NCBI GenBank assembly: GCA_964408775.1
Contig: CAYPAP010000001.1
Span: forward strand, 289,839 to 353,838
Length of the DNA stretch: 64,000 nt
Direction of reading: 5' to 3'
Source: an uncultured Gammaproteobacteria bacterium
Lineage (GTDB): Bacteria; Patescibacteriota; Patescibacteriia; Patescibacteriales; UBA12465
How positions within the stretch are numbered: the first letter of the stretch is position 1; each line of letters begins with the position of its first letter. The position numbers and the translations under genes are program-made. The notes beneath the pieces were generated by a model. That model searched no databases and had not been told where the DNA came from. It worked only from the letters and a program-made list of their open reading frames with translations. Shown here one piece after another: positions 1 through 64,000 of this stretch.

Positions 1-161
1 AGTTGCAGAAGTTCTGTTGTGAACTCACCGCCTCTGTTTTCATTTAGGCGTTGCGCTTGCTCTTCTGTGAGCTGCGCTTTGTTGTAAACACCACGGAATA
101 AATCCGTAGCCTGACGACCCTTGGGGTCATCTGACGTGATCAACTTTTTTGTCGTCATCAT
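1..161 (-). CDS. hypothetical protein, N-terminal part only (runs off window start)
   Basis: ATG ATG at 161/158 on the minus strand opens a frame that stays open to base 1 (MMTTKKLITSDDPKGRQATDLFRGVYNKAQLTEEQAQRLNENRGGEF...). It is visibly GC-richer than its flanks. No family recognised. Confidence 0.35.
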   Translation of the reverse strand, partial: MMTTKKLITSDDPKGRQATDLFRGVYNKAQLTEEQAQRLNENRGGEFTTELLQ

Positions 162-525
162 CTTCTTTTTTTTTGATTTAAAGAACTGGGCCCCGACACC
201 CAATTCCATTTTTTTTAGACAGAGGTCGGGTGCCATTATGTTGGACGCCTTATCATATTTAAATCACCCTGTCAATAGCTAAAAAATCCTTGATTTTTTA
301 AAAATATTATGTTAGGATAATAAAAAATAAATAAATTACCTTTCCCACGCTTTTTGCGCTAAAAGGCAATCCTATCAAAGAATAGGATTAAAGGTATTCT
401 AAACGGAAACCCATAATTTCTTAGAATACTTTTGGGTTTTTTTATTTAATTATTAATTAAAAAAATATTATTTAATTTTTAACTTTAATAATAGTTAATT
501 TTAAGTAATAAATGTTAAAGTTTTT

Positions 526-1038
526 ATGTCAAAAACAAAACCATCAGGCCTAATTCATTATGAAATGCTTTTTATAATGCCTAATAAATTCACCGATGAC
601 GAAGCTAAGGGCGTTTTTCAAAAAGTTGGCCAACTATTAAAATCTCTAGAAGGTAAAATTACCTTAGAAAATTACTGGGGAAAGAAAAAGTTTGCCTACC
701 CTATTAACCATGAATATTATGGCTACTATGGTCTTTATGAATTTGATCTAGAAAGGACATTGATCGCTGAGGTTAATAATAAACTAAGATTAGACAACGA
801 CGTTCTAAGATTTTTAATTATTAAAAAAGATGTTAAAAATGAAGAACAAGTCAAAAAAGACCAAAAAATAAAAGCTAAAATTGAAGACAAAAAAGCCAAG
901 GTTGAAAAAGAAAAAGAAGAAGAAATTAAAAAAACAACTAAAAAATCAACTTCCAAAAAAGAAGCTGATAAAAAAATAGATCTAAAAACTCTAGATGAGA
1001 AACTAGATGATGTTTTAAACATCGACAACCTTCTATAA
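526..1038 (+). CDS. rpsF: 30S ribosomal protein S6 with K/E-rich C-terminal extension
   Basis: N-terminal 100 aa match the S6 pattern (HYEMLFI..., WGKKKFAYPI). Sits in the conserved rpsF-ssb-rpsR order. Confidence 0.9.
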   Translation: MSKTKPSGLIHYEMLFIMPNKFTDDEAKGVFQKVGQLLKSLEGKITLENYWGKKKFAYPINHEYYGYYGLYEFDLERTLIAEVNNKLRLDNDVLRFLIIKKDVKNEEQVKKDQKIKAKIEDKKAKVEKEKEEEIKKTTKKSTSKKEADKKIDLKTLDEKLDDVLNIDNLL

Positions 1039-1076
1039 TATTAATTTTAGAAGATCTTATAATTAATAAGAAAAAT

Positions 1077-1505
1077 ATGTATTCTTTAAACAAAGCTATG
1101 GTTATAGGAAACCTAACCAGGGACCCTGAGGTCAGAAATACCCCCAACGGCCAAACAGTTGCCTCCTTCTCAGTAGCAACTAACTTGGTTTGGAACGATC
1201 AAAATGGTCAACAACAAAGCAAGACAGAATTTCACAATATTATTGCTTGGAGAAAATTGGGTGAAATCTGTGGTCAATACCTAAGTAAGGGAATAAAAGT
1301 CTATATCGAAGGGCGACTTCAAACTAGTGAGTGGACATCTCCTGATGGAAACAAAAGACAAAGAACTGAAATCATCGCTGATAATATGATTATTTTAACC
1401 CCTAAAGGTTCTAGCGGAGGGCCCAATAATAAAAGCGACGAAGAAATAAGCATCCCCGAGAACAATAGTGATGACGAAATCAAAGTCGAAGATATTCCTT
1501 TCTAA
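1077..1505 (+). CDS. ssb: single-stranded DNA-binding protein
   Basis: OB-fold SSB signature (NKAMVIGNLTRDPEVRNTPNGQTVASFSVATN) and an acidic C-terminal tail ending DIPF. Confidence 0.9.
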   Translation: MYSLNKAMVIGNLTRDPEVRNTPNGQTVASFSVATNLVWNDQNGQQQSKTEFHNIIAWRKLGEICGQYLSKGIKVYIEGRLQTSEWTSPDGNKRQRTEIIADNMIILTPKGSSGGPNNKSDEEISIPENNSDDEIKVEDIPF

Positions 1506-1571
1506 AAAATTAAACTATAAAATTAAAACTTCTAAGAATTTAAACAATTTTTAGATTTCAAGTTAAAAAAT

Positions 1572-1790
1572 ATGAAAAACAAATTAAACAAGAAAAAAGA
1601 ATGCCAATTTTGTAGTGAAAATACTAACCCCGACTACAAAGATCCTAAAACCTTATATAGTTTTGTTAATTATTACATGAAAATAATTGGCAAAAAAAGA
1701 ACAGGGGTTTGCTCTTGGCATCAAAGAAAGCTAACAACTGCCATTAAAAGAGCCAGAAAAATGGCCCTGATAGGCTTCACCCACAAATAA
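1572..1790 (+). CDS. rpsR: 30S ribosomal protein S18
   Basis: S18 motifs (CQFC...DYKD..L..F......I..KR.TG.C..HQRKLTTAIKRAR.MAL). Confidence 0.9.
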   Translation: MKNKLNKKKECQFCSENTNPDYKDPKTLYSFVNYYMKIIGKKRTGVCSWHQRKLTTAIKRARKMALIGFTHK

Positions 1791-1821
1791 TATTTTTACT
1801 TAATAATTTTACTTAAAAAAT

Positions 1822-2379
1822 ATGTTAAGTTTTAATGAAATAAAAACTGGAAAAGTTTTACAAGTAAACTCAGAGCCATTTTTAGTTATCAAAACTGATC
1901 ATCATAAAATGGGACGAGGTGGCGCTGTTTTAAAAGTTAAATTGAAAAATTTAATCAACAATAATGTTTTAGAAAAAACATATCAAGGAAATGATAAGGC
2001 CGAAGAGGCCAGAACTGAAACTAAAAAAGCTAACTTCATGTACAAAGACCAAAACGAAGCTTACTTTATGGACAACACTTCCTTCGAACAGTTTTCTTTA
2101 ACATTAGAAAATATTGGAGATAAACAATTCTTTCTAAAAGATGGGACGGACGTTGATGTTCTATATTTCAATGAAAATCCAGTCTCCATAACCTTACCAG
2201 TAAAAATGGACTTTAAAGTGACCAGCTCTCCACCTGGAGTAAAGGGAAATTCCTCTGGCAATGTTACTAAGCAAATAGAAATTGAAACTGGCGCAAAAAT
2301 AACCGCCCCTCTCTTTATTAATGAAGGTGATATAATCAAAGTTAACACCGAAACCGGAGAGTACGCCGAAAGAGCTTAA
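1822..2379 (+). CDS. efp: elongation factor P
   Basis: 185 aa with a typical EF-P N-terminus (IKTGKVLQVNSEPFLVIKTDHHKMGRGGAVLKVKLKNL). Confidence 0.92.
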   Translation: MLSFNEIKTGKVLQVNSEPFLVIKTDHHKMGRGGAVLKVKLKNLINNNVLEKTYQGNDKAEEARTETKKANFMYKDQNEAYFMDNTSFEQFSLTLENIGDKQFFLKDGTDVDVLYFNENPVSITLPVKMDFKVTSSPPGVKGNSSGNVTKQIEIETGAKITAPLFINEGDIIKVNTETGEYAERA

Positions 2380-2392
2380 ACTAGTTTAAAAT

Positions 2393-2427
2393 AAAAAAAC
2401 ATCACTTCCAAAAAGTGATGTTTTTTT
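2393..2427. terminator. bidirectional rho-independent terminator between efp and the convergent gene
   Basis: Stem CATCACTT/AAGTGATG, flanked by an A-run on one side and a T-run on the other. Confidence 0.7.
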
Positions 2428-2447
2428 ATGTAAGAGTTCCAAGGAAC

Positions 2448-4031
2448 TTATATATCGTCTTGATACTTAATAATTTCCAAAGAGCCAGTTGATCCGGGGA
2501 CACCTCCCCCTTCTGCTGAACCATCACCCATTAAAGGCGTGGGATAAATTCTATTGTTATTATTGAAAAAATCTTTAACCGCAGGGACAACAATGTTTTT
2601 TCGATAGAAATAAGATGGCTCAGATTCTGAGATTACCGGGAAAACATAAGCAGGAACATAAATCTCATGACCTCTCATGGTTGTTTCATCGTAATTCCAG
2701 GTCCTAACCATTCCAATACTAGGAGTTCCTACTTGGATGTCAACTGTCTTAATATCAACATCTTCTCTATAATTATCATACAAGAAATAAGAACCTCCAT
2801 TTTTTACCACTTCTAATATGTTTTCCTTGTCTCTTTCAGTTGAATAATAGGCGCTTTCGTAATGCTGATAGAAAAGATTGTAGACTCCGGAAACCCTTTT
2901 TTCTCTCATATCAATTTCAACCGAAAGACCGGTTTTTTCTCCCGAGTCGTCATAAACATCTACCCCCTCTACTTTTAAAGGGTATATGACTGAGATAGAG
3001 TCTGGAAAGTAGAAAGAAGCTTTATCTTCACTTAAAACATAATCCCTCATCCAATATTTTCGCACCTCTCCTGGGCCATAATTATCTAAAGGAATATCAT
3101 ATTCTCTCAAAAAATTATCGGACAAATTAACAATCTCTTCATCACTTAAAAAGTCATTGATTGTTAAGCGATAACTTTGATAACAATCCTGGTCATACCC
3201 TCGACAAAGCTTATCAATGCTTGGCCACTTATCCCAATTTTTATAAAGAGAAAAATTGCCGTCCTTTAAACCAAGGTAAATAGAATAACCATAGTCTCTG
3301 TCTTCGTTTATTGTTAGATTATTAACAGAAATATCACTAAAATTTCTTAGATCAAAGAAGGATATTTTTTTACCGGAAAACATGTCAGCAAATTGACGAC
3401 TTAAATCAACGTTACTCCTTCTATAAACACTAACCTCTTCTGGCAGCAAATTAAAATCATCGCCGACATAAATATAGTTATACTCTATTATTTCTCTGGG
3501 TAAAATCATGGAATCATTTTTAGGGTCCATGGGAGAACCAACCTCCGGGTAAGCACTGCCTATACCCATGCCTAAAACTCTTTCTGCTTGATCACCCTCA
3601 GAAGATTCAGATTGAACATCAGAAGAAAACAAAAGTGATCCAAAAAATCCTTTATCTTTTTTAACTATTTTGACATCATCTAAATAGTTAAAATAACTTT
3701 GGCCACTTACACGTCTAAGCTCGTCGGTTTTTTTCTGTCCTCCGACGACAATAAAGCTAATTGTTAATAGGATAATGACTGCGGCAATTATTAGGGCTTG
3801 CGCAAAGTCATTTAAAAATCCTAAAAAGTTAAAAGAAGAGTGCACTGTTCTTTTTTCGAAATAATCATCTGTTATTTTAACAGGTGAAGAATTTTTTCTG
3901 CTTTTAGACCTCTTTATTTTTGAAGAAACTTTAGAGGTGCTGGTAACCGCCGCAGATTTTCCTCCCGTTTTTTTTCTTGGAGAAATCTTTGCCTTTTTAG
4001 TTACCACTTTTTTTATTCTTTTCTTTTCCAT
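2448..4031 (-). CDS. hypothetical membrane-anchored protein (K-rich N-terminus, one TM, large extracytoplasmic domain)
   Basis: Long ORF. I prefer the internal start MEKKRIKK at 4031 over the track start at 4100. One hydrophobic helix (ALIIAAVIILLTISFIVVGG). No family recognised. Confidence 0.6.
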   Translation of the reverse strand: MEKKRIKKVVTKKAKISPRKKTGGKSAAVTSTSKVSSKIKRSKSRKNSSPVKITDDYFEKRTVHSSFNFLGFLNDFAQALIIAAVIILLTISFIVVGGQKKTDELRRVSGQSYFNYLDDVKIVKKDKGFFGSLLFSSDVQSESSEGDQAERVLGMGIGSAYPEVGSPMDPKNDSMILPREIIEYNYIYVGDDFNLLPEEVSVYRRSNVDLSRQFADMFSGKKISFFDLRNFSDISVNNLTINEDRDYGYSIYLGLKDGNFSLYKNWDKWPSIDKLCRGYDQDCYQSYRLTINDFLSDEEIVNLSDNFLREYDIPLDNYGPGEVRKYWMRDYVLSEDKASFYFPDSISVIYPLKVEGVDVYDDSGEKTGLSVEIDMREKRVSGVYNLFYQHYESAYYSTERDKENILEVVKNGGSYFLYDNYREDVDIKTVDIQVGTPSIGMVRTWNYDETTMRGHEIYVPAYVFPVISESEPSYFYRKNIVVPAVKDFFNNNNRIYPTPLMGDGSAEGGGVPGSTGSLEIIKYQDDI

Positions 4032-4177
4032 AATTTTAAAAATTAAAAAAGTTAGATTTTTTATTATCTTTATTATAACAATATTTTTAAAAAATGACAA
4101 TTATTAATCCCTGGGAAAATGACTATAAAAATAAAAATAAAAGTGCTATAATAAAATTGAAAAAAATATAAAAAAAT

Positions 4178-5569
4178 ATGACTACACTTATAATTATTTA
4201 TTTAGCTCTATTTGCTGTTGTCGGCCAACTAAATCTAAGGTTGGCGGTCTTACTTTTAATATTAACCCTACCTAGTTATTTAATAAGGTTTTCTATTTTA
4301 GACATGCCAGTAACCCTATTAGAAATATCTCTATTGATAACATTCGCTAATTGGATTTTAAAAAATTACAAGCAATTATTAAGACTTAGAAAGTCTGACC
4401 GTCGGAGCAAGCAACCCTATCCCTTTGGCTGGGAAATAATTTTGCTTTTAGTTATTGCTCTAGCCTCAACCTTTGTTGGAGGGTTAAGCCTCCCAGCCTT
4501 AGGAATATTTAGGGCCTACTTTCTAGAGCCATTATTTTTATTTATTTTAATTCTAAATACCATTAGGGGAGAAAAAGGAATCAAGCAAATTATAGGCGTA
4601 TTGGCTATATCCACTATCTTTATTTCTCTAATTGCTATTTGGCAAAAAATAACTGGCCAATTTATTTTTAATGAGTTTTGGGCCAATCCCGAAAACCGCC
4701 GTGTTGTTTCAGTTTTTGGCTATCCTAACGCCGTGGCCCTTTTTATTGGTCCCATAATCCCCTTGTTGATTGGGACATTTTTTTGGCGTCTAAAAGAAAG
4801 AAGCTCTTTATTAAATTTTCTTAATCAATTATTACTTTTTACGGCAATCACTTCTGGCGTGTTAGCTATTTATTTTGCTAAATCCAAGGGAGCATTAATC
4901 GCCATCGCCCTATCCCTGCTTATTTCTATTTTTATAGTTATAAGAAAGAAGGCTAAATTAATAATCCTGGCCTTATTAATAATAATTGTTCCAGCGCTGC
5001 TCCATTATCAAAAAGATTGGATTAATTTTAAGTTATCCACCAGCCTTTCTTGGCAAATTCGACAAGCCCAATGGCAGGAAACCAATAAAATGCTGAAAGA
5101 TAATTTTTTATGGGGAGCTGGCCTTAATAATTACCAAGAAAAAATACTACCCTATCACCAAGAAGGAATATTTTTTAATAAAGACGCTGATCCAGATTTT
5201 TCCAGAAAAATTGTAATTTTTAATGACAAATATCGAGTTGAAAGATGGCAGCCAGTGGAAATCTACTTATACCCGCATAATATTATTTTAAACTTTTGGA
5301 CCGAGCTAGGTTTTATCGGTATGCTATTATTTGTTTTTATAATACTAAAGTTTTTATTTCTTTCTCTCAAATATTATTATCAACAAAAAAATAGCAAAAA
5401 CAAATTTTTGGGGCTGGCACTATTCTCTTCGATGCTGGTTATAGTTATTCACGGAATAGTTGATGTCCCCTATTTCAAAAATGACCTGTCAGCTCTTTTT
5501 TGGATAATTATAGCTATCCTGGCCATCTTAAAAATATCTAATAAATCAATGGGGGTATGGAAAAAATAA
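4178..5569 (+). CDS. O-antigen ligase (Wzy_C)-like polytopic membrane protein
   Basis: About 10 or more TM helices, with the late motif YPHNIILNFWTELGFIGMLLF typical of the O-antigen ligase/Wzy_C family. Confidence 0.6.
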   Translation: MTTLIIIYLALFAVVGQLNLRLAVLLLILTLPSYLIRFSILDMPVTLLEISLLITFANWILKNYKQLLRLRKSDRRSKQPYPFGWEIILLLVIALASTFVGGLSLPALGIFRAYFLEPLFLFILILNTIRGEKGIKQIIGVLAISTIFISLIAIWQKITGQFIFNEFWANPENRRVVSVFGYPNAVALFIGPIIPLLIGTFFWRLKERSSLLNFLNQLLLFTAITSGVLAIYFAKSKGALIAIALSLLISIFIVIRKKAKLIILALLIIIVPALLHYQKDWINFKLSTSLSWQIRQAQWQETNKMLKDNFLWGAGLNNYQEKILPYHQEGIFFNKDADPDFSRKIVIFNDKYRVERWQPVEIYLYPHNIILNFWTELGFIGMLLFVFIILKFLFLSLKYYYQQKNSKNKFLGLALFSSMLVIVIHGIVDVPYFKNDLSALFWIIIAILAILKISNKSMGVWKK

Positions 5570-6276
5570 ATTTAAATAAATTTATCGCCGACAACAGCTC
5601 TTACTCCCGACGTCAGACAGAAGACTTAATTAGAAAAGGACTTGTAAAGATAAACGGAAAAACAGCCGAGCTAGGCCAAAAAATTAAACTTCAAGATGAA
5701 GTAGAGGTTAATGGCGAAAAAATAAACACTGACATTAAAAAGATTTATATAAAGTTAAATAAACCGGTGGGCTATGTTTGTAGTAATAGACTTTTTAAGG
5801 GAGAGAAAAATATTTTTTCCTTAGTCGATAGTGAAGAAAAACTATTCTCTATCGGACGACTAGACAAGGATAGTTGTGGTTTAATAATTCTAACAAACGA
5901 CGGCGACTTGACCTATAAACTAACTCATCCTAAATTTGAGCATCAAAAAACATATTTGGTAACTTTAAGGAAAGATTTTCACTTAAAAAACAATAATTTT
6001 ATAGAAGAACTGAAAAGTAAATTTAAAAAAGGTGTCGATATAAAAGAAAAAACCTTGGCTAGAGTCAAGGATATTGTTTTTTTGTCGGAGAATGAAATAA
6101 AGATTGTTTTAACTGAGGGCAAAAAAAGACAAATTAGAGAAATGTTTAGAGTCTTTAATTTAAGAATAGAAAGGCTCCAGAGAATAAATTTTGCTGGTGT
6201 TGGACTAGGATCATTAAGAGAGGGTGAATGGGAGCGCTTGAGTGAAGATGAGATTAAAAAATTAAATAAAATATAA
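5557..6276 (+). CDS. RsuA/RluB-family pseudouridine synthase
   Basis: N-terminal S4 domain plus the catalytic motif GRLDKDSCGLIILTNDG. Confidence 0.85.
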   Translation: MEKINLNKFIADNSSYSRRQTEDLIRKGLVKINGKTAELGQKIKLQDEVEVNGEKINTDIKKIYIKLNKPVGYVCSNRLFKGEKNIFSLVDSEEKLFSIGRLDKDSCGLIILTNDGDLTYKLTHPKFEHQKTYLVTLRKDFHLKNNNFIEELKSKFKKGVDIKEKTLARVKDIVFLSENEIKIVLTEGKKRQIREMFRVFNLRIERLQRINFAGVGLGSLREGEWERLSEDEIKKLNKI

Positions 6277-6291
6277 TATTAACTATTAGAG

Positions 6292-6349
6292 AGGTTGCCG
6301 AGCGTCGCTTAAAACCCATTTAGCCTTCGACGCGTGGCCGAACCCCTCC
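6292..6349. other. GC-rich imperfect long hairpin of unknown function
   Basis: GCGTCG (6303-6308) pairs with CGACGC (6329-6334). Outer GCC/GGC and GAGG/CCTC pairings extend the stem. A hairpin with a T-run follows at about 6361-6391. Confidence 0.3.
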
Positions 6350-6433
6350 CTTTCCGCCAAACAAAAAACCTGAAATACTTCGGGTTTTTTGTTTGTTGAA
6401 ACTAAGAAGGAGAGATTCGAAAGCCGGTTTGTT

Positions 6434-7492
6434 TTATCTTTTCTTATATCTAGTCGTTCGACCAACACCAATCCGCTCAATCCACTTTAGCTGTAATAAT
6501 TTATTCAAGATTTGATTAATAGTCGGCCTAGGAATTTTGGTTGCTTGGGAAATTTCTAGTGGTGTCACTACCTTGTCTTGCTTATCAATGTATGTCCAAA
6601 CAATATCTTGCTGAGGTGATAATAATTTTGACGCTTCTTTATGAGAAATAATATCAATTGCACGTTCTGATTGTTCTAAAACAATCTTTAAGAAAAAAGT
6701 TAGCCAAGCGCTAATGTCTTCCTTATTAGTTCTTAAAGTCTTTTGACTAGCTCTTAGGGCAATATAATACTCAGGTTTATTATCTTCAATTAATTTTTCC
6801 TGTGAAACGTAAGGCATATATTCATAGCCGTGTTGCAACATCAGAAGATTACTTAAGATACGAGAAAGACGACCGTTACCGTCAGCAAAGGGGTGAATAT
6901 GCAAAAATTCTACCAGAAAATTTCCGATGATAATTAAAGGATGAGCTGATTTTTCTAAAAAAACTGTCTGAGTGCGCTCCACTAATTCCTGCACTTCTTT
7001 TGGTGTTAACCAAGGAGCAGTCGTGTCAAATAATATTTCTATCGGTTTACCAGTTGGTGACACCATCGCCACTTTGTTTTCATCTTTTTTATGTTCACCA
7101 CGATGTAGTTCATCTTTTTCGGAATACTTTAACAGTTCACGGTGAAAAAACTTAATAGTTCTCTCAGCGAAGGGAATTGATTGATATGATTCAAACACAT
7201 TTTTTAATAAATCAAAATATCCGCACACTTCTTGTTTGTCGCGGTCTTTAAATTTTTGAAGAGATAGCCCCCGCATCAATCTCTCCACATCTTTATCAGA
7301 TAACTGTGAACCCTCAATGCGGGTTGAAGCACCGGTTGAAGTAATTAAAATAGATTTTTTCAAATTACTCAAAGTTTGTTGATCTAGTTTAGCACCATTT
7401 ATCCATTTACTTTTAAGCAAATCTATTTTATCGATTAATTCAACAATATTCTGAGGCAAATTATTTATTCTGTTGTCGAATTTATTATACAT
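6434..7492 (-). CDS. Fic/DOC family protein with C-terminal winged-helix domain
   Basis: Canonical Fic motif HIHPFADGNGRLSR. Fic_N-like STRIEGSQLS. Start moved to MYNKF at 7492. Confidence 0.85.
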   Translation of the reverse strand: MYNKFDNRINNLPQNIVELIDKIDLLKSKWINGAKLDQQTLSNLKKSILITSTGASTRIEGSQLSDKDVERLMRGLSLQKFKDRDKQEVCGYFDLLKNVFESYQSIPFAERTIKFFHRELLKYSEKDELHRGEHKKDENKVAMVSPTGKPIEILFDTTAPWLTPKEVQELVERTQTVFLEKSAHPLIIIGNFLVEFLHIHPFADGNGRLSRILSNLLMLQHGYEYMPYVSQEKLIEDNKPEYYIALRASQKTLRTNKEDISAWLTFFLKIVLEQSERAIDIISHKEASKLLSPQQDIVWTYIDKQDKVVTPLEISQATKIPRPTINQILNKLLQLKWIERIGVGRTTRYKKR

Positions 7493-7521
7493 AATCTTAT
7501 ATAGTTTATATATAAGATTAT
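7491..7521. promoter_or_regulatory. 13-bp-arm perfect inverted repeat overlapping the Fic start codon
   Basis: ATAATCTTATATA (7491-7503), 5-nt spacer, TATATAAGATTAT (7509-7521). The Fic ATG is at 7492-7490. Confidence 0.5.
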
Positions 7522-7624
7522 ATAGGAAATTGCAAGGGTGAATCAAAATATAACTCAGTTTTTAGCAATTAAAATTAATTTTATTGGCTAATATGAAACA
7601 AAATAAAGTATCGGAGCGATCCAC

Positions 7625-7648
7625 TTAGTTCGAATCGCCTGCTCTCCA
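7625..7648 (+). other. tRNA 3'-end-like remnant (T-loop plus acceptor-like sequence)
   Basis: TTAGTTCGAATCGCCTGCTCTCCA resembles GTTCGAAT T-loop + acceptor + A. The T-stem does not pair, so this is not a functional tRNA. Confidence 0.35.
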
Positions 7649-7667
7649 CTAACAAAAAAACTATCTA

Positions 7668-7696
7668 TTGACATAAATATGAAAGTATGTTATAAT
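7668..7696 (+). promoter_or_regulatory. consensus sigma70-type promoter
   Basis: TTGACA (7668-7673), 17-nt spacer, TATAAT (7691-7696). All 12 of 12 positions match consensus. Confidence 0.75.
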
Positions 7697-7733
7697 ATTA
7701 CCGTGGTTCGTTGAAAATGGTTAAATTTGATTC

Positions 7734-7782
7734 ATTACCTAAGTTAATGGGGCATTCCCCATAATTCATTGCTTTAGGTAAT
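7734..7782 (+). promoter_or_regulatory. 5' leader hairpin upstream of ORF 7818
   Basis: ATTACCTAA (7734-7742) pairs with TTAGGTAAT (7774-7782). It encloses an inner hairpin ATGGGG-CATT-CCCCAT (7747-7762) and is followed by an A/C-rich leader without an obvious SD. Confidence 0.45.
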
Positions 7783-7817
7783 AAATTGAATTACAAACCC
7801 CCAAAAACAAAAAAGAG

Positions 7818-8162
7818 ATGAAAAAAATTAACAGAAGAGCCCAAAGAGTGATCTCCACCAGGGAAAACCTCGTGATTTTACTCTTTGTCGCCAGCGGAAT
7901 TACCATTGGTTTTATACTGAACGCTTTGTCCGGCCCTGATAACCAGGCAGCTGGTGCCCGAATTTTTGTGGCGCTATGTATCCTTGCCGCAGCAGTCACA
8001 ACAGGATGGTTGCGCTACCGGTGGCTAGGGAAAAAACTGAATGAACTGGTGAAACAAAAAAACGCTGATTGCTCAGCGACACACCGACTAAGAATTTCGA
8101 CCCCGGAAAATAGCACTAAGCTGTTATCCGGGTTTTTTTATTTACTATCCTTGATAATATAA
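7818..8162 (+). CDS. hypothetical small membrane protein (2 TM), GC-richer than surroundings
   Basis: ORF downstream of the consensus promoter and leader. Two hydrophobic helices. The 3' end overlaps the convergent MFS gene by 25 bp. Confidence 0.4.
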   Translation: MKKINRRAQRVISTRENLVILLFVASGITIGFILNALSGPDNQAAGARIFVALCILAAAVTTGWLRYRWLGKKLNELVKQKNADCSATHRLRISTPENSTKLLSGFFYLLSLII

Positions 8163-9337
8163 ACAAAATAAAAACTATATAAGAAGATAATAGCTAAAAA
8201 TAAAAACAGATATTGCACTGGAAAAAAACTAAGAACCAAAACTCCCAAACCTGACCCAACTAAATACCCCAAAGGATAAGAGGTTCTTAAAAAATTGATT
8301 TGACTGACATGCTTAACATCAACAATCTTAAAGAAACTAGCTTCTCGCATCTCCTCAACCAAGGCCGCTCCAATACGACTAAAAAATAAAATTGCTCCCC
8401 AAACAAAGGGATTGGTTGATTTCACGAAGAAGAACATCAACAAGGCACTCATTAATATAAAAAGGCCAGCAAACATCATTTCTTTCTCTCCTAAATACTT
8501 GTCGGCGATAATACCAGCCGGAATTTCTATCAAAATAAAAGGTATCAACATGATAGAAAACATTATTCCTAGAGTGCTCCACTCAAATCCCAAATTAGTA
8601 TGCAAATAGATAGGTATAAAAACTACAGCTGAATTAAAAAATAAATTTAAGAAAAAAGAAACAAAATAAATCCCCCTTAAATTTAAATCTTTCCAAAAAA
8701 TTTTTATAGTCTCTCTTATTTTTAAAGCCTCAAAACGAACTTTTCTATGAACTTTTTTTCTATTAAAAACTATGATGGCATAAAAAACCAATAAAATAGA
8801 GGCCGATGCTAAATAAACTGGACCGTACCTATCGTCGGCCACCACCAATCTAGAAGCTAAAAAGGGAGAAACTATCCAACCCAGGTTCATAAAGGTAAAA
8901 TAAATAGCTCTGGTTTTACCTGTATTTGTATTTTTAGTAAAGCTTTCTACAAATATGTCCATATTCACCCAGATCAAATTAGAACTAACCCACATGGAAA
9001 CAAAAAAAATAAACAACCAAAAAGCCGAGGGATTCATCGCTAAAAAAAACAAAGATACTAAGTTTATAAATATCATAGCCTTGGCCGAGGCTAGGTTGCC
9101 AAATCTTTTTATAGTCTGAGGAAAGAACAACATTGAAACAAAGGTCAACAAGTTGGCCACAACAAAAAACAGTCCGACATATTCTACCGCGACTGAGTTT
9201 TCTATTAAACTAGAATTAATATAAGCTGGCAAAGCACTAGAGATGGCTAAAAATATTCCAGCTATATATAAAATAAACAAACTTTTGTTCTTTCTGCTTT
9301 TATAAATTTTACTAAAAAAAAGATCAAATCTATACAT
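8138..9337 (-). CDS. MFS transporter
   Basis: 399 aa, about 12 TM helices, MFS-like organisation. Confidence 0.7.
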   Translation of the reverse strand: MYRFDLFFSKIYKSRKNKSLFILYIAGIFLAISSALPAYINSSLIENSVAVEYVGLFFVVANLLTFVSMLFFPQTIKRFGNLASAKAMIFINLVSLFFLAMNPSAFWLFIFFVSMWVSSNLIWVNMDIFVESFTKNTNTGKTRAIYFTFMNLGWIVSPFLASRLVVADDRYGPVYLASASILLVFYAIIVFNRKKVHRKVRFEALKIRETIKIFWKDLNLRGIYFVSFFLNLFFNSAVVFIPIYLHTNLGFEWSTLGIMFSIMLIPFILIEIPAGIIADKYLGEKEMMFAGLFILMSALLMFFFVKSTNPFVWGAILFFSRIGAALVEEMREASFFKIVDVKHVSQINFLRTSYPLGYLVGSGLGVLVLSFFPVQYLFLFLAIIFLYSFYFVYIIKDSK

Positions 9338-10187
9338 TTTTTTTGGAATTACTTTTAAAATAAAATTTAGGAGTTAAAAATATTAACACCACAACTATAA
9401 TTATACTAATAAATTGAGGAAAGCGCAAACCAAAAATTTCAGGAGCAAAATCAATTCGAATAAATTCCAAACTAAATCTTAAAATAGAATACAAAGACAG
9501 ATATAAGGCGGTAATTAAAAAATCATTTTTAAAACTAACCTTATTTTTTTTAATGAAATAAAAATGAAGAGAAATTAAAATTATAAAAACAATCAAACTG
9601 CCTAGAGATTCGTATAAAAAAGTGGGATGGAAAAAAGATGTGCCCAAGTGTTCTAAAGGCCGATTAATTGGACTAATATAAACGCCCCAGGGTAAATCAG
9701 TGGGTCGACCAAAGAGTTCTTGGTTAAAATAATTTCCCCAGCGCCCTATGGCCTGAGCCAGTACCAAGCCCGGAGCAATCATAGCTGTCAATTTAAAGAA
9801 TCTAGACCACTGACTAAGGTTTTCAAAAGATTTTATTTTAACCTTTTTAACAAAAACCCATAAAGTAATTAATCCGGCCAATATTCCTCCATGGATAGCC
9901 AGTCCTCCCTGCCAAATTTTAAAAACGTCTACAGGATTTTCGATATAATAGCGCCACTCCAAAAAAATATCATAAATTCGGGCTCCAATAATTCCAAAAA
10001 TAATTAGATAAAAAGCTAGGTCAATAACAGTATCTTTTTCTATTTTATATTTTTTAGCTAAAAATAAGGTTAAGGAAAAGGCTAAAAATATCCCTAAAAC
10101 AATAAAAAATCCATACCAATAGATTTTTAGAAAGCCCCAAGAAATCAATACTGAACTGGGTTCAAAATTGTGTAATATATTTATCAT
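9330..10187 (-). CDS. lgt: prolipoprotein diacylglyceryl transferase
   Basis: Lgt motifs GIIGARIYD, WQGGLAIHGGILAG and GRWGNYFNQELFGRPTDLPWGV. Confidence 0.9.
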   Translation of the reverse strand: MINILHNFEPSSVLISWGFLKIYWYGFFIVLGIFLAFSLTLFLAKKYKIEKDTVIDLAFYLIIFGIIGARIYDIFLEWRYYIENPVDVFKIWQGGLAIHGGILAGLITLWVFVKKVKIKSFENLSQWSRFFKLTAMIAPGLVLAQAIGRWGNYFNQELFGRPTDLPWGVYISPINRPLEHLGTSFFHPTFLYESLGSLIVFIILISLHFYFIKKNKVSFKNDFLITALYLSLYSILRFSLEFIRIDFAPEIFGLRFPQFISIIIVVVLIFLTPKFYFKSNSKKNV

Positions 10188-10226
10188 TTGTTATTAATTA
10201 ACTCGATGATAACAAATCCCAAAGAT

Positions 10227-10262
10227 CTTAATAATCTTAATAATCCTAATAATCCTATTTCT
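10227..10262. repeat. tandem 9-mer repeats (CTTAATAAT x2, CCTAATAAT, CCTATTTCT) in the 3' trailer of tRNA-Leu
   Basis: Read directly from the sequence. 23 nt (ATCTTAATAATCCTAATAATCCT) are identical to 43184-43206. Confidence 0.7.
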
Positions 10263-10265
10263 CTG

Positions 10266-10347
10266 TGCGGGCGGAGAGACTCGAACTCTCATGGATTGCT
10301 CCGCTTGCTCCTAAGGCAAGTGCGTATACCAATTTCGCCACGCCCGC
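10266..10347 (-). tRNA. tRNA-Leu (anticodon TAG)
   Basis: Manual fold: acceptor GCGGGCG/CGCCCGC, anticodon stem CTTGC/GCAAG with loop CTTAGGA, long variable arm, T-arm GAGAG-TTCGAGT-CTCTC. Confidence 0.85.
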
Positions 10348-10470
10348 GAAAGTATTATTATAATAATATAAAATATTTAATAGGGCAAGGGGGCGCTGTT
10401 TTTTCATTTAATTTAAAAATATGTTATAATACTTCTATAAATAAAAAAAATAATCTTAAATTTTAAATCT

Positions 10471-12879
10471 ATGTCTTCTAAAAAATTTATCAAATTCTTT
10501 GACGAACTTCGGATTAAGGATGTCCCTGTGGTTGGAGGTAAAAATGCCTCCCTAGGAGAAATGTATCAAAAACTTTCTCCAGAAGGAATTAATGTCCCCT
10601 TCGGTTTTGCCACCACCTCCTCTGCTTACAATTATTTCATGGAAAAAAGTGGCTTAAAAAAAGAAATTAGAGAAATTTTAAAAGACCTTAGCACCCACAA
10701 CGTGCAGAACCTCATGACTCGAGGAGAGAAGGTGCGACAAACAATTTTAAAAACCCCCCTACCAAAAGACTTAGAAGCAGAAATTGTTTCAGCCTATAAA
10801 AAACTATCCAAATTTTACAAAAAAACAAATGTTGATGTCGCCGTCCGATCCTCAGCTACGGCCGAAGATCTACCAGATGCCTCTTTCGCCGGCCAACAAG
10901 AAACCTATCTAAACATCACCGGAGAAAAAGATTTGCTTTTAGCTGTTAGAAAATGTATTGCCTCTCTTTTTACTAATCGCGCCATCTCTTATCGCACCGA
11001 CAAAGGCTTCGACCACTTCAATATTGCCCTATCAGTAGGTGTACAAAAAATGTGTCGCTCTGATCTTGGCTCTTCTGGTGTAATGTTTACCATTGATACC
11101 GAATCTGGTTTTAAAGATGTAGTTTTGGTTCACTCTATTTATGGCCTAGGAGAAAATATCGTGCAAGGAAAAGTTAACCCCGACCAATTTTTCATTTTCA
11201 AACCAACTAAAAAAATAATTTATCGAGCTATTGGTAAAAAAGAGATTAAAATGATCTACAATAAAGACCATAAAAAACCAGTCAAAGATATTCCTGTTAA
11301 AAAAGATGACCAAGCTAAACAATCCATAACCGACGAGCAGGTATTAACCCTGGCTAAGTGGGGTATGGCTATTGAGAAGCACTACAAAAAGCCCATGGAT
11401 ATTGAATGGGCTTATGACGGAAAAGATAAAAAATTATACATCGTGCAGGCTCGTCCTGAAACTGTAGAAAGCGCTAAGAATCAAAACATTCTAGAAAGAT
11501 ATAAATTAGGAAAACGTGGAAAAGTTATTAGCACCGGTCAAAGTGTGGGCAATAAAATCGGAAGTGGCCAGGTAAACAGAATTATGAGCGTTAAGGATAT
11601 TAAAAAATTTAAAGCTGGCCAAGTTCTGTTAACTGATATGACCGACCCAGACTGGGAGCCAATCATGAAAATCGCATCAGCTATTGTCACCGACAAAGGA
11701 GGACGAACTTGCCACGCCGCGATTATTTCTCGAGAAATGGGGATTCCTTGCGTAGTTGGAACCAACGACGCTAGCAAAAAAATTAAAAGTGGCGAGAATG
11801 TTACAGTTAGTTGCGCTGAAGGTGAAGTTGGATTTGTTTATCAAGGTAAAATACCCTTTAAAATAGAAACTACTGACATCGGAAAACTAGCTCGACCTAA
11901 AACAAAAATAATGATGAATATCGCCGAGCCTGACACCGCTCTTTTGCACTCCTTTATTCCTAATGACGGTGTCGGATTGGCCCGCCTAGAATTTATTATC
12001 AACAACTACGCCAAAGTCCACCCTCTAGCTTTAATAAACTATAACAATTTAACGGATAAGGTCTTAAAAAATAAAATTGATAAAATCACCGAAGGCTATA
12101 AAAACAAAAGTCAGTTTTTTGTAGATAAATTAGCCGAAGGAGTGGCGATGTTAGCGGCTGGATTTTATCCGAAGGATGTTATTGTTCGTTTATCAGATTT
12201 CAAAACTAACGAATACGCCAATTTATTAGGAGGTAAGGATTATGAACCGCTAGAGTCTAACCCAATGATAGGATGGCGAGGGGCTAGCCGTTATTATTCT
12301 AAGGAATTTTTACCAGCTTTTAAGCTGGAGTGCCAAGCCTTAAAAAAAGTACGTGATGAATTTGGTTTAACTAATGTTAAAATTATGATTCCCTTCTGTC
12401 GAACAATAGAGGAGGGTAAAAAAGTTTTAAAAATAATGGAAGAAAATGGCTTGAAGCGCGGAAAAAATGGATTAGAGGTTTATGTTATGGCTGAAATTCC
12501 AGCCAATATAATTCTAGCTGAACAATTCGCTAAAATTTTTGATGGCTTCTCTATCGGCTCTAATGACCTAACACAATTAACCCTAGGAATTGACAGAGAC
12601 TCGGGTGGAACGTTAGAGGTGGCTGGTCAATCTGATGAAAAAAATGAGGCGGTTAAAATTTTAATAAAAAATTTGATAAGTGTCGCCAAAAAAACTAAAA
12701 CCAAAGTTGGAATTTGTGGGCAAGCCCCAAGTGATTTCCCAGATTTCGCTGAATTCTTAGTAGAATGTGGGATAGATAGCATATCCCTAATACCGGACTC
12801 TATTATTAAAACCACAATAGTGGTTAATGCTAAAGAAAAGAAAAATAAAAAGCATTTTATGTTAACAAAGGTCTTTTAG
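10471..12879 (+). CDS. ppsA: phosphoenolpyruvate synthase (pyruvate, water dikinase)
   Basis: 802 aa. Has the N-terminal GGKNASLGEM, a phosphohistidine region (GGRTCHAAIISREMGIPCVVG) and a PEP-utilising C-terminal domain. Confidence 0.9.
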   Translation: MSSKKFIKFFDELRIKDVPVVGGKNASLGEMYQKLSPEGINVPFGFATTSSAYNYFMEKSGLKKEIREILKDLSTHNVQNLMTRGEKVRQTILKTPLPKDLEAEIVSAYKKLSKFYKKTNVDVAVRSSATAEDLPDASFAGQQETYLNITGEKDLLLAVRKCIASLFTNRAISYRTDKGFDHFNIALSVGVQKMCRSDLGSSGVMFTIDTESGFKDVVLVHSIYGLGENIVQGKVNPDQFFIFKPTKKIIYRAIGKKEIKMIYNKDHKKPVKDIPVKKDDQAKQSITDEQVLTLAKWGMAIEKHYKKPMDIEWAYDGKDKKLYIVQARPETVESAKNQNILERYKLGKRGKVISTGQSVGNKIGSGQVNRIMSVKDIKKFKAGQVLLTDMTDPDWEPIMKIASAIVTDKGGRTCHAAIISREMGIPCVVGTNDASKKIKSGENVTVSCAEGEVGFVYQGKIPFKIETTDIGKLARPKTKIMMNIAEPDTALLHSFIPNDGVGLARLEFIINNYAKVHPLALINYNNLTDKVLKNKIDKITEGYKNKSQFFVDKLAEGVAMLAAGFYPKDVIVRLSDFKTNEYANLLGGKDYEPLESNPMIGWRGASRYYSKEFLPAFKLECQALKKVRDEFGLTNVKIMIPFCRTIEEGKKVLKIMEENGLKRGKNGLEVYVMAEIPANIILAEQFAKIFDGFSIGSNDLTQLTLGIDRDSGGTLEVAGQSDEKNEAVKILIKNLISVAKKTKTKVGICGQAPSDFPDFAEFLVECGIDSISLIPDSIIKTTIVVNAKEKKNKKHFMLTKVF

Positions 12880-12979
12880 GAACCTTCCTTTTTCCATCTC
12901 TCCCCATACAAATTTAAGACTAATAAAATTTAAGGACAAAAAAGTCAAATTCCAAATAATTATTAGAAATATACAAAAT

Positions 12980-13002
12980 AGCCCTAAAAATGGGCTTTTT
13001 TG
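12980..13002 (+). terminator. rho-independent terminator after ppsA
   Basis: AGCCC-taaaaat-GGGCT followed by a T-run. Confidence 0.6.
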
Positions 13003-13018
13003 TTTGTTTTTTAAAAGA

Positions 13019-13026
13019 CTAGCCCC
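13019..13026 (+). other. degenerate tRNA-His-3'-end-like core (CTAGCCCC) abutting a promoter
   Basis: CTAGCCCCAGGGA-TTGACT here, compared with CTAGCCACCCAC-TTGACA at the real tRNA-His 3' end (minus-strand reading of 42513-42530). Confidence 0.3.
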
Positions 13027-13031
13027 AGGGA

Positions 13032-13060
13032 TTGACTTTTTAAAAGAAATATGCTATAAT
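13032..13060 (+). promoter_or_regulatory. near-consensus sigma70-type promoter
   Basis: TTGACT, 17-nt spacer, TATAAT. Confidence 0.7.
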
Positions 13061-13106
13061 ACACTTGTGTACTTGAGATGTGAATAGTGGTTCTTTGACA
13101 ATAATT

Positions 13107-13163
13107 TTGGTTAATGTTTATAAGGGTTTTATTATAAATAGAACTTTTGTAAACATTAACCAA
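13107..13163 (+). promoter_or_regulatory. 5' leader hairpin (14-bp perfect stem, 29-nt loop)
   Basis: TTGGTTAATGTTTA (13107-13120) pairs with TAAACATTAACCAA (13150-13163). The downstream leader is A/C-rich (AAACCAAAAAAACCAATATC-ATG). Confidence 0.6.
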
Positions 13164-13198
13164 TAATTAAATCAAAACAAACCAAAAAAACCAATATC

Positions 13199-14068
13199 AT
13201 GAAAAAACTTGTTGTATTATTTGTAATTTTGGTTGCAATAGCAACCACCGTTTTTGGGCAGATTACCTCCAGTGACCTCCTCGAAAAGAGGACTCAGGAA
13301 ATTCAGGCCATCGATAAGAGCCTGAGAAAATCTGCTACCAGGGGCACCCAAGTCGACCCAGATGAACGGGAAAAGCTGGTGGCAAAAGTTGACTCCTTTT
13401 ACCAGCCGCTAATCTTAGCGGCCATGGGAAGAGAGTCTTCCGCAAGTACCACTACCTCTGCCACACCGACCACTTCTTCTGTCCAGAAGAAGGCAGGTAG
13501 TCATATTACGTATGGTAGCGATGGGAAGGTGACAGGAACCACCGAGGTTTCTTCGGAAACACCGGTGGCACCACCAAACCCCATACCAGCTCCGGCTGAC
13601 AGAAATTGTTTTGGCTCAACGGTCACCTATCAAGGAGACCAGGGGGCTTTCAGCGGCAACTCTACCTCTGTAAGAAGAGGTTCGGAGGCTTACGCTACCG
13701 TAGCCATAGCTGATGCCAACGCCTATCTGGTCCGCCAGATGGCTAAAGGTGCTAGCGCCACGGTAAATGCCCCAGCCACAGGAAACCAGGTTGGTCTGGA
13801 AGGAATGATTATAAACAAATATCGCTTCCGCGAATTGGAAGTGGAAATTGTTGGGACAAATCCCGGCAATGTTTATAAAAGAACATTCCTCCTGGGAAAA
13901 GAACAGTCCATCACGGACTACTTACTCCCAGGAAACTACAGGGCTACCATTAAAATTGTTGGACATGGATCTCCTGCGATCCATAACTTCACAGTAGCCC
14001 CCCAGCGAACCCACTCTTTCCACGGAAAGAATGTTTTCTGGGGCCTATATGGAGGAAGCTCCTGGTAA
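13199..14068 (+). CDS. secreted hypothetical protein, strongly GC-enriched relative to flanks
   Basis: 289 aa. Signal peptide MKKLVVLFVILVAIATTVFGQ and a Ser/Thr/Pro-rich linker. No family recognised. Has its own promoter and terminator. Confidence 0.6.
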   Translation: MKKLVVLFVILVAIATTVFGQITSSDLLEKRTQEIQAIDKSLRKSATRGTQVDPDEREKLVAKVDSFYQPLILAAMGRESSASTTTSATPTTSSVQKKAGSHITYGSDGKVTGTTEVSSETPVAPPNPIPAPADRNCFGSTVTYQGDQGAFSGNSTSVRRGSEAYATVAIADANAYLVRQMAKGASATVNAPATGNQVGLEGMIINKYRFRELEVEIVGTNPGNVYKRTFLLGKEQSITDYLLPGNYRATIKIVGHGSPAIHNFTVAPQRTHSFHGKNVFWGLYGGSSW

Positions 14069-14089
14069 GCCCACCTCTCAAGGCACAAC

Positions 14090-14124
14090 AAGGCACCCCT
14101 CAAAAGGTGCCTTTTTTCTTTTTA
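14090..14124 (+). terminator. rho-independent terminator
   Basis: AAGGCACC-cctcaaaa-GGTGCCTT followed by a T-run. Confidence 0.7.
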
Positions 14125-14197
14125 CAAAAAAACAACAAAAAAATCATCGCATTAAACCGATGATTTTTTAAAAATACAGAAATTAAATTTATAAACC

Positions 14198-14641
14198 CTA
14201 AGGAGTTCCACCAACATTAGGGGTTGTTGTGGTTTGAGATCCTCCAGGTAAATTTCTGAAAACAAAAGCTGTAATTGCATAAGCTAAAACCACAATAATC
14301 AACCCTATAACCGCATTCTTAATTCTACTCTGAGCTTTTTTAACTTGTTCTTCATTACCGCCGGCAGTCATCCACTGATAACCGCTAAATATCATCAAAA
14401 TAACAAAAATAACAGCTAAAAGAGATAGAAGAGTAAGAATAATAACACTAATAATTCCCTCTGCTTGAACAGATTGAGAAAATCCAGCTGAAGATATAAA
14501 GGCGCCCATTTGTCTCTCTCCAGAAGAGGCTACCTCCTCCGCAGGGTTACCTGCCAAAACATTATTAACCGAAAAACCGAAACTAAAAAAAACAGCTAAC
14601 AGAATTATTATTACAAATTTATTTTTAAAAAGTTTTTTCAT
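14198..14641 (-). CDS. TrbC/VirB2-like 'T4SS pilin' family small membrane protein (paralog 1)
   Basis: Signal peptide, variable region, TM1, conserved loop QWMTAGGNEEQVKKAQ, TM2 (AVIGLIIVVLAYAI). Confidence 0.75.
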   Translation of the reverse strand: MKKLFKNKFVIIILLAVFFSFGFSVNNVLAGNPAEEVASSGERQMGAFISSAGFSQSVQAEGIISVIILTLLSLLAVIFVILMIFSGYQWMTAGGNEEQVKKAQSRIKNAVIGLIIVVLAYAITAFVFRNLPGGSQTTTTPNVGGTP

Positions 14642-14645
14642 ATAA

Positions 14646-15047
14646 TTATTGTTGTATTCTATTTATAAAATATCTATCTATCAAACTCCAAATAGCATAG
14701 GCTGATAACGTTATAATTAATCCAATAATAGCGCTTTTAATTCTCTCCTGAGCTTTTTTAACTTTTTCCTCATTGCCACCAGCGGTCATCCATTGAACAC
14801 CACCAAAGATTATCAAGATTATAAAAAGAACACCCAAAATAGAAAGAACCACATTAGCCACTAAACCCAGACCACTAGCCAAGGAAGTTTCATCAGCAGA
14901 AGAATAACCACCGCTTTCGCCAACTTTTTCTAAACGACCCAAAATACCAGAAGAATCACTTTCATCAGCAAAAACTAAAAAGGGTAAACACAATAAAAAA
15001 ACTAAGAAAATTGCTGAAAGAAATGAGTTTATATTTTTTTTAACCAT
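14646..15047 (-). CDS. T4SS pilin-like protein (paralog 2)
   Basis: Same architecture. Loop motif is QWMTAGGNEEKVKKAQ. Confidence 0.75.
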   Translation of the reverse strand: MVKKNINSFLSAIFLVFLLCLPFLVFADESDSSGILGRLEKVGESGGYSSADETSLASGLGLVANVVLSILGVLFIILIIFGGVQWMTAGGNEEKVKKAQERIKSAIIGLIITLSAYAIWSLIDRYFINRIQQ

Positions 15048-15081
15048 AGAAAAATTATTTATTTAAATTAAATCCTAATAA

Positions 15082-15501
15082 TTAAACCCCGGAGGCCTGA
15101 TTAATAAACGCCCCTATTACAAAAATAGAAATGGCATAGGCTGTTAAGACTATTACTAACCCTATTATCGCCCTTCTAATAATACTTTGAGCCTTGCTTA
15201 TCTTTTCTTCATTTCCGCTAGCAGTCATCCACTGAATTCCTCCATAAATCATTAAAATAATGAAAAGAACACCTAGAATAGAGAGGACAACCTGGACTGC
15301 TGTTCCCACAACTGTTTCCGGAGTAGTGGTTCCACTGATATCATAACCCATTTGAGAAGCGGCGGCACCCAAGGCCTTGTCTTCACCAGATCCAAAGGCA
15401 TCTGAAAGATTAGCAGCCTTAGTACTGGAAATAAATAAAAAGCAAAACAAAAATATTATTAATAAAAAATGAATGGTTTTAAAATAATTATTTTTTTTCA
15501 T
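15082..15501 (-). CDS. T4SS pilin-like protein (paralog 3)
   Basis: Same architecture. Loop motif is QWMTASGNEEKISKAQ. Confidence 0.75.
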   Translation of the reverse strand: MKKNNYFKTIHFLLIIFLFCFLFISSTKAANLSDAFGSGEDKALGAAASQMGYDISGTTTPETVVGTAVQVVLSILGVLFIILMIYGGIQWMTASGNEEKISKAQSIIRRAIIGLVIVLTAYAISIFVIGAFINQASGV

Positions 15502-15523
15502 AAAAACAATCTAATATAAACAA

Positions 15524-15934
15524 TTATTGCAAAGAATCTGAAAAAGCTGTAACCAATAAAATACTAATGGCATAAGCTAACAAGACTACAGCTAAGCCAA
15601 TAATGGCCCTAGTAATAGTAGACTTGGCTCTCTCTAGTTTTTGTTCATTGCCCCCAGCAGTCATCCATAAAATCCCTCCTAATATTAACATGATCATAAA
15701 AAGAACTCCTACGAGAGACAAAACTATATTGACAATCACACCAGCCCCAGAATCCAGAGATCCGGCACTATTAAAAATTTTTTGACTAGTATGTCCTGTC
15801 CCCTTGGCTGTGGTTTCTACGCCAGTGCTCTCTAGAAAAGAAAAGGCATTACCAACCCCTATATTTAAAGAGAAAAATAAAAAAAAGATTAAAGGTAATA
15901 TAAGAATATAATTTTTAATCTTTTTTAAACTCAT
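15524..15934 (-). CDS. T4SS pilin-like protein (paralog 4)
   Basis: Same architecture. Loop motif is LWMTAGGNEQKLERAK. Confidence 0.75.
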   Translation of the reverse strand: MSLKKIKNYILILPLIFFLFFSLNIGVGNAFSFLESTGVETTAKGTGHTSQKIFNSAGSLDSGAGVIVNIVLSLVGVLFMIMLILGGILWMTAGGNEQKLERAKSTITRAIIGLAVVLLAYAISILLVTAFSDSLQ

Positions 15935-15947
15935 AGAAAATTAAATT

Positions 15948-16412
15948 TTAACAGTATAAACTAATATTTTCTAAAATATTTTTTGATGTTCCACCACCAT
16001 CAGTTCCTGCCGGATCGGAGCTGGTTAACTGTTCTCCAATAAAGGCGGTAATTGCATAAGCAGCTAGAACTATGATTAAACCAACAATTGCCTGAACAAT
16101 GAGACCACGTGCCTTTGCCACCTGTTGTTCGTTGCCTTGAGACAGCATCCATGTAAGACCTCCATAGATTATTAAGGCCATAAAAATAACCCCGATGAAA
16201 GACAGAATGGCCCCTATTAATATACCTAGTCGACTAGAAATAAAATTACCGGAGCCTTTGGAGTTATCAACATCTTCAACACTAAAAGCCTCCCCCAAGT
16301 CCCCCACCTGAACTGTTTCCCCCAGACCATAAGAAGCCTGGACTACAGCAAAAAAAGAAAAAAATAAAAAAACCACTAATAAAAAAATGATAAATTTATT
16401 TAATTTAAACAT
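15948..16412 (-). CDS. T4SS pilin-like protein (paralog 5, most divergent loop)
   Basis: Same architecture. Loop motif is TWMLSQGNEQQVAKAR. Confidence 0.7.
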   Translation of the reverse strand: MFKLNKFIIFLLVVFLFFSFFAVVQASYGLGETVQVGDLGEAFSVEDVDNSKGSGNFISSRLGILIGAILSFIGVIFMALIIYGGLTWMLSQGNEQQVAKARGLIVQAIVGLIIVLAAYAITAFIGEQLTSSDPAGTDGGGTSKNILENISLYC

Positions 16413-16546
16413 ATTTTATATTTTAATAGCAAAATATACGTCCATTGTTGTAGGCACTTTAATAATAAAACGCTCACAACGATGGTGCTTATTTCTAAAA
16501 ATAAGCACCGTACTTCCAAAATCGACTTTAGAAATAACACAAAGAA

Positions 16547-16942
16547 CTAGTTTCCGGTTGCAGACATTAATTCGTTTAGAACAAATGAAGCGATTCCCCA
16601 GGCGGCTAGAATTATAACCAAACCGATAACACCGGCTCCTAATAATTTTTTGGCCTCGGCCACTTTCTCTTCATTGCCTCCAGCGGTCATCCATTTAAAT
16701 CCACCCAAAAGAACGATAATAACGGCGATGATTCCCAATAAAGTTAGAACTACGTTAATAATTTGGGCTATCATGGTGCGAGGATCTTTTTGTCCCAAGA
16801 CAATCTCTTCTCCTCCTGCGGCCCCATTAATATAATTATAACCGAAATTATCTCCGGCTGCCTCTACTCCAGCAGGCAATACCATCAAAAACGGAGTTAA
16901 AAACAAAGAAACTATAAACAAAGAAATTATTTTTTTTCTCAT
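16547..16942 (-). CDS. T4SS pilin-like protein (paralog 6)
   Basis: Loop motif KWMTAGGNEEKVAEAK. Strong SD (GAAAGGTGGTGA) upstream. Confidence 0.8.
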   Translation of the reverse strand: MRKKIISLFIVSLFLTPFLMVLPAGVEAAGDNFGYNYINGAAGGEEIVLGQKDPRTMIAQIINVVLTLLGIIAVIIVLLGGFKWMTAGGNEEKVAEAKKLLGAGVIGLVIILAAWGIASFVLNELMSATGN

Positions 16943-17500
16943 AATTCACCACCTTTCTAGTTTTAAATTTAATAAATTATAATATTAAAATTATAACACA
17001 AAAGAACGGAAACGACAATAAAAACATTAATAAAAAGTGAGCACTAGTTTCCAGTAGCGTCCATTAATTCATTTAAGACAAACGAAGTTATTCCCCAGGC
17101 GGCTAGAATTATAACCAAACCGATAACACCGGCTCCTAATAATTTTTTGGCCTCGGCCACTTTCTCTTCATTGCCTCCAGCGGTCATCCATTTAAATCCA
17201 CCCAAAAGAACGATAATAACGGCGATGATTCCCAATAAAGTTAGAACTACGTTAATAATTTGGGCTATCATGGTGCGAGGATCTTTTTGTCCCAAGACAA
17301 TCTCTTCTCCTCCTGCGGCCCCATTAATATAATTATAACCGAAATTATCTCCGGCTGCCTCTACTCCAGCAGGCAATACCATCAAAAACGGAGTTAAAAA
17401 CAAAGAAACTATAAACAAAGAAATTATTTTTTTTCTCATAATTCACCACCTTTCTAGTTTTAAATTTAATAAATTATAATATTAAAATTATAACACAAAA
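16593..17500. repeat. tandem duplication, period 497 bp, with 411 bp identical by eye (16593-17003 = 17090-17500)
   Basis: Line-by-line comparison of the two copies. Identity covers the promoter, SD and most of the CDS, but stops about 45 nt before the stop codons. Confidence 0.85.
17044..17439 (-). CDS. T4SS pilin-like protein (paralog 7, near-identical to paralog 6)
   Basis: Differs from paralog 6 only in the last ~15 residues. Confidence 0.8.
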   Translation of the reverse strand: MRKKIISLFIVSLFLTPFLMVLPAGVEAAGDNFGYNYINGAAGGEEIVLGQKDPRTMIAQIINVVLTLLGIIAVIIVLLGGFKWMTAGGNEEKVAEAKKLLGAGVIGLVIILAAWGITSFVLNELMDATGN

Positions 17501-17533
17501 AAAGTAAACAACAATAAAAACAAACCAAAAAAG

Positions 17534-17929
17534 CTAGTTTCCGGTTGCGTTCATTAGTTCGTTCAGAACAAACGAGGTTATTCCCCAAGCAGCTAGAATT
17601 ATAACCAAACCGATAACGCCAGCTCCTAATAATTTTTTAGCCTCAGACACCTTGTCTTCATTGCCCCCGGCGGTCATCCATTTAAATCCACCCAAAAGGA
17701 CAATAACAACAGCAATAATACCAAGCAACGTTAAAACAACGTTGATAATCTGGGCTACCATAGTACGAGGATCTTTTTGTCCTAAAACTATGCCTTCTCC
17801 GGCTACCCCATTGCCATTTACATACCTTAATCCAAAAGGATCGGACGGCGTAGCCTCAGCTGGAAAAGCAATTAAAAATGGGGTTAAGAACAAAAAGAAT
17901 ACCAACAAAGAGATTATTTTTTTTTTCAT
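17534..17929 (-). CDS. T4SS pilin-like protein (paralog 8)
   Basis: Loop motif KWMTAGGNEDKVSEAK. Close relative of paralogs 6 and 7. Confidence 0.8.
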   Translation of the reverse strand: MKKKIISLLVFFLFLTPFLIAFPAEATPSDPFGLRYVNGNGVAGEGIVLGQKDPRTMVAQIINVVLTLLGIIAVVIVLLGGFKWMTAGGNEDKVSEAKKLLGAGVIGLVIILAAWGITSFVLNELMNATGN

Positions 17930-18066
17930 ACTTTAAAATTTTACTTTTAAAAAACTGCTATTAGAAATTAGTCTTAATTCAATATTTAACACACAATAAT
18001 TCTAACATATATTTCAAAAAAGTACAATTACTGTTATAATAAATACATAATTTAAAAATAATTACC

Positions 18067-19731
18067 ATGAAGAGAATAAAATTCAAGAACATTATAATTA
18101 TCTTTTTCTATTTAATATTCTTTCTATTATTGCTAAAGAGTTCCTTCTCATACTTGGATCCTGATTTGGGTTGGCACTTAAAAGCCGGGGAAGAGGCTCA
18201 TTTAAATAAAGCCGTTCCTTACGAAAATTATTACAACTATGTTTTTCCAGCCGAAGAAAATTTCTGGATAAATCACGAATGGCTATCAGACTACTTATTG
18301 TTTTTAGCTTATGATAATTGGGGCTATCCTTTTATAAACATATTTTTCGCCCTGCTTATTATATTAACCTTAGTAATATTAAATGGCTTTGTTAGTAAAA
18401 AGATAATAAAAGATGAGAGGTCTATTTATATTATATTAATAATAGAGGCTTTAGGTCTCAGGGCGATGCTACCTCATTTTGGCGTTAGAGTACAAGAAAT
18501 AAGTGTTTTATTTCTCCTCTTATTATTAATAATTGTTTTTAATTTCGAAAAGGGGGCTTTAAATAAAAATAATCGTTATTTTTTAGTATTAATATGGTTG
18601 ATCCCCCTCTTTTATTTATGGGCCAATTTACACGCTGGATTTTTATTAGGAATATTTACATTACTCTTTTACTTAGGAGTAAAAATAATTGAAAAAATTG
18701 TCTATAATTTTAAAGACAGAAAATTAGGAAGAACCCTGGAATCTTTCTTCAATCTAGAGAGCCGCCTTGGCAACAAAAACTTAAGGATATTTTTTGTTTT
18801 CTCTATTTTGGCTGTTGCCAGTACCACCCTAACTCCTTATGGCTTAAAATTGTTTGACTTTTTATCTTCCTATAAAAATACCGCCTATTTAAAAATAATA
18901 TCTGAGTGGCTACCTCAGTATTATTGGCCTCTGATGTATGAACAGATAGTATACATCGGACTAGTTTTAACTGGTTGGATAATTACTGTGTTTTTTTATA
19001 AAAATTATAAAAATAATCAACATGGAAAGGTTTTTCTAAGCCCCTGGATGCTGGCTTTAAATCTTTTTTTTATAATTTTAGCCATAAAATCGAAAAGGCA
19101 CTTTCCTCTGTTCTTTATAGTATCACTTCCATTTATTTCCAGCTTCTTTTATCATGAGTTTAAAGAGACATTATTGAAAGGAATAAAAAAAACAAATAAT
19201 ACTATAGACTGGTTTTTAAAAATATTTTTAATTAGTGTTTTTACTTGTACTACCTTGTTAATAGCTATAAATATTAATTTTGTTTATAATCCCTTTGATT
19301 ACTTTAATCAAAGCTACCCCCGAGACGCCACTAACTTTCTAAAAGAAAATCATGAAAAATATTTTTCAGCTAATATTTTTAATCACTATGCCTGGGGAGG
19401 ATATCTGATTCATGAATATCCAGAAAAAAAATTATTTATTGACGGACGCCTTCCCCAAAAAGAAATTAATAATCACAGCTTTGTAGAAGAATATGCTTTG
19501 TTTTTTTCAGAAGAAGAGGAAATCGTTACTAAAAAAATTGAAGAATATCAGATTAAATTATTTTTACTAGACAAACCAATAAAAATAAAAAAACGCTGGT
19601 TAGATAAAAAAATATTTGGCTTTAAAAATGACTATCTAGAGACAGAGAACCAGCTAATAAAATATTTAGACAATAACAATTTTAATAAAATCTATGAAGA
19701 CGAAATTAGTGTCATCTATTACCAAAAATAA
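18067..19731 (+). CDS. large polytopic membrane protein, possible GT-C-type glycosyltransferase
   Basis: 554 aa with many TM helices. Family not recognised with certainty. Confidence 0.5.
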   Translation: MKRIKFKNIIIIFFYLIFFLLLLKSSFSYLDPDLGWHLKAGEEAHLNKAVPYENYYNYVFPAEENFWINHEWLSDYLLFLAYDNWGYPFINIFFALLIILTLVILNGFVSKKIIKDERSIYIILIIEALGLRAMLPHFGVRVQEISVLFLLLLLIIVFNFEKGALNKNNRYFLVLIWLIPLFYLWANLHAGFLLGIFTLLFYLGVKIIEKIVYNFKDRKLGRTLESFFNLESRLGNKNLRIFFVFSILAVASTTLTPYGLKLFDFLSSYKNTAYLKIISEWLPQYYWPLMYEQIVYIGLVLTGWIITVFFYKNYKNNQHGKVFLSPWMLALNLFFIILAIKSKRHFPLFFIVSLPFISSFFYHEFKETLLKGIKKTNNTIDWFLKIFLISVFTCTTLLIAININFVYNPFDYFNQSYPRDATNFLKENHEKYFSANIFNHYAWGGYLIHEYPEKKLFIDGRLPQKEINNHSFVEEYALFFSEEEEIVTKKIEEYQIKLFLLDKPIKIKKRWLDKKIFGFKNDYLETENQLIKYLDNNNFNKIYEDEISVIYYQK

Positions 19732-21088
19732 AAAAAACAACAAAACATATCTTTTTATTGCCTTCTATTACTTATTGCTATTATTATTTTGTTTATTTTT
19801 TCATTATAGAAATTATTTAAACGCTGACGAGGGAGTAATTTTAAATGGAGCTTGGCATCTTTTTAACGGCTATCAATTATACTTTGACTTTTTTGAAATA
19901 ATAGGTCCAGGGAGCTTTTATCTTGTTTTTTGGGGTTTTAAAATATTTGGACCTCATTATTATGTTGCCAGTATAATAAGCATATTGGTTCTATGGGGTG
20001 GCTCTATTGGAATTTTTAAACTTCTAAATTTAATAAAAAAAGATATTTTCTTGAATTTTATAATTCCAATTTTATTTATAATTATTTTTATCGGTGATCC
20101 GATTATCAATCATAATTTATATAATATTTTTTTTATAATTTGGTCTTGCTATTTTTTGGCCCTGGGACTTAAAACAAATAAGAGCAAATATTTTGTCTGG
20201 GGCGGTTTTCTCGGAGGATTGGCTGTTGTTTTCTTACAACAAAAAGGATTATTGTTTTTGGGTTCAACTTTTTTATTTTTACTAATGGACATGATAAGAA
20301 ATAAATTTAAAAATTATAAAAATATTTCTATATATGTAGTCTTTTCTCTCTTGCCAATAACCTTAGTTCTTATAAATTGGCCTATAGAATTACTTTATTA
20401 TAATCTAATAAAGTTTCCCTCTTTAAATTACTGGGAAGCAAACAAAACCTCGTTTTTATTATTAATAATAGCCACTCTTTTCTTTTCGTATTATGCAATA
20501 AGATTAAAAAATAAATCCAAGATTACCGACTATCTCCTTTTTACTCAATTTTTTTTACTACTATCTGTAATCCCATTAGCAGATCTCTATCATATTTCAT
20601 TAGTAGTTTTTCCCCTACTAACTCTAACACCTTTTTTGTTTATAGCTTCAAAAAATTGGACTAAAATAATCCCTATTATATTTCTATTTTGGATGGCCAT
20701 TTATTCTTTGGGGGAAGCGATAACAAACTTCAAGCCATTCTATTTTTTCCCAAAAGATTTTATTGAATTTATAAGAGAAGAATGTCCTGATAAATATATT
20801 TATGTTGGACCGTTCTGCCCTGGTATTTATTTTGAAACGAAAAAAATAAATGCCAGCTCCTATGGATTGTTAATTGAAGGATATTCTACCACAGAACAAT
20901 TTGAAAAAGCGTTAGAAGAAATTAAAATAAACCAACCTTCCTGTATAATACTAAATTATAGCCAAAATACCAGCGAACACTTTCAACATCAAGGAAATAA
21001 TGTATTAGAAGAATACATTAGCAAAAACTATAGAATTAAGAAAACTTATTATGATAATCAAATCGTCATCTATAGCAACCGAGAATAA
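19694..21088 (+). CDS. large polytopic membrane protein
   Basis: 464 aa with many TM helices. The N-terminus MKTKLVSSITKNKK resembles that of the next gene. Confidence 0.5.
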   Translation: MKTKLVSSITKNKKNNKTYLFIAFYYLLLLLFCLFFHYRNYLNADEGVILNGAWHLFNGYQLYFDFFEIIGPGSFYLVFWGFKIFGPHYYVASIISILVLWGGSIGIFKLLNLIKKDIFLNFIIPILFIIIFIGDPIINHNLYNIFFIIWSCYFLALGLKTNKSKYFVWGGFLGGLAVVFLQQKGLLFLGSTFLFLLMDMIRNKFKNYKNISIYVVFSLLPITLVLINWPIELLYYNLIKFPSLNYWEANKTSFLLLIIATLFFSYYAIRLKNKSKITDYLLFTQFFLLLSVIPLADLYHISLVVFPLLTLTPFLFIASKNWTKIIPIIFLFWMAIYSLGEAITNFKPFYFFPKDFIEFIREECPDKYIYVGPFCPGIYFETKKINASSYGLLIEGYSTTEQFEKALEEIKINQPSCIILNYSQNTSEHFQHQGNNVLEEYISKNYRIKKTYYDNQIVIYSNRE

Positions 21089-21110
21089 AAATTTAATTTT
21101 GCCAAAGTTT

Positions 21111-22448
21111 ATGAAAACAAAATTATCATCACTTATCATCAAAAATAAAAATCTAATTTTACTGGGACTAATATATTTCTCTTTTTTATCTCTATTCTAT
21201 TTAGTAGAGCCAGTTAGAATAATAATATTTCAAGAAAGCTCTCAGACCCTAGGAGAGAATGTTGTTTTTTGGGCCGTGATTCTAAATCTTATTATTTTGT
21301 TTTTAACCCACCTATTATTTTTTAAAAAAATACAAAAAATTTCCTTCAAAAAACTTTTTATAGTAAGTGTAATAATAAACTTATTTTTATGGTTAGTTTG
21401 GCCTATTGCTTCATCAGATGTTTTTGGTTATATTTACCAAGGAAGAGTCTGGGCGATTTTCAAAGAAAACCCTTATTTAACTAGCTATTACAGCTTTCAA
21501 CATGATGTTTTCTTCAACAGTCTAAACAACATTTGGTCGGAATACACCTCGAGATATGGGCCAATTTTTACAATAATCAATAGCTTTTTTACCTTCTTAT
21601 TTAAAAACAATATTGTATTAAATTTATTTATCCTGAAATTTTTCTTTATAATAATTAATATTTTAAATGGATACTTAATTTATAAAATAACTAAAAACAA
21701 AAAAGCCTTTTATCTATACACACTTAACCCACTAATATTATTTGAATTTGCTATAAACGGGCACAACGATGTCTTATTTATATTCTTTATAGTATTGGCT
21801 ATGTTCTTTCTAGGTAAAAAAGGGCACGACTTAAAAAACTACTTAACCTCTTTTTTCTTATTAACACTGTCATTTCTGACAAAATTTATATCCGTTATCT
21901 TTTTACCAATATTCGCTCTGAAAGCGTTTATTAAAACAGATAAAAAAGCACTATTAATTTTTTACTTGCTTTTAATATTTTCTATTACCTTAATATTGTC
22001 ATATATTCCTTTTTCAAAAAAAATAATAGACATTGTTGGGGCTCCGCTGCCTCAGCTAAGCATGTTAAGCATAACTGCGTCTCCATTAATAATTTTGCTG
22101 ATACTAATTTCTATGCTCACAAAAAACTATCTACCACTAGAGTCTGTTATACCAATAGCAGGGGTTATCTTTGTTTTCTGTTATTTAATAATTTTGTTTG
22201 ATATAATCAAGAAAAGGAAGGTTTTAAAAAACAGTCAAAACAATCTTTCTTTCTTTTGGTATTTTGGCCTAGTTCTATTGCTTTTTTATCTCACATCAAT
22301 CCCCTGGCTAATGCCATGGTATTTCCCGTTATTAATAGCCTTGTTCTCAATAATATTTTCTAGCACCTCAAAAAAAGAGCGTTTTTCTCTGCTGGTAATA
22401 TTTGGGGCAACTTTTTATGGAATTATTAATTATTTAATTTTAAGATAA
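21111..22448 (+). CDS. large polytopic membrane protein, possible GT-C/DUF2029-like glycosyltransferase
   Basis: Start moved to MKTKLSSLIIKNK at 21111, after the upstream stop at 21088. Contains the motif SSDVFGYIYQGR...NPY. Confidence 0.5.
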   Translation: MKTKLSSLIIKNKNLILLGLIYFSFLSLFYLVEPVRIIIFQESSQTLGENVVFWAVILNLIILFLTHLLFFKKIQKISFKKLFIVSVIINLFLWLVWPIASSDVFGYIYQGRVWAIFKENPYLTSYYSFQHDVFFNSLNNIWSEYTSRYGPIFTIINSFFTFLFKNNIVLNLFILKFFFIIINILNGYLIYKITKNKKAFYLYTLNPLILFEFAINGHNDVLFIFFIVLAMFFLGKKGHDLKNYLTSFFLLTLSFLTKFISVIFLPIFALKAFIKTDKKALLIFYLLLIFSITLILSYIPFSKKIIDIVGAPLPQLSMLSITASPLIILLILISMLTKNYLPLESVIPIAGVIFVFCYLIILFDIIKKRKVLKNSQNNLSFFWYFGLVLLLFYLTSIPWLMPWYFPLLIALFSIIFSSTSKKERFSLLVIFGATFYGIINYLILR

Positions 22449-22452
22449 GTCT

Positions 22453-23217
22453 ATGTTAATCGAGTTTACTTTTCCTTGCTACAATGAGGAACAATTGTTA
22501 CAAAAAAATTGTTTAAAATTTCTTCAATACCTAAAAGACCAAAATTACCATTTTGATTGGCGAATAATATTGATAATAAACGGCTCTAGTGATAGTTCTG
22601 AAAAAATTGCTTTAGATCTAGAACAAAAAAACCCAGAAATAAGGGCCTTTATAATAAAAGAAAAAGGTAGAGGAAATGCTATTAAAACTTATTTCGACCA
22701 AAGTCAGGCTGACTTTTTAATTTATATGGACATTGATATGGCGGTATCAATAGAAAACACCAATGATTTAATTAACCCTTTTTTAACAGAGAACTATGAT
22801 GTTGTTATTGGTTCTCGTTTATTAAAAATATCCAAAACTGAAAGGTCATTTATTAGAGAGCTAAGCTCAAGAACATATATTTCCTTATCCAAAATAATCA
22901 TAAAACACAAATTTTCCGACCTGCAGTGTGGCTTTAAAGGCATAAAAAAAGAAGATTGGACAAAAATAAGCCCCCATATCGAAGATCGTGGATGGTTTTT
23001 TGACACCGAGCTACTCCTCTGGGGACAATTACTGGGCCTTAAAATAAAAGAAATTCCGGTTAATTGGTCGGAAAATCGTTACGAAAAAAGAAAAAGCAAG
23101 GTAAAACTAGTTAGAGACTCTTTAGTTTTTATAAAAAAACTAATTCAACTAAGAAAAAGAATTAAACACACCGATGTTAACAAAGATTTTTCTTCTTCGC
23201 CACCCCAAAAATACTAA
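22453..23217 (+). CDS. family 2 glycosyltransferase (polyprenol-phosphate sugar transferase-like)
   Basis: GT2 fold features: FPCYNEE, an acidic DxD-like motif (YMDIDMAV) and FSDLQCGFKG. Confidence 0.75.
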   Translation: MLIEFTFPCYNEEQLLQKNCLKFLQYLKDQNYHFDWRIILIINGSSDSSEKIALDLEQKNPEIRAFIIKEKGRGNAIKTYFDQSQADFLIYMDIDMAVSIENTNDLINPFLTENYDVVIGSRLLKISKTERSFIRELSSRTYISLSKIIIKHKFSDLQCGFKGIKKEDWTKISPHIEDRGWFFDTELLLWGQLLGLKIKEIPVNWSENRYEKRKSKVKLVRDSLVFIKKLIQLRKRIKHTDVNKDFSSSPPQKY

Positions 23218-23902
23218 CCCCGCAAGGAAACCTTAGACCTTTTTTTATTAAAAAATTCTCCAAATAGAGAATACTAAAAAAAACAAAATTTAATGCTTTA
23301 GAAATTTTTTGAACATCAGAATTGATGGTCTTTTTTTTAAAAATAATTCTATTAATAAAAACCACAGGAAAAAGAAAAAAATTCCAATAAAAAATTTTTG
23401 TAATTTGAAAATCGTTATCCACAAGTCTCTGACGCAAACCTCTCATCGAGTATCTTCTGTGATGTTTCATATAGACATCATGTCCACTATACAAAAATTG
23501 AAAAGCGGGGACAGAAAAAATAAACAGACCATCCTTTTTTAAAACTCGATAAATATTCTTTAAAGCTAAGTTATCATCTTTTATATGTTCCAAAACATCA
23601 AAAGCACAAATAACATCATATTTTTCAGATTCTTCTAGCTCTTTTTCGGCATCCTGATAAAAAACCTTAAAACCAAGCTTAGAGGCTTCGTCCAGAGCAT
23701 CTTTATTAACATCTGAGCCAAAAACCTCGTTACCTGAAGAAGATAAAACCTGAAGTTGTCCCCCAGCCCCACAGCCAATTTCTAGAATTTTTTTATCCCT
23801 AATTTTATATTTTTCTAAAATAATCTTAATAAGCCGTCTTCTAGCCCTATACCAAAAAAAGTTTGATTCAAGACCAATTTTTTTGAAATCTAAATAGTCC
23901 AT
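23177..23902 (-). CDS. class I SAM-dependent methyltransferase
   Basis: SAM-binding motif ILEIGCGAGG and FDVLEH. Confidence 0.75.
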   Translation of the reverse strand: MDYLDFKKIGLESNFFWYRARRRLIKIILEKYKIRDKKILEIGCGAGGQLQVLSSSGNEVFGSDVNKDALDEASKLGFKVFYQDAEKELEESEKYDVICAFDVLEHIKDDNLALKNIYRVLKKDGLFIFSVPAFQFLYSGHDVYMKHHRRYSMRGLRQRLVDNDFQITKIFYWNFFLFPVVFINRIIFKKKTINSDVQKISKALNFVFFSILYLENFLIKKGLRFPCGVSIFGVAKKKNLC

Positions 23903-23905
23903 ATA

Positions 23906-24274
23906 TCAATTTAAGGCGTCTTTATAGTGTTTTAAACTAGCTTTACCTATTTTTTCGTTGAGAACAATATAAATATAATCCAATCTTATTTTTTCCAGAT
24001 CCATCTTTCTAATAGAGGCGTACAAAACCATAGCTTTTTTTATTTTTTCTATTTGACTGCTTTTAAAATTATCATCCTCCTCTTTTTTAAACTTCTGCAC
24101 CCTAGTTTTAACTTCAAAAAAAACTAATTCACCTGCCTTCTTGTCTCGCGCAATAATATCAACCTCTAAGTGACCCAATCTAAAATTACGCTCGATGATT
24201 TCATAGTTATTGGCCCTTAAATAATTTTCGGCCAAATCCTCTCCGGTTTGGCCGACTCTCTTTCTATTATTCAT
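23906..24274 (-). CDS. YraN (UPF0102) family endonuclease-like protein
   Basis: GEDLAENYL....Y.IIERNFR...GEVDIIA......LVFFEVKTR pattern. Confidence 0.8.
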   Translation of the reverse strand: MNNRKRVGQTGEDLAENYLRANNYEIIERNFRLGHLEVDIIARDKKAGELVFFEVKTRVQKFKKEEDDNFKSSQIEKIKKAMVLYASIRKMDLEKIRLDYIYIVLNEKIGKASLKHYKDALN

Positions 24275-24280
24275 TCACTT

Positions 24281-24664
24281 TTAAGGTAAATATTTTTTAA
24301 ACTCTTCTTCTTTGCGTCGCTCTTCTCGATGAAAAATTATTTTTTTTATTTTTTTACTAATATTTAATAACCAGACAATTATAATCGCCAACCAAATAAG
24401 CAGCCAAAAGCGAGATGAAAAAAATTGAATTTGTTGACCATTAAAAAACAATAATACAACCCCTAAAACTAAATTAATAAAACAAAAATCATATAATTTA
24501 TTAAATAGAATCTTATTCTTGCCTGTTTTTTTGCGATAAATCATAAAGACAATACCAGCCACAAAAAGCAAAGCCAAGAAAGCTATGAATAAATTTCGAG
24601 CTAAAGGAACAAAAACTTCTGGACGAGATTCGAACCAATAACTTAATGTAAATAAATTAGTCAT
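24281..24664 (-). CDS. hypothetical membrane protein
   Basis: 127 aa with 3-4 TM helices. Confidence 0.5.
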   Translation of the reverse strand: MTNLFTLSYWFESRPEVFVPLARNLFIAFLALLFVAGIVFMIYRKKTGKNKILFNKLYDFCFINLVLGVVLLFFNGQQIQFFSSRFWLLIWLAIIIVWLLNISKKIKKIIFHREERRKEEEFKKYLP

Positions 24665-24677
24665 ACTATAAAATTAA

Positions 24678-25226
24678 TTATTTTTTAATCAATAATAGGC
24701 CATAATGATGATGGCCAGCCGGAAAATCTTCGATTATTTCTAGCCCTAGTTTTTCGGCCTCTTTTTTTAAGTCTTCTTTTTTAATTCTTAATTCATTGTT
24801 GCGGGCGAAAGAAAAATCCCCCTCATTCCACTCAACTATTAACATCCGACCACCTAATTTCAACATTCTAACTGATTCCTTTAAAATGTCAAGATATTTT
24901 TGAGACTGATGCAGGGTATTAATTAGCAAGGCCCCGTCCAAGGATTCGTCGCCTATTTTTGTGCCCTTATATATTTCTAAATTACTCCAAACAGCCTCTA
25001 CTTGCTTTAAGTTCTCTGTTTTAGCAATACTTTTGATTGATTCTAGATTCCCCTTTAAAATATCCACCGCATAAACTTTGCCGTGTTGAGAAATTCTCTT
25101 GGCCAGAGAAAAAACGAAATAGCCAAAAGAACCACATCCTAGATCGGCTATTTTTTCATTGTCGGCACTGATTACTTTATCTATTAAAAAATCAACATCG
25201 AGTAAATTATTTTTTGAAGTTAACAT
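24678..25226 (-). CDS. SAM-dependent methyltransferase
   Basis: IADLGCGSFGYF glycine-rich loop. 182 aa. Confidence 0.65.
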   Translation of the reverse strand: MLTSKNNLLDVDFLIDKVISADNEKIADLGCGSFGYFVFSLAKRISQHGKVYAVDILKGNLESIKSIAKTENLKQVEAVWSNLEIYKGTKIGDESLDGALLINTLHQSQKYLDILKESVRMLKLGGRMLIVEWNEGDFSFARNNELRIKKEDLKKEAEKLGLEIIEDFPAGHHHYGLLLIKK

Positions 25227-25242
25227 ATTTTTAATTTAATTT

Positions 25243-25911
25243 TTATTCTACTAATATTTGTCGATTGATTACTTTTTCCCGGCTATACTTCTTTTTAGCT
25301 TCAATTATTATATTATTAACCCCGGACCCAAGGCGAACATTTTCTGAAAAATTTCCATCACTAGCAATTAATATTAATTGGCCATTTATCTTAACCTCGC
25401 TTTCTGGCTCAGTGCTCCCGGTTACATTTATATAATATTCTGAAATAATTTGATTGTCCGGAGGGTATGAAACATCTAAGAACGGAGGAGAAAAAATTCC
25501 TCTGAAATAAAAAAATAGATACAAAAAACAAATTATTATGAGTAAGGCTATTAAAAAATTACGTAAAATCTTAGGAAAAGATAATAAGTTCTTCCAACTA
25601 ACAATTTTATTGAAAAAAATATTGCTTTCAAGGTTTTGGCCACGACTCTGCTCTTTAACAAAATCATTGACTATATTTTTATACCTTATTCCCAAAAAAT
25701 CTATGTATTTTTTAAAAAATATCTTACCATAAATTCCTCTGGGCAAATCTTTATAATTTCCATTTTCGATAGCAATTAAATACTTAACATTTACTCCTGT
25801 TTTTTTTGACACCTCGTTGATGTCAATACCTCGACGCTCTCTAATTTTTTTAATATAACTACCGATAGAATCTTGCTCTAAGGAAACTGATCTTTTAACA
25901 AAGTCTGACAT
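25243..25911 (-). CDS. RodZ-like HTH (XRE-type) membrane protein
   Basis: N-terminal HTH (IGSYIKKIRERRGIDINEVSKKTGVNVKYLIAIENG), one TM and an extracytoplasmic C-terminal domain. Confidence 0.65.
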   Translation of the reverse strand: MSDFVKRSVSLEQDSIGSYIKKIRERRGIDINEVSKKTGVNVKYLIAIENGNYKDLPRGIYGKIFFKKYIDFLGIRYKNIVNDFVKEQSRGQNLESNIFFNKIVSWKNLLSFPKILRNFLIALLIIICFLYLFFYFRGIFSPPFLDVSYPPDNQIISEYYINVTGSTEPESEVKINGQLILIASDGNFSENVRLGSGVNNIIIEAKKKYSREKVINRQILVE

Positions 25912-25949
25912 AGGAAAATAAATTTATTTTTTATAGAGGAGCCTGGATT

Positions 25950-26342
25950 TTATTTTAATTCAACACCAGAAGTATCTCCATCCCAACTGAGGTTAAAGGC
26001 CTCCATCACAAAGTTAATAATTATATAGCTAGTAAAAACAAGAGCTAAGCCAATAACGGCTGCTATTAAAATATTTTTAGCCTTAGAGACTTTTTCAGAG
26101 TTTCCAGCTGAAATTAGCATTAAAAACCCACCAATAACAAACATTAAAAGCGCTAAAGACCCGACTATTCCTAAAATCAAACTAGACACATTTATTCCCA
26201 CTCCGACTAAGTCCTCTAACTCATAATTACCGCTTTCATATTTAGACCCTTGAGGGACTATTGAATTACTGGCAGAAACAAAACTAAAACTAAGAAGTGA
26301 AAAAACAATAACTATTGTTGCTATTTTAAAAAATTTTAACAT
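25950..26342 (-). CDS. T4SS pilin-like protein (dispersed ninth paralog)
   Basis: Signal peptide and two TM helices. Loop LMLISAGNSEKVSKAKN is homologous to the WMTAGGNEEK loop of the array. Confidence 0.65.
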   Translation of the reverse strand: MLKFFKIATIVIVFSLLSFSFVSASNSIVPQGSKYESGNYELEDLVGVGINVSSLILGIVGSLALLMFVIGGFLMLISAGNSEKVSKAKNILIAAVIGLALVFTSYIIINFVMEAFNLSWDGDTSGVELK

Positions 26343-26357
26343 ATTTTTAAAAATTAA

Positions 26358-27725
26358 TTACCTAATAGTTTGCTGAATTCTGCTAGCGTACAAATTCATG
26401 ATTTCCATTATTTTATTTTCAGTATCTTGTAGGGCAGCCTCTATCATTTCAGAAAAAAAGTTCTCCATTAAGACTGGTCCCTTACCTCTATACCAACTTT
26501 TAGCTGTAAGAACCTGATCTACAAAAACCCCAATTTCCAAATCTTCTCTTTGAGATGGAACTAAAGACCTGAGAGCGGTTGGCTTCTTAGTTTTATTTAG
26601 GTAAGAAGGAACCCGTTCAGCGCTAGTCATAAACTGAATAAAATTCCAGGCCTCATTTTTGTGCTCGCTCTTTTGAGATACCACTTCAACCCAATAATTA
26701 GCAAAGTTAGTAGAAACATTAGATCCCTCTATTTGCGGTAAAGGAGCAATCATAAAATTTAATTTAGGAGCAGTGGTTTTTATTATTGGCATATGGTAAG
26801 AATAACCAAACATCATAGCCAGATTTCCAGAAGTAAACATGGTTAAAGCACTAGGAAGATCATTGTTCCAAGAATAAACCTCTTTGATAGGGTTGGCAAA
26901 ATCTGTATAAAATCTAAGAGCCATCAATCCAGGATTATAATCAGAGCTCCTAAGGCTACTGGGCACTGTATGAAACAAAACCTGACCAGCATCGTTTAAC
27001 ATGGTGGCGCCATTTTGCATCATTAATACAGATAATATATCACTATATCTCTCTATATTGGAGGTTCCTCCCATAGCAACGCCCGACTGGATAACATTCC
27101 CTTTCAGGTCTAGCTTGGTAAGCTCTTTAACGGTTTGCTGAAAATCTCTATTCCAATATCCAGGAACATCTACTATACCAGCCCTATCAAATAAATCTTG
27201 GTTATAATACATAGCGAGAGTATCAACCGACAAAGGAAGTCCATAAATTTGATTATTTATAACTACATCCGAATAAACGGCGTCTACAAAGTTTTGTTTA
27301 AGCTCCTTTAAGTTTAGACCGCGAACACTCCTGGATTCTGCCACCACTTCTTTTTTGATAGAACCTTGAACAACGGGGAAAACCATATTGGTAAATTCTG
27401 GAGCAGGAGAAATTTTGCTTTCATATTTTTTCATCCAAGTATTATGAATAGAAAAAATATCAGGACCACGATCCTCGGCAAAAGCATTTAAAAGCTCACT
27501 TTCATATTCTTCGTATCTAAGTTTTCGATAATTTATTGTTATATAGGGGTGTTGCTCATTATACATTCTAATAATTTCAGCAAAATCATCTGGCCCGTCA
27601 AAAACTCTCCAATAATTTAAAACTATTGGATCAGTAGCCTTGTCTATAGTTTTCTTTTTACACCCAGCCCCAACGGTTAACAATAAAACAAAAAGTAAAA
27701 AAACAAAAAATATTTTTTTAGACAT
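26358..27725 (-). CDS. ABC transporter extracellular solute-binding lipoprotein (sugar type)
   Basis: Lipobox LLTVGAGC. SBP family-1-like sequence. No permease gene adjacent. Confidence 0.7.
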   Translation of the reverse strand: MSKKIFFVFLLFVLLLTVGAGCKKKTIDKATDPIVLNYWRVFDGPDDFAEIIRMYNEQHPYITINYRKLRYEEYESELLNAFAEDRGPDIFSIHNTWMKKYESKISPAPEFTNMVFPVVQGSIKKEVVAESRSVRGLNLKELKQNFVDAVYSDVVINNQIYGLPLSVDTLAMYYNQDLFDRAGIVDVPGYWNRDFQQTVKELTKLDLKGNVIQSGVAMGGTSNIERYSDILSVLMMQNGATMLNDAGQVLFHTVPSSLRSSDYNPGLMALRFYTDFANPIKEVYSWNNDLPSALTMFTSGNLAMMFGYSYHMPIIKTTAPKLNFMIAPLPQIEGSNVSTNFANYWVEVVSQKSEHKNEAWNFIQFMTSAERVPSYLNKTKKPTALRSLVPSQREDLEIGVFVDQVLTAKSWYRGKGPVLMENFFSEMIEAALQDTENKIMEIMNLYASRIQQTIR

Positions 27726-27827
27726 ATAAGATTATATTAAATTTAACTACTTTTATTATAGCATTTTTCCTAAAAAAACAAAAATGGTTTAATAAGAGTA
27801 AAGTCAACAAAAATGTCCAATAAGAGA

Positions 27828-29342
27828 CTACTTATCAAATTGGGTTTTATACTGAAGGGCCTCGGCGACGTCATCAAAACTAATATTATTAGAACTGCTT
27901 AAATCAGCAATGGTTCGAGCAACTTTTAAAATCTTAAAATAAGAGCGAGCTGATAAGTTTAATTTATCGACCGCGTCTTTCAATAATCTATCAATCAATA
28001 AATCTGTCTGACAAAATTTTTTTATAAGATTAGATCCCATTTCATTATTGGTAAAAATTTTACAGCCCTTAAATCTATTTAATTGAATATCCCTGGCTAA
28101 TTCTACTCTTTTTTTTATACTTAAAGAAGACTCTTCTTCTTTAAGGCTAGCTAAATTAGAGAAGCTAACCTTAGGAACCCCCACAAAAAGGTCTATTCTG
28201 TCGCTAATGGGGCCTGATATTCTTTTTTTGTAATTTAGTAATTGACCAGGAGAGCAAATACAGGGTCTGTTGCCATCTCCTAAATAACCACAGGGACAAG
28301 GATTCATCGCGGCTACCAAAATAAACCTCGCAGGAAAAACTGCTGACCCCAGTGTTCGACAAACATTTATAAAGCCATTTTCTAGGGGTTGTCTTAAGTT
28401 TTCTAAAACAACTCTAGGAAATTCTGGTAATTCATCTAAAAAAAGAACCCCTCGATGGGCTAAAGAGATCTCGCCTGGACGAGGATAAGGCCCTCCCCCC
28501 AAAAGAGAGACCGGGGAAGAGGTGTGATGAGGAGACCTAAAAGGCCTTTGGAAAATAAGGCCCTTTCTGTTTAACTGGCCAGCCACACTATAAATTTTTG
28601 TAATATCCAAAGATTCATCTAAGGTTAACCTCGGCAATATAGACACCAATGAATTTGATAAAATTGTTTTTCCGGATCCCGGAGGCCCAAATAATAAGAG
28701 ATTATGCCCTCCGGCAGCAGATATTTCTAGCGCTCTTTTGGCCTGAGACTGACCCCTTATATTTTTCATATCGAATTCACTGTCCTGAGAAGAAAAATCA
28801 ATTTTCATCTGCTTTTGCTCTATTATTTCATCTTTTTTTAATAAATGAAAAAACAATTCTTTTAAATTTTTCACTGGAAAAATTTTAAGACCCCCAGCCA
28901 AGCTAGCTTCTACAGAATTTTGACTAGACAAATAAACCCTTTCTATCTTTTCTTTTTTTAAATAAGAAACCATGGCCAGGACTCCGTTTATAGGACGCAA
29001 ATCTCCGTTTAATGCCAGCTCTCCCAAAAAAGCAGATTTCTTAAAATCTTCCTTTAAATTATAACGGATGGACAATATGCTAATAGCTATAGGAAGATCA
29101 TAACTAGGTCCTTGTTTTTTGAAATCAGCCGGAGCTAAGTTGACTACTACTTTTCGTTTTGGAAAACTAGCCCCAATACTATTAATAGCGCTACGCACTC
29201 TTTCCTTGGATTCTGAGATAGCCTTGTCCGGCAAGCCAACTATAGAAAATTTTCCCAACTCACCACCCCCGACATCAGCCTCGACTTCTACCAACTGAGC
29301 CTTCAAACCCAGCAGCCCAGCCGATAATATTTTTTCTGGCAT
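27828..29342 (-). CDS. YifB/ComM family Mg-chelatase-like ATPase
   Basis: Lon-like N-terminal domain, Walker A LLFGPPGSGKT, and the CxCG..G....C.C zinc region typical of ComM/YifB. Confidence 0.85.
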   Translation of the reverse strand: MPEKILSAGLLGLKAQLVEVEADVGGGELGKFSIVGLPDKAISESKERVRSAINSIGASFPKRKVVVNLAPADFKKQGPSYDLPIAISILSIRYNLKEDFKKSAFLGELALNGDLRPINGVLAMVSYLKKEKIERVYLSSQNSVEASLAGGLKIFPVKNLKELFFHLLKKDEIIEQKQMKIDFSSQDSEFDMKNIRGQSQAKRALEISAAGGHNLLLFGPPGSGKTILSNSLVSILPRLTLDESLDITKIYSVAGQLNRKGLIFQRPFRSPHHTSSPVSLLGGGPYPRPGEISLAHRGVLFLDELPEFPRVVLENLRQPLENGFINVCRTLGSAVFPARFILVAAMNPCPCGYLGDGNRPCICSPGQLLNYKKRISGPISDRIDLFVGVPKVSFSNLASLKEEESSLSIKKRVELARDIQLNRFKGCKIFTNNEMGSNLIKKFCQTDLLIDRLLKDAVDKLNLSARSYFKILKVARTIADLSSSNNISFDDVAEALQYKTQFDK

Positions 29343-29488
29343 ATTGTTTATGAAATAAATTTTTAATTAGCGTTATTATAAAAAATATACGATGACTTTT
29401 TCATAAAATAAACCTAAATAATAAATAAAAGAACCCGAATATTCGAGTTCTTTTGTTTATATATTATAATTATTTAATTTAAAAAAAA

Positions 29489-32400
29489 TTATTGGTTAGT
29501 AATTTCATCCTCCAGCTTAACACTCAGCAATTTACTAATTCCATCATTTTGCATAGTGACACCATATAAAATATTAGCCTTTTTCATTGTGGCTCTGTTG
29601 TGTGAAACAACTATAAACTGAGTCTTATTGGACAAATCATCCAAAATTTTAGCCAATCTCTCGGAGTTAGATTCGTCTAAAGAAGCATCAACCTCATCTA
29701 AAACCACAAAGGGAGACGGGTTGGCGCTAATAATAGCACAAATTAAGGCAATCGCCGTTAAAGCTCTTTCTCCTCCGGAGAGCATATTGACCGAGGATAT
29801 TTTTTTACCGGGAGGAGTGGCTGAAATATCAATTCCAGAAAAACCAATGGCATTGTGCTTCTTTAGATGTTTAATAAGTTTAATATTTTTAGATGATTGA
29901 GAGTCTTTATTATTTACAGAATCGCTCTCTTCTCCAGCCCCCTTTAAATCTCCCTCTGTTCCGTCGTTTTCTTTAATCGGAAATATCTTGGCATTACCTC
30001 CATTAAATAAAATTTTAAAGTATTCATTAAATTTTTCTGAAATAATTTTAAATTCTACATCAAATCTGTCCTTAATCACAGTGTCTAGCTCAATTATTAC
30101 TTTTTCTAAAGATTTTATTGTTCTGTTTAAATCCTCGGTTTGCTCAAACAAAAAATCATATCTTTTTTGAGTCTCCTCATATTCTTTTTCTGCCTCGGGG
30201 TCTATTCCTCCTATTTGCTCTAATTGATTTTTTAATTTGTTAATATCTTCTTTAACCACTAATATATTAATACCTTCTTCTGGCTGATGTTTTTTTATTT
30301 TTTCTAACTCTATTTTGTCATCTAAGACATTTTTGACTAAATCTTCCAATCTAGTCTCCTCCCTAGCTATATCTATTTTATGGCCGCTAAGATCAGAATT
30401 AACCCGATTTAAAGTGTTTTCGGTTTCATTTATACTTCTTTGAAGCTCAAGCAAGTCCTTTTTCTTTTTTTCTTGGTCTTTATTAAAATTATCAATTTTC
30501 TCTTTCAGCACAAACAATTCCTCCTCGGACTCCTTTGAATATGAGTCTAAAAATTTTAATTCTAAGTCAAAGAAGTTGTCTTTTTCTATATTTTCGGAAG
30601 GAGAAAAAACGTTTTCTTTAATTTCCTCTAATAAATCCTCTTGCCTTGACTGAAGTCTGAATCCGTCTGCCTTTATTAAGCTTATTTTATTATTTATTTC
30701 ACTTAATCTGTTTTGCTCTTTCTGCAGAGCTTCTTGGTGCTGAGATCTTTTATTGTGCCAATCATCTTTTTCCTTAACCCAAGAATCTTTTTTCTGTTTT
30801 AAATCTCTAATTTTTAATAAAACCTTATTAGTCTCTTCTTCTAGTTCACTTTTTATTTTTTCATTCTCGTCCCAATCACTATCCTTCTCATTCAGCTTAA
30901 TTTTATCAATTAGATCAATCAACTCTTTTTTTATTTTTTGCAAATCTCTTTCTGTTCTTTCTTTATCAGACCTAGCGTCCCTATGTCCTGTTTGTACCTC
31001 ATAGACCCTGGAGGCCAACTTTTCTTTTTCTAATTTTAAATCCGAAATTTTATTATTTATTCTATCAATTTTATAAGTATAATTCTCTCCTGAAGAAAAA
31101 TTTAAAAGCTCTTTGATTGTTTTTTTTATATCCTGAAAAATTTTACCTACAAAAGAAACGTCATCTAAATCTTTAACTGACTCTATTTTTTCCGCCAAGT
31201 TTTTTAGATCTTTTTGAATTTTCTTAATATTAGAGGGGCTTTCCTCTGTATTTATCCGACTAAGTTCTCTCTCGGCCTCCCTAATCCTTAAGTCCAACTC
31301 TTCTAACACCCCTTGAATCTTGTCTTTTTCATTTAAAAGGCTGTTCTCTTTTTCTCCTAATTTTTTCAATAATATCTCTAAGTCTTTTTCTTCTTTTTTT
31401 AAAGAAGACTGGCGGTTTAATAAAAAAGACAAGTCAAACTTTCCTTGTTTTTCTAGTTTAATCTCCATCCAAGCCTCTATTTTTAATAATTCTTTATTTT
31501 TTTCAGATAACTCTTTCTCTAAAACAGCCATTTCTTCTTCGACTTTTTCTAATTCTGCTTTTTTGGAGAACTCATCTTCTGTTTTCTTAAGAGCTTCTGA
31601 ATTTTTCTGAATGCTATTTTCTACTTCGTTTTTTTCTTGAATTAATAATTTTAAATCCTCGTTATCAGAATTTTTATTTTTTTTATCTAAAGTTATCCAC
31701 AGATCTATCCTTTCGGCTTGTTTTTGTAAGCGGTCTTTTTCTGATTGTAAAAAAAGAAATCTTTTTTGTAATTCATAAAATTCCTCCCCAATTGTTTCGG
31801 CTTGGTTAAAAAAATTCATCTTTTTCTTGCTCTCGTTAAGAGAGTCTTCTAACTCTACTTTCTTTTTTTCAGACTCTAATATCACCTGACTAATTTCATT
31901 TATTTTTTTATTAAGCTCTAGCCATAGATGGCCATAATAATTTAATTGGTTCTTGGACAGATCCTCTTCAAGAGCCTGCCTTTTTCTTAGCTTACCAACC
32001 TGACGCGTAAGACTTTTAAGGCGTGGCTCTATTTCATTTAATAACATCTCCACTTTTGCTAGGTTTTCCTGGCTATTTTCTAATTTATTTAAAGAGATGT
32101 CTCTTTTTATTTGATACTGTTTTACCCCGGTGGCCTCATCAAAAAAAGACTTGCGTTCGGCTGGGCTAGTATTTAAAAAATTTTCAACCATCCCCTGACC
32201 AATAACACTATATGTTTTTTGCCCAAAATTTGCCTTAGCTAAAAACATTTGGATGTCGCTTAAACGAACCTTACTGTTATTAATTAAATATTCGCTATTG
32301 CCATCACGAAAAACTCTTCTGGTTAAAACAATTTCTGGCAAAAATAAAAGGGCATCGATATTGTCGCCCTCACCCCCACCTTTAATAGTGTCTTCGTTTT

Positions 32401-32713
32401 CCCCAGTTGTTTTTTTAAATAAATTATTATTCTCATTATTTAAAAACAAAGAAACCTCTGCCATGTTAAGACGGTTCCTTTTGTCAGATCCAGAAAAAAT
32501 AACATCTTCGCTTTTTTTACTACGAAGAAGTTTGGTGCTTTGCTCGCCCAAGACCCACCTAATAGAATCGGCTATGTTAGACTTCCCCGAACCGTTAGGG
32601 CCAACAACCACTGTTATTCCTTTTTTTTGGTCTGACAAAATTCCAGAAAATATTAATTTGTTTTTATTAGCAAAAGACTTGAATCCCTGAATTTCCAGTT
32701 TTTCTAAATACAT
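29489..32713 (-). CDS. smc: chromosome segregation protein SMC
   Basis: 1074 aa. Walker A GPNGSGKSN, long coiled coils, signature LSGGERALTAIAL, Walker B VLDEVDASLD. Confidence 0.92.
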   Translation of the reverse strand: MYLEKLEIQGFKSFANKNKLIFSGILSDQKKGITVVVGPNGSGKSNIADSIRWVLGEQSTKLLRSKKSEDVIFSGSDKRNRLNMAEVSLFLNNENNNLFKKTTGENEDTIKGGGEGDNIDALLFLPEIVLTRRVFRDGNSEYLINNSKVRLSDIQMFLAKANFGQKTYSVIGQGMVENFLNTSPAERKSFFDEATGVKQYQIKRDISLNKLENSQENLAKVEMLLNEIEPRLKSLTRQVGKLRKRQALEEDLSKNQLNYYGHLWLELNKKINEISQVILESEKKKVELEDSLNESKKKMNFFNQAETIGEEFYELQKRFLFLQSEKDRLQKQAERIDLWITLDKKNKNSDNEDLKLLIQEKNEVENSIQKNSEALKKTEDEFSKKAELEKVEEEMAVLEKELSEKNKELLKIEAWMEIKLEKQGKFDLSFLLNRQSSLKKEEKDLEILLKKLGEKENSLLNEKDKIQGVLEELDLRIREAERELSRINTEESPSNIKKIQKDLKNLAEKIESVKDLDDVSFVGKIFQDIKKTIKELLNFSSGENYTYKIDRINNKISDLKLEKEKLASRVYEVQTGHRDARSDKERTERDLQKIKKELIDLIDKIKLNEKDSDWDENEKIKSELEEETNKVLLKIRDLKQKKDSWVKEKDDWHNKRSQHQEALQKEQNRLSEINNKISLIKADGFRLQSRQEDLLEEIKENVFSPSENIEKDNFFDLELKFLDSYSKESEEELFVLKEKIDNFNKDQEKKKKDLLELQRSINETENTLNRVNSDLSGHKIDIAREETRLEDLVKNVLDDKIELEKIKKHQPEEGINILVVKEDINKLKNQLEQIGGIDPEAEKEYEETQKRYDFLFEQTEDLNRTIKSLEKVIIELDTVIKDRFDVEFKIISEKFNEYFKILFNGGNAKIFPIKENDGTEGDLKGAGEESDSVNNKDSQSSKNIKLIKHLKKHNAIGFSGIDISATPPGKKISSVNMLSGGERALTAIALICAIISANPSPFVVLDEVDASLDESNSERLAKILDDLSNKTQFIVVSHNRATMKKANILYGVTMQNDGISKLLSVKLEDEITNQ

Positions 32714-32890
32714 AAAATAAAAAATAAATCTTTAAAAATAAGTCCTCTTGGAAATGCTTTTATTATACAAAATATTTATTTATTAAGCAATTATAAATAA
32801 AACACCCCTATTATAAAGGGCAAAGTGAATAAAAACAAAAAACACTAGTAAATAAAATCTAGTGCTTTTTGAAGAGAAAAAGAAACCTAA

Positions 32891-33100
32891 TTATTTCTTT
32901 TTAGCTACTTTTTTCTTAGCTACTTTTTTCTTAGCTACTTTTTTCTTAGCTACTTTTTTCTTAGCTGCTGGTTTTTTGGCCACAGCCTTTTTAGTAACTT
33001 TTTTCTTAGCTACTTTCTTTTTAGCAACCGGTTTTTTAGCAACAACCTTTTTAGCTACTTTCTTTTTAGCTACTGGTTTCTTTTTTGCAACTTTTTTCAT
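32891..33100 (-). CDS. lysine/alanine-rich histone H1-like basic protein
   Basis: 69 aa of KKKVAKK-type repeats. A terminator hairpin (CACTAG/CTAGTG + T-run) lies downstream on the minus strand. The antisense FLATFF ORF is rejected. Confidence 0.6.
   Translation of the reverse strand: MKKVAKKKPVAKKKVAKKVVAKKPVAKKKVAKKKVTKKAVAKKPAAKKKVAKKKVAKKKVAKKKVAKKK
32901..32975. repeat. 15-bp tandem repeat (TTAGCTACTTTTTTC x4 plus degenerate copies) inside the K/A-rich CDS
   Basis: Read directly from the sequence. Encodes the pentapeptide periodicity. Confidence 0.85.
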
Positions 33101-33226
33101 AATAGTGAAAAGTTATTTTATTCTTAGAAATAGGAACCGACCAATTCCTATATTAAAACTTATCTAAATTATATCACAAAAAAAATAAATCAACAATAGT
33201 TTTTTGAATTTTTTTTAAAAAATAAG

Positions 33227-35971
33227 TTAAATATTTTTTTTTATTTTTTTATACTTTTTAAAATTAATAAATTTAAAAAGTTCCATAACCCAAAGAACCG
33301 AAGACGCTAGTAAAAATAAAATTATCCAATCCTTAATACCTATAGGAGAAACCCCTAGAACGTTTTGCATAAAAGGAACATAGGTTGAGGCAGTGTGAAG
33401 AAGCTGAGCCCCAAGAACTCCAAAAAGTAAAACCAAGTTTTTCCTTAAAGGCATTTTGAAAACCGATTTACTCTCAGACCGACAATTAAAGGTGTGGATG
33501 TTTTGGAACAAGACCATCAGCATTAAAATTATATTTCTGGCAACAGATTCCTCCCACCGCAAAATATCTATTAAATACCACCAAACACCAAAAACAACCA
33601 CACCCATTAACAACCCTGAAACTAAAACCTGCTGAATCATCAGCCTGTTAAATACGCCTTCTTTTGGTGAGCGAGGGGGTTTGTCCATAACGCCATTTTC
33701 TCCGGGCTCAAAGGCTAAGGAAACATCCTGAATTCCGTTGGTCACAACGTTCAACCACAGTAACTGAGCAGCAAAGAGGGGTAGAGGCATGCCTGCAAAA
33801 ATAGCTAATACAAAAATAAGTATCTCAGCTGCACCACAAGAAATAACTAAATAAACCACCTTCCTGACGTTGTTGTAGGCTAGGCGCCCTTCTTCTATCC
33901 CCTTAACTATTGATGAAAAATTATCGTCACTTACTATCATAGTAGAGGTTTCTTTGGCTACATCGGTTCCTGATCCCATAGCAACACCAATATTTGCCTG
34001 TTTCAAAGCCGGAGCATCATTAACGCCGTCTCCCGTAACCGCCACAAAATGACCCAACTGAACCAAGGCCTTTACTATTTTTAATTTTTGTAATGGAGAC
34101 ACTCCAGCAAAAACTTTTTTTTCGGAAACTAAATTTAAAAATTCTGGAGTAATTTCCACCTCAGAGGAACCCAACTTCTCCTCGGTAATAACATCATCAC
34201 TAGAATAGGCTATACCTAGTTCCTTGGCTATAAACAAAGCAGTTGCGGGATGATCTCCTGTGATCATAATAACTCCAACCCCGGCCTGCTTACACTTATC
34301 AACAGCATCCTTAGACTCTTGTCGCAAAGGATCAACAAAACAGGCCAGCGAAAGAAAGTTTAAATCTTTAATTTTGCTATCACTAAAATTTTCTGCGCTT
34401 AATTCTCCCTCAACCGGAAAATCGCCCTCGGCCACAGCCAAAACTCTGTACCCCTGAGCTGCAAAATCCACACCCTTTTCTTTTATTTTCTTTTTATCTA
34501 TTTTTGTTTTACGCCCATTAACATTAATATAGGATGAAAATTCTAATATTTTTTCAACTGAACCCTTAACAGAAACTTTAATTTTGCCGCTTGAAATATC
34601 TCTATAAATTTTGGCCGAATATCTTCTTTCAGATTCATAGGGAATTTCTAGCAAAACTTCGTGAGACGAATTTATGTCATCAATCGAAAAGCCTGTCTTG
34701 TAGGGCAGAGCTAAAAAGGCCACATCCATAGAGTCTCCGTGATGATGCCAGGATTTTTTTGAACGCCAAAGCCTACCCTCATTTGCCAGAACAACACTTT
34801 TAATTGTTTCTTCTAAAATGTTAAAATCATTTTTATCTAATTTACTTTTATTTTCAATTTCCCCCTTTCCATTATAGCCCTGGCCCGAGAAAAAGACTTC
34901 CTTCCCTGAGGATAAATAAAGAAGTTTAGCTGTTTGTTGATTAACGGTTAAGGTCCCAGTTTTATCACTTGCTATCATAGTGCAACTCCCTAAACCCTCA
35001 ACTGCAGTTAGTTTTCTAACTATAACATTCTTCTTAGACATTCTGGTGGTTGCCACGGACAGGGCAACTGTTAAAGCTATTGGCAATCCCTCGGGGATAG
35101 CTGATACTGCTAGGGCCACCACCAAGAAAAAGGCATCAAAAAAAATCATTCCCTGACTCATAGCAACGATAGCCAATAAAAAACAGCAGGCTAGAATTAT
35201 AAAAGAAATACTTTTATTAAATTTTTCCATTCTAAGAATTAAAGGCGGCTTGGTTTTTTGAGAAGAAGTAACGATGTCAGCAATTTTACCAACCTCCGTT
35301 TGTAGTCCGGTTTCGACAACTGCCCCCCAGGCTCGACCAGAAACAACGGTAGAGCCAGCAAAAACCATATTAGATCTTTTATTTACCAATGTGCCTTTCT
35401 TTAATTTAGAAATATCCTTATTAACTAATTTTGACTCACCAGTTAAAAAAGACTGGTCTATCCGTAAATTTTTGACCTCAAACAATCGAATGTCTGCTGG
35501 AACTTTATCGCCGGACTCTAAAAAAACAACATCCCCAACAACTAGATCTTCAGCACTAATGCTTTTTTCAGTCCCATGACGCCTAACATAAGCCTTTATT
35601 TTTAATAAATTTTGCAAGGCTGCTGCATTTTTTTCGGCTTTATTCTCCTGCCATGTTCCTAAAATAGAATTAAGCAAAATAACCGAAAAAATAAAAATGG
35701 CGTCCACCCACTCCTGTAAAGCCAGGGATATACCCCCCGCGATAAGCAATATATAAATCAACGGACTTAAAAATTGATGTAAAAAAATAACCGCCACACT
35801 AGGTTTTTTGTGTTCGGGTAATTTATTTAACCCAAATTCCTCTTGTCTTTTAGCACATTCAGTCGAGCTCAAACCACTCTCTGAAGAATTTAGTTTTTTA
35901 AAAACATCTTTTATTTCTAAAGAGTACCAATCAATAATATAATCACCACTGCCTTTTAGTTTTTCTTTCAT
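33227..35971 (-). CDS. cation-transporting P-type ATPase (type II, Ca2+/Mg2+-like)
   Basis: DKTGTLT phosphorylation site, TGES, GDGVNDAPALK, N-terminal cation-ATPase domain, 10 TM helices. Confidence 0.9.
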   Translation of the reverse strand: MKEKLKGSGDYIIDWYSLEIKDVFKKLNSSESGLSSTECAKRQEEFGLNKLPEHKKPSVAVIFLHQFLSPLIYILLIAGGISLALQEWVDAIFIFSVILLNSILGTWQENKAEKNAAALQNLLKIKAYVRRHGTEKSISAEDLVVGDVVFLESGDKVPADIRLFEVKNLRIDQSFLTGESKLVNKDISKLKKGTLVNKRSNMVFAGSTVVSGRAWGAVVETGLQTEVGKIADIVTSSQKTKPPLILRMEKFNKSISFIILACCFLLAIVAMSQGMIFFDAFFLVVALAVSAIPEGLPIALTVALSVATTRMSKKNVIVRKLTAVEGLGSCTMIASDKTGTLTVNQQTAKLLYLSSGKEVFFSGQGYNGKGEIENKSKLDKNDFNILEETIKSVVLANEGRLWRSKKSWHHHGDSMDVAFLALPYKTGFSIDDINSSHEVLLEIPYESERRYSAKIYRDISSGKIKVSVKGSVEKILEFSSYINVNGRKTKIDKKKIKEKGVDFAAQGYRVLAVAEGDFPVEGELSAENFSDSKIKDLNFLSLACFVDPLRQESKDAVDKCKQAGVGVIMITGDHPATALFIAKELGIAYSSDDVITEEKLGSSEVEITPEFLNLVSEKKVFAGVSPLQKLKIVKALVQLGHFVAVTGDGVNDAPALKQANIGVAMGSGTDVAKETSTMIVSDDNFSSIVKGIEEGRLAYNNVRKVVYLVISCGAAEILIFVLAIFAGMPLPLFAAQLLWLNVVTNGIQDVSLAFEPGENGVMDKPPRSPKEGVFNRLMIQQVLVSGLLMGVVVFGVWWYLIDILRWEESVARNIILMLMVLFQNIHTFNCRSESKSVFKMPLRKNLVLLFGVLGAQLLHTASTYVPFMQNVLGVSPIGIKDWIILFLLASSVLWVMELFKFINFKKYKKIKKNI

Positions 35972-35980
35972 AAAAAATTA

Positions 35981-37663
35981 TTATAAATAAGCTTCTTGAA
36001 TATATTGTTGTAACATTCTTTCAGTATTAAAAAAGGAGGCGTTTACCGAGATAGTATATCGCATAGTTTCGCGCCAATTTTGTGGCATATTATAATATCT
36101 TGGGATTATCTTCTTTTCTAATTTATCATATAGACTTTTGGCATCTTTTTGGTCTAAGTCTTTTAATTTAAAATCCGAACGACGCTCTCCAATGGCCCAA
36201 CCAGTTTTTCTGTTTACCAAGCCCTCTATCCACCAGCCATCTAGAGTGCTAAAATGAGGAATACCATTGTGGGCTGCCTTCATTCCACTAGTGCCCGATG
36301 CTTCATTAGGAGGTAGCGGCGTGTTAAGCCAAACATCCACCCCGGCAACCATTAGCTTGGCAATGTCCATTTCATAGCCCTCTAAAAATACTATTTTTAT
36401 TTCTTTCTTATATTTTTTTGCTATATCATTAATACTTTTTATCATCTCCTTCCCATTTTCATCGTCGGGGTGAGCCTTTCCAGCATACACAATTTGAATT
36501 TTTCCAACATTCTTATGAATTTTTAAAAGTCTGTTAATATCATAGAATAATAAGTTTGATCTTTTATATCCAGTAAATCTTCGAGCAAAGCCAATAGTAA
36601 AAATATTTAAGTCTAATTTTATTTTTTGTTTTTTATAAATATAGTCTATCAATTTTTTCTTGGATTTTTGATGAGTTTGCCAAATAACAGTTAAAGGAAT
36701 ATTAAAAGCATTTCTTAATGACAAACTAGAGTTTCTCCAATTAGGAATATATTTATCATAAATTTTCTTAAACTCGTCTGATGTCCAGGTTTGAGAGTGG
36801 ACTCCGTTAGTAATAGAGTGAATTGGATAATCAGGGAACATCTTCGATGAAACATCCCTATGACTAAGTGCCACTCCATTAACATACTCACTAAAAAGAA
36901 GTGCAACCCTAGTCATATTAATTTCTCCCCTGCTTACCAAACCTGGCAACTTAAAAGGGAAGTCTTGCTGATATTTTTTCATAAATTCTGCTGGAAAAAC
37001 ATCATGTCCGGCCTGTATAGGGGTGTGGGTAGTAAAAACGCACTTTGATCGGACCTCTTTTATTTTTTCCCTATTACTCCTTTTTTTAGATTCATGAAAG
37101 AGCTGGATCGTAGCTAGAGCCCCATGGCCCTCATTAATATGAAACTTTTTAATATTTTTATACCCCAAAGACTTGATCATTTTAACCCCCGCCCTACCTA
37201 AAATAATCTCCTGCATCAAACGATAGTCCTTGTCTGACCTGTATAATTGACCTGTTAAATTGCTAAACTTAGATTTATTCCCAGGAATTTTGGTATCTAA
37301 AAGATATACGGGGACGAAAAAGCCGTTTTTGGCATCTATTAAATATTGCCACACACCCACCCGAACAACATCCTTGCCAATCTTTATTTTTACTCTATTT
37401 TTTAATTTTTTTAATTTAGAAAAATTATAATTAGAAAGCCTCTCTTCTTGCTCCCCCTTTTTATTAATTTTTTGTTTAAAATACCCCTGATCATTTAAAA
37501 GAGTTATTCCTATCATTGGGAGCCTTAGGTCAGCGGCTGATTTTAAAGTGTCCCCCGCTAAAACACCTAGCCCCCCTGAATAAGTTTTGATATCACTCTC
37601 CAAGGCTATCTCCATGCTGAGATAAGCTATATTAAAGCTTTCTTTTTTTTCTAATTTTGTCAT
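35981..37663 (-). CDS. alpha-glucan (glycogen/maltodextrin) phosphorylase family protein
   Basis: YSGGLGVLAGD N-terminal motif and the PLP-site region EASGTSGMKAA. Confidence 0.85.
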   Translation of the reverse strand: MTKLEKKESFNIAYLSMEIALESDIKTYSGGLGVLAGDTLKSAADLRLPMIGITLLNDQGYFKQKINKKGEQEERLSNYNFSKLKKLKNRVKIKIGKDVVRVGVWQYLIDAKNGFFVPVYLLDTKIPGNKSKFSNLTGQLYRSDKDYRLMQEIILGRAGVKMIKSLGYKNIKKFHINEGHGALATIQLFHESKKRSNREKIKEVRSKCVFTTHTPIQAGHDVFPAEFMKKYQQDFPFKLPGLVSRGEINMTRVALLFSEYVNGVALSHRDVSSKMFPDYPIHSITNGVHSQTWTSDEFKKIYDKYIPNWRNSSLSLRNAFNIPLTVIWQTHQKSKKKLIDYIYKKQKIKLDLNIFTIGFARRFTGYKRSNLLFYDINRLLKIHKNVGKIQIVYAGKAHPDDENGKEMIKSINDIAKKYKKEIKIVFLEGYEMDIAKLMVAGVDVWLNTPLPPNEASGTSGMKAAHNGIPHFSTLDGWWIEGLVNRKTGWAIGERRSDFKLKDLDQKDAKSLYDKLEKKIIPRYYNMPQNWRETMRYTISVNASFFNTERMLQQYIQEAYL

Positions 37664-37749
37664 AAAATAAAATAATAAAAGTAACTTAAATAAATCTATT
37701 AGATTTTAACATAATTTTATTATTTTTAAAAATTTGCTATAATACAAGC

Positions 37750-38325
37750 ATGATGAGTCGATCTATAAAAAAAACCATTCACAAAGACGAAGAAGTAAAA
37801 AAATACTTCTCAATTTGTAACAGATATATAAAACTGAAAATAATCACTTTATTGTTAAAATGGTTCTTTGTTTTTTTGATTGCTTGCGCAATAATTTACT
37901 TGTTATTTCTTTTTTCGCCAGCAAATAGCTCCCTGAGCGAAGAATTTTCAATAGACGCTATTGTTTTAACTGTTGTTTTATTCTTTTTTTTAGTGGTAAC
38001 CCCCTTTATAATATTTTTTAACAGCTTTTATATAAAAATATCTAATGAGTTTGTTTTTACTGACAAAAGAATAATTGTTAAAAGAGGCTGGATAGAAACA
38101 AAGGTTAAAACAATTTATTATGATAGAATAACAGACATTAGTGTTGGTCAGTCCTTTTTGGATAGAATAATAAAAACAGGGACTCTTTCTATTAGCACAG
38201 CTGGAAGTGATGGATATGAGGCTGTTATCAGTCATATTCGCAAGCCCTATGAGGTAAAAAATGTTTTATACGAAGTCAGAAACAAGCACCGAGAAAATTT
38301 TTATAGTCACACAAATAATTATTAA
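37750..38325 (+). CDS. membrane-flanked bacterial PH domain (bPH_2/YdbS-like) protein
   Basis: Two TM helices followed by FVFTDKRIIVKRGWI...YDRITDISVGQSFLDRIIKTGTL. Confidence 0.7.
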   Translation: MMSRSIKKTIHKDEEVKKYFSICNRYIKLKIITLLLKWFFVFLIACAIIYLLFLFSPANSSLSEEFSIDAIVLTVVLFFFLVVTPFIIFFNSFYIKISNEFVFTDKRIIVKRGWIETKVKTIYYDRITDISVGQSFLDRIIKTGTLSISTAGSDGYEAVISHIRKPYEVKNVLYEVRNKHRENFYSHTNNY

Positions 38326-38388
38326 ACTTAAATATTACTAATAATTTACTCACCAATAAATATTTTATTTTTTGGGAGAAAAAAACTT

Positions 38389-39198
38389 ATGCCTAAATTT
38401 GAAGAGATCTACAATGGCCCGTCTAAGGAATCCTTGGAAAAACCCTTTCTTCAAGAGGACCTAGAAATAATGGGTTATTCTTTCGACTCCGAAGGAGAGG
38501 TTATCCTAAACGAAAAAGGAGAGCCAATTTTAGAAGAAACTAAGAAATATTTTGACCCAATCAACAAAAAAGATTATCCTCAGAGAGAAATACCAAGATA
38601 TAAAACCAAAAAGAGCGAAAATATGGCCGAGACACTAGAGGAAGAAGAATCCTTAAAAGAATTTGAAGAAATTAACATTGTGGAAGAAATAAAATCTAAA
38701 ATAAAAGAAGAGTTAGACGAAGAATTTAAGAGGGAGGTAAATAAAAGGCCAGAATTTTCTAAAGAAGAAGAGGTTTTTATGGAGGCCTTTTTTAACAAGT
38801 GGTTTAAAAGGCACCTTTCAAAAGAAAAGTTTTTAACAGGAGAAAGGGAGCTAGAAATGATCTCAGAATTTAAGGAGGCCCTGCCAGTAAAATACGCTCA
38901 AATAGTTAACAGAAGGGTTTTGCCTGAAAAAATAGAGTGGACAAAAGAGCCCTTTAGAGACAAGCAAGGGAAATTGAAAGAGGGTATTGTCAGCTACTAC
39001 CCTAATAAAAATAATTCTGTTATAAAATATGTTTTAAAAACCGAAGGAAAACCACAGATCTCGGATTCAAAGAAATTTTTTGCCGCTCATTTTATAGCTG
39101 ATAAAAAAAATCGTGTTGTTATTTTCTGTGAAGAGCTTAAAAAAAGACCATCTAATGCTAAAATGGGCTTTAGAAGAAAATTCGAAACTAGTAAATAA
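38389..39198 (+). CDS. hypothetical acidic protein
   Basis: 269-aa ORF. No family recognised. Confidence 0.5.
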   Translation: MPKFEEIYNGPSKESLEKPFLQEDLEIMGYSFDSEGEVILNEKGEPILEETKKYFDPINKKDYPQREIPRYKTKKSENMAETLEEEESLKEFEEINIVEEIKSKIKEELDEEFKREVNKRPEFSKEEEVFMEAFFNKWFKRHLSKEKFLTGERELEMISEFKEALPVKYAQIVNRRVLPEKIEWTKEPFRDKQGKLKEGIVSYYPNKNNSVIKYVLKTEGKPQISDSKKFFAAHFIADKKNRVVIFCEELKKRPSNAKMGFRRKFETSK

Positions 39199-39218
39199 TC
39201 CTCCTTCTCAGGGGGGTA

Positions 39219-39248
39219 TTGACACCATGGGGGGGCTTAGTGTATAAT
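39219..39248 (+). promoter_or_regulatory. sigma70-type promoter
   Basis: TTGACA, 18-nt spacer, TATAAT. Confidence 0.6.
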
Positions 39249-39283
39249 ATAATTATTCTTATTTAATAATTAATCATAAAACT

Positions 39284-39490
39284 ATGAAAAAATTAAATGT
39301 GTTAGAAATTGTTTCTTTGATTCTAATAATTGTAGGTGGTTTAAATTGGGGCTTGGTTGGAGTTTTTAGCTTTGATTTAGTCGCTACAATTTTTGGAGAA
39401 ATGTCAGTTATTTCTAGAGTTGTTTACACCCTTGTTGGGTTATCAGCTGTTTATTGGCTAACAATGTTAGGAAGAGTTTCTAAAAAATAA
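39284..39490 (+). CDS. DUF378 family small membrane protein
   Basis: IVGGLNWGLVGVF.FDLVA..FG pattern. 68 aa. Terminator at 39515-39540. Confidence 0.8.
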   Translation: MKKLNVLEIVSLILIIVGGLNWGLVGVFSFDLVATIFGEMSVISRVVYTLVGLSAVYWLTMLGRVSKK

Positions 39491-39588
39491 AGCTTTCAAT
39501 AAAAAACTATAAAAAGCGGGCAATGTTGCTCGCTTTTTTTGGTAATAAAATAAAAAATCCCGCTTCTTTTTTGATGCGGGATTCATTT

Positions 39589-39978
39589 TTATACTACAAT
39601 AGATGAGATAATTATTATCAATAATAAAAAATAATATATTATTGAGAGTTTTTTGTAGTTCTTTTTGTTCCAGGTAAAACCCGAAACCATTATAAGCACT
39701 GAAACAATCAGGGCTATAAGTGTGAGCAGGCTGTAAAACAGACTTAACAGAATAAACTGAGAAGCCATAATAGCAGTTGCAAAAACCAAGACAACTGCCA
39801 TAAAGAAGGAAATATTTTTTGTTTTTTTCTTGAGCGTCAAATTTGACGCCATGAGCAGAGCGGCCAAAATGAAGGAGCTCAACACTGGGTTGAGTGGGGC
39901 ACCCTGGCCGCCCATAAGAGGATGGGCACTACAAATCGTGGCCCAAAAAATAAACAAGAAAAACATCAGTTTTTTCAT
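39589..39978 (-). CDS. hypothetical membrane protein (cassette 5), GC-enriched 5' half
   Basis: 129 aa. Signal-like N-terminus MKKLMFFLFIFWATICSA plus TM helices. Terminator AATCCCGC/GCGGGATT at 39556-39583. Confidence 0.5.
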   Translation of the reverse strand: MKKLMFFLFIFWATICSAHPLMGGQGAPLNPVLSSFILAALLMASNLTLKKKTKNISFFMAVVLVFATAIMASQFILLSLFYSLLTLIALIVSVLIMVSGFTWNKKNYKKLSIIYYFLLLIIIISSIVV

Positions 39979-40140
39979 TTTTTTGGTTTTTGGTTAGACA
40001 ATGGGGTTAACTATACTTGTTTTTTGTTAAAGGCCTCTTGATAATAAAACATCGTATCATATAAAATATTGCTTGTAAAGAGTATTGAATAAAAAATCCC
40101 GCTACATTTGTAGAGCGGGATTGTAGACTTTTTATTATTA

Positions 40141-40683
40141 TTATTTACGTACAGCGAGGAAGTAAGAATCAGGGGCTCGAATAGCATCGAACCACTGAAA
40201 ATAAAGTTGACGCTCCTCACAATTAATAGAGAGAACTGGGCAATACGCCTCAGCATATCCTTCTTCATTATGGGACCACCAACACCACATGGAGCCCAGC
40301 GCAATAATAAAAGAAGGTTTTTGTAGCTCCGGATAGTTGTTTCCCAAGGCCAGAAGCTCTGACACAAGAGCAGGGCGATAACCGGCACTATCCAATTCAT
40401 CTAAAACAACTTCACTGCTGACCTCTCGGTTAAAGTGAAACAACCTGGCCGATACAGTCACTTGCTTGCCTAAGAGCTCAGCGGGAAAAGGAAACTTTTC
40501 TTCTGTGATATCAAAACTGATCCACTCGTAATTACTAGTTTTAATCATTTCTTCCAGGTTTTGGCTGTAGTCCACTGTCAAAATGATTTCCCTGCTTAGG
40601 CTGATGACTCGTTCTTGAGCCATAATTTGATTTAAGGGGTTGCATAAAACAAATAAAATCAAAGTGAATACCAATTTTTTCAT
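40141..40683 (-). CDS. hypothetical secreted protein (cassette 4), GC-enriched
   Basis: 180 aa. Signal peptide MKKLVFTLILFVLCNPLNQIMAQ. Terminator ATCCCGCT/AGCGGGAT at 40096-40121. No family recognised. Confidence 0.55.
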   Translation of the reverse strand: MKKLVFTLILFVLCNPLNQIMAQERVISLSREIILTVDYSQNLEEMIKTSNYEWISFDITEEKFPFPAELLGKQVTVSARLFHFNREVSSEVVLDELDSAGYRPALVSELLALGNNYPELQKPSFIIALGSMWCWWSHNEEGYAEAYCPVLSINCEERQLYFQWFDAIRAPDSYFLAVRK

Positions 40684-40798
40684 TTTACCTTGGTTTTTGG
40701 TTAAGTAATTGGGTTAATTATCAAGCCTACTAATTATAATAGAATTAATAATTAACCTAATTTTAACCTTCTTGTGAAAGTGCTATCTGTAACAAAAA

Positions 40799-40827
40799 AG
40801 AATATCACATAGATATATTTTTGTCAA
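40799..40827 (-). promoter_or_regulatory. promoter of cassette 4
   Basis: Minus-strand TTGACA (40827-40822), 17-nt spacer, TATTCT. Homologous to the promoter at 42490-42518. Confidence 0.5.
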
Positions 40828-40831
40828 GCTA

Positions 40832-40840
40832 GGTGGCTAG
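40832..40840. repeat. tRNA-His 3'-end core copy (GGTGGCTAG)
   Basis: Identical to 42522-42530 of the tRNA-His gene. Followed on the plus strand by TGTGGAAAGTTGGAAAACTTTTCTGA. Confidence 0.6.
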
Positions 40841-40940
40841 TGTGGAAAGTTGGAAAACTTTTCTGATGGAATATTTGGTAAATTGATATAAAAAAGACCC
40901 GCGATGTTATTGCGGGTCTAAACGTTTGAATTATTGCCTC

Positions 40941-41264
40941 TCATTCTTCCAGATACACAAATCTAGGATCAAGCACTTTTTTATCATGCTTTTTCGTTTC
41001 TACATAACTAATACGAATACTATTCTCTGGATAAGCTAATCTCAAATAAGAAATTCGTAAAACGAGGTTTCTATTTTGAACAAACAGAGTATCGCGCTCA
41101 TTAGTAATAACAACAATTGATTTCATGTGAGCGGCTCCACTAGGTCCCAGAAATACTAATTCTTGATCAGCAGGGATTATAATATCCCTCCAATTAGAAT
41201 CATTACCGCAAGAGTTAAACAATACAAACAAAAATGATAGCAAAATAACTGAAAATGTTTTCAT
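40941..41264 (-). CDS. hypothetical lipoprotein-like protein (cassette 3)
   Basis: 107 aa. Signal peptide with Cys (LFVLFNSCGN). Promoter TTGACA-17-TATACT at 41340-41312. Terminator at 40895-40919. Confidence 0.5.
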   Translation of the reverse strand: MKTFSVILLSFLFVLFNSCGNDSNWRDIIIPADQELVFLGPSGAAHMKSIVVITNERDTLFVQNRNLVLRISYLRLAYPENSIRISYVETKKHDKKVLDPRFVYLEE

Positions 41265-41423
41265 GATATTTATTTTTTTGGTGAATATCTTAATGAACTA
41301 TATAACACGATAGTATATAATATTTAAATAATTTTGTCAAGCAGTTTGTCTTCCCGCTAGGGGTAACCGATTTTTAACAAAAAAATACCCCATTTTATTG
41401 GGATATTTTTAATTTGCTTCTAG

Positions 41424-41433
41424 GGGTGGCTAG
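41424..41433. repeat. tRNA-His 3'-end core copy (GGGTGGCTAG, 10/10)
   Basis: Identical to 42521-42530. Confidence 0.6.
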
Positions 41434-41434
41434 C

Positions 41435-41482
41435 AGGGAGGCTTGGAAAACTTTTCTGAGGGAGGCTTGGAAAACTTTTCTG
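41435..41482. repeat. 24-bp perfect tandem duplication AGGGAGGCTTGGAAAACTTTTCTG x2
   Basis: Read directly from the sequence. The same GGAAAACTTTTCTGA motif sits next to the core at 40832. Confidence 0.85.
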
Positions 41483-41552
41483 GTTGATTATTGGGTGAAA
41501 TAAAAAACCGCACTTGTTCAAGCGCGGTATTAAATGTTAAAATAGAAGATTT

Positions 41553-41780
41553 TCAATATAAACCTCTTACTAAATATCTTCTGAAATAAAAAGGCCATAA
41601 AATAACGCCTTTAAGCCTTTTTTTTAAGCTCCGTAGAGGATACTTGTCATATAGCTTATTTTTAGCCTTTACCTCTTCAACTCTTGCCATAAAATACATA
41701 ATTTCAACCGCAAGAGAGGAAAGAAATCCAACTCCCAAATAAATAATTGTGAACGTTAAAATAATTAAAGTTTCCATCAT
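41553..41780 (-). CDS. hypothetical small membrane protein (cassette 2)
   Basis: Start moved to ATGATG at 41780, directly after a strong SD (AAGGAGGAGGTGA). 75 aa with one TM helix. Terminator at 41507-41528. Confidence 0.5.
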   Translation of the reverse strand: MMETLIILTFTIIYLGVGFLSSLAVEIMYFMARVEEVKAKNKLYDKYPLRSLKKRLKGVILWPFYFRRYLVRGLY

Positions 41781-42082
41781 TTCACCTCCTCCTTTTTTAA
41801 TTATTAAATTGTTAATGTGATTTAATAAATTAACATAGATTATTTTAAAAATCAATAGCTTCTAAGTCAGCGCTTTTGTTTGTTAGTTTTAGGTATACAA
41901 AAAGACCTATTATATTAGTTTTAAATAGGTCTCCCCAGCAGGGTGGCTTATGTGAGGTATTTAGAACTTTTGATTGGTCGGAGATGATGATTGGTTTAAA
42001 TAAATTAAAGAAAGAGTCTAATATATTGAGTTTAGTGAAATAAAAAAACCGCACCTATTTGAGATACGGGGTTATTTTTTTC

Positions 42083-42370
42083 TTAATATTTTTGCCAAAG
42101 CGCTTCAATAAGAGATTTTTTAATTGTTTCGTAATCTCTTTCATCGTAACAATCTTTGTTGATAACTGCCCGGACAGATTCGCAAGAAGAGCCAGCCTCA
42201 TAGTCTCTTTCTGTGTAAGCGTCTATATCTTGTTCCACCTCTACAACAACGAAGTTAATATTTTTAACCTTTAGGTATTCGCCTTTTAAAGGTACGCGTT
42301 GAACATAAATTTGTTTTAAAAATCTTACATTATTAACCTCAAGACTGTACATTGCTGCAATTAAGTTCAT
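42083..42370 (-). CDS. hypothetical small cytoplasmic protein (cassette 1)
   Basis: 95 aa with a strong SD (AAAGGAGGAAT). Terminator with T-run at about 42049-42069. Confidence 0.5.
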   Translation of the reverse strand: MNLIAAMYSLEVNNVRFLKQIYVQRVPLKGEYLKVKNINFVVVEVEQDIDAYTERDYEAGSSCESVRAVINKDCYDERDYETIKKSLIEALWQKY

Positions 42371-42489
42371 TTTTATTCCTCCTTTTTTAAAATTAAAAAA
42401 TTAGATTAATTATTAAACCTACTAATATAATAAACTTAATAATTAACCCAATCTTAACCTATTTGTAAAAGGGCTACTTGTAACAAAAA

Positions 42490-42518
42490 ATCATATCACA
42501 TAGATATACTTTTGTCAA
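42490..42518 (-). promoter_or_regulatory. promoter starting 2 nt after the tRNA-His 3' end
   Basis: Minus-strand TTGACA (42518-42513), 17-nt spacer, TATGAT (42495-42490). Confidence 0.6.
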
Positions 42519-42519
42519 G

Positions 42520-42594
42520 TGGGTGGCTAGAGGGAATCGAACCCTCACTTCCGGGACCACAACCCGGTGTTCTAGCCGCTAAACTATAGCCACC
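42520..42594 (-). tRNA. tRNA-His (anticodon GTG) with encoded G-1
   Basis: Manual fold: G-1 + GTGGCTA/TAGCCAC acceptor, anticodon stem CCGGG/CCCGG with loop TTGTGGT, T-arm GAGGG-TTCGATT-CCCTC, discriminator C. Confidence 0.85.
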
Positions 42595-42609
42595 ATAAAC
42601 CGAAACAAA

Positions 42610-43143
42610 TTAAATTCGGTAAAAATATATATTATCTCGCCCCTCCTTAATAACCCTTTCCGGGTCAAGCCCCGCGATACTAAATCTATAACTAACAACC
42701 AATGTTCCTGGGCGACACTCTTTTTTAAACTTTTCTTTTAACCTTTTCATGGTCTCTGGGATTAAGAAACAATAAATAACGTCCGCCTCCTTTAAACTAA
42801 TCTTAAAAATATTTTTTCTAATCATTTGAATCTTACTACCCGTTATTACAATTTGCATTTTAGCCAAAACATAGGGCCACCAAGAATATTCCACTCCAAC
42901 CAATTTTTCATTTTTAAATTTTTGTTCTACTGCCCTTAAAAAACCGGCCTTACCCGCCCCTAATTCATAAACAGTCTCTTTTCCACTTAAATTTAATTCT
43001 TTTAAAATCGCCAAAATAGCGCTAAATTTAGTAGAAATAAAAGGAGCAAATCCTCTAAAAACAACATTATACATTTGAGTGGTAACGAATATTAGTGCCA
43101 AAGACAAAACCACTAAAATAACTATTAATAAAAAGGCCTCCAT
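42610..43143 (-). CDS. membrane-anchored putative SAM-dependent methyltransferase
   Basis: N-terminal TM helix and a glycine-rich loop (VYELGAGKAGFL). Confidence 0.5.
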   Translation of the reverse strand: MEAFLLIVILVVLSLALIFVTTQMYNVVFRGFAPFISTKFSAILAILKELNLSGKETVYELGAGKAGFLRAVEQKFKNEKLVGVEYSWWPYVLAKMQIVITGSKIQMIRKNIFKISLKEADVIYCFLIPETMKRLKEKFKKECRPGTLVVSYRFSIAGLDPERVIKEGRDNIYFYRI

Positions 43144-43176
43144 ATTTTTAAAATTAATTATAACAAAAGATATAAT

Positions 43177-43206
43177 CCTAAATATCTTAATAATCCTAAT
43201 AATCCT
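43177..43206. repeat. tandem 9-mer repeats (CCTAAATAT, CTTAATAAT, CCTAATAAT, CCT...) in the 3' trailer of tRNA-Arg
   Basis: 23 nt are identical to 10234-10256. Confidence 0.7.
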
Positions 43207-43212
43207 TTTTTG

Positions 43213-43284
43213 TGTCCCCGCTAGGAATCGAACCTAGATATTCAGCTTAGAAGGCTGATGTTCTATCCATTGAACTACAGGGAC
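43213..43284 (-). tRNA. tRNA-Arg (anticodon TCT)
   Basis: Manual fold: acceptor GTCCCTG/CGGGGAC, anticodon stem TCAGC/GCTGA with loop CTTCTAA, T-arm CTAGG-TTCGATT-CCTAG. Confidence 0.85.
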
Positions 43285-43424
43285 CTTATAAAAATAATTT
43301 AACAAACTAAGCACTAAAAGTCAATCTAAAAAATTAAACCAAGAATTTGTTTTTCCTTAAAATTGTTATATAATATAAACATACATCACATGTTATAAAA
43401 AAATATTTAAACAAAAAACCTATT

Positions 43425-43856
43425 ATGAAAATTTTATATAGCAAGAACGAATCGGAAACAAAAAAAACTGGAAAAAAACTCGGAGAAAAATGTATCGGAG
43501 GAGAGGTTTTTTGTTTAAGCGGAGATCTGGGATCTGGTAAAACTATTTTAAGCCAGGGAATCGCTCAGGGCTTAGGAATAAAAAAAAATATAAATAGCCC
43601 CACCTTTATAATCATCAATATCTACCAAATCAAAAAAAATATTAAAGAAATAAAGAAATTAATACACATGGATGCCTATCGATTAAAAAACACCAACGAA
43701 TTAGAAAACATTGGGTTTTTTGACTTCTTAAAAGAAAAAGAGAGTGTAATGATTATAGAGTGGGGAGAAAAGATTAAAAAATATTTACCCAAAAAACACA
43801 TTAAAATAAATATCAAGAGTAATAATCAAAATGAAAGAAAAATAACTATTAATTAG
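43425..43856 (+). CDS. tsaE: tRNA t6A37 biosynthesis ATPase TsaE
   Basis: GDLGSGKT P-loop, SPTF motif and H.D.YR. Confidence 0.8.
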   Translation: MKILYSKNESETKKTGKKLGEKCIGGEVFCLSGDLGSGKTILSQGIAQGLGIKKNINSPTFIIINIYQIKKNIKEIKKLIHMDAYRLKNTNELENIGFFDFLKEKESVMIIEWGEKIKKYLPKKHIKINIKSNNQNERKITIN

Positions 43857-44319
43857 ACTTTTTGTTTCTTTTAAAATTTAATAAAATCACAAAAAAACAA
43901 CCGACAACAATCATAACATCGGCTAGATTAAAAACCGACAAACCAAAAAACTCAATATAATCAACAACAAAAGAAAACCTTATCCTATCAATAAAATTAC
44001 TAACAGCACCCAAGAAGATAGCCAGCCAAAAAAAGATTTCTATTTTAATCTCCTTTTTTGCCAAATAAACAATATTCAGAAAAACTATTACTATTAAAAA
44101 AAATATTAATAAATTTAAAATTACTCCACTAAAAGGAATGGAAAAAGAAATAAACTTATTAGGGTAAAAAGTAAATTTTAAAACATCTTTTAATAGATAA
44201 AAATCTTCCTCTAGATTTATCGATAAAAATTTAAAATACCGGTCTAAAACAAAAAACATAGTTAAAAAAATTATAATAACTATGTTTTTTTTAGAAAAAA
44301 TTTTACTATTTTTAAGCAT
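43849..44319 (-). CDS. lspA: lipoprotein signal peptidase II
   Basis: Four TM helices. Motifs NFIDR and FNLADVMIVVG. Confidence 0.8.
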   Translation of the reverse strand: MLKNSKIFSKKNIVIIIFLTMFFVLDRYFKFLSINLEEDFYLLKDVLKFTFYPNKFISFSIPFSGVILNLLIFFLIVIVFLNIVYLAKKEIKIEIFFWLAIFLGAVSNFIDRIRFSFVVDYIEFFGLSVFNLADVMIVVGCFFVILLNFKRNKKSN

Positions 44320-44683
44320 CTCCTTCTTGTAATTTTGTTTTACAAGTAATACAGGAGTTGGCGGTTGGACGTGCCTCTAGCCTTTTTTCTCCAATTTCTC
44401 CACCACAGTATCGACAAACACCGTACTCACCGCTTTCTATTCTTTTTAGAGTCGCCTCAATCTCATTAATTGATTTCTCTAAAACCCTTTCGGCAACTAT
44501 TACAGTTGAATATTCGCTTATCTCTTGAGCATTTTCATCGGCTTTGTCTCCATATTCAGGGAAAGATGCTGTTCTGCTGTCGGTTTCATGCACATCTTTT
44601 TTTGATAACTCTTGAAGATCTTTAATTAAATCCTCTCTTTTTTTGATTAAATCATTTTTTATTTTTTCCACCCCCTTAGTCAT
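44312..44683 (-). CDS. DksA/TraR family C4-type zinc-finger protein
   Basis: CRYCGGEI...RLEARPTANSCITC zinc finger preceded by a coiled coil. Confidence 0.75.
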   Translation of the reverse strand: MTKGVEKIKNDLIKKREDLIKDLQELSKKDVHETDSRTASFPEYGDKADENAQEISEYSTVIVAERVLEKSINEIEATLKRIESGEYGVCRYCGGEIGEKRLEARPTANSCITCKTKLQEGDA

Positions 44684-44814
44684 ATCTTTAATATAAATAA
44701 TTAAAAAACAATTGATTGTCTATAGAATCAATTTATTGTACTATATTATATAACATCTTTTGACTTTTGACAATACTAAAAATATTTGTTATTATTTCCT
44801 TGTTTTTAAGTTTT

Positions 44815-44888
44815 GGAGCGGTAGTTCAGTTGGTTAGAACGCCTGCCTGTCACGCAGGAGGTCGCGGGTTCGAGTCCCGTCCGTTCCG
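44815..44888 (+). tRNA. tRNA-Asp (anticodon GTC)
   Basis: GGAGCGG acceptor, anticodon stem CCTGC/GCAGG with loop CTGTCAC, T-arm GCGGG-TTCGAGT-CCCGT. Confidence 0.85.
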
Positions 44889-44894
44889 CAAATT

Positions 44895-44967
44895 GCGGGT
44901 ATCGTATAATGGTTTATTATATCAGCCTTCCAAGCTGAGGATACGGGTTCGATTCCCGTTACCCGCT
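44895..44967 (+). tRNA. tRNA-Gly (anticodon TCC)
   Basis: GCGGGTA/TACCCGC acceptor, anticodon stem TCAGC/GCTGA with loop CTTCCAA, T-arm ACGGG-TTCGATT-CCCGT. Confidence 0.8.
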
Positions 44968-45034
44968 CCGACAAAAAAAGAGAAAGGTTGTGCCTTTTTC
45001 TTTTTTTATTATTTTAAAATAGTTTTTATAATAA

Positions 45035-46156
45035 TTATTGTTTTATTGGCATAACTAAATACAAAAAGTCATCTCCTTTTTCAGGTCTGATAACACATGG
45101 TGTATTATTATCAACAACTCCCAATACAATATTTTCTGAATTAATATTATTTAACCCCTCTAATAAATATTTATAATTAACAAACACCTCATTGTCCCCC
45201 CCCTTAATATTCGCATCTAGTTCAATAAAATTTTCTCCCGCCTGACTAGAGCTAGATGAAATAATTATTTTATTTTTTATAAAATTCAAATTAACATCAT
45301 TTATTCCTGTTTTAGAAAAAAGACCAGCCGCTTTAATGGCTCGCGAAAAAATATTTTTATTAATAATGATTTTTGTTTTTTCCTCTTTCGGTATTATCTG
45401 TTTATAGTCCGGATAGTTTCCAACTATTATTCTAGACCCAATTTTAGTTGATCCAATTGAAAAAAATATTTGGTTATTATTTAAATATAAATTAACCTCC
45501 CCCTCTCCCTCAATCTGTTCTTCGGTCTTAAAGTTATTCAAAATTCTAACCAACTCCTGAATTGTTCTAGCAGGGACAATAATAGTAAACTCTTCTTCAT
45601 TTTTATTTTTAATTTTTATTTTTTTCTCAGCCAAGCGATAACTATCTGTTCCAACCAGGGTTAACTCTCCTGACAAAAAAGAGAAATAAACCCCAGACAA
45701 CTCAACCCTACCATCATTACTAGAAACAGAAAAAACAGTACTAGACAAGGCCTCCCTAAAATCCTCAACTGCAAAAGAATAAAAACTTTTTTGATCAATT
45801 TTTGGAAGAACCGGAAAGTCTTCGGCTGATTGTCCCTTTATTCTTGTTTTATGATTTTTAGAATCAACCTTTAAATCATCTTCAACCCTTTCTATTTCAA
45901 CCTTGTCCTCAGATAAAAGATTTATATAATCACTCATAATTCTGGCATCAACCGTAAACTCTCCCTCTTTTTCAACCTTTCCCCTTAAAGAGCTTTCTAT
46001 GCTTATTTCTAGATTAGTAGAAATTAGTTCTATCCCTTCTTTTTTTGCTTTTATTAAAATATTATTTAGTATCGGTAAATTTATATTTTTAGTTGTTAAA
46101 TGTGAAACTATGGCTAGGCCCTGTTTTAAGTTTTCTTTCAAAATTATAAATTTCAT
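45035..46156 (-). CDS. dnaN: DNA polymerase III beta sliding clamp
   Basis: 373 aa. N-terminus MKFIILKENLKQGL....H....K..LPIL.NILI. Located directly downstream of dnaA. Confidence 0.9.
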   Translation of the reverse strand: MKFIILKENLKQGLAIVSHLTTKNINLPILNNILIKAKKEGIELISTNLEISIESSLRGKVEKEGEFTVDARIMSDYINLLSEDKVEIERVEDDLKVDSKNHKTRIKGQSAEDFPVLPKIDQKSFYSFAVEDFREALSSTVFSVSSNDGRVELSGVYFSFLSGELTLVGTDSYRLAEKKIKIKNKNEEEFTIIVPARTIQELVRILNNFKTEEQIEGEGEVNLYLNNNQIFFSIGSTKIGSRIIVGNYPDYKQIIPKEEKTKIIINKNIFSRAIKAAGLFSKTGINDVNLNFIKNKIIISSSSSQAGENFIELDANIKGGDNEVFVNYKYLLEGLNNINSENIVLGVVDNNTPCVIRPEKGDDFLYLVMPIKQ

Positions 46157-46450
46157 ATTTTTCTTTTATATTTATTTTATATTATATTAAATAATAATAG
46201 TAATAAGGGGTGGGGATATGTTTGTTATTTTTTACTTCGGCTTTTGTTTTATTGTATTAAGTCGACCTTTTGACTGTTTATAACTATGTTTAAATTTTCG
46301 GTAAAAACTTTTTGATTTGTTAATAACTTTTTGTTTTTAAAACTTATACACATTTTATAAAAAACGATTAATAGTTTTTGCACAGATTTTAAATTTTTTA
46401 TTAACTTAATATCAACCGTTTATTAACAACTATTTTTTCTTTTTTTATAA
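46157..46450. other. dnaA-dnaN intergenic region, candidate oriC part
   Basis: Very AT-rich 294-bp spacer with a one-mismatch DnaA box TTATACACA near 46344. Confidence 0.35.
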
Positions 46451-47818
46451 CTATAAAGAGCCATATAACAGCTGTTTTATAGACTGAATGTCTTGAACAA
46501 GTTTTTCGTTTTCGTCTTTTTCTTTGTTTATTTTATTAAAGGCGTGGATGGCGGTTGTATGGTCTCTTCCCCCTAGGGCTTCTCCTATTGTGGGATAAGA
46601 CGTTTTTAATTCTTCTCTCATTAAAAATATAGATATTTGTCTGGGAAATACTAACTCTTTTTTTCTTTTTTCTCCCATTAGGTCTTTTACACTTATATTA
46701 TAAAACTGGGCAACGCTCTCTATTATGTCTTTGGGGCTCATCGGTTTTATTTGATTGTTGTTTGTTAAATCATTTAAAATGGTTTTTACCATTTTTAATG
46801 TTGGTTTTAGATTATGAAATTCGTGATAGGCAATAATTTTATTCAAAGCCCCCTCTAATTCTCTAATATTATTTTGGATACTTTCAGCAATATATTTTAA
46901 AACTTCATCTTCTATTATGTAATTCTTTTCTTTAGCCTTCTTTTCTAATATAGCAATTTTTGTTTCAATATCTGGTCTTCCAACGTCTGCCACCATGCCA
47001 GACTCAAATCGAGAAATTAGCCTTTTTTCAATCGCTGGGATGGCCTTTGGTGGCCTGTCAGAAGATAATACTATTTGTTTATCTCCCTGCTGTAATTCAT
47101 TGAAGGTGTGAAAAAACTCTTCTTGAGTTCCGTCTTTTCCCCCCATAAACTGAACATCATCTACTAATAGTAGATCAACGTTTCGATATAGATTTTTAAA
47201 TTCTTTTGCTCGCCCTCCTCTTATAGAGTCTATATAATTATTTGTGAATTGTTCACTGGTTGTGTATAAAACTTTTTTGTTGTTTTTTACTAGCTCGTTT
47301 CCCATAGCTTGAAGCAAATGAGTTTTTCCTAGTCCTACACCCCCGTAAATAAATAAAGGGTTGTAAGCCTTGCCCGGGTTGCTAACAATTGCCTGACAAG
47401 CTGCGTAGGCTAGCTCGGTTGCCTTGCCCACCACAAAAGTAGAAAAGGAATATTTTGGGTTCAGACCAAATCGGCTAACGTTTATTTTATTTTCTTGTGA
47501 GCAGGCTTTTATTGGTTCTTCTTTTTTTTCATTTTTTTTACTTATATCCTTCTCGCTGCTTTCTTCTTTTTTTAGATTTACACTGAATTCTATTTCAGTA
47601 ATTTTTTTTTCAACAATTTTTTCTATAGAAGATTTAATGGCCTTGTAATATTTTTGCTCTAACCATCTTTTAGTGAATTCATTTGGCACCGATATAATAA
47701 CCTTATTATCCTCTAGGCAATAAATAAAAGTGTTTTTAAACCAAGTAATAAAGTTTACCCTGGAAATTCCAATTTCTAGTTCGCCTAATACGGCTTGCCA
47801 AATTTGATCATTGGTCAT
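46451..47818 (-). CDS. dnaA: chromosomal replication initiator DnaA
   Basis: Walker A GGVGLGKTHL, box VII, and a C-terminal DNA-binding domain (GGRDHTTAIHA). Confidence 0.95.
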   Translation of the reverse strand: MTNDQIWQAVLGELEIGISRVNFITWFKNTFIYCLEDNKVIISVPNEFTKRWLEQKYYKAIKSSIEKIVEKKITEIEFSVNLKKEESSEKDISKKNEKKEEPIKACSQENKINVSRFGLNPKYSFSTFVVGKATELAYAACQAIVSNPGKAYNPLFIYGGVGLGKTHLLQAMGNELVKNNKKVLYTTSEQFTNNYIDSIRGGRAKEFKNLYRNVDLLLVDDVQFMGGKDGTQEEFFHTFNELQQGDKQIVLSSDRPPKAIPAIEKRLISRFESGMVADVGRPDIETKIAILEKKAKEKNYIIEDEVLKYIAESIQNNIRELEGALNKIIAYHEFHNLKPTLKMVKTILNDLTNNNQIKPMSPKDIIESVAQFYNISVKDLMGEKRKKELVFPRQISIFLMREELKTSYPTIGEALGGRDHTTAIHAFNKINKEKDENEKLVQDIQSIKQLLYGSL

Positions 47819-48125
47819 ATGTTTTTTAAAATAATTATTTTAGAGAATTAACTTGTTTAGTTTATTATAGTCGAAAAATAGGAATAAAACAATTTAAGGT
47901 TTGTTCAAATACTGTTTATAAGGTGTGGATAACATAATTATAGAAAAGTGCTCAAATGGTCGCGCCCCCTTGATGGAAAATAAGTGGTTGTTACTGGGTG
48001 GTTGTACATTAAACCAGTAATAAAAAAAAACAACTTCGTATAATTGAAATTGTTTTTTATCCGCTTTCATCCACGCATGGTTGTATGATCTTTGGTAAGC
48101 GACCCGTGGCTGTGGCGGGATGCAG
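47819..48125. other. region upstream of dnaA with DnaA boxes, candidate oriC part
   Basis: Perfect DnaA box TGTGGATAA at 47924-47932. Degenerate boxes TTATCCGCT (48057-48065) and TCATCCACG (48067-48075). Confidence 0.5.
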
Positions 48126-48199
48126 TGGGCGCACAAGGACTCGAACCCTGGACCCCTTCGGTGTAAACGAAGTGCTCTAACCAACTGAGCTATGCGCCC
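48126..48199 (-). tRNA. tRNA-Val (anticodon TAC)
   Basis: GGGCGCA/TGCGCCC acceptor, anticodon stem CTTCG/CGAAG with loop TTTACAC, T-loop TTCGAGT. Confidence 0.85.
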
Positions 48200-48211
48200 T
48201 ATATTTGTTTG

Positions 48212-48295
48212 TGGGCGAGAGAGGACTCGAACCTCCACGGGTTTTATCCCACAAACCCCTCAAGCTTGCGTGTCTGCCAGTTTCACCACTCGCCC
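48212..48295 (-). tRNA. tRNA-Leu (anticodon GAG)
   Basis: GGGCGAG/CTCGCCC acceptor, anticodon loop TTGAGGG, long variable arm, T-loop TTCGAGT. Confidence 0.8.
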
Positions 48296-48300
48296 AAGCC

Positions 48301-48642
48301 TTATTTTTTAATAACTTTTTCTTTTAACTTCTTCTTATAACCTCTTTTAAGAAAATAAAGCTTAGCTCGTCGCACCTCAGCTTGTTTTTTTATTTCTATT
48401 TTTGTTATTGTTGGAAGATTTAATGGAAATATTTTTTCGACTCCAACTCCATCGGATATTTTTCTTATTGTGATGGTTCCTCCGGTTTCTTTCCCGTGTT
48501 TTTTGGCAATAATAATACCCTCAAAGTACTGAACCCTTTCCTTCTCTTCTCCCTTAGCATTTAGTTCTTTTATTTTTTGATAAACCCGGACAGTCATACC
48601 TGGCTTTAGTTCGGCAAACTCCTCTTTTTTTGTTTCGGCCAT
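48301..48642 (-). CDS. rplS: 50S ribosomal protein L19
   Basis: L19 pattern (F..G..V.V..KI.E......R.Q.FEG.II..K......T.T.RKIS.GVGVE..FPL.S). Confidence 0.9.
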   Translation of the reverse strand: MAETKKEEFAELKPGMTVRVYQKIKELNAKGEEKERVQYFEGIIIAKKHGKETGGTITIRKISDGVGVEKIFPLNLPTITKIEIKKQAEVRRAKLYFLKRGYKKKLKEKVIKK

Positions 48643-48712
48643 ATTTTTAGTGTTATATTTATTTAAAATTAAAAAACAAGATTCTTCTTGTTTTTATATC
48701 TTATATTTTTAT

Positions 48713-49291
48713 TTAGCTTTTGTCAACAGATGTCCTTTTCAGGTTTTTTTCAATAAATTCGAAGGTTTTATTAAAAACCTCCTCTATTTTAAGATCGCTA
48801 GTATCTAAATAAAAATCGTAATTGTTTTTATTGTGAACATTGATATTAAAATATTTTTTATATCTTTTATTATCACTTTCTTGTCTGGCCCGGGTACTTC
48901 TTAAAACGTCTTCAACTGTGTCCAGATTTTTGTCTTCATTTCTTTTAGAGTTTGTTTTTAAATTTTTAAAAATTCTTTGAGCTCCAACCTCATCTTTGAC
49001 GTCAAGATATATTTTTAAAGAGTGAGGAATAAAGTGCCAGGAAGTCCTTCCCTCAATAATAAAATCATCTTTAGTTTTTCCAAGCTCTTCTTGAAGCTTA
49101 TCAACCTCTAAGTCGGTTGAAGGGTCTTTTTCTCCCAGTTTATTATATTCGGCTAGGGTTAATCCCATTTTTTTAGCAGCCTCTCGTCTTATCTCTCCCA
49201 TATAATATCTTGGCCAATTTAATTTCTCAGCAATCATTTTAGCTATAGTACTCTTTCCAGATCCTTGAGTCCCACCAATAGAAATTATCAT
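48713..49291 (-). CDS. cytidylate kinase-like P-loop NMP kinase
   Basis: P-loop ISIGGTQGSGKSTIAKMIAEKL and an NMP-kinase-like layout. Confidence 0.6.
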   Translation of the reverse strand: MIISIGGTQGSGKSTIAKMIAEKLNWPRYYMGEIRREAAKKMGLTLAEYNKLGEKDPSTDLEVDKLQEELGKTKDDFIIEGRTSWHFIPHSLKIYLDVKDEVGAQRIFKNLKTNSKRNEDKNLDTVEDVLRSTRARQESDNKRYKKYFNINVHNKNNYDFYLDTSDLKIEEVFNKTFEFIEKNLKRTSVDKS

Positions 49292-49439
49292 AAAAATAAT
49301 ATAAATTATTATAGTAGTTATTATAAACGCAAAAAATAAAAAAGTAAAATTTCTTTGAATATTTTTTTAAAATGTGGTATAATAAAAAAACAAAAGTTAA
49401 AGATCAATCATTTTTTACAAACCTCTAATTAATAAAAGT

Positions 49440-49865
49440 ATGAGTAGAAATAAAAAAATATTTTTTATCTTTCTGGCCATGGTTATTGTCTTGGCTGCAA
49501 TAATTTTGTCTATAATAACTAGTAGAAATGATGACAATGAAGTATATAAAAATGGAAAAATCATCAATAAAAGCTTTGTAGAAGAAACAACATTTATAGA
49601 AAGAGAAAATATTATTAAAGGTTTGCTGGCAGATAAATATGGAGTTGATAAAGGAGTTGAGGTTTTTATTGCCAGAGAATCAGACAGCCATATTAATGGA
49701 GTTTTTTTTATAGAAAACTATAACAATGAAGAGCTTTTTCGGGGGAAATTTTTTGCAAAAGCTGATAACTCCCTTGATATCATTTGGTCTGGAGGGGGAC
49801 AAATTGAGTGCCCAGCCATTGTTAATAATAACTTCCCTGTAGAAATGGCCCCAGAGTGTTTTTAA
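49440..49865 (+). CDS. hypothetical membrane-anchored protein
   Basis: 141 aa with an N-terminal TM helix. No family recognised. Confidence 0.45.
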   Translation: MSRNKKIFFIFLAMVIVLAAIILSIITSRNDDNEVYKNGKIINKSFVEETTFIERENIIKGLLADKYGVDKGVEVFIARESDSHINGVFFIENYNNEELFRGKFFAKADNSLDIIWSGGGQIECPAIVNNNFPVEMAPECF

Positions 49866-49889
49866 GACAATGTTTAAGTTTCTTTTAAT

Positions 49890-49918
49890 TTGACAAAAAG
49901 CTTTTATTAAAATATAAT
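49890..49918 (+). promoter_or_regulatory. consensus sigma70-type promoter upstream of rpmH
   Basis: TTGACA, 17-nt spacer, TATAAT. Confidence 0.7.
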
Positions 49919-49994
49919 ATGCTTGATTTTATAAATTTAATTATTTTAAAATAATTAGCTGTTAATTATTTTTTTATTTTAAAAATACAAAAAT

Positions 49995-50132
49995 ATGCCA
50001 AAGAGAACGTTTCAGCCAAATACCAAGAGAGCCAAGAGAAAGCATGGTTTTATGAAAAGAATGCAAACAAAAGATGGACAAGATGTTTTGAAAAGGCGCC
50101 GAGATAAGGGGCGCAAGGTTTTGAGCAAGTAA
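49995..50132 (+). CDS. rpmH: 50S ribosomal protein L34
   Basis: Manual translation gives [45 protein letters not shown]. It is below the ORF-track length cut-off. Confidence 0.9.
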
Positions 50133-50182
50133 AATTATTTTTATTTTCAAAATAAGATATTTTTTTAATTGTAAAAAATAAA

Positions 50183-50524
50183 ATGATTAAAAAAGAAAAG
50201 CGCCTAAGAAAGAAAAAGGACATTGATAATGTTTTTAAAAATGGAAAATCATTTTATTCTGGCTTATTGGGAGTAAAAATTTTAAAAAACAACTTAGAAT
50301 TTAATAGATATTGTGTTGTAATTTCGGCTAATATTAGCAAAAAAGCGTCAGAAAGAAACAAAATTAAAAGAAGAATAAAGGCCGTTATTTTAGAGGAAGA
50401 GCCCTTTTTAAAATCGGGATTTGATTGTTTAATTATCGCAAAAAAAGAAATTTCGTTGGCCGACTTTTTTTTTATAAATAGTGAAGTGAAAAAAACGTTT
50501 AAAAAAATTAGTCTTTATTCTTAA
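50183..50524 (+). CDS. rnpA: ribonuclease P protein component
   Basis: Basic 113-aa protein following rpmH. Contains an RNR-like motif ([12 protein letters not shown]). Confidence 0.85.
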
Positions 50525-50805
50525 TGAAAATTTTTATGTTTTTTAGAGCTTGGTTTTTTGTAAGCCAATTTTTTAAGAAAATTTTTATCACTCTTATTAA
50601 GGTTTATCAAAAAACCCTTTCACCTGACCACGGTCTTTTAAAAGGATTTTTTCCTCATGGTTATTGTCGTTTTACCCCCACCTGCTCGCAGTATGGAATA
50701 GACGCTATCTCTAAGCACGGCGTTTTAATAGGGAGTTTAAAGGCAATGTGGCGTATATTAAGGTGTAACCCCTTTAATAAGGGCGGGCACGATCCGGTTA
50801 AGTAA
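50524..50805 (+). CDS. yidD: membrane protein insertion efficiency factor YidD
   Basis: YQKTLSP....[18 protein letters not shown]...G...[14 protein letters not shown]. Confidence 0.9.
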
Positions 50806-50837
50806 TTTTTTATTAATAATTTATTATCTTTAATTCT

Positions 50838-51602
50838 ATGAATGGACTATTTGAAACCATTTTTTATCAACCAATTCTAAACTTATTAGTTTTTTTATAT
50901 AATACTTTCGGCGACCTGGGTGTGGCGATTATATTTTTAACGTTAATTATTAAGGTTATTTTATTGCCTTTATCAAAAAAATCTATTAAATCGCAAAAGG
51001 CCTTACAAGATCTTCAGCCCAAGATAGATGAGTTAAAGAAAAAGTTTAAAAATGATAAACAGGCGATGAGCCTAGCTTTAATGGCCCTTTATAAAGAAAA
51101 CAAGGTTAATCCCTTTTCTTCTTGTTTGCCGTTATTAATTCAATTACCTTTTTTTATTGCTATTTTCAAAGTTTTTCAAGACGGTTTTGCTCAAAATCAC
51201 TTAGATTTATTATATCCTTTTGTAAACAATCCAGAAGTTATAAATACGGTTAGTTTGGGATTTTTTGAATTATCGGAGAGAAGTATAGTTTTAGCCCTTT
51301 TAGCTGGAGCTGCTCAATTCTGGCAAGGAAAAATGATGATGTCTAAGAAGCCAGAAATTAAAACAGAGGGATCTAAGGACGAAAACATGATGGCCATAAT
51401 GAATAAACAGATGATGTATATTATGCCGGGGATTACAGTATTAATTGGCGTAAGCTTCCCAGCGGGTTTGACTTTTTATTGGTTTTTAACTACTTTATTT
51501 ACCGTTTTTCAGCAGAAACTTGTTTTTCATAAATCAAAAAAAAGCGAATCAAAGGAAAACATTGTTAAGGTTGTGGAGGAAAAAACGGGGTCCGAGAGAT
51601 AG
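50838..51602 (+). CDS. yidC: YidC/Oxa1 family membrane protein insertase
   Basis: Short YidC with conserved LPL..K...S......LQP....LKKK and P..GCLP.L.Q.P.F-like motifs. Confidence 0.88.
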   Translation: MNGLFETIFYQPILNLLVFLYNTFGDLGVAIIFLTLIIKVILLPLSKKSIKSQKALQDLQPKIDELKKKFKNDKQAMSLALMALYKENKVNPFSSCLPLLIQLPFFIAIFKVFQDGFAQNHLDLLYPFVNNPEVINTVSLGFFELSERSIVLALLAGAAQFWQGKMMMSKKPEIKTEGSKDENMMAIMNKQMMYIMPGITVLIGVSFPAGLTFYWFLTTLFTVFQQKLVFHKSKKSESKENIVKVVEEKTGSER

Positions 51603-51710
51603 AGATACATCGGCCTTAAAGGACGGAGAATGTCTGTTTGGGTTATTATAAATTTAATATAAATAGAAAAGTACACTGTTTTGTAACCAGTGCACTTTTT
51701 AAGAACTTCT

Positions 51711-51734
51711 AAATTGTTCTACGTAGAACAATTT
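51711..51734. repeat. perfect palindrome, copy 1 (AAATTGTTCTACGTAGAACAATTT)
   Basis: Self-complementary over 24 bp. Core is TGTTCTACGTAGAACA. Confidence 0.9.
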
Positions 51735-51790
51735 TTTTGCTTATTAGGAGAGGCAGTTTAATTTTTTATAGAATCAAGTTGTCTTTTTTT

Positions 51791-51806
51791 TGTTCTACGT
51801 AGAACA
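51791..51806. repeat. perfect palindrome, copy 2 (TGTTCTACGTAGAACA)
   Basis: Self-complementary over 16 bp. Confidence 0.9.
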
Positions 51807-51960
51807 TTTATTGTTTATTTTAGAAAATAAATGCGTTGTATTTTTATCTTTGTACACATAAAAGAACAAAGGTCTTAAGGGGGAATATAATAAGATATGT
51901 AGAAAGACCATGTTTAGAGGGATTAAGGCTTTTAAGGTTTTTATAATGTGGGGGTGATAA

Positions 51961-51992
51961 TTAAAAAATGTTCTACGTAGAACATTTTTTAA
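51961..51992. repeat. perfect palindrome, copy 3 (TTAAAAAATGTTCTACGTAGAACATTTTTTAA)
   Basis: Self-complementary over 32 bp. Confidence 0.9.
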
Positions 51993-52109
51993 TTTATTTT
52001 AAGAAAGAGAATTCTTTTTATTTTGGTTTCTATATATAGAAGGCTAAAGAGTTTTGAAAAAAGATAAGAATGGGACAAAATATAAATATATAGAAGGTTT
52101 TTTCCTAAA

Positions 52110-53186
52110 TTAGTCTAAAAGGCACCGCACAGCCAAGCCATTAGCTCGGCCGTAACTGTTCATGTATGCATTACTACTATCGAAGTAAAGGTAGCGCGAA
52201 TTCGTGCCATCTACGGAACTCGCCCAATAGCGGCCGCTAGAACCAACATCGTAGCGAACGCCCACCTGTCGGTGGCTGTAGCCGGCTAATGTAAGTTTTA
52301 AAGGTGTGGCAAAGGCTCCGGCTGAGTTGTGTGTTCCCCAGCTTACTCTTTCAGCTTCCCATTCTGCTTCGGTTGGTATTCTCCAGTCACTTGGACAGGG
52401 GTTATTAACTCCACTTGCTCCTTGCCATAGATTATTGTTTTCCGGACTACGCCAGTCATTAGGAGAACTTCCGTTAGTTATAAAATTAGCATGTCCTGGG
52501 GTGTCGGTGGTGGCCAATGTTGCTGTTGTAGCTGGAGCTGGACTTCTAACTTGATGCCCATCATCTAATCTGCCCCATTGGAATAGGTCACCATAGGCGG
52601 CGGCATCAGTGGAGGATATGGCTACTTGCGTGGCTCCGAGGTTGCGGTCTAACCAACATTCAGTAGTAGTTGCATTTAATACAGTTCCGTAGGTTACAGG
52701 AGATCCGTTGTATGTGAAAGTCACCGTGTATTCTCCGCACCTAGGAACGTGGACCACCCCTGAAGGGCTGGCCTCTTTTAATCCAGCTGACAGGCTAGCT
52801 ATAGCACCTCCTGTACAAAAATCTATGGTATAGGTCGATCCGTCAGCAGATGTATAGGTGTAAGTGTTATCACTTTCCTCACAGTCTCCGTCTGCTGGAG
52901 TAGGCGCTGTTGGGACAGTGGCCATATAGGTTGATCCTCCCGTGGCTATAGTACTATCTATTTCTCCAGTTAGCGGATATGCTCCGGTATCATTATAATA
53001 CAGTTCTAATGCTGTTTGCATTTGTCTAACATCAGCTATTCTTTTAGCGTCTCGAGCATTTTTTCTAGCATTTTGTAGGGACACCACAGCTAGAGTAGCC
53101 AAAATACCAATTATGGCGATTACTACTAATAGTTCAATTAGAGTAAAGGCTGGCTTATAAGATCTCTTGACCTTAAATTTAAACAT
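52110..53186 (-). CDS. type IV pilin-like protein fused to a FISUMP (Fibrobacter succinogenes major paralogous) domain
   Basis: Prepilin N-terminus [21 protein letters not shown]-terminal motifs CWLDRNLGA, YGDLFQWGR, WRIPTEAEWEA, GRYWASS and GLAVRCLLD match the FISUMP pattern. The C-terminal two-thirds are strongly GC-enriched. Confidence 0.8.
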   Translation of the reverse strand: MFKFKVKRSYKPAFTLIELLVVIAIIGILATLAVVSLQNARKNARDAKRIADVRQMQTALELYYNDTGAYPLTGEIDSTIATGGSTYMATVPTAPTPADGDCEESDNTYTYTSADGSTYTIDFCTGGAIASLSAGLKEASPSGVVHVPRCGEYTVTFTYNGSPVTYGTVLNATTTECWLDRNLGATQVAISSTDAAAYGDLFQWGRLDDGHQVRSPAPATTATLATTDTPGHANFITNGSSPNDWRSPENNNLWQGASGVNNPCPSDWRIPTEAEWEAERVSWGTHNSAGAFATPLKLTLAGYSHRQVGVRYDVGSSGRYWASSVDGTNSRYLYFDSSNAYMNSYGRANGLAVRCLLD

Positions 53187-53269
53187 AGAATTAGTTTTTA
53201 TTAATATTTTTTAATCTACTAATGATGTAGATATATAAATCTATTTATTGTTATAAAAAACAATTCCAG

Positions 53270-53289
53270 AATGTTCTACGTAGAACATT
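53270..53289. repeat. perfect palindrome, copy 4 (AATGTTCTACGTAGAACATT)
   Basis: Self-complementary over 20 bp. Lies between gene 53340-54059 and the pilin-FISUMP gene. Confidence 0.9.
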
Positions 53290-53339
53290 TATAATTTTGT
53301 CTTGATGGCTTAAGCAACAATGGTCTCTCAAATAGTTTT

Positions 53340-54059
53340 TTAAAAAAGCCGTTCTTTCCCTACTATTAGGTCTATTGTTTTCTCAGATGGTTCTATTTTT
53401 ACCGGCAAACTCACCTCTATTAGCTCATCTATAAGTCCTTTTTCCTTTTCATTTAGAATTTCAGCCTTTTTTACTAAGAGGTGTGTTTTATTTTTTGATC
53501 CAATTTGTATATATAGGTTTAAAATTTTATCTTGAGGGTCTATTTTAATGTTTTCAAATATTTTTTTAGCTGGAGGAAGGTTATAAACAAAAAGATCTCC
53601 ATTTTTTTGAGGAGAGATGGTGTATGAGTCGTTTATTTTAATTGATGTATCTTTACCCTTTATAAAAAAGTTATTTATAAATAAAACATCATTAGCTTCC
53701 GCTAAATTTATTTTTTCAATTCGGCGACTTGATAAAATAAAACAAGCCTCTTTTTCGTTAGGGATACCTAGAGAGCTGGCAATAGAATTTTCGTTCCCGA
53801 CAGGAATTAGCGCTAATGGTACTTTTTCGCTAAAATTAGCTAAAATATTTATAATAAGATTTGCCGTTTTATTATTGCCAACCGAAATAATGGTTTTAGC
53901 CCCGTTATTTATTTCTTTTTGCAGGGCCTCTTTTGGGTTTTTAATGTTTTTTAGATAAATAATCTTCCCTTGAAGATTCAATTTATTAAGACTTTCTTCA
54001 ATTGTTCTTACGGTTTTCTTGTATTTATCTAAAAAATCATCGTAAACAAATATGTTCAT
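53340..54059 (-). CDS. diacylglycerol/lipid kinase catalytic-domain-like protein (degenerate GGDGT motif)
   Basis: Layout resembles the DAGK_cat/YegS family (IISVGNNKTANLIIN... LALIPVGNENSIASSLGIP). Confidence 0.5.
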   Translation of the reverse strand: MNIFVYDDFLDKYKKTVRTIEESLNKLNLQGKIIYLKNIKNPKEALQKEINNGAKTIISVGNNKTANLIINILANFSEKVPLALIPVGNENSIASSLGIPNEKEACFILSSRRIEKINLAEANDVLFINNFFIKGKDTSIKINDSYTISPQKNGDLFVYNLPPAKKIFENIKIDPQDKILNLYIQIGSKNKTHLLVKKAEILNEKEKGLIDELIEVSLPVKIEPSEKTIDLIVGKERLF

Positions 54060-54084
54060 ATTTTATGATGATAATCGTTTGTGT

Positions 54085-54504
54085 TTATAATTTTTCCTCT
54101 TCTTTTTGATTTTCCTCCTCTTTTTTATTTATATCCGCTTTTTCGTTCTTATTTTTATTATTAATAACAACTTTTCCATTAATTTCCGCTCCTTTTTCAA
54201 TTGATATTTGGGCACAATCAATATCACCTAAAACCTTGGCTGAATTACTAATAGATAAATAGCCCTTTACAGAAAGGTTTCCGTTGATCTCTCCTTTGAC
54301 GGCCATTTCTCCAGCCTTAATATTGGCATTTATTTTTGATTTGTCCCCAACTAGAATTGCCCCCTTGGTTTTTATTTCACCGTCTAACAGGCCATTTATT
54401 ATTATATTGCCGTTACTTTCAAAATTCCCCTTAACTTGGACTGATTCGCCGATAATTGTTTCGGCCTCATTTAGATTGTTTAGGTTTTGTTCTTTTTTAA
54501 ACAT
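54085..54504 (-). CDS. bactofilin family cytoskeletal protein
   Basis: Beta-helical repeats (V.G.....G...I.G...G.I......L.....K....I......V.G.I.G.L) and a K/E-rich tail. Confidence 0.8.
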   Translation of the reverse strand: MFKKEQNLNNLNEAETIIGESVQVKGNFESNGNIIINGLLDGEIKTKGAILVGDKSKINANIKAGEMAVKGEINGNLSVKGYLSISNSAKVLGDIDCAQISIEKGAEINGKVVINNKNKNEKADINKKEEENQKEEEKL

Positions 54505-54726
54505 ATTTTTTTAATTAATTTCCCCGGAGGGCATTTTAAATTATTATTAATTTTTTAGATAGTAGTTTTTATACTTTAATTTTAGGCTAATATTTGTTTT
54601 TTGTCAAAATTTTTTTAACCACCATTTTTTGTTTTTAGAATATTTTGCCTTACTAAAGTTTCTTTTTGTTTTAATCTCTCTTGTTTTTTTATTAAATTTA
54701 ATCTATATTTTAAATAACGCCTTTCT

Positions 54727-54798
54727 GTCCCCATAGTTTAATGGATAAAACAAGAACCTCCTAAGTTCTAGATCTACGTTCGATTCGTAGTGGGGACA
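54727..54798 (+). tRNA. tRNA-Arg (anticodon CCT)
   Basis: GTCCCCA/TGGGGAC acceptor, anticodon stem AGAAC/GTTCT with loop CTCCTAA, T-arm CTACG-TTCGATT-CGTAG. Confidence 0.85.
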
Positions 54799-54874
54799 CT
54801 TTATTTGTTTTTTTAGAAAAAATATAGTATAATTTAATTATTATATTTTAATATTAAAATTAATTTTCATCTCT

Positions 54875-55009
54875 ATGAAAAAAAAAGGTATTAGAGTCGG
54901 CAGTGATTTTGTTTCCCTAGTTGTCGGCTTCGTTTTAGGCTTTTTAATTGCCTTTACTTATTCTTGGAAAACAATCATGTATATTATTGGCGTGCTATTA
55001 GAACAATAA
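54875..55009 (+). CDS. possible 44-aa small membrane protein
   Basis: Manual ORF MKKKGIRVGSDFVSLVVGFVLGFLIAFTYSWKTIMYIIGVLLEQ. A hairpin ATTGGCTTA/TAAGCCAAT follows. No homology evidence. Confidence 0.3.
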   Translation: MKKKGIRVGSDFVSLVVGFVLGFLIAFTYSWKTIMYIIGVLLEQ

Positions 55010-55041
55010 TTTTTATTGGCTTATTTTTTTAAGCCAATTTT

Positions 55042-55115
55042 GGGCCTTTAGCTCAGCTGGTTAGAGTGCTTGCATGGCATGCAAGAGGTCAAGGGTTCGA
55101 GTCCCTTAAGGTCCA
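55042..55115 (+). tRNA. tRNA-Ala (anticodon GGC)
   Basis: GGGCCTT/AAGGTCC acceptor with a G3:U70 pair, anticodon stem CTTGC/GCAAG with loop ATGGCAT, T-arm AAGGG-TTCGAGT-CCCTT. Confidence 0.85.
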
Positions 55116-55348
55116 CAAAATAAATTGCGCTAGCAATATAGACTTTTTAATGTTCGTATAGTTCTTTTTTAATGGCCATCAGGCCTATAAATTATCCACC
55201 TTAGTAGCATTTAAAAAAATAGTTTTTTTGTCCAGGAATTTGTGGACAACTAGGTTTTCCTGTTACTTTATTTTGCTAATATTAGACAAAAAAAAGAAGG
55301 GGATAACATGTTAACATTTTGTTAAAATTTTATAATAATTAAATAAAA

Positions 55349-56692
55349 ATGAAAGAAGAAATAAGCAAGGATCAAAATAAAAATAGGTGTTTTCATTTAG
55401 TTTCAGTTGATATGGGCTATGGCCATCAAAGAGCGGCCTATCCCTTTATTAAGTCTTCTTGTGGGGGAATAATCACAGCTAACAACTATAAGGGGGCCAG
55501 CTTATCAGAAAAGAAAATTTGGGAAAGAGATAGAAAAAATTATGAATTCATTTCCCGCTTTAAAAAAGTCCCATTACTAGGTGACAAAGTTTTTGCTTTG
55601 ATGGATCACTTTCAAAAAATAGACTCCTTTTATCCTCGTAGAGATTTGTCTAAAACAAATATTCAGCAAAAGGTTTTTTTTAAAAAGGTTAAAAACGGCT
55701 TAGGCAGAAACCTAATAGAAGAGCTAAACAAAGACCCCTTACCAATTTTAACAACTTTCTTTGTGGCTGTTTACTTCGCGGAATACTATAATTATAAAGG
55801 GAAGGTTTATTGCATAATATGTGATGCGGATATTTCTCGAGCTTGGGCTCCAGTTGAGCCTCAAAAAAGTAATACGATTTACTTGGCCCCGAATCAAAGA
55901 GTTAAAGAGAGATTACTTTTATATGGTGTAAAAAAAGAAAATATTTATGTGACGGGGTTTCCTTTACCAAAAGAGAATATTGGAGAAAGCCAGGAAATAT
56001 TAAAAGGAGATCTAATTAAAAGATTGGCTGTCCTTGACCCCAAAAAAGCTTATAGAAAAAAATATGAAAAACTAATTGAAAGTTATATTTGCTCTAAGGA
56101 TGAAATTGGAGAGCCAGGTAGACCACTAACCCTGACCTTTGCTGTTGGCGGAGCTGGCGCTCAAAAAGATTTAGGCAAGGTAATTTTAGAGAGTTTAAAA
56201 AGCAAGATAGAAGAGGGCCATGTAAGGCTAAATCTAGTGGCAGGATCCAGAAAAGAGGTTTATGATTTTTTTGATAAAGTTTTAAAAGACAATTTTTTGC
56301 ATAAAAATGAAAATGTTAAAATTATTTATGACGCCGACAAGATAGAATATTTTAAAAAGTTTAATCAAGTTTTAAGAAATACAGATATTTTATGGACCAA
56401 GCCCTCAGAGCTTAGTTTTTATAGCGGACTGGGTATTCCTATTATAATGGCAGAGCCTGTTGGGTCCCAGGAACACTATAATCGCCGTTGGCTTTTAGGA
56501 ATTGGTGCTGGAGTTGATAGTAAAAACCCAAAATATGTTGACGAGTGGCTGTTTGACTTCTTGCAATCAGGCTGGCTAGCAGAGGCTGCTGTGAGCGGTT
56601 TTATGAATGCACCAAAAATGGGAACCTATAATATTGAAAATATAATTCTTAAAGATAAGGTAAACGAAATTGAAAGAGTTAGAATTATGTAA
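55349..56692 (+). CDS. putative GT-B fold glycosyltransferase (MGDG synthase/UgtP-like N-terminus)
   Basis: 447 aa. VSVDMGYGHQRAA resembles the G-x-G-H motif of MGDG-synthase-type enzymes. Assignment is tentative. Confidence 0.45.
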   Translation: MKEEISKDQNKNRCFHLVSVDMGYGHQRAAYPFIKSSCGGIITANNYKGASLSEKKIWERDRKNYEFISRFKKVPLLGDKVFALMDHFQKIDSFYPRRDLSKTNIQQKVFFKKVKNGLGRNLIEELNKDPLPILTTFFVAVYFAEYYNYKGKVYCIICDADISRAWAPVEPQKSNTIYLAPNQRVKERLLLYGVKKENIYVTGFPLPKENIGESQEILKGDLIKRLAVLDPKKAYRKKYEKLIESYICSKDEIGEPGRPLTLTFAVGGAGAQKDLGKVILESLKSKIEEGHVRLNLVAGSRKEVYDFFDKVLKDNFLHKNENVKIIYDADKIEYFKKFNQVLRNTDILWTKPSELSFYSGLGIPIIMAEPVGSQEHYNRRWLLGIGAGVDSKNPKYVDEWLFDFLQSGWLAEAAVSGFMNAPKMGTYNIENIILKDKVNEIERVRIM

Positions 56693-56780
56693 TAATGTTA
56701 AAAAAACAGTTGCACTATTTTTGTATTTTTGTTAAAATATAAATAATAAATAAATTTTAAATTTTAAAATTAAAAAAACT

Positions 56781-57224
56781 ATGAAAAACAAAAAAACAGG
56801 CTTCACTTTAATTGAGTTATTGGTAGTTATTGCTATCATCGGAATATTAGCTACTCTTGCGGTTGTCTCCCTGCAAAATGCCAGAAAAAATGCTAGAGAT
56901 GCTAAAAGAGTTGCCGATGTTAGACAAATGCAAACAGCCCTAGAATTGTATTTTAATGACTGGCAAGAATATCCAGCTACTTTTACTGCTGGACAAATTG
57001 CTACTAGTAGCTCTGTTTATATGGCCACTGTTCCAACAGCTCCTACTCCGCATGATGGGACTGGTTGTACTGCGAGCAACAATGCTTATCAAAATAATTA
57101 TGAAACTCAATCAAGCAATGCCTCTTACACTATAGATTTTTGTTTAGGAGGAACCAGTGGAACAACCGAAGGACCTGCCTGTGCTACTCCGGCCGGGATC
57201 ATAACAGGAGAAGCCTGTATTTAG
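56781..57224 (+). CDS. type IV pilin-like protein (prepilin N-terminal methylation domain)
   Basis: [37 protein letters not shown]. About 60 N-terminal residues are nearly identical to those of 52110-53186. Terminator at 57252-57280. Confidence 0.85.
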
Positions 57225-57303
57225 TTTTTAAAAAATATTCAAAATAAAAAAAGAGTTGTTCTCACGGACAACTCTTTTTTGTTGAGGATTTTTTAATATA
57301 AAT

Positions 57304-60201
57304 TTAATTAATGCTTACGGTTATTTGATTGCTTTTTTTAACTTTCCCATTCCAGTCGTAAAATTCTCCAAATATTTTATAAGGTCCACTTTTTGGCTTG
57401 TTTATCCAGCTGGTTTCTATAGTTCTATTTAAGACTGGTTCAATAGTTTTTATTAAGATTGGCTCTTCATCTTCTTTTTGGGCCATGATGTTTATTTTTA
57501 TTATTTGTTCAGGGTTGGTACTAACCATCTCTATATTTAACGGAAAATCAACAGAGCTTAGAGCCAAGCCGCTAGTGGGATAAATTAGATTTAAGTTCGC
57601 GGGCATGGAGTTATTGCTTCCAGACAATAATAAATTAAACTCAATAGATTTTTCTGAGCAATTTAAAACATCGTCGCAGACTTTTACTTTTAAATTATAA
57701 TAACCGTTACTTAAAAAAGAAATGTTTTTGTTTAAATCAAAGGGGTAGGATGTTTTTCTTTCTAGTAAATTATTATTCAAACTGTACTCGACCTTGTATA
57801 TTCCTCTGGGAGCGCTAGCTTCCACACCTATAATTAAAACATCGGATCTAATTGTGTCATTATTTTCAATATTTCTTATTTCAAATACGGGTGCATTTTC
57901 GGGGTTGTAAATATCTTGAGCTTGTTCTAATAAATCAGGATTATAGTTTTCATCTTGCGTTTTTGCCCACTCTAAAACCCTATTCTCCCAAAGATTAAAT
58001 TGAGGGTCTTTTTCTGGGTTTTTTGGGATATCTCCTAGAGGGTTGTCTTTATCTATATAATATAATATAGAGTGGTGTTCAGTTAAAAAAATTTCTTCTA
58101 TTAAATCATCGGGGGTTGTCTCAGTCGCTATTTGGCCTGTTTCTTTGTTTATTTTAATAGCCTTGCCAATTAAATCGCCGTCAATAACAGCCTTGCCGGT
58201 TTTTTCTATTAAAGGCTCTTTAAATGTTTCCAAAGGGCTTCCTTCTAATGATTTTCTCATAAATTCATTCCATATTGGAGCGGCGACAACACTACCGTCG
58301 GCCCCTCTTCCCATCTCGCTGTTATCGTTGTTTCCAACCCAAACACCAGCGATTAAAGAGGGGGTATATCCGATTGTCCAGGCATCTTTAAAATCATTGG
58401 TTGTTCCAGTTTTGGCAGCAACAACTCTATCTCCTAATGTTAAATTGTTTCTTTCTCCAAAAACAAAGCTACGAGCGCTGTTGTCTGATAAAATATTATT
58501 TATCATTCTAGCAGCGTTTGTTTCCAGTACAACTCTTTTGTTTTCTTGATATTCTTCTAGAATATTTCCTTGGTGATCTTCTATTTTTAATATTCCGGTT
58601 ATATCGTTTATTTCCCCTTCGCGAGCAAAAACACTATAAGCGTTAACATGTTCTAGTAGTTTTACCTCGGCTCCTCCTAAAACTAAAGAAAGCCCATAGC
58701 GGTCGGGGTCATTTAAGGTACTATATCCGGCCTCTTGCGCTAGTTTTACAACATTATTTACTCCGGCTAGATAAATAGCTTTTACTGCCGGAACATTTAA
58801 TGAACCAGCGAGAGCGCTTTTAATCGACACTGGCCCTAACTCTTGGTTGTTATAGTTTCTAGGTTCATATGGTTTTCCTGAAGCAGAAAAATTAGTTACA
58901 ACATCATATAATAATGTATTGGGATTATACCCCTTAGTAAAAAGTGATGCATAAACCAGGGGTTTCAAGGATGAACCCGGCTGTCTGTCTCGTATGGCAA
59001 TATTTACTTGGCCGTCAATATCGTCGTTGAAATAATCTTTTGATCCCACCATAGCTAATATTTGTCCATTTTTTGGATCTATGGCAACCAAGGATGCATT
59101 GCTAGCGTTAAATTTAGAAGAATTTTCCTCAACTCTGTTTTTGATAGCTTCTTCGGCAAACTTTTGTTTTTCTATGTCTATGGTGGTATAAATTTTCAGC
59201 CCTCCTTGTTCTAACATTTTTTCTCCATATTTTTCTGACAGAATTTCTCTTATATACATAATAAAGTGAGGGGCCGTTATGTTTGTCTCGGGTCTTTTAA
59301 AGGTTATTTCATATTCTTGAGCTCTTTCCTTTTCTTCCGAGCTTATATATCCCTGTTCTTCCATTAATTTTAATATATATTGTTGACGTCCCAATAATAA
59401 ATCTTTATTGGCTCCATAAGGAGAATATCGACTTGGGGCTTGAGGAAGGGCTGCTAAAATAGCGCTTTCAGCTAAAACCAAATCCCTAGCTGATTTTCCG
59501 AAATATTTTTGGCTAGCAGCTTCAATCCCATAAGCGTTTGATCCATAAGGAATTTCGTTCAAGTACATTTGCAGAATTTCGTCTTTAGTAAATTTTTTCT
59601 CCATTTTTTGGGCAATCAATATTTCTTTTATTTTTCTGGAATATTTTTTTTCAGAAGAAAGTAAGGCATTCTTAACAAATTGTTGGGTTAAGGTTGATCC
59701 GCCAGCTCGGCGGTTATAAATAATGTTGGTGACGAGGGTTCTGGCCATAGCCCAGACGCTGAAGCCTTTGTGTTTATAAAAATTTTTGTCTTCAATAGCA
59801 ATAGTGGCCTGTTTTGCGTGATCAGGTATTTCGTCTAGATTTATTAGAGTTCTTTTTTCTTCGCCGTGGAACTCATATAGAATATTTTCTCCATTACGAT
59901 CATAAATAACAGTACTTTGAGCAATCTCTCTTTCTATTAGTTGATCGGGGCTGGGTAGATCCCTCGAAATAATAGAGATAAAAATAAAAGTAATTAAAAT
60001 AATAATAAAAACAAAAATAAAAGCACAATTTAAAAATTTGCGACTTAAAATCATTCTTTTTATTTTATCCCACAGACTGCTTTTTCTATTGTTTGTTTTT
60101 TTGGTGGGTTTATTGGAAAATCTGGGGCCGTTGACTGTTTTTATGGTTTTAGGCCGGTAATAGCTTGTTCCGGCACTTTTTCTCTTAAAAGATGAGTTCA
60201 T
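57304..60201 (-). CDS. class A penicillin-binding protein (transglycosylase + transpeptidase) with long C-terminal extension
   Basis: GT51 motifs (IAIEDKNFYKHKGF, GGSTLTQQ, RKIKE). Transpeptidase motifs SSLKP (SxxK) and KTGTT. Confidence 0.9.
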   Translation of the reverse strand: MNSSFKRKSAGTSYYRPKTIKTVNGPRFSNKPTKKTNNRKSSLWDKIKRMILSRKFLNCAFIFVFIIILITFIFISIISRDLPSPDQLIEREIAQSTVIYDRNGENILYEFHGEEKRTLINLDEIPDHAKQATIAIEDKNFYKHKGFSVWAMARTLVTNIIYNRRAGGSTLTQQFVKNALLSSEKKYSRKIKEILIAQKMEKKFTKDEILQMYLNEIPYGSNAYGIEAASQKYFGKSARDLVLAESAILAALPQAPSRYSPYGANKDLLLGRQQYILKLMEEQGYISSEEKERAQEYEITFKRPETNITAPHFIMYIREILSEKYGEKMLEQGGLKIYTTIDIEKQKFAEEAIKNRVEENSSKFNASNASLVAIDPKNGQILAMVGSKDYFNDDIDGQVNIAIRDRQPGSSLKPLVYASLFTKGYNPNTLLYDVVTNFSASGKPYEPRNYNNQELGPVSIKSALAGSLNVPAVKAIYLAGVNNVVKLAQEAGYSTLNDPDRYGLSLVLGGAEVKLLEHVNAYSVFAREGEINDITGILKIEDHQGNILEEYQENKRVVLETNAARMINNILSDNSARSFVFGERNNLTLGDRVVAAKTGTTNDFKDAWTIGYTPSLIAGVWVGNNDNSEMGRGADGSVVAAPIWNEFMRKSLEGSPLETFKEPLIEKTGKAVIDGDLIGKAIKINKETGQIATETTPDDLIEEIFLTEHHSILYYIDKDNPLGDIPKNPEKDPQFNLWENRVLEWAKTQDENYNPDLLEQAQDIYNPENAPVFEIRNIENNDTIRSDVLIIGVEASAPRGIYKVEYSLNNNLLERKTSYPFDLNKNISFLSNGYYNLKVKVCDDVLNCSEKSIEFNLLLSGSNNSMPANLNLIYPTSGLALSSVDFPLNIEMVSTNPEQIIKINIMAQKEDEEPILIKTIEPVLNRTIETSWINKPKSGPYKIFGEFYDWNGKVKKSNQITVSIN

Positions 60202-60336
60202 ATAATATTAATTTTATTTTATTTATAGCTCTATTTTATCAAAAGCCTTCTTTTTTAGCAACTTGTCTCAAGGATGGTCTTTTTGTCACTTTTCTTGTAT
60301 AATAATTTTATAAGAATATTTATATAGTAATAATTT

Positions 60337-61470
60337 ATGATAAAGAAAATATTTATTGTTTTGTTTTTATTTCTATTTCCTTTAACCCTTGGTGCGGCGG
60401 AGACGGATGGCCTAGAGAATCTCTCAAGCAAGGAAATAATTTTTAAGGCCAAGGTGTTAGAGATTGTAGAAGAAATAGAAAAGGAATCTAATAAGGGAGA
60501 AAAATTTTTGCAACAAAATGTTCGACTAAAAGGGCTTGAAGGAGAGTTTGAGGGCGAGGAATTTGTTTTTTATGGAATTGGTGATATAGAAATTATTGGA
60601 GGAAAAACATATAGTGTCGGAGATAGAGTTTTGGTTGTTGCCAACGAAAGCCTTTCTGATAACCCTTTCTCCTATTATATTATTGACCACATTAGAAGCA
60701 CTGGCTTAATTATTGTTTTAGCTCTATTTTTGATTTTTTTAATTATTGTTGGTCGTTGGAAGGGTTTTCGTTCTATTTTTTCACTTTTTTTAACATTTTT
60801 AGTAATAATATTTTTTATTGTTCCTCAAATCATGGCCGGAGCTAGTCCAATTTTGATTAGCTTTATAGGGTCAATTTTTATTTTATTTTTTATCATATAT
60901 TTAACAGAGGGCTTTAACTTGAGATCACATTTAGCCGTGGTGTCCACTTTTATTAGCTTGTTGCTGGTTATTGGAATTTCTTATTTATTTATATATTTAA
61001 CTAGATTAACAGGGGCTTTTAGTGAGGATATTTTTATATTAGTAAATATTGGTCAACAAACTATAAATTTAAAAGGAATGCTTTTAGCGGGTATGATTAT
61101 TGGGGCCTTGGGCGTTTTAGATGATGTTATTATATCGCAAGTAGCATCAGTCGAGCAAATAATGTCAGCCAATCCTCAACAAAGGTGGCAAGAGGTCTTT
61201 AAGAAATCTTATAAAATAGGGATTTCTCACATTAGCTCAATGACCAATACTTTGTTTTTGGCTTACGCGGGAGCTTCTTTACCGCTTCTTTTGCTTTTTG
61301 TCAGCCCCGACAATCCCTTTAATAGTTTTGAGCAAATTATAAATAATGAAGCTATAAGCACGGAAATAGTTAGAGCCCTTAGTGGCAGTTTAGGGATAAT
61401 ATTATCTGTCCCGATAGCTACATTTATTGCTACTTGGGGATTTTTTTATAAGAAAAATAAAATTAATTAA
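60337..61470 (+). CDS. YibE/F family membrane protein
   Basis: Signal/anchor, soluble N-terminal domain, about 7 TM helices, GALGVLDDVIISQ motif. Confidence 0.7.
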   Translation: MIKKIFIVLFLFLFPLTLGAAETDGLENLSSKEIIFKAKVLEIVEEIEKESNKGEKFLQQNVRLKGLEGEFEGEEFVFYGIGDIEIIGGKTYSVGDRVLVVANESLSDNPFSYYIIDHIRSTGLIIVLALFLIFLIIVGRWKGFRSIFSLFLTFLVIIFFIVPQIMAGASPILISFIGSIFILFFIIYLTEGFNLRSHLAVVSTFISLLLVIGISYLFIYLTRLTGAFSEDIFILVNIGQQTINLKGMLLAGMIIGALGVLDDVIISQVASVEQIMSANPQQRWQEVFKKSYKIGISHISSMTNTLFLAYAGASLPLLLLFVSPDNPFNSFEQIINNEAISTEIVRALSGSLGIILSVPIATFIATWGFFYKKNKIN

Positions 61471-61474
61471 AAAT

Positions 61475-62314
61475 ATGCCAAAAAAATTTGAAAGAAGAAA
61501 AGAGCCATTAGAAATAAATAGTCCCAGCAACCCTAAAATAAAAAAAATAGCCAAGTTATTAAAAGATGGGTCCGAAAGACAGGATGAGGGAGTTATAATT
61601 GTTGATGGCTTGCGAGAAATAGAGGAGGCACTTAAGGTTGATTGGGAAATTTTAGAATTTTTTTATTGTTCTGAGTTGGTAGAAAAAAACAAAAAAGGGC
61701 CAGAGGCCAAGAATATGGTTTTTTTATCCAAGGAGGCCTATGTTCTTTCTAAAAAAGTATTTGAAAAAATTTCTTACAAAAAAACTCCAGATGGATTTTT
61801 GGCAGTTTTCCGATATAAAGAAAAAAAATTGGAAGATTTTAAATTAAAAAACAATCCTCTTGTTTTAGTTTTAGAGTCTGTTGAAAAGCCAGGAAATTTA
61901 GGGGGGATAATTAGAACGGCCTATGCTTCTGGCGTTGATTTGGTTATATTAAATGATCAAAAAACAGATTTTTATAGTCCCAATGTTATCCGCTCTAGTA
62001 CTGGTTTTATTTTTTCTGTTCCCTTAGTGTTAGCCTCTGTTGAAGAAACTAAAAAATATTTAAAAGAAAAAAATATTCCTGTTTTTTTAACGGCCATTAA
62101 AAATGCTAAGAATTATTTAGAAGTTGATTTTAAAAAAGGAGGGGCTATCATATTTGGGACAGAGGCTTTTGGCTTGAGTAATAAATGGTTAAATGGAAAA
62201 TTTACTAAAATAAAAATACCGATGATAGATGGAGTTGATTCCTTGAATGTTTCTGTCAGTGTTGGTATTATAGTGTATGAAGCCCTTAGGCAGAGAAATA
62301 TTAAAATAAAATAA
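61475..62314 (+). CDS. TrmH/SpoU family RNA 2'-O-methyltransferase
   Basis: Start moved to MPKKFERRK at 61475. SpoU motifs VEKPGNLGGIIRTA, IIFGTEAFGLS and SLNVSVS. Confidence 0.85.
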   Translation: MPKKFERRKEPLEINSPSNPKIKKIAKLLKDGSERQDEGVIIVDGLREIEEALKVDWEILEFFYCSELVEKNKKGPEAKNMVFLSKEAYVLSKKVFEKISYKKTPDGFLAVFRYKEKKLEDFKLKNNPLVLVLESVEKPGNLGGIIRTAYASGVDLVILNDQKTDFYSPNVIRSSTGFIFSVPLVLASVEETKKYLKEKNIPVFLTAIKNAKNYLEVDFKKGGAIIFGTEAFGLSNKWLNGKFTKIKIPMIDGVDSLNVSVSVGIIVYEALRQRNIKIK

Positions 62315-62319
62315 ACTTT

Positions 62320-63270
62320 ATGGGTTGGCTATTTTTTACAGTTGTCTCTTATTTAATGTTAGCTGTTGTTAATTTGGGGGACAAATTTGTTGTTGATAAG
62401 CTAATAAAAAGCGCCAAGGCCTACACTTTTATTGTCGGCTCTTTAAGCGCTATAGTATTTTTATTAGCCCCTTGGTTTCTCACTTGGCCGGGATTATTTT
62501 TATTTTTAGTAAACATTATTTCAGGGGCATTTTTTGTTTTTGCTTTATGGACGATGTATGAGTCTTTAAAAATAGGTGAAGCTTCTCGAGTGGTAGTAGT
62601 GATAGGGAGTATTGTTCCAATATTCACAATTATATTTTCCGTTTTCTTTTTTTTAGAAAGTTTTAGCGGTCGTCAATGGATAGGAATTTTGTTTTTAGTT
62701 GCTGGAATGACATTAATTTCTTTTATTAATAGTCGTCGAAAAAAGTGGTCTACATTTTTCCGGAGACTTTTTTCAGTTTTTTATGGAGGGTATAATAAGC
62801 GCTGGATTTTTCTAGCTATAGTGTCGGCTTTTTTGTATGCTTTGTTTTTTATAACCACCAAGTATGCCTATAATCATCAGGAGTTTCTTAGTTCTTTTAT
62901 TTGGATTAGAGGTGGAAGTTTATTGGTGGTGTTATTATTTTTAATAGATAAAAAGGATAGAAAAGATATAGTTAAAAGTTTTAAAGAAAAGCCTAATAAA
63001 AAGGTTAAAATAGGGAAGGGCTTTGTCGCTGTTAATCAGTTATTAGGATCAGGGGCTTTTTTGTTACAAAACTATGCCGTTTATTTAGGCCCTGTAGCAA
63101 TTATTAATGCCTTGCAGGGGGTCCAGTATGCTTTTCTTTTGGTGCTAGGAATATTGTTTTCGGTTTTCTTCCCAAGAATTTTAAAAGAAGATATCTCTAA
63201 AAAGGTTTTAATAAAAAAGATTGCAGCAATATTATTAGTGGCTGTCGGCTTGTATTTTATAGCTGTTTAA
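62320..63270 (+). CDS. EamA/DMT family transporter
   Basis: 316 aa, about 10 TM helices arranged in two halves. Confidence 0.65.
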   Translation: MGWLFFTVVSYLMLAVVNLGDKFVVDKLIKSAKAYTFIVGSLSAIVFLLAPWFLTWPGLFLFLVNIISGAFFVFALWTMYESLKIGEASRVVVVIGSIVPIFTIIFSVFFFLESFSGRQWIGILFLVAGMTLISFINSRRKKWSTFFRRLFSVFYGGYNKRWIFLAIVSAFLYALFFITTKYAYNHQEFLSSFIWIRGGSLLVVLLFLIDKKDRKDIVKSFKEKPNKKVKIGKGFVAVNQLLGSGAFLLQNYAVYLGPVAIINALQGVQYAFLLVLGILFSVFFPRILKEDISKKVLIKKIAAILLVAVGLYFIAV

Positions 63271-63283
63271 AATATTAATTATT

Positions 63284-64000
63284 ATGAAAAAAATAAAAAA
63301 AATGACTTTTTGGATAATAGCAATAATAATTATTCTCTTGGCCCTGGTTTATGTTTTTAAAATTGCCAAGCATTATCCTAAAGATATAAATTTAGAACAT
63401 GAACCTGGATTATTTGGTATAACTTATTCTAAAAAATATGCTGAAAGCATTGGCTTAGATTGGAAAGAGACTTATATTGCTATGTTGGATGAATTAGGCG
63501 TTAAAAAAATTAGAATACCGGTTTATTGGGATGAGATAGAAGAAGAGCCTGGGGTTTTTAATTTTAGTGATTATGATTTTTTAATAGAAGAGGCTGAAAA
63601 AAGAGATGTAAAAATTGTATTAAATTTTGGCATGAGAGTGGCTCGTTGGCCAGAGTGTCATTTTCCGGACTGGGCTAGTAATTTAGAGACCAATAGCCTT
63701 CAGGAAAAAGTTTTGGTAATGCTGGGCGCTGTTGTTGAAAATTTTAAAGATAGCCCGTCTATTATTTATTGGCAATTAGAGAACGAGCCATTATTAGATT
63801 CTTTTGGGGTTTGTCCTAAGAGTGATTATAATTTTTTGAAGAAAGAATTAGAGCTGGTGAAAAAATTAGACAAGAGACCCGTTATGATTTCAGCCACGGG
63901 CGAGCTTAGTTTTTGGAAAAAGGAAGTTAAAATAGCAGATATTTTTGGCACAACAATGTATCGGGTTGTTCATAATCCCTTTATGGGCTATGTTAAATAT
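63284..64000 (+). CDS. clan GH-A glycoside hydrolase-like protein, N-terminal part (runs off window end)
   Basis: Manual ORF from the ATG at 63284 stays open to base 64000. It has an N-terminal TM helix, IRIPVYWDEIEEEPGVFNF, and YWQLENEP (NEP acid/base motif). Confidence 0.6.
   Translation, partial: MKKIKKMTFWIIAIIIILLALVYVFKIAKHYPKDINLEHEPGLFGITYSKKYAESIGLDWKETYIAMLDELGVKKIRIPVYWDEIEEEPGVFNFSDYDFLIEEAEKRDVKIVLNFGMRVARWPECHFPDWASNLETNSLQEKVLVMLGAVVENFKDSPSIIYWQLENEPLLDSFGVCPKSDYNFLKKELELVKKLDKRPVMISATGELSFWKKEVKIADIFGTTMYRVVHNPFMGYVKY

Follow-up and report, generated by a model that had tools for sequence, protein, structure and literature searches.

A promoter and leader hairpin shared by a resident gene and tRNA-His-linked cassettes in one clade of Patescibacteria

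Long stem-loops in bacterial 5' untranslated regions can stabilise or process transcripts; the ompA and aprE leader hairpins and the RNase III sites in the pnp and rnc leaders and in phage T7 early mRNAs are examples. Tandem accretion of DNA at tRNA genes is known from the integrase-less CIMEs of Streptococcus and from Prochlorococcus islands with repeated tRNA 3' fragments. Here we analyse a 64-kb stretch of a Patescibacteria genome (the window), in which an earlier note had described four loci with a shared layout of tRNA-like remnant, promoter, long hairpin and A/C-rich leader, read as a portable expression module of foreign secreted-protein genes. The reading that we favour, at slightly better than even odds (about 0.55), is that a strong sigma-70-type promoter is combined with a structured 5'-leader RNA that would act on mRNA fate, serving in one place as a resident leader and in others as the 5' end of mobile cassettes.

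All four units carry −35 and −10 hexamers with a 17-nt spacer, at 10–12 of 12 consensus positions and TG-extended, bearing out the initial promoter assignment. Unit 1 reads TTGACA-17-TATAAT (7668–7696, plus strand; 12/12), unit 2 TTGACT-17-TATAAT (13032–13060, plus; 11/12), unit 3 TTGACA-17-TATTCT (40799–40827, minus; 10/12) and unit 4 TTGACA-17-TATGAT (42490–42518, minus; 11/12), the last starting ~3 nt past the end of a tRNA-His gene. In orthologs of the gene downstream of unit 2, which starts at 13199, the promoter hexamers are invariant, including the −10 element TGCTATAAT. Transcription is predicted to start from these promoters.

A long hairpin follows each −10 element after 27–44 nt, and the four are the longest in the window, as the proposed layout implied. 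They comprise 26 pairs in unit 1 (7724–7792, plus), where the apical stem is GC-rich, 27–29 pairs including four G-U in unit 2 (13103–13167, plus; core GGTTAAT...ATTAACC at 13109–13161), 24 pairs in unit 3 (40707–40762, minus) and 28 pairs, seven of them G-U, in unit 4 (42397–42455, minus). The stems first reported lie inside these structures but are only sub-parts of them. A hairpin scan of the window found at least 24 pairs solely in the four units and at most 21 elsewhere; shuffled sequence yields 3–14 hairpins with at least 18 pairs. RNA-fold z-scores are −8.2 (unit 2), −5.4, −3.5 and −2.3. The stems run continuously over 23–29 bp without conserved bulges; their base, GGUUAAU/AUUAAYC, is kept in sequence, and their interior keeps pairing only. 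The ORF starts 13–37 nt beyond the hairpin, always in the same orientation, and the start-codon region is unstructured, A-rich and not covered by the stem.

No Rfam family accounts for these hairpins. In an Rfam 15 search of the window only tRNAs reached the gathering score, and permissive E-values added nothing but generic hairpin matches, for instance mir-155, whose 30 bits fall short of its gathering score of 56. Intrinsic (Rho-independent) termination was rejected: the stems are A/U-rich, are not followed by a T-run and lie between promoter and ORF. Canonical terminators are present elsewhere in the window, for example at 12980–12996 and 14090–14113. Like the ompA, aprE and RNase III-site stem-loops, the hairpin is a long sense-strand structure that lies in the predicted 5' UTR, away from the ribosome-binding region; its uninterrupted duplex of 23–29 predicted pairs exceeds the 20 bp expected of an RNase III-type or stabilising element and would be long enough for RNase III. 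Unlike them, it is set back from the predicted 5' end, the base of its stem and a single-stranded motif are both conserved in sequence, and its distribution is confined to one clade of Patescibacteria.

Conservation in relatives suggests that the structure is selected. The hairpin is kept with compensatory changes at the orthologous position in at least eight related Patescibacteria, mostly on the sense strand; at the gene downstream of ppsA, promoter and hairpin are kept and stem interiors differ in loci L127, L128, L130, L133, L134, L137 and L139. In the 13 bp at the base of the stem, paired cells make up 95.5%, against 82.5% in shuffles (0/500); changes on both sides have occurred in six of the 13 pairs (8/500), and the covariation score is 0.383 versus 0.148 (0/500), although these statistics overstate independence because the compared sequences are mutually related. 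The sense strand folds more stably than the antisense strand in 16 of 18 hairpins; in the L137 hairpin lineage the antisense folds better. Across five hairpin lineages, G-U pairs outnumber A-C oppositions by 14 to 3 (p = 0.006). Conservation of the leader extends from the predicted transcription start onward, and what is preserved in the upstream motif, as in a TTGTTACA-like stretch close to the start, is sequence and not pairing. The hairpin thus behaves as a selected sense-strand structure and is a candidate cis-regulatory RNA, as had been suspected; the compensatory changes and the G-U versus A-C asymmetry support that status.

Kinship among the units is uneven. Units 3 and 4 share 80% identity over 171 nt (BLAST E 2e-35; 40831–40684 versus 42520–42371). 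Units 1 and 2 are not significantly similar to the others by BLAST or by a two-sequence profile; their BLAST similarity is at background level, equalled by many A/T-rich matches, one inside a gene. A covariance model (R1) built from eight sequences, all outside the window, nevertheless ranked the four loci first, with E-values of 1.6e-10, 2.3e-9, 0.008 and 0.071 against 0.49 for the next, unrelated match (73.7 bits for unit 3, 67.2 for unit 4 and 25.1 for unit 1, at 0.071), with the caveat that it may in part reward any long A/T-rich hairpin. R1 scores sense-strand matches far above antisense ones and also detects the orthologous leaders of seven other loci. The reciprocal model (R2) found the cassette units only at E 2.5 and missed unit 1. 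Upstream of the hairpin, the conserved motif GNNCNTTNACAA has five matches in 128 kb (both strands of the window), four of them in module leaders. Its counterparts are GGTTCTTTGACAA in unit 2 (13089–13101, plus), AGCACTTTCACAA in unit 3 (40772–40784, minus) and AGCCCTTTTACAA in unit 4 (42463–42475, minus), located by covariance model and motif scan, and GGTTCGTTGAAAAT in unit 1 (7705–7718, plus), which keeps seven of eight family invariants in the cmsearch alignment. Taken together, these comparisons suggest a modest link between the cassette-type leaders and that of unit 2, and place unit 1 as a borderline family member.

Unit 1 precedes a 114-aa membrane ORFan (7818–8162, plus; GC 0.44), for which a homology search returned no homologs besides itself. 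Upstream, 7612–7648 (plus) resembles the 3' part of a type-II tRNA (variable arm, T loop, acceptor), in agreement with the remnant originally seen there: compared with tRNA-Leu(tag), CGGAGCGATCCA aligns with CGGAGCAATCCA and GTTCGAATC with GTTCGAGTC. Neither ARAGORN nor Rfam detects this remnant.

Unit 2 precedes a 289-aa secreted protein (13199–14068, plus) with a signal peptide, a helical N-terminus, a Thr/Pro linker and a C-terminal beta-sandwich. This gene had been counted as foreign cargo, a view that its orthologs contradict: at 43–73% identity they show the same synteny (ppsA, the 13199 gene, the T4SS-pilin cluster), leader and raised GC in every relative examined. The comparison indicates that the gene is vertically inherited and that the module is its resident leader. 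The tRNA remnant assigned to 13019 also falls away, as CTAGCCCC resembles a tRNA end only weakly and is absent from the orthologous loci.

Units 3 and 4 head small integrase-less cassettes downstream of tRNA-His(gtg) (42521–42593, minus), a gene detected at ARAGORN/Rfam level that anchors the array. Unit 4 begins at the true 3' end of this tRNA and leads into a 95-aa ORF with a strong SD, no signal peptide and no Pfam match (42083–42370, minus). This first cassette ends at 41424–41502 (minus) with an A segment, the pseudo-tRNA-His core GCTAGCCACCCC and a 24-nt tandem duplication. Next, just after CCCCTAGCGGGAAGACAAA, come a promoter and early leader without hairpin (41291–41349, minus; E 1.3e-4) and a 107-aa lipoprotein ORF (40941–41264, minus); this second cassette ends in another A segment (40829–40893, minus; E 7e-16). 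Its core, CTAGCCACC (40840–40832), copies the tRNA-His end, in line with the tRNA-like remnant that the earlier note had seen at this unit. Unit 3 then precedes a 180-aa secreted protein of a family widespread in Patescibacteria (40141–40683, minus), followed by a partial copy of the module, recognised as such from the outset, with promoter, motif GGCCTTTAACAA (40024–40035) and leader 3' end but no hairpin (39979–40082, minus; E 0.003) before a 129-aa ORF (39589–39978, minus). Because these hairpin-less copies still precede ORFs, the hairpin appears dispensable for at least some expression.

Each cassette terminates in a conserved A segment of ~65 nt with a pseudo-tRNA-His 3' core. The tRNA-His end, CTAGCCACCCA, is directly repeated at 41434–41425 and 40840–40832, and the same sequence follows the core on its right whether a junction is internal or next to the tRNA, both in the window and in L087 (1101 onward matches 2419 onward). 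Internal junctions have the core TAGCCACCCC even if the host tRNA terminates in TAGGCACCCC. The window, L034, L075, L087 and L125 carry arrays behind tRNA-Arg and tRNA-His, and a similar one lies behind tRNA-Gln in L106; A segments are found solely in these arrays, several apiece in L087 and L125, most ending in a tRNA-like core. In related species the cargo of similar arrays is unrelated, nor are the cargo ORFs related among themselves; the near-identical strains L003–L006 share one array, whereas different species differ in cargo. Near tRNA-His, promoter and leader (~80% identity or more) precede unrelated ORFs in at least seven genomes. Portability thus holds in the tRNA-His context, though not for the 13199 gene. 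The idea that the module travels with foreign secreted-protein genes does not survive: homologs of the 180-aa cargo at four other loci lack it. The module is a property of the cassette or landing site, not of a gene family. Nor is the cargo always secreted, since the 95-aa ORF and a 93-aa ORF lack signal peptides and one relative's cassette holds a 23S rRNA fragment.

Like integron cassettes and CALINs, the array consists of small, mostly single-ORF units in tandem beside a fixed chromosomal anchor, separated by a conserved block with an imperfect palindrome, with cargo that varies between relatives; unlike integron cassettes, the units carry their own promoters and have the palindrome 5' of the ORF. 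As in CIMEs and tRNA-linked islands, the tRNA 3' end is directly repeated at each junction, internal junctions resemble a complete attP (A segment, core, post-core) and the units lack a recombinase of their own. They differ from CIMEs and Prochlorococcus islands in size (~0.3–1.7 kb, 1–3 ORFs) and in their shared promoter and structured-leader head. Pfam scanning revealed no recombinase to act on the site, IntI included, among 29 ORFs of the 64-kb window, and none was seen in the related loci fetched, including L125. A literature search found no description of such arrays in Patescibacteria.

The promoter and conserved hairpin precede four genes and head tRNA-His cassettes, and the module therefore looks like a reusable expression signal, apparently new and uncharacterised, that mobile genes employ. 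It consists of the promoter, the single-stranded motif, a short spacer and a 23–29-bp A/U-rich stem-loop. Since the hairpin stands clear of the start-codon region, we infer that it acts on the transcript and does not mask the ribosome site; most likely it would set the mRNA level as a processing or stability element, either recognised by a protein or of the RNase III type. One use is as resident leader of the vertically inherited secreted-protein gene beside the T4SS-pilin cluster. The other is as cassette 5' end, in the order post-core, promoter, leader, ORF, terminator, A segment and pseudo-tRNA-His core. Cassettes have accumulated one by one at the tRNA-His 3' end; the probable route is site-specific recombination at the tRNA-like core, with a recombinase encoded elsewhere and acting in trans. 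A bolder proposal, which we consider tentative at roughly one chance in four, is that the clade's tRNA-His locus is an integron-like capture platform where a trans-acting recombinase serially inserts integrase-less mini-cassettes, most beginning with a promoter of their own and a structured leader RNA specific to the lineage. If so, newly acquired genes would share the post-transcriptional control of the resident cell-surface gene beside the T4SS-pilin cluster.

Two alternatives place the function of the hairpin in DNA, and we regard both as improbable, to about the same degree. It could be a recombination site, single-stranded or cruciform, that moves cassettes in the manner of attC or of the folded CTX-phage attP, the promoter being incidental. 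Its position in tandem arrays, where the conserved inter-ORF block gives way to variable cargo, would fit, strand-specific G-T pairing would suit a single-stranded DNA substrate too, and the sequence-conserved stem base suggests protein recognition. Yet a stable gene outside any array retains the hairpin, with covariation, in at least eight genomes, some cassettes do without the hairpin, and junction homology places the apparent crossover at the tRNA-like core, 100–170 nt upstream. Comparison with attC argues the same way: the ends GGTTAAT...ATTAACC place GTT before AAC whichever strand is read, the reverse of 5'-RYYYAAC...GTTRRRY-3' (each end matches that consensus at just 6/7 positions); the stems, continuous and free of extrahelical bases, do not match the imperfect attC stem with its unpaired central spacer; and the hairpin lies 5' of an ORF behind its own promoter, not 3' of promoterless ORFs with IntI/attI at the head. 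Alternatively, palindrome and upstream motif could be double-stranded operators for a repressor or activator that would control these promoters as a roadblock downstream of the transcription start. The half-sites GGTTAAT and ATTAACC do form an inverted repeat, and the motif and start-proximal sequence are conserved without pairing. However, the half-sites lie 31–48 nt apart at variable spacing, the interior keeps its pairing by covariation and G-U is favoured over A-C on the sense strand, none of which a dimeric DNA binder would predict.

Less probable still is a separate small RNA formed by leader and hairpin, trans-acting or part of a type-I toxin-antitoxin-like pair with small hydrophobic peptides, the ORF being reached by read-through. 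Several cargo ORFs encode hydrophobic peptides of 49–52 aa, one L087 array promoter precedes a non-coding segment, and the leader is conserved from its predicted start; but neither terminator nor U-tract follows the hairpin, the closely spaced ORF is always in the same orientation, and cargo also includes proteins of 180–289 aa. Least credible is a selfish palindromic repeat (MITE, REP or Correia-like) near promoters by chance, or chance A/T-rich intergenic hairpins. The background-level BLAST similarity of units 1 and 2 would suit this explanation. The Neisseria Correia elements, promoter-supplying MITEs cut by RNase III, resemble the module as repeated palindromes upstream of genes; like them, it would be co-transcribed and could be an RNase III substrate. 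The module differs from them in its low copy number (four in 64 kb, none seen inside a gene), its fixed position and orientation relative to promoter and ORF, the absence of terminal inverted repeats and of TA or other target duplications, its conservation at orthologous sites with compensatory changes and its co-occurrence with an independent motif.

The leaders do lack an SD, as described, but this does not set them apart, SD motifs being rare throughout the window (an SD-like 4-mer in 5 of 62 genes); an SD-less A/C-rich leader is the norm there. TTATTATA is common to three window copies and is not conserved in orthologs. The MKKL protein starts noted earlier recur in the translations.

The window is A/T-rich (about 33% GC) and belongs to a Patescibacteria/CPR chromosome, the name borne by the database records of close relatives. 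At four loci, units 7625 and 13019 on the plus strand and units 40840 and 42530 on the minus strand, a near-consensus, TG-extended promoter of the sigma-70 type is followed, after a gap of 27–44 nt, by a very long A/U-rich hairpin and then by an ORF. The four folds have z-scores of -8.2, -5.4, -3.5, and -2.3 relative to shuffled sequence. In our hairpin scan of the window, these loci alone yielded hairpins with at least 24 pairs (29, 28, 26, and 24); the remaining hairpins have 21 pairs or fewer and are for the most part terminators. The layout proposed for these loci in an earlier note is confirmed, with 10–12 of 12 promoter hexamer positions matching and the four longest hairpins in the window. 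An Rfam search of the module returned no family match.

The kinship of the four units is uneven. Units 42530 and 40840 share 80% identity over 171 nt by BLAST (E 2e-35). Neither BLAST nor a profile built from these two sequences separates 13019 and 7625 from the A/T-rich background, and the segment 53603–53712 gives an equally good match yet lies within a gene. Relatives were gathered from public data, and the kinship test was built from these alone, with the window copies left out. A loose DNA pattern, GGTTAATN{8,14}TATTATAN{15,30}ATTAAYC, run on genome contigs, returns predominantly chance matches; among the matches listed, only those in L034, L075, L087, and L106 are real. Pattern searching located the same hairpin in these four GTDB species representatives and in the JGI contigs L125 and L126. 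A covariance model of eight non-window copies (R1), run over the window with filters off, places the four loci first, at 40700–40795 (E 1.6e-10), 42392–42486 (2.3e-9), 13078–13170 (0.008), and 7694–7799 (0.071), the next, unrelated match having an E of 0.49; sense matches score well above antisense ones. The motif GNNCNTTNACAA, invariant in the non-window copies, occurs only five times when both strands of the window are counted, and four of these matches fall within module leaders (13090, 40772, 42463, and a hairpin-less copy at 40024). A nine-sequence profile HMM matches 13023–13173 over nearly its full length (E 0.002). The reciprocal model, R2, built from 13019-type leaders downstream of ppsA, recovers 13074–13173 at E 1e-10 and the cassette units 42530 and 40840 at E 2.5 only; run on the window, it recovers neither these units nor 7625 at a significant level. 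We therefore regard 42530 and 40840 as close homologs and 13019 as a diverged relative of both, whereas the membership of 7625 is borderline. Two further roles for the motif were rejected: a second promoter formed with the 5′ arm (TTGACA-17-TATAAG in 13019) is not conserved in the other units, and base pairing between the motif and a more distal part of the leader is not conserved in the related locus L127.

Unit 13019 is the leader of gene 13199–14068, which has 18 homologs of 43–74% identity. At every locus fetched, the gene order is ppsA, the 13199 homolog, and then an opposite-strand T4SS-pilin gene cluster, and the promoter TTGACA-17-TGCTATAAT and the hairpin occupy the same position. The stem base, GGTTAAT/ATTAACC, is constant, with GGTTATT/AATAACC in one group and GGTTGAT in another. 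The stem interior varies among the ppsA-downstream leaders, yet pairing is kept: U-A is replaced by C-G in L128, three double changes fall within the first 13 pairs in the L130 group, and the interiors of the L137 and L133 stems are unrelated. For 12 distinct sequences, pairing in the basal 13 bp of the stem stands at 95.5% versus 82.5% in shuffles (0/500), six of these pairs carry double-sided changes (shuffles 8/500), and the covariation score is 0.383 versus 0.148 (0/500 shuffles). Given the relatedness of the sequences, these figures lend support but should not be read as probabilities. Sliding the register collapses pairing to 18–50%. In 16 of 18 hairpins, the sense-strand fold is the more stable of the two orientations, and five hairpin lineages contain 14 G-U pairs versus 3 A-C oppositions (p = 0.006). 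The compensatory changes, the sense-strand bias, and the excess of G-U over A-C together point to selection for structure in the strand that is transcribed. The check for compensatory stem changes proposed earlier thus turned out positive in relatives' leaders, and the suggestion of a cis-regulatory RNA gains from covariation and strand asymmetry; the loop sequence singled out at the time, TTATTATA, is not conserved, nor are loop sequences generally. At L133 2501–2566, the public gene call for P0010 begins at an ATG inside the leader hairpin, about 66 nt upstream of the real start (MKKIVTMF...), so the leader could be used to improve gene calls.

Gene 13199 had been taken for foreign cargo, a view refuted by the conserved synteny, leader, and GC in relatives. 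Its GC of 0.49 is the highest of the window genes; its orthologs have a GC of 0.40–0.53 versus 0.30–0.34 in the flanks in every relative (GC3 up to 0.57), and the raised GC is thus the gene's own property and does not indicate recent import. The encoded protein is predicted to have a signal peptide and a helical N-terminus, followed by a linker rich in Thr and Pro and by a beta-sandwich at the C-terminus; the AlphaFold model of its 289 residues (mean pLDDT 61) offers no more than a generic C-terminal beta-sandwich, and a Foldseek search gave no match at E <= 0.001. Three of the four most GC-rich window genes bear the hairpin leader. Two GC-rich type-IV-pilin-like genes, 52110–53186 (minus strand) and 56781–57224 (plus strand), lack it; they share a nearly identical N-terminus of ~55 aa and differ in their C-terminal domains. 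Between T4SS-pilin genes there is another intergenic element that is both conserved and structured (window 16420–16560 and L128 3795–3935, both minus strand); it consists of AGTTCTTTGTGTTATTTCTAAAGTCGATTTTGGAAGTAC followed by two hairpins, the second with compensatory changes between the window and a relative with 57% protein identity.

A duplex of 23–29 bp whose base is conserved in sequence, together with a conserved single-stranded motif, fits an RNA element recognized by a protein. The most economical reading is that the hairpin would govern transcript processing or stability, in the manner of an RNase III site or a 5′-UTR stabilizer. Four other readings, in which the hairpin would be a single-stranded DNA recombination site, a duplex-DNA operator, part of a separate small RNA made from the promoter, or a selfish palindrome, are less consistent with the data, each fitting the covariation, the strand asymmetry, and the persistence at a non-mobile gene less well. 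Gating of ribosome access by the hairpin is unlikely, because the start-codon region lies outside it, unstructured and A-rich, and because SD-less leaders are ordinary here: SD-like 4-mers precede just 5 of 62 window genes, rarer than chance (14.6% of random 17-mers), so the missing SD is not the special trait of the module that it had seemed. A strong GGAGG is nevertheless present on several cassette ORFs (window 42083–42370, L034, L126, and L125b), which hints that these cassettes come from, or circulate among, SD-using lineages.

Units 42530 and 40840 belong to a cassette array behind tRNA-His. Unit 42530 begins ~3 nt past the true tRNA-His 3′ end, and downstream of it, on the minus strand, lie two copies (41502–41424 and 40893–40829) of the A segment, a conserved cassette end made up of a terminator and then TTTTTTATATCAATTTACCAAATATTCCATCAAAAAAGTTTTCCAAGTTTTGCGnTTAGCCACCCC, its final bases duplicating the tRNA-His 3′ end. 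Within the A segment, just before the pseudo-tRNA core, a 24-nt sequence, CAGAAAAGTTTTCCAAGCCTCCCT, is duplicated in tandem (two copies, 41440–41490, minus strand). A segments are confined to such arrays (four each in L087 and L125, one each in L034 and L075), all of which, like the array of the window, follow a tRNA-Arg(tct)/tRNA-His pair. The arrays fit serial site-specific insertion at the tRNA 3′ end, which predicts that internal junctions would be complete attP-like sites. As predicted, in L087 the sequence after the real tRNA end is the same as that after an internal core, and internal cores read TAGCCACCCC even though the host tRNA ends in TAGGCACCCC. Neither the scanned window ORFs nor the related loci yielded a recombinase, a dif/Xer-like site in the A segment was rejected on its poor XerD-arm match by eye, and viral, phage, and plasmid collections held no true match to, or trace of, the A segment or the module, hence no sign there of a phage or plasmid origin.

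Cassette units span 0.3–1.7 kb, and most start with the promoter and hairpin; some have a promoter without a hairpin (41349–41291 and 40082–40015). The ORFs behind the module are mutually unrelated, so the proposed portability holds in the tRNA-His arrays; a Pfam scan of the cargo ORFs gave no match. Travel with particular gene families does not: homologs of a 180-aa cargo protein are widespread in Patescibacteria, and at the other loci fetched they occur in unrelated contexts without module or tRNA, which argues that the module is a feature of the cassette or of the landing site rather than of the gene. Upstream of the closest homolog (68%) of the 180-aa protein, L174 560–668 (TTTTTTAACAATTTAATTATTAACC) resembles the motif and hairpin 3′ arm only, possibly a module whose palindrome has been lost; at L177 4122–6591, another homolog adjoins a diversity-generating retroelement (bAvd + RVT_1) and a Fic gene. 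Nor is the cargo always secreted, as one L125 unit (6706–6794, minus strand) carries a fragment of 23S rRNA (positions 2126–2215, 50.4 bits, E 2.6e-12). G+C-rich segments of 130–300 nt punctuate the A/T-rich arrays at L125 7480–7695 (between tRNA-His and the first tRNA remnant), L106 about 1990–2210 (after tRNA-Gln), and L087 2190–2320, none with an Rfam match.

At 7.6 kb, the segment 7612–7648 is similar to part of a type-II tRNA (variable arm, T loop, and acceptor). It precedes a perfect promoter, a 7/8 motif match, a hairpin of 26 pairs, and an ORFan that is GC-rich and 114 aa long. No homologs of this ORF were found, hence no cross-species comparison of the locus. On this thin basis, the unit appears to be a degraded insertion, broadly similar in kind, at a different site derived from a tRNA. 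A Fic/DOC + HTH gene (6434–7546, minus strand) abuts it.

CPR/Patescibacteria are tiny episymbionts, uncultured for the most part, and to our knowledge almost nothing is known of their gene regulation and gene acquisition. We rate the module as probably joining two known kinds of element, a structured 5′ leader and tRNA-targeted cassette accretion, neither of which, as far as we know, has been described in Patescibacteria; literature searches yielded no relevant account of integrons or tRNA islands in CPR. With its covariation, the conserved promoter-plus-leader provides a concrete cis-regulatory RNA candidate, as well as an expression signal that genetic tools for these bacteria could take up directly. 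The tRNA-His arrays, intermediate in format between integrons and classical tRNA islands, suggest how reduced genomes may gain and at once express small secreted or membrane genes. The window also holds dnaN/dnaA (45035–47818, minus strand), which adjoin the cumulative GC-skew minimum at about 48–50 kb and thus likely mark the replication origin, oriC; the tRNA-His cassette array lies only about 3–5 kb from it.

What the first reader, a model, noticed from the sequence alone, without database searches (positions are those of the whole stretch)
14198..17929. Eight tandem TrbC/VirB2-like 'T4SS pilin' paralogs with no secretion machinery in view
Seen in sequence. Eight consecutive minus-strand ORFs of 131-154 aa share one architecture: signal peptide, hypervariable Gly/Ser-rich segment, TM1, near-invariant loop W-M-T-A-G-G-N-E-E-K-(V/I)-x-K-A-(Q/K), TM2 (AIIGLxIxLxAYAI) and a variable tail. 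A ninth diverged copy sits at 25950-26342. Established knowledge: this two-TM hairpin topology after a signal peptide is that of VirB2/TrbC conjugative pilins. A family of this kind (recalled as Pfam T4SS_pilin; accession not verified) is widely annotated in CPR genomes. Inference: variability is confined to the mature N-terminal segment and the C-terminal tail, which suggests surface-exposed diversification. This could reflect antigenic or host-attachment variation, or heteropolymer subunits. No VirB4, VirD4 or VirB6 gene occurs in the 64 kb, so what assembles these proteins is an open question.
Basis: partly seen in the sequence, partly recalled or inferred. Interest (0 to 1): 0.7.

Follow-up and report, generated by a model that had tools for sequence, protein, structure and literature searches.

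The report
Tandem VirB2-like pilin genes, Patescibacteria
Eight back-to-back genes, plus a ninth nearby, in an ultrasmall Patescibacteria genome encode small two-helix "T4SS pilin" membrane proteins; such arrays are already documented in this phylum, and this one is an old, fixed-order set of six distinct pilin types, not a fast-changing antigen family.

Summary
Eight tandem minus-strand genes (14198-17929) and a ninth (25950-26342) match Pfam PF18895 T4SS_pilin. Each has a signal peptide, a variable Gly/Ser-rich segment, a confidently modelled two-helix hairpin around a conserved WMTAGGNEEK loop, and a variable tail. No VirB4, VirD4 or VirB6 lies in the window or 10 kb beyond either edge.

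The kind is already published. Quinonero-Coronel et al. 2025 report 441 arrays of 2-11 VirB2-like genes in Patescibacteria. Wang et al. 2023 show that a six-pilin array is essential in a Saccharibacterium. Their Table S3 shows Falkowbacteria (class ABY1, the nearest named relatives) carry VirB4-TrsD about 40-400 gene indices from the array.

New here:
- The array is a colinear set of six pilin types conserved across most of 80 related species.
- Orthologs are under purifying selection everywhere (dN/dS 0.09-0.27).
- Only the head gene is amplified (P6-P8), with one apparent gene-conversion polymorphism.

This favours specialised, non-interchangeable subunits over antigenic variation.

Two conserved neighbours were also found: an unannotated oligosaccharyltransferase-like GT-C protein with a GT2 partner, and an orphan solute-binding protein paired with the ninth pilin.

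Verdict: an ordinary new member of a known kind, with moderate interest.

The parts
17534..17929 (-). P8, head-class pilin (131 aa), first gene of the array
   Evidence: PF18895 at 41.6 bits (E 1.3e-10). PF04956 TrbC below threshold at 22.8 bits. 79-80% identical to P6 and P7. All three map to one ortholog in relatives.
17044..17439 (-). P7, head-class pilin (131 aa); its 5' 420 nt are identical to P6
   Evidence: PF18895 at 46.6 bits. DNA is identical to P6 from -60 to about codon 117. All 71 differences between the window and a second assembly of the same species fall in this gene.
16547..16942 (-). P6, head-class pilin (131 aa), candidate major subunit
   Evidence: PF18895 at 46.4 bits. This is the most conserved class across species, at 65-81% identity. 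Only P6 and P7 have a Shine-Dalgarno-like AAAGGTGGTGA upstream.
15948..16412 (-). P5 pilin (154 aa), most divergent array member
   Evidence: PF18895 at 24.9 bits, just below the 26.6 cut-off, E 2.2e-5. Positional orthologs are 52-73% identical.
15524..15934 (-). P4 pilin (136 aa)
   Evidence: PF18895 at 40.9 bits. Has positional orthologs.
15082..15501 (-). P3 pilin (139 aa), the copy modelled
   Evidence: PF18895 at 38.9 bits. AlphaFold2 mean pLDDT 81.9, with hairpin helices 61-93 and 98-136 at pLDDT 89-97 over residues 71-130.
14646..15047 (-). P2 pilin (133 aa)
   Evidence: PF18895 at 40.9 bits. Only 4 nt separate it from P1.
14198..14641 (-). P1 pilin (147 aa), last gene, with a Thr-rich tail
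   Evidence: PF18895 at 39.5 bits. NF045849 at E 1.1e-9.
14138..14169 (-). Terminator-like hairpin 29 nt after the P1 stop codon
   Evidence: 12-bp stem followed by a T-run. This is a consensus match only.
17930..18066 (.). 137-nt divergent intergenic region between P8 and the GT-C gene; the presumed promoter region for both operons
   Evidence: Gene coordinates. Promoter-like sites are not above the shuffle expectation, so this is an inference.
25950..26342 (-). P9, solitary seventh pilin type (130 aa)
   Evidence: PF18895 at 42.4 bits. Orthologs are 52-77% identical and always lie apart from the main array and next to the SBP gene.
26358..27725 (-). Orphan SBP_bac_1 solute-binding protein (probable lipoprotein), 15 nt upstream of P9
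   Evidence: PF01547 at E 2e-27. In related loci, 27 of 29 homologs are followed within 200 nt by a pilin gene on the same strand.
18067..19731 (+). M554, an unannotated GT-C-fold glycosyltransferase transcribed divergently from the array (context; functional link not shown)
   Evidence: No Pfam hit. AlphaFold2 pLDDT 92.6, pTM 0.92. Foldseek matches to AglB/STT3/DPY19 at E 2e-6 to 3e-4, probability 1.0. Divergently adjacent in 30 of 52 assessable loci and in both loci sampled from the M554 side.
19694..22448 (+). Two further GT-C genes (PMT_2-like, 464 aa; MptA_B-like, 465 aa), which are variable extras of the cluster
   Evidence: PF13231. PF26314 in the precomputed gene call. Present in only some relatives.
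22453..23217 (+). GT2 glycosyltransferase, the conserved partner of M554
   Evidence: PF00535 at E 1e-19. Follows M554 directly in L096 and L097 and in most relatives.

Best explanation
The nine genes encode Sec-exported, signal-peptidase-cleaved, two-helix hairpin membrane proteins of the T4SS_pilin family (PF18895). These are the VirB2-like 'pilins' of the Patescibacteria type IV secretion system.

Shown here:
- Family membership, topology and hairpin fold.
- The array is a fixed-order set of six distinct pilin types, P6-class to P1-class, conserved across related species, plus a seventh type (P9) paired with a solute-binding protein.
- Every type is under purifying selection.
- Only the head type is amplified (three copies here).

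Inferred:
- After membrane insertion, the N- and C-termini face outward and the conserved, positively charged WMTAGGNEEK-x-KA loop faces the cytoplasm.
- The proteins are extracted and assembled by a VirB4-TrsD-type T4SS of the monoderm (MPF-FATA-like) kind. It is encoded elsewhere on the chromosome, as in other ABY1/Falkowbacteria genomes.
- The six types are non-interchangeable subunits. The conserved, amplified head type, which alone has a Shine-Dalgarno-like site, would be the major subunit. The others would be minor or specialised subunits of one pilus-like or channel structure used in the host-dependent lifestyle.
For: Family and structure:
- PF18895 hits to all nine copies.
- Three hydrophobic segments and AxA cleavage sites in each.
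- Confident AlphaFold2 hairpin.
- NCBIfam 'Mbov_0395 pilin-like conjugal transfer protein' hits with E down to 1e-9.

Conservation:
- Positional one-to-one orthologs in eight relatives.
- Colinear 6-5-4/3-3-2-1 class order in most of 80 species-representative loci. The modal array size is 6, in 32 of 56 complete arrays.
- dN/dS is 0.09-0.10 in the core, 0.20-0.27 in the N-terminal segment and 0.24-0.26 in the tail.
- Head-class genes are duplicated repeatedly in different lineages (patterns 66, 666, 6666).
- A Shine-Dalgarno-like site precedes only P6 and P7.

Literature:
- 441 such arrays have been reported. Pilin genes are near virB4 in 1,135 of 1,948 assemblies (PMC12102498).
- VirB4 is present in 2,417 of 3,035 genomes.
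- Falkowbacteria have VirB4-TrsD 43-400 gene indices from the array.
- A six-pilin array inside the T4SS cluster is essential in S. epibionticum (PMC10633639; PMC12857230).
Against: - No T4SS ATPase was found in the 82.7 kb examined. None was found within 10 kb of any of 88 related arrays by single-sequence PrgJ/PcfC search, which has limited sensitivity. I could not locate VirB4 in this genome with the tools available.
- No pilus made of these proteins has ever been observed.
- Similarity to classical VirB2/TrbC is weak. Pfam TrbC scores 20-23 bits against a cut-off of 27.9. hhalign gave 35% and 1.5% probability.
- Foldseek cannot tell a two-helix hairpin apart from unrelated helical hairpins.
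- dS is about 1, close to saturation, so the dN/dS values are approximate. Pooled estimates could hide a few positively selected sites.
- The major/minor subunit assignment is inference only.
Confidence: 0.6

Rival explanations
1. Antigenic or host-range variation. The paralogs would be interchangeable surface variants that diversify quickly, by duplication, recombination or switching, to evade recognition or match different host strains. The literature suggests this for Bartonella and Anaplasma VirB2 paralogs.
For: - Variation between paralogs is concentrated in the exposed segments.
- Head-gene copy number varies between strains: 1, 2 or 3 copies.
- The only polymorphism across 20 kb between two assemblies of the species replaces the N-terminal segment of P7 with that of P6, which looks like gene conversion.
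- PMC12102498 proposes adaptation to different host strains.
Against: - Six types with fixed order and one-to-one orthologs across most of 80 species.
- Exposed segments are 56-71% identical between orthologs, against 23% between paralogs.
- dN/dS is 0.2-0.27, which indicates purifying selection.
- All copies are full-length, with their own start codons and signal peptides. None is a silent cassette.
- The dynamic behaviour is confined to one of the seven types.
Confidence: 0.12
2. Not pilus subunits. The proteins would be small integral membrane components, for example of the translocation channel or of an unrelated envelope complex. The Pfam name 'pilin' would then be a prediction that does not hold.
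For: - No experimental pilus has been shown for this family.
- Gram-positive-type T4SSs normally lack pili.
- There is no significant structural or sequence match to solved VirB2/TraA pilins.
- In this clade the array is never next to VirB4.
- The best-conserved part is the cytoplasmic loop, not a surface.
Against: - In 1,135 assemblies of other classes the genes lie beside virB4.
- In S. epibionticum they are inside the T4SS cluster and are essential.
- The signal peptide plus hairpin architecture is that of VirB2.
- The TM1-WM region aligns in register with Agrobacterium VirB2 at E 4e-4.
- Hits to the Mycoplasma ICE pilin-like family reach E 1e-9.
Confidence: 0.18
3. Add-on hypothesis: the pilins are glycosylated. 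The divergently transcribed pair of M554 (an oligosaccharyltransferase-like GT-C enzyme) and GT2 (a polyprenyl-phosphate-sugar synthase type) would decorate the exposed Ser/Thr/Asn-containing segments of the adjacent pilins. From my own knowledge, this would be analogous to TfpW/TfpO encoded next to pilA in Pseudomonas, or AglB acting on archaeal pilins.
For: - The M554 model (pLDDT 92.6) matches protein-glycosylating GT-C enzymes AglB, STT3 and DPY19 at E 2e-6 to 3e-4. Its C-terminal domain matches the AglB globular domain.
- The EL1 residues D31-x-D33 are invariant.
- M554-GT2 lies divergently next to the array in 30 of 52 assessable loci, and in both loci sampled independently from the M554 side.
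- It is retained in distant loci where the PPDK flank is lost.
Against: - N-x-S/T sequons are not convincingly enriched in the exposed segments. z is 2.1 in M554-adjacent arrays and 1.1 in the others, and there is no enrichment in the tails.
- 22 of 52 arrays lack an adjacent M554 and have PBP1A, M23/LysM peptidase, RNase J or SBP genes instead.
- The whole SMC-to-PPDK block is syntenic, so adjacency may simply be inherited.
- The M554 family is huge (24,792 cluster representatives), far broader than the pilin arrays.
- Neighbouring MptA_B and PMT_2 genes fit synthesis of an envelope glycan equally well.
Confidence: 0.15

Closest known systems
VirB2-like pilin arrays of Patescibacteria (Quinonero-Coronel et al. 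2025, PMC12102498; the essential six-pilin array of Ca. Southlakia epibionticum, Wang et al. 2023, PMC10633639)
   Same: Same Pfam family (PF18895). Tandem arrays of 2-11 sequence-divergent genes in chromosomal, origin-proximal regions. The modal size here is six, as in S. epibionticum.
   Different: - Here the array stands alone, at least about 24 kb and 56 kb from any T4SS ATPase on its two sides. In S. epibionticum it lies inside the T4SS cluster.
- P6 and P7 are 98% identical, above the 54% maximum within-array identity the paper reports.
- The fixed order and orthology of the six types, the SBP pairing and the GT-C neighbour are not described in those papers. 'Glycosyl' occurs 0 times in either text.
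Agrobacterium VirB2 / RP4 TrbC conjugative pilins (Pfam PF04956)
   Same: Long signal peptide, two hydrophobic helices joined by a short charged loop, and small size. A G-x-x-W-M motif at the end of TM1 aligns in register.
   Different: - Scores are below the Pfam threshold (20-23 bits against 27.9), and only for P6-P8.
- The second hhalign test was negative.
- There is no adjacent virB operon.
- The organism is a monoderm.
- Cyclisation or other processing is unknown.
Mbov_0395 / ICE_MMCAP2_0565 pilin-like conjugal transfer protein of Mycoplasma ICEs (NCBIfam NF045849)
   Same: This is the best-scoring curated non-Pfam family, with E down to 1e-9 over the hairpin core. It comes from a wall-less monoderm with an MPF-FATA-type T4SS, the class to which Patescibacteria VirB4 is related. 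NCBI already gives this name to some Patescibacteria homologs (P0017).
   Different: All nine copies score below the equivalog cut-off (18-38 bits against 40). The Mycoplasma genes are single genes within mobile elements, not chromosomal arrays.
Tandem VirB2 paralogs of Bartonella and Anaplasma (as cited in PMC12102498)
   Same: Tandem amplification and sequence variation of VirB2-type pilin genes.
   Different: Those are interpreted as antigenic variation in pathogens of animals. Here the paralogs are ancient, ordered and under purifying selection.
Pilin-adjacent glycosyltransferases TfpW/TfpO of Pseudomonas aeruginosa and AglB of archaea (my own knowledge, not tested here)
   Same: A membrane glycosyltransferase is encoded beside the pilin gene(s). 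M554 has the GT-C fold of AglB/STT3.
   Different: These systems act on type IV (T4P-class) pilins, not VirB2-class pilins. No evidence here shows that the pilins are substrates, and the sequon test was negative.

Membership tests
Pfam PF18895 T4SS_pilin | Whole-protein HMM score at or above the gathering cut-off (26.6 bits) | tested here: met
   Eight of nine copies score 38.9-46.6 bits. P5 scores 24.9 bits (E 2.2e-5), just below the cut-off.
Pfam PF18895 T4SS_pilin | Architecture of a signal peptide followed by a two-TM helical hairpin | tested here: met
   Three hydrophobic segments and AxA-type sites in all nine. AlphaFold2 hairpin with pLDDT 89-97 over residues 71-130 of P3.
Patescibacteria VirB2 array (as defined in PMC12102498) | Two or more PF18895/VirB2-profile genes in tandem or separated by one non-pilin gene | tested here: met
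   Eight consecutive genes. All 80 related species-representative loci also carry arrays of 3-13 genes.
TrbC/VirB2 pilin (Pfam PF04956) | HMM score at or above the gathering cut-off (27.9 bits) | tested here: not met
   Only P6-P8 hit, at 20.2-22.8 bits (E 1e-4 to 7e-4).
TrbC/VirB2 pilin (Pfam PF04956) | Detectable homology to an authentic VirB2 by profile comparison | tested here: inconclusive
   hhalign against Agrobacterium VirB2 gave probability 35% and E 3.9e-4 over 39 columns. Against an Acetobacter TrbC/VirB2 it gave probability 1.5%. A PDB profile search gave only artefacts.
VirB2-type pilin of a T4SS | Genetic linkage to VirB4 and other mating-pair-formation genes | tested here: not met
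   None in the window plus 10 kb on each side, and none within 10 kb of 88 related arrays by PrgJ/PcfC phmmer. Literature places VirB4-TrsD 43-400 gene indices away in Falkowbacteria.
VirB2-type pilin of a T4SS | Polymerises into an extracellular pilus with bound lipid | not testable with these tools
   Needs cryo-ET or cryo-EM. The 2025 review states that a pilus is only a possibility.
NCBIfam NF045849 Mbov_0395 pilin-like conjugal transfer protein | Score at or above the equivalog cut-off (40 bits) | tested here: not met
   Scores are 18.3-37.9 bits, with E from 1.1e-9 to 1.3e-3. The proteins are related but are not equivalogs.
Antigenic-variation pilin system | Rapid diversification: positive selection in exposed parts, unstable gene content, silent cassettes | tested here: not met
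   dN/dS is 0.20-0.27 in the exposed segments. Order and orthology are fixed. All copies are complete genes. The exception is the P6-to-P7 conversion-like polymorphism.
STT3/AglB/PglB oligosaccharyltransferase (for the neighbour M554) | GT-C fold with an acidic EL1 motif and a C-terminal globular domain | tested here: met
   Foldseek matches to AglB 7e9s at E 1.8e-6 and TM 0.50, to yeast and human STT3, and to the AglB C-terminal domain 3vu0 at E 7e-3. D31 and D33 are invariant.
STT3/AglB/PglB oligosaccharyltransferase (for the neighbour M554) | Sequence membership (Pfam STT3 model, WWDYG motif) | tested here: not met
   No Pfam hit at E <= 1e-3. A PDB profile search was empty. The corresponding region reads Y-x-W-G-G, not WWDYG.

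The most novel reading that the evidence does not exclude
In ABY1/Falkowbacteria-type Patescibacteria, the locus would be a self-contained 'pilus module' kept apart from the VirB4 motor. It would comprise:
- six non-interchangeable VirB2-like pilin types in fixed order, with an amplifiable major subunit at the head;
- a seventh pilin co-transcribed with an orphan solute-binding lipoprotein, acting as a candidate tip, adhesin or cargo receptor;
- a divergently transcribed oligosaccharyltransferase-like GT-C/GT2 pair that glycosylates the exposed pilin segments.

Together these would build a glycosylated, heteropolymeric T4SS pilus in a monoderm, used for host attachment or uptake of host molecules.
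Probability: 0.1. Interest if true: 0.75.

Novelty: new member of a known kind. Interest (0 to 1): 0.35.

Why it matters
What the Patescibacteria T4SS does, and whether its VirB2-like proteins form a pilus in a bacterium with no outer membrane, are open questions for a phylum that makes up a large share of uncultivated bacteria. The system is essential in the one species tested.

This locus adds no new kind of element. The comparative result does narrow the hypotheses. An ancient, ordered, purifying-selected set of six pilin types plus a seventh paired with a solute-binding protein argues for a multi-subunit structure and against immune-evasion-style variation.

It also names concrete partners to test: the solute-binding protein and the oligosaccharyltransferase-like GT-C/GT2 pair.

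Tried and rejected
1. Foldseek of the pilin model against the PDB gave nothing with E < 1. An archaeal conjugation pilus (8dfu) ranked third at E 3.7. A two-helix hairpin is too simple for fold search.
2. A profile search of the PDB hit only designed 'Pizza' repeat proteins, through a 19-residue motif summed over six repeats. This is an artefact.
3. Large Walker-A ORFs beside arrays in L028, L064, L069, L079, L084 and L030 were suspected to be VirB4. Pfam shows they are SMC, ComM, SBP, PNPase, PilB and DNA polymerase I.
4. phmmer with pCF10 PrgJ, PcfC, PrgI, PrgH, PrgK and PrgL against the window and 88 loci gave nothing below E 0.01.
5. I tried to obtain a Patescibacteria VirB4 probe from the contexts of pilin homologs P0005, P0040 and P0063. 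All were the same stand-alone type of locus. VirB4 could therefore not be located on the 298-431 kb contig of this organism.
6. The N-glycosylation sequon enrichment test was not supportive.
7. M554 compared with its GT-C neighbours showed no sequence similarity.
8. Promoter and terminator scans were not above the shuffle expectation, apart from one hairpin after P1.
9. Rfam found only tRNAs.
10. tblastn of P6 against 72,556 plasmids gave no match.
11. R388 (BR000038) is not in the collections.
12. A search for a tenth pilin copy or a VirB6-like polytopic ORF in the window found none.

Full report
OBSERVATION

The window (32.8% G+C) carries eight consecutive minus-strand ORFs at 14198-17929. 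I call them P1 to P8; they are 147, 133, 139, 136, 154, 131, 131 and 131 aa long. A ninth, P9, lies at 25950-26342 and is 130 aa. A profile built from the nine, searched against all six reading frames, finds only these nine (E <= 6e-36; next best E = 0.07).

Gaps between genes are 4-34 nt from P5 to P1 and 94-134 nt among P8, P7, P6 and P5. A terminator-like hairpin follows P1.

Each protein has exactly three hydrophobic segments. The first is a signal peptide with a K/R-rich start and AxA-type cleavage sites. The other two are transmembrane helices around a short charged loop. WMTA[GS]GNE[EDQ][KQ] is present in seven copies and degenerate in P5 and P9.

IDENTITY

Pfam PF18895 (T4SS_pilin) matches all nine copies at E 4e-12 to 2e-5. 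Eight score above the gathering cut-off, and P5 falls just below it. The classical TrbC/VirB2 model PF04956 gives only sub-threshold hits, to P6-P8. NCBIfam's Mycoplasma-ICE family 'Mbov_0395 pilin-like conjugal transfer protein' hits with E down to 1e-9 but below its equivalog cut-off.

An AlphaFold2 model of P3, made with a 73-sequence alignment, gives a signal-peptide helix, a low-confidence N-terminal segment (pLDDT about 60) and a confident hairpin of helices 61-93 and 98-136, with pLDDT 89-97 over residues 71-130.

Fold search and PDB profile search are uninformative for so simple a fold. Profile comparison with Agrobacterium VirB2 aligns TM1 and the W-M motif in register, but weakly (probability 35%, E 4e-4) (reference sequence verified). 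A second VirB2-family reference gave nothing.

So membership in T4SS_pilin is solid. The architecture is VirB2-like. Homology to classical VirB2 is not demonstrated by my tests.

ORGANISM AND CONTEXT

The same sequence occurs in several metagenome assemblies, on contigs of 298 kb and 431 kb. The nearest species-representative genomes carry names such as Falkowbacteria, Magasanikbacteria, Kuenenbacteria or 'Patescibacteria group'. The paper's Table S1 places Falkowbacteria and Magasanikbacteria in class ABY1.

The window is ordinary chromosome. It includes PPDK, SMC, ComM, a P-type ATPase, PBP1A, glycosyltransferases, tRNAs and the replication-origin genes dnaA and dnaN, with rpmH-rnpA-yidD-yidC nearby. 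The array lies about 29 kb from dnaA.

MACHINERY

No VirB4, VirD4 or VirB6-like gene is present in the window or in 10 kb beyond either edge, 82.7 kb in all. Single-sequence searches with the pCF10 T4SS proteins found nothing in the window or within 10 kb of 88 related arrays. Several large ATPase ORFs that looked promising turned out to be SMC, ComM, PilB and others.

This stand-alone arrangement is therefore a property of the clade and not an artefact of the window boundaries. The literature explains it:
- VirB4 occurs in 2,417 of 3,035 Patescibacteria genomes.
- VirB2-like genes lie near virB4 in only 1,135 of 1,948 assemblies.
- In three Falkowbacteria genomes in Table S3, the VirB2 array and the VirB4-TrsD pair are 43 to about 400 gene indices apart.

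I could not retrieve the VirB4 of this particular genome.

ALREADY KNOWN

Quinonero-Coronel et al. 2025 (PMC12102498) describe 441 arrays of 2-11 VirB2-like pilin genes in 383 Patescibacteria assemblies. Mean identity within an array is 25% and the maximum is 54%. They suggest adaptation to host strains.

Wang et al. 2023 (PMC10633639) found a series of predicted pilins inside the T4SS cluster of S. epibionticum to be essential. A 2025 review (PMC12857230) counts six of them and notes that a pilus has not yet been shown.

The finding is thus a rediscovery of a published phenomenon in another genome.

WHAT THE COMPARISON ADDS

(a) All 80 closest species-representative loci carry arrays. Among 56 complete arrays the median is 6 genes and the range is 5-12.

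(b) I assigned each array member to its best-matching window paralog. The result is a dominant colinear order, 6-5-4/3-3-2-1. P9-class genes always sit apart, beside a solute-binding protein gene. Eight close relatives show one-to-one, same-position orthologs of P1-P5 and P9, while P6, P7 and P8 all map to one ancestral gene.

(c) Selection between orthologs (window against L003 and L011) is purifying in every region:

| Region | dN/dS |
|---|---|
| Core | 0.09-0.10 |
| N-terminal segment | 0.20-0.27 |
| C-terminal tail | 0.24-0.26 |
| Signal peptide | 0.42-0.48 |

The N-terminal segment is 56-71% identical between orthologs but only 23% identical between paralogs. dS is near 1, so these ratios are approximate.

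(d) The head class is the most conserved (65-81% identity), gives the best Pfam scores and is the only class preceded by a Shine-Dalgarno-like site. It has also been amplified independently in several lineages.

(e) Within this species, the only differences across 20 kb between two assemblies lie in P7. In the window, the first 420 nt of P7 are identical to P6. The other assembly has a third, distinct N-terminal segment there. This is either gene conversion or an assembly artefact. The window-type P7 protein is seen only on the NCBI contig.

Together these results favour six or seven specialised, non-redundant subunits, with an amplifiable major subunit. They argue against an antigenic-variation family.

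NEIGHBOURS

The array is transcribed divergently from a 554-aa membrane protein (M554) that has no Pfam domain. Its AlphaFold2 model is very confident (pLDDT 92.6, pTM 0.92). The model matches GT-C-fold enzymes that glycosylate proteins: archaeal AglB, yeast and human STT3, and the C-mannosyltransferase DPY19 (E 2e-6 to 3e-4). It also matches AftA and ArnT. D31-x-D33 in the first external loop is invariant.

M554 with a GT2 gene directly after it lies next to the array in 30 of 52 assessable loci. The same holds in both loci I sampled starting from M554 homologs. A role in pilin glycosylation is conceivable, but several results count against it:
- Sequons are not convincingly enriched.
- 22 of 52 arrays have other neighbours.
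- The whole SMC-to-PPDK block is syntenic.
- The M554 family is far larger than the pilin arrays (24,792 cluster representatives).

The second pairing is tighter. 27 of 29 homologs of the orphan SBP_bac_1 protein are followed within 200 nt by a pilin gene on the same strand, as with P9 here. Its meaning is unknown.

VERDICT

The family assignment and the 'no machinery in view' statement are right. The antigenic-variation reading is not supported.

The element is a new member of a known kind. Interest is moderate. The general biology is still unsolved, but a specialist would not be surprised by this locus. The added value lies in the conserved six-type order, the head-gene amplification and the two conserved neighbours.

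Noticed in passing
window 17000-17500 (P7); L001 7215-7598: All 71 differences between the window and a second assembly of the same species, across 20 kb, fall inside P7. In the window, the first 420 nt of P7 equal P6. L001 encodes a distinct 127-aa variant there. This is either gene conversion or a repeat-polishing artefact.
   Followed up: partly
window 18067-19731 (+): A 554-aa membrane protein with no Pfam domain is confidently modelled as a GT-C glycosyltransferase closest to the AglB/STT3/DPY19 oligosaccharyltransferases. It belongs to a very large unannotated family (24,792 cluster representatives at E <= 1e-3).
   Followed up: partly
window 25950-27725 (-); also L051, L056, L058, L069, L079, L083, L084, L088, L096, L097: An orphan SBP_bac_1 solute-binding protein (probable lipoprotein, with no permease gene nearby in the window) is followed directly by a T4SS_pilin gene in 27 of 29 cases. 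In some genomes it heads the whole array.
   Followed up: partly
window 45035-51602: Replication-origin region: dnaA (46451-47818), dnaN (45035-46156), rpmH, rnpA, yidD and yidC. The pilin array lies about 29 kb away. This is consistent with the published note that T4SS genes in this phylum tend to lie near the origin.
   Followed up: yes
window 39589-43143 (-): A run of six small ORFs (about 100-180 aa) with no Pfam hits lies downstream of tsaE. Several have signal-peptide or lipoprotein-like N-termini. Their function is unknown.
   Followed up: no
window 52110-53186 (-), 56781-57224 (+); L084 11636-13348: Type IV pilus-class (N_methyl) pilin genes are also present in the window. In L084, a PilB-type ATPase lies directly downstream of a VirB2-like array.
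   Followed up: no
window 13199-14068 (+): A 289-aa secreted protein with a Ser/Thr-rich linker and no Pfam domain lies convergent to the end of the array. It is conserved at that position in at least ten relatives.
   Followed up: no
L030, L043, L047 (about 6.6-8.5 kb); L031, L034, L066 (about 4.7-8.3 kb): Where M554 is absent, the gene divergent from the array is an M23/LysM peptidoglycan hydrolase or a PBP1A. These might stand in for a VirB1-like wall-remodelling function.
   Followed up: no
L096 5863-6936: An rve-family transposase is inserted between M554 and the pilin array in one relative. The rest of the block is intact.
   Followed up: no
L013-L089 record titles: Many of the related MAG records are titled 'uncultured Gammaproteobacteria bacterium', although their gene content and synteny are plainly Patescibacteria. 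These look like placeholder or mislabelled names.
   Followed up: no
L019 2393-3865: A 490-aa ORF hits both the SBP query and the pilin profile. It may be an SBP-pilin fusion or a read-through or frameshift.
   Followed up: no

Follow-up and report, generated by a model that had tools for sequence, protein, structure and literature searches.

Probable recent gene conversion between adjacent VirB2-like pilin genes in a patescibacterial tandem array

Tandem pilin arrays and the array in the window

Tandem arrays of VirB2 genes were catalogued in a survey of type IV secretion systems (T4SS) in Patescibacteria, which counted 441 of them with 2-11 genes each (Microb Genom 2025, PMC12102498). Within-array identity averaged 25% and reached at most 54%, and a pilin gene lay near virB4 in 1,135 of 1,948 assemblies (PMC12102498). 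VirB2-like pilin arrays were reported as one of few gene sets that are essential for the host-dependent life of a Patescibacterium, and antigenic or host-range variation was raised by analogy with Anaplasma and Bartonella; the term "gene conversion" is absent from the paper, and both of its uses of "recombination" concern other matters (PMC12102498). The array studied here lies in a stretch of 64 kb, which we analysed as a whole and refer to as the window. Like the surveyed arrays, it is tandem and chromosomal and encodes small pilins with a signal peptide and a two-helix hairpin, and a position near dnaA is frequent among those arrays. It differs from them in the likeness of the three genes at its head, which are 78-82% identical, against the published maximum of 54% (PMC12102498).

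In Anaplasma, Ehrlichia and Bartonella, tandem virB2 paralogs vary in copy number between strains, and VirB2 diversity lies in the mature N-terminal region and near the C-terminus (PMC3556328). These are the same two places that vary among the genes A, B* and C described below. The systems differ, however, in that the former belong to Alphaproteobacteria, which have a diderm T4SS and live with animal hosts, and their variation is tied to immune evasion or host tropism, whereas the window proteins fall under the PF04956 cut-off.

Two further systems serve for comparison. In Neisseria, silent promoterless pilS cassettes donate sequence to pilE; the process is started by a G-quadruplex upstream of pilE, is frequent and diversifies the pilin. 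In the tufA/tufB genes and the rRNA operons, RecA-dependent gene conversion produces concerted evolution, and homogenisation is favoured in copies that must stay alike.

The window is chromosomal, carrying dnaA and dnaN (45035-47818), ribosomal protein genes, an SMC gene and nine tRNA genes, and the pilin array lies about 29 kb from dnaA. A scan of GTDB representative genomes did not recover the species of the window itself, and taxonomy was therefore based on neighbouring loci, the nearest of which belong to Patescibacteria MAGs (best 79% amino-acid identity), with Falkowbacteria and Magasanikbacteria MAGs as the nearest named relatives. The array and its surroundings contain the following features.

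14198-17929, minus strand: tandem array of eight VirB2-like T4SS pilin genes (PF18895 matches and alignment)
14198-14641, 14646-15047, 15082-15501, 15524-15934 and 15948-16412, minus strand: the other five array genes, which precede A, B and C in coordinates
16547-16942, minus strand: gene A, 131 aa, the probable donor, the same in every assembly seen
17044-17439, minus strand: gene B, 131 aa, the probable recipient, whose body is A-type while its tail GITSFVLNELMDATGN is its own, of B type (protein P0001)
17534-17929, minus strand: gene C, 131 aa, first gene of the array, by sequence comparison an old paralog outside the event
16990-17018, minus strand: promoter-like site upstream of A (TTGTCG, 17-nt spacer, TG-TATAAT), a consensus match only
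18067-19731, plus strand: polytopic membrane protein, 554 aa, transcribed in the direction away from the array head, in a context conserved across relatives

All eight array genes matched PF18895 (T4SS_pilin), and seven of the eight scored above the gathering cut-off of 26.6 bits (A 46.4, B 46.6 and C 41.6 bits); the gene at 15948-16412 reached 24.9 bits, slightly under it. A ninth PF18895 pilin gene, at 25950-26342, also passed the cut-off. Scores against TrbC/VirB2 (PF04956) were 20-23 bits, under the 27.9-bit cut-off of that family. The initial annotation had called the genes pilin-like; judged by their family matches they are predicted pilins, but of the VirB2-like type IV secretion kind (PF18895, 42-47 bits) and not type IV pilins. 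A Pfam search of the ORFs of at least 110 aa in the 64-kb window found no virB4, virB6 or coupling-protein gene; a virB4 neighbourhood is common for the PF18895 family, not required.

An AlphaFold2 model of A, built on 77 aligned sequences, placed helices at residues 2-20 (signal), 54-86 and 91-129, with a pLDDT of about 90 in the hairpin and a disordered stretch at residues 21-53 (pLDDT about 50). The model has the architecture of the family, in which a signal helix at the N-terminus precedes a pair of long hydrophobic helices with a short polar loop between them, and the invariant WMTAGGNEE motif covers the turn together with the last part of helix 1. When the pilin was searched as a profile against PDB sequences, no match was obtained at E ≤ 1, and Foldseek against the PDB gave none at E ≤ 0.001, the best hit being ATP synthase subunit c at E = 1.6. 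The predicted helical hairpin is too generic a shape for these comparisons, so that the PDB fold and sequence tests would count neither for nor against kinship with VirB2.

An exact repeat spanning most of genes A and B

The window was compared with itself at an offset of 497 nt. The results showed that the longest exact run is 411 nt, in which 16593-17003 equals 17090-17500 at 411 of 411 positions; the perfect identity described in the initial annotation is thus an uninterrupted run, free of scattered differences. It is eightfold longer than any other exact repeat in the 64-kb window, and since the runners-up are only 51 nt (within a short tandem repeat) and 29 nt, a chance origin is excluded.

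16593-17003, no strand assigned: repeat copy 1, comprising codons 1-116 of A and 61 nt of its 5' leader/promoter region
17090-17500, no strand assigned: repeat copy 2, from the self-comparison, equal to the maximal extent of the proposed conversion tract in B

The run spans the first 350 nt of both 396-nt coding sequences (minus strand, codons 1-116 of 131) and takes in 61 nt ahead of each ATG, including the Shine-Dalgarno sequence AAAGGTGGTGA, in agreement with the extent first described (most of the coding sequence, the Shine-Dalgarno sequence and about 60 bp upstream). The TGTTATAAT element, read in coding orientation, falls inside it too, and A and B have the same Shine-Dalgarno sequence and the same -10-like upstream element. 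The promoter-like site of A has its -10 part within the repeat and its -35 part outside it. In a scan for promoters and terminators, sites were no more numerous than in shuffled controls.

From the end of the run to the stop codons, A and B differ at 11 positions, of which about 8 are synonymous and 3 non-synonymous by the Nei-Gojobori method; the tails had been described as differing mostly at synonymous positions, and this holds. Only two residues change in the protein, A118T and S127D. Past either end of the run, in the tail and in the intergenic spacers, A and B are homologous yet diverged, and 86 nt of each 497-nt period are diverged and flank the run on both sides. Gene C, the third copy (17534-17929), is about 78% identical to A in both nucleotides and amino acids and is diverged throughout, as had been noted. 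The contrast between 0 differences in 411 nt and 11 in the adjoining 3' tail, together with the diverged spacers, is the signature expected of gene conversion, and a Sawyer-type permutation test on runs of concordant polymorphic sites gave P ≤ 5e-5 for A versus B.

Adjacent, direct copies that are perfectly identical over most of a 497-nt period might also come from a fresh tandem duplication or from one unequal crossover, and copy-number change by unequal crossover does occur in a sister species. Duplication of a 497-nt unit, however, predicts 2 x 497 identical bases, and 86 nt per period are diverged instead, on both sides of the run; the view of the initial annotation that this is not a simple fresh duplication was borne out. 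The crossover is taken up below, where a second haplotype bears on it.

A second allele of gene B in other assemblies

An exact-protein look-up of A and C retrieved ERZ27252304:k141_46705, a 298-kb MEGAHIT contig in ENA from another metagenome. We compared window positions 6547-64000 (57.4 kb) with this contig, using three overlapping fetches. The results showed two differing places only and no isolated SNP. The first, confined to 17149-17419 in gene B, amounts to 71 alignment columns, made up of 59 substitutions and two indels of 6 nt each; the second is a 30-nt copy-number change in a repeat of 15-nt period at 32937-32966. Both places sit in repeats, where assemblers err.

At the B locus, the contig carries a distinct 127-aa gene, here called B*, with the variable segment ATNDVFGLDFVKSGNNGLVLGE. 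The final 46-47 nt of B* and both intergenic flanks equal those of the window's B, gene A is unaltered between the window and the contig, and the number of genes at the array head is three in both haplotypes. The comparison with related genomes that the initial annotation had proposed uncovered an unconverted B* within an otherwise matching 57.4-kb sequence. Four features follow from the comparison.

17044-17089, minus strand: B-specific 3' tail of the coding sequence, the same in B and B*, with 11 differences from the A tail at 16547-16592
17149-17419, minus strand: minimal extent of the proposed conversion tract, holding every one of the 71 columns at which window and unconverted haplotype disagree
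17090-17148 (also 16593-16651), minus strand: f1, a 59-nt block identical between A and B* before the proposed event, the putative 3'-side homology anchor (haplotype comparison)
17420-17500 (also 16923-17003), minus strand: f2, an 81-nt block identical between A and B* before the proposed event, the putative 5'-side homology anchor (haplotype comparison)

In the unconverted haplotype, A and B* are identical over f1 (59 nt) and f2 (81 nt), and the replaced segment lies exactly between the two. In the protein, this segment (17149-17419) corresponds to a portion of the signal peptide, the N-terminal hypervariable region of the mature pilin and helix 1. Block f2 holds the first 20 nt of the coding sequence, the Shine-Dalgarno sequence and the extended -10-like TGTTATAAT, and the sister species has it conserved. 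In sample L092, a single SNP falls within f1. An 81-nt block conserved across species may simply be under selection. The sharp boundary of the repeat had been taken to mark a breakpoint of the event, and here we differ: the edges at 16592/16593 and 17003/17004 are already present in the A/B* haplotype and so predate it. The true endpoints are hidden within the identical blocks f1 and f2, and the tract length is accordingly given as 271-411 nt.

B* or fragments of it were found in at least five assemblies: ERZ27252304, ERZ27252296 (on a 196-kb contig with one additional SNP), ERZ27252295, JGI 3300033178 and a 92-kb JGI contig. Gene B has two alleles plus one SNP variant across at least six assemblies. 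Variable segments of the B* type also occur in related strains, for example in protein P0008, and from both observations B* is the older and commoner state of gene B. The A protein has exact matches on ENA, JGI and NCBI contigs. The converted B protein (P0001) is found on a single NCBI contig of 431,656 bp, presumably from the window's own source assembly, and exact look-ups for it found no second instance on record. Exact look-ups of the JGI short form P0122 and of the window's 69-aa lysine-rich repeat allele likewise returned no record. A pattern scan of JGI contigs with the 51-nt B tail gave no match, though the JGI contig L002 has that sequence.

We then considered how far apart the three genes were before the event. 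Variation between the array proteins is concentrated in their C-terminal tails and in a stretch of about 30 residues that follows the signal peptide. For A, B* and C, dS in the conserved hairpin part was 0.64-0.99 (0.85 for A versus C) with dN/dS of 0.03-0.05 (Nei-Gojobori), and dN in the variable segment was 0.35-0.57. The 3' tails of A, B and C are roughly equidistant, with 36-38 of 47 aligned positions identical. Measured by this divergence, A, B* and C are old paralogs. Against such a background (dS 0.64-0.99), the absence of any difference over 411 nt cannot come from slow divergence. A permutation test on the unconverted trio A/B*/C detected no significant older conversion tract in the coding sequence. 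Block f1 had been a candidate for a remnant of an older conversion, which we do not claim, the test on A/B*/C having given no signal.

The tail run shared by B and B* also gave a permutation P ≤ 5e-5, and since both the A-B run and the B-B* tail run reach this level, B is a mosaic, its body being of A type and its tail of B type. Gene A has not changed, and B retains its own tail and flanks, which sets the direction from A to B. A misaligned crossover between B* and A predicts two or four head genes, whereas both haplotypes have three; with duplication predicting 2 x 497 identical bases, a patch with two ends is needed, and we regard a fresh duplication or a single unequal crossover as extremely improbable. 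The initial annotation had offered gene conversion or unequal crossing-over, and of the two, conversion gained support from the B* allele found elsewhere on the same background, while crossover alone did not fit the gene number. The structure fits only a gene conversion or a double exchange between sister chromosomes with the same result.

The direction might also be the reverse, with an A-like B as the ancestral state and the B* core imported by transformation from the orthologous B of another strain or species. Competence genes are common in Patescibacteria. A ComM-like Mg-chelatase gene is present in the window, in line with this general background, and the B*-like variable regions of related strains, such as P0008, show that donors exist. 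Against this, B* occurs in at least five assemblies and the converted form in one; an imported patch would have had to end exactly at the limits of A/B identity and leave flanks without a foreign SNP; and a donor of the A-type core stands 497 nt away in the same genome, from which a B* donor is absent. We consider the import of B* very unlikely.

Conversion, assembly error and recombination at array heads

On balance, we think it probable that the core of A was copied non-reciprocally into B*, in a recent gene conversion within the tandem VirB2-like pilin array. The ancestral array head would have consisted of the old paralogs C, B* and A, all three of them complete genes. In their products a signal peptide is followed by some 30 hypervariable residues and then by the hairpin, which is strongly conserved and contains the WMTAGGNEE loop. 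In the window's lineage, a break or a stalled replication fork in B* may then have been repaired on a misaligned copy of A, 497 nt off on the same or the sister chromosome. Strand exchange would have started and finished in the pre-existing identical blocks, the 59-nt f1 towards the 3' end and the 81-nt f2 towards the 5' end, so that the B* core, with its entire hypervariable segment, was replaced by a copy of the A core over a tract of 271-411 nt. A would have been left unaltered, and in B the original sequence would have survived in the final 46 nt and in the intergenic flanks on either side. We infer that the mechanism was RecA-type templated repair. As the presumed outcome, one of the three pilin variants was lost, leaving two near-identical, expressed-looking genes whose products are 2 residues apart, and any effect on the pilus is conjectured from this.

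A conversion of this kind homogenises the paralogs and does not diversify them, and it implies no functional role.

The converted allele may instead have been made by an assembler. The source genome would then carry B*, and its core would have been merged with that of A during de Bruijn graph assembly. At k ≤ 59 the two cores, 271 nt long in A and 259 nt in B*, share their ends f1 and f2 and so resemble a bubble between strain variants. If this bubble is collapsed onto the A branch and the resulting loop, which passes through the 86-nt spacer, is followed once, the sequence obtained is exactly that of the window. The limits of the replaced segment coincide exactly with f1 and f2, as bubble collapse predicts, the converted protein occurs in one assembly only, and the sole other difference in 57 kb likewise lies in a repeat. 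The MEGAHIT k141 assemblies, whose final k exceeds both flanks and which are hence immune, all show B*. Logan contigs of SRR10872584 are 100% identical to the window and stop at the repeat without spanning it (L006 ends at 17471). The initial annotation had warned of a collapsed or expanded copy number in the assembly; a warning was justified, but the likeliest artefact is a collapse of the A/B* core bubble and not of copy number.

Assemblers commonly remove a bubble only when its branches are very similar or clearly unequal in coverage. Here the identity between the A and B* cores is only about 74%, and their depth would be equal. Reads of 100-150 nt are long enough to cross f1 and f2, so that B* would be threaded correctly. 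A perfect repeat of 411 nt is, moreover, harder to assemble than the B* haplotype, and an assembler has no incentive to make one. Natural recombination at the homologous array head is seen independently in the sister species. Weighing both sides, we hold an assembly artefact to be possible but on the unlikely side, and we infer that the converted allele is biologically real.

The ends of individual contigs (L004 starting at 17003, L006 ending at 17471) had been considered as evidence on the repeat. They were set aside, because both haplotypes predict them, each having an exact block of at least 81 nt that ends at 17003/17500.

To place the array among its relatives, we fetched 74 related loci with at least two pilins. 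Mean identity within a locus was 33%. A pair of 54% or more was present in 8 of the 74, the top-scoring such pairs include the array-head gene, and the window alone exceeded 95%; identity between its three head genes is 78-82%, rising to 98.5% with the event. Head paralogs group by genome in the window, L007 and L008, and by orthology in L011 and L013. This pattern fits either occasional homogenisation or independent duplication. In the sister species, two JGI assemblies differ in having two head paralogs or one, with a hybrid junction within a 45-nt identical 5' stretch. In the more distant locus L061, two head paralogs share 577 nt at 98%, including a 382-nt exact run, and their identity, like that in the window, ends before the stop codons. 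The sister species and L061 thus offer independent sequence evidence that array heads recombine.

The array heads of Patescibacteria could more generally be recombination hotspots, in which conserved blocks of the 5' leader and of the helix-coding sequence act as anchors that move a surface-exposed variable cassette between expressed paralogs and alter copy number. We regard this as unlikely, and the event in the window, the 2-versus-1 polymorphism of the sister species and the L061 pair can at most tentatively be taken as three snapshots of one process. If it were true, these host-dependent epibionts would obtain a heritable, fast-switching pilus repertoire for attachment to, or exchange with, differing host strains.

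The comparison with described conversion systems gave a mixed picture. The locus resembles Neisseria pilE/pilS in that a variable pilin segment was apparently copied non-reciprocally, with conserved flanks as anchors and the donor unaltered. It differs in the kind of pilin, a type IV pilin there and a VirB2-like one here, and in that both partners are here complete genes with a start codon and a Shine-Dalgarno sequence and that a variant was removed. We found no G4 motif on either strand of the window and no silent promoterless cassettes, A, B, B* and C all being full-length ORFs with an ATG start. With neither silent cassettes nor G4 and with two alleles only, the sequences give no sign of a programmed variation system. 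The best mechanistic match is with tufA/tufB and the rRNA operons, which likewise show patches of perfect identity in old paralogs with diverged homologous borders; the difference is that the segment converted here is the part that is normally distinct between paralogs.

The process itself, concerted evolution by gene conversion, is ordinary textbook matter, and what is new is the gene family, in which it was previously undescribed. Such arrays have so far been described as uniformly very divergent, whereas the head genes here are far more alike and would be swapping sequence in at least one lineage. If it is not an assembly error, the event has been caught unusually cleanly. The alleles from before and after it would then both be kept in natural populations of a single clone, and the locus would offer a clean case of concerted evolution that can be dated, in a bacterium that is uncultivated and has a reduced genome. 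It would also provide measures of the recombination machinery, namely a tract of 271-411 nt with anchors of 59 and 81 nt. Irrespective of this, graph-based assemblers can homogenise the cores of paralogs between short identical blocks, and near-identical paralogs in MAGs call for checks at the level of reads.

Next to the array head, the product of the divergent gene at 18067-19731 gave no Pfam match, and a homologue of this protein was found at the equivalent position in 45 of 79 related loci.

Head pilin genes in related loci

We compared the head pilin genes, the paralogs at the start of the array, in two sister-species loci, L093 and L094 (JGI 3300075907 and 3300078335). The results showed that these genes are polymorphic in copy number, with two in L093 (4507-5408) and only one in L094 (2742-3149). 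The single L094 gene is a hybrid of the two paralogs, joined within a 45-nt stretch that is identical in both, a sequence signature indicating unequal homologous recombination.

A more distant Patescibacterium (locus L061, contig CAYOKE010000002.1) carries two head pilin genes:

5709-6285, head pilin gene
6362-6937, head pilin gene

The pair shares 98% identity over 577 nt, including a 382-nt exact run, and approximately 105 nt of the repeat belong to the divergently transcribed membrane-protein gene. Because this repeat stops short of the stop codons, the C-terminal tails differ. The window is alike in this respect, its head-gene identity also ending before the stop codons and leaving differing tails.

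Start of gene C and the neighboring membrane-protein genes

Gene C, the first gene of the array, was compared in its start region (window 17929-17990) with L093 4440-4510, and was found to lack the AAAGG(T/C)GGTGA Shine-Dalgarno and leader; TTTTAAAGT precedes its ATG. This Shine-Dalgarno and leader are present in genes A and B, the other two head genes of the window, and in both sister-species head genes.

The following genes lie beside the array:

18067-19731 (+), 554-aa polytopic membrane protein, divergently transcribed with respect to the array head
19694-22448, PMT_2-like and MptA_B-family membrane glycosyltransferase-like genes and a GT2 gene, downstream of the 554-aa membrane-protein gene

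A Pfam search with the 554-aa protein returned no match. Of 79 related Patescibacteria loci, 45 have a homologue at the corresponding position. Since this linkage is conserved, it might reflect a role in pilin glycosylation or pilin processing.

Other elements of the window

The window has three further features:

51959-51994, perfect 36-nt palindrome, AATTAAAAAATGTTCTACGTAGAACATTTTTTAATT, located where the yidC-like gene and an N_methyl (type IV pilin-like) gene converge
52110-53186 (-), N_methyl (type IV pilin-like prepilin) gene
56781-57224 (+), N_methyl (type IV pilin-like prepilin) gene

The palindrome is probably a bidirectional terminator. As the window also contains these two N_methyl genes, the organism encodes type IV pilus pilins in addition to the VirB2-like array, and the one system should not be mistaken for the other.

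A lysine-rich protein was also found:

32891-33100 (-), 69-aa lysine-rich protein built from repeats of the KKVAKKK type; the underlying DNA is a tandem repeat with a 15-nt period at 32901-33082

Within this repeat, the window has two extra units (30 nt, 32937-32966) relative to the otherwise identical ENA contig (ERZ27252304:k141_46705), and this change in repeat number is the sole difference between the two in 57 kb besides gene B.
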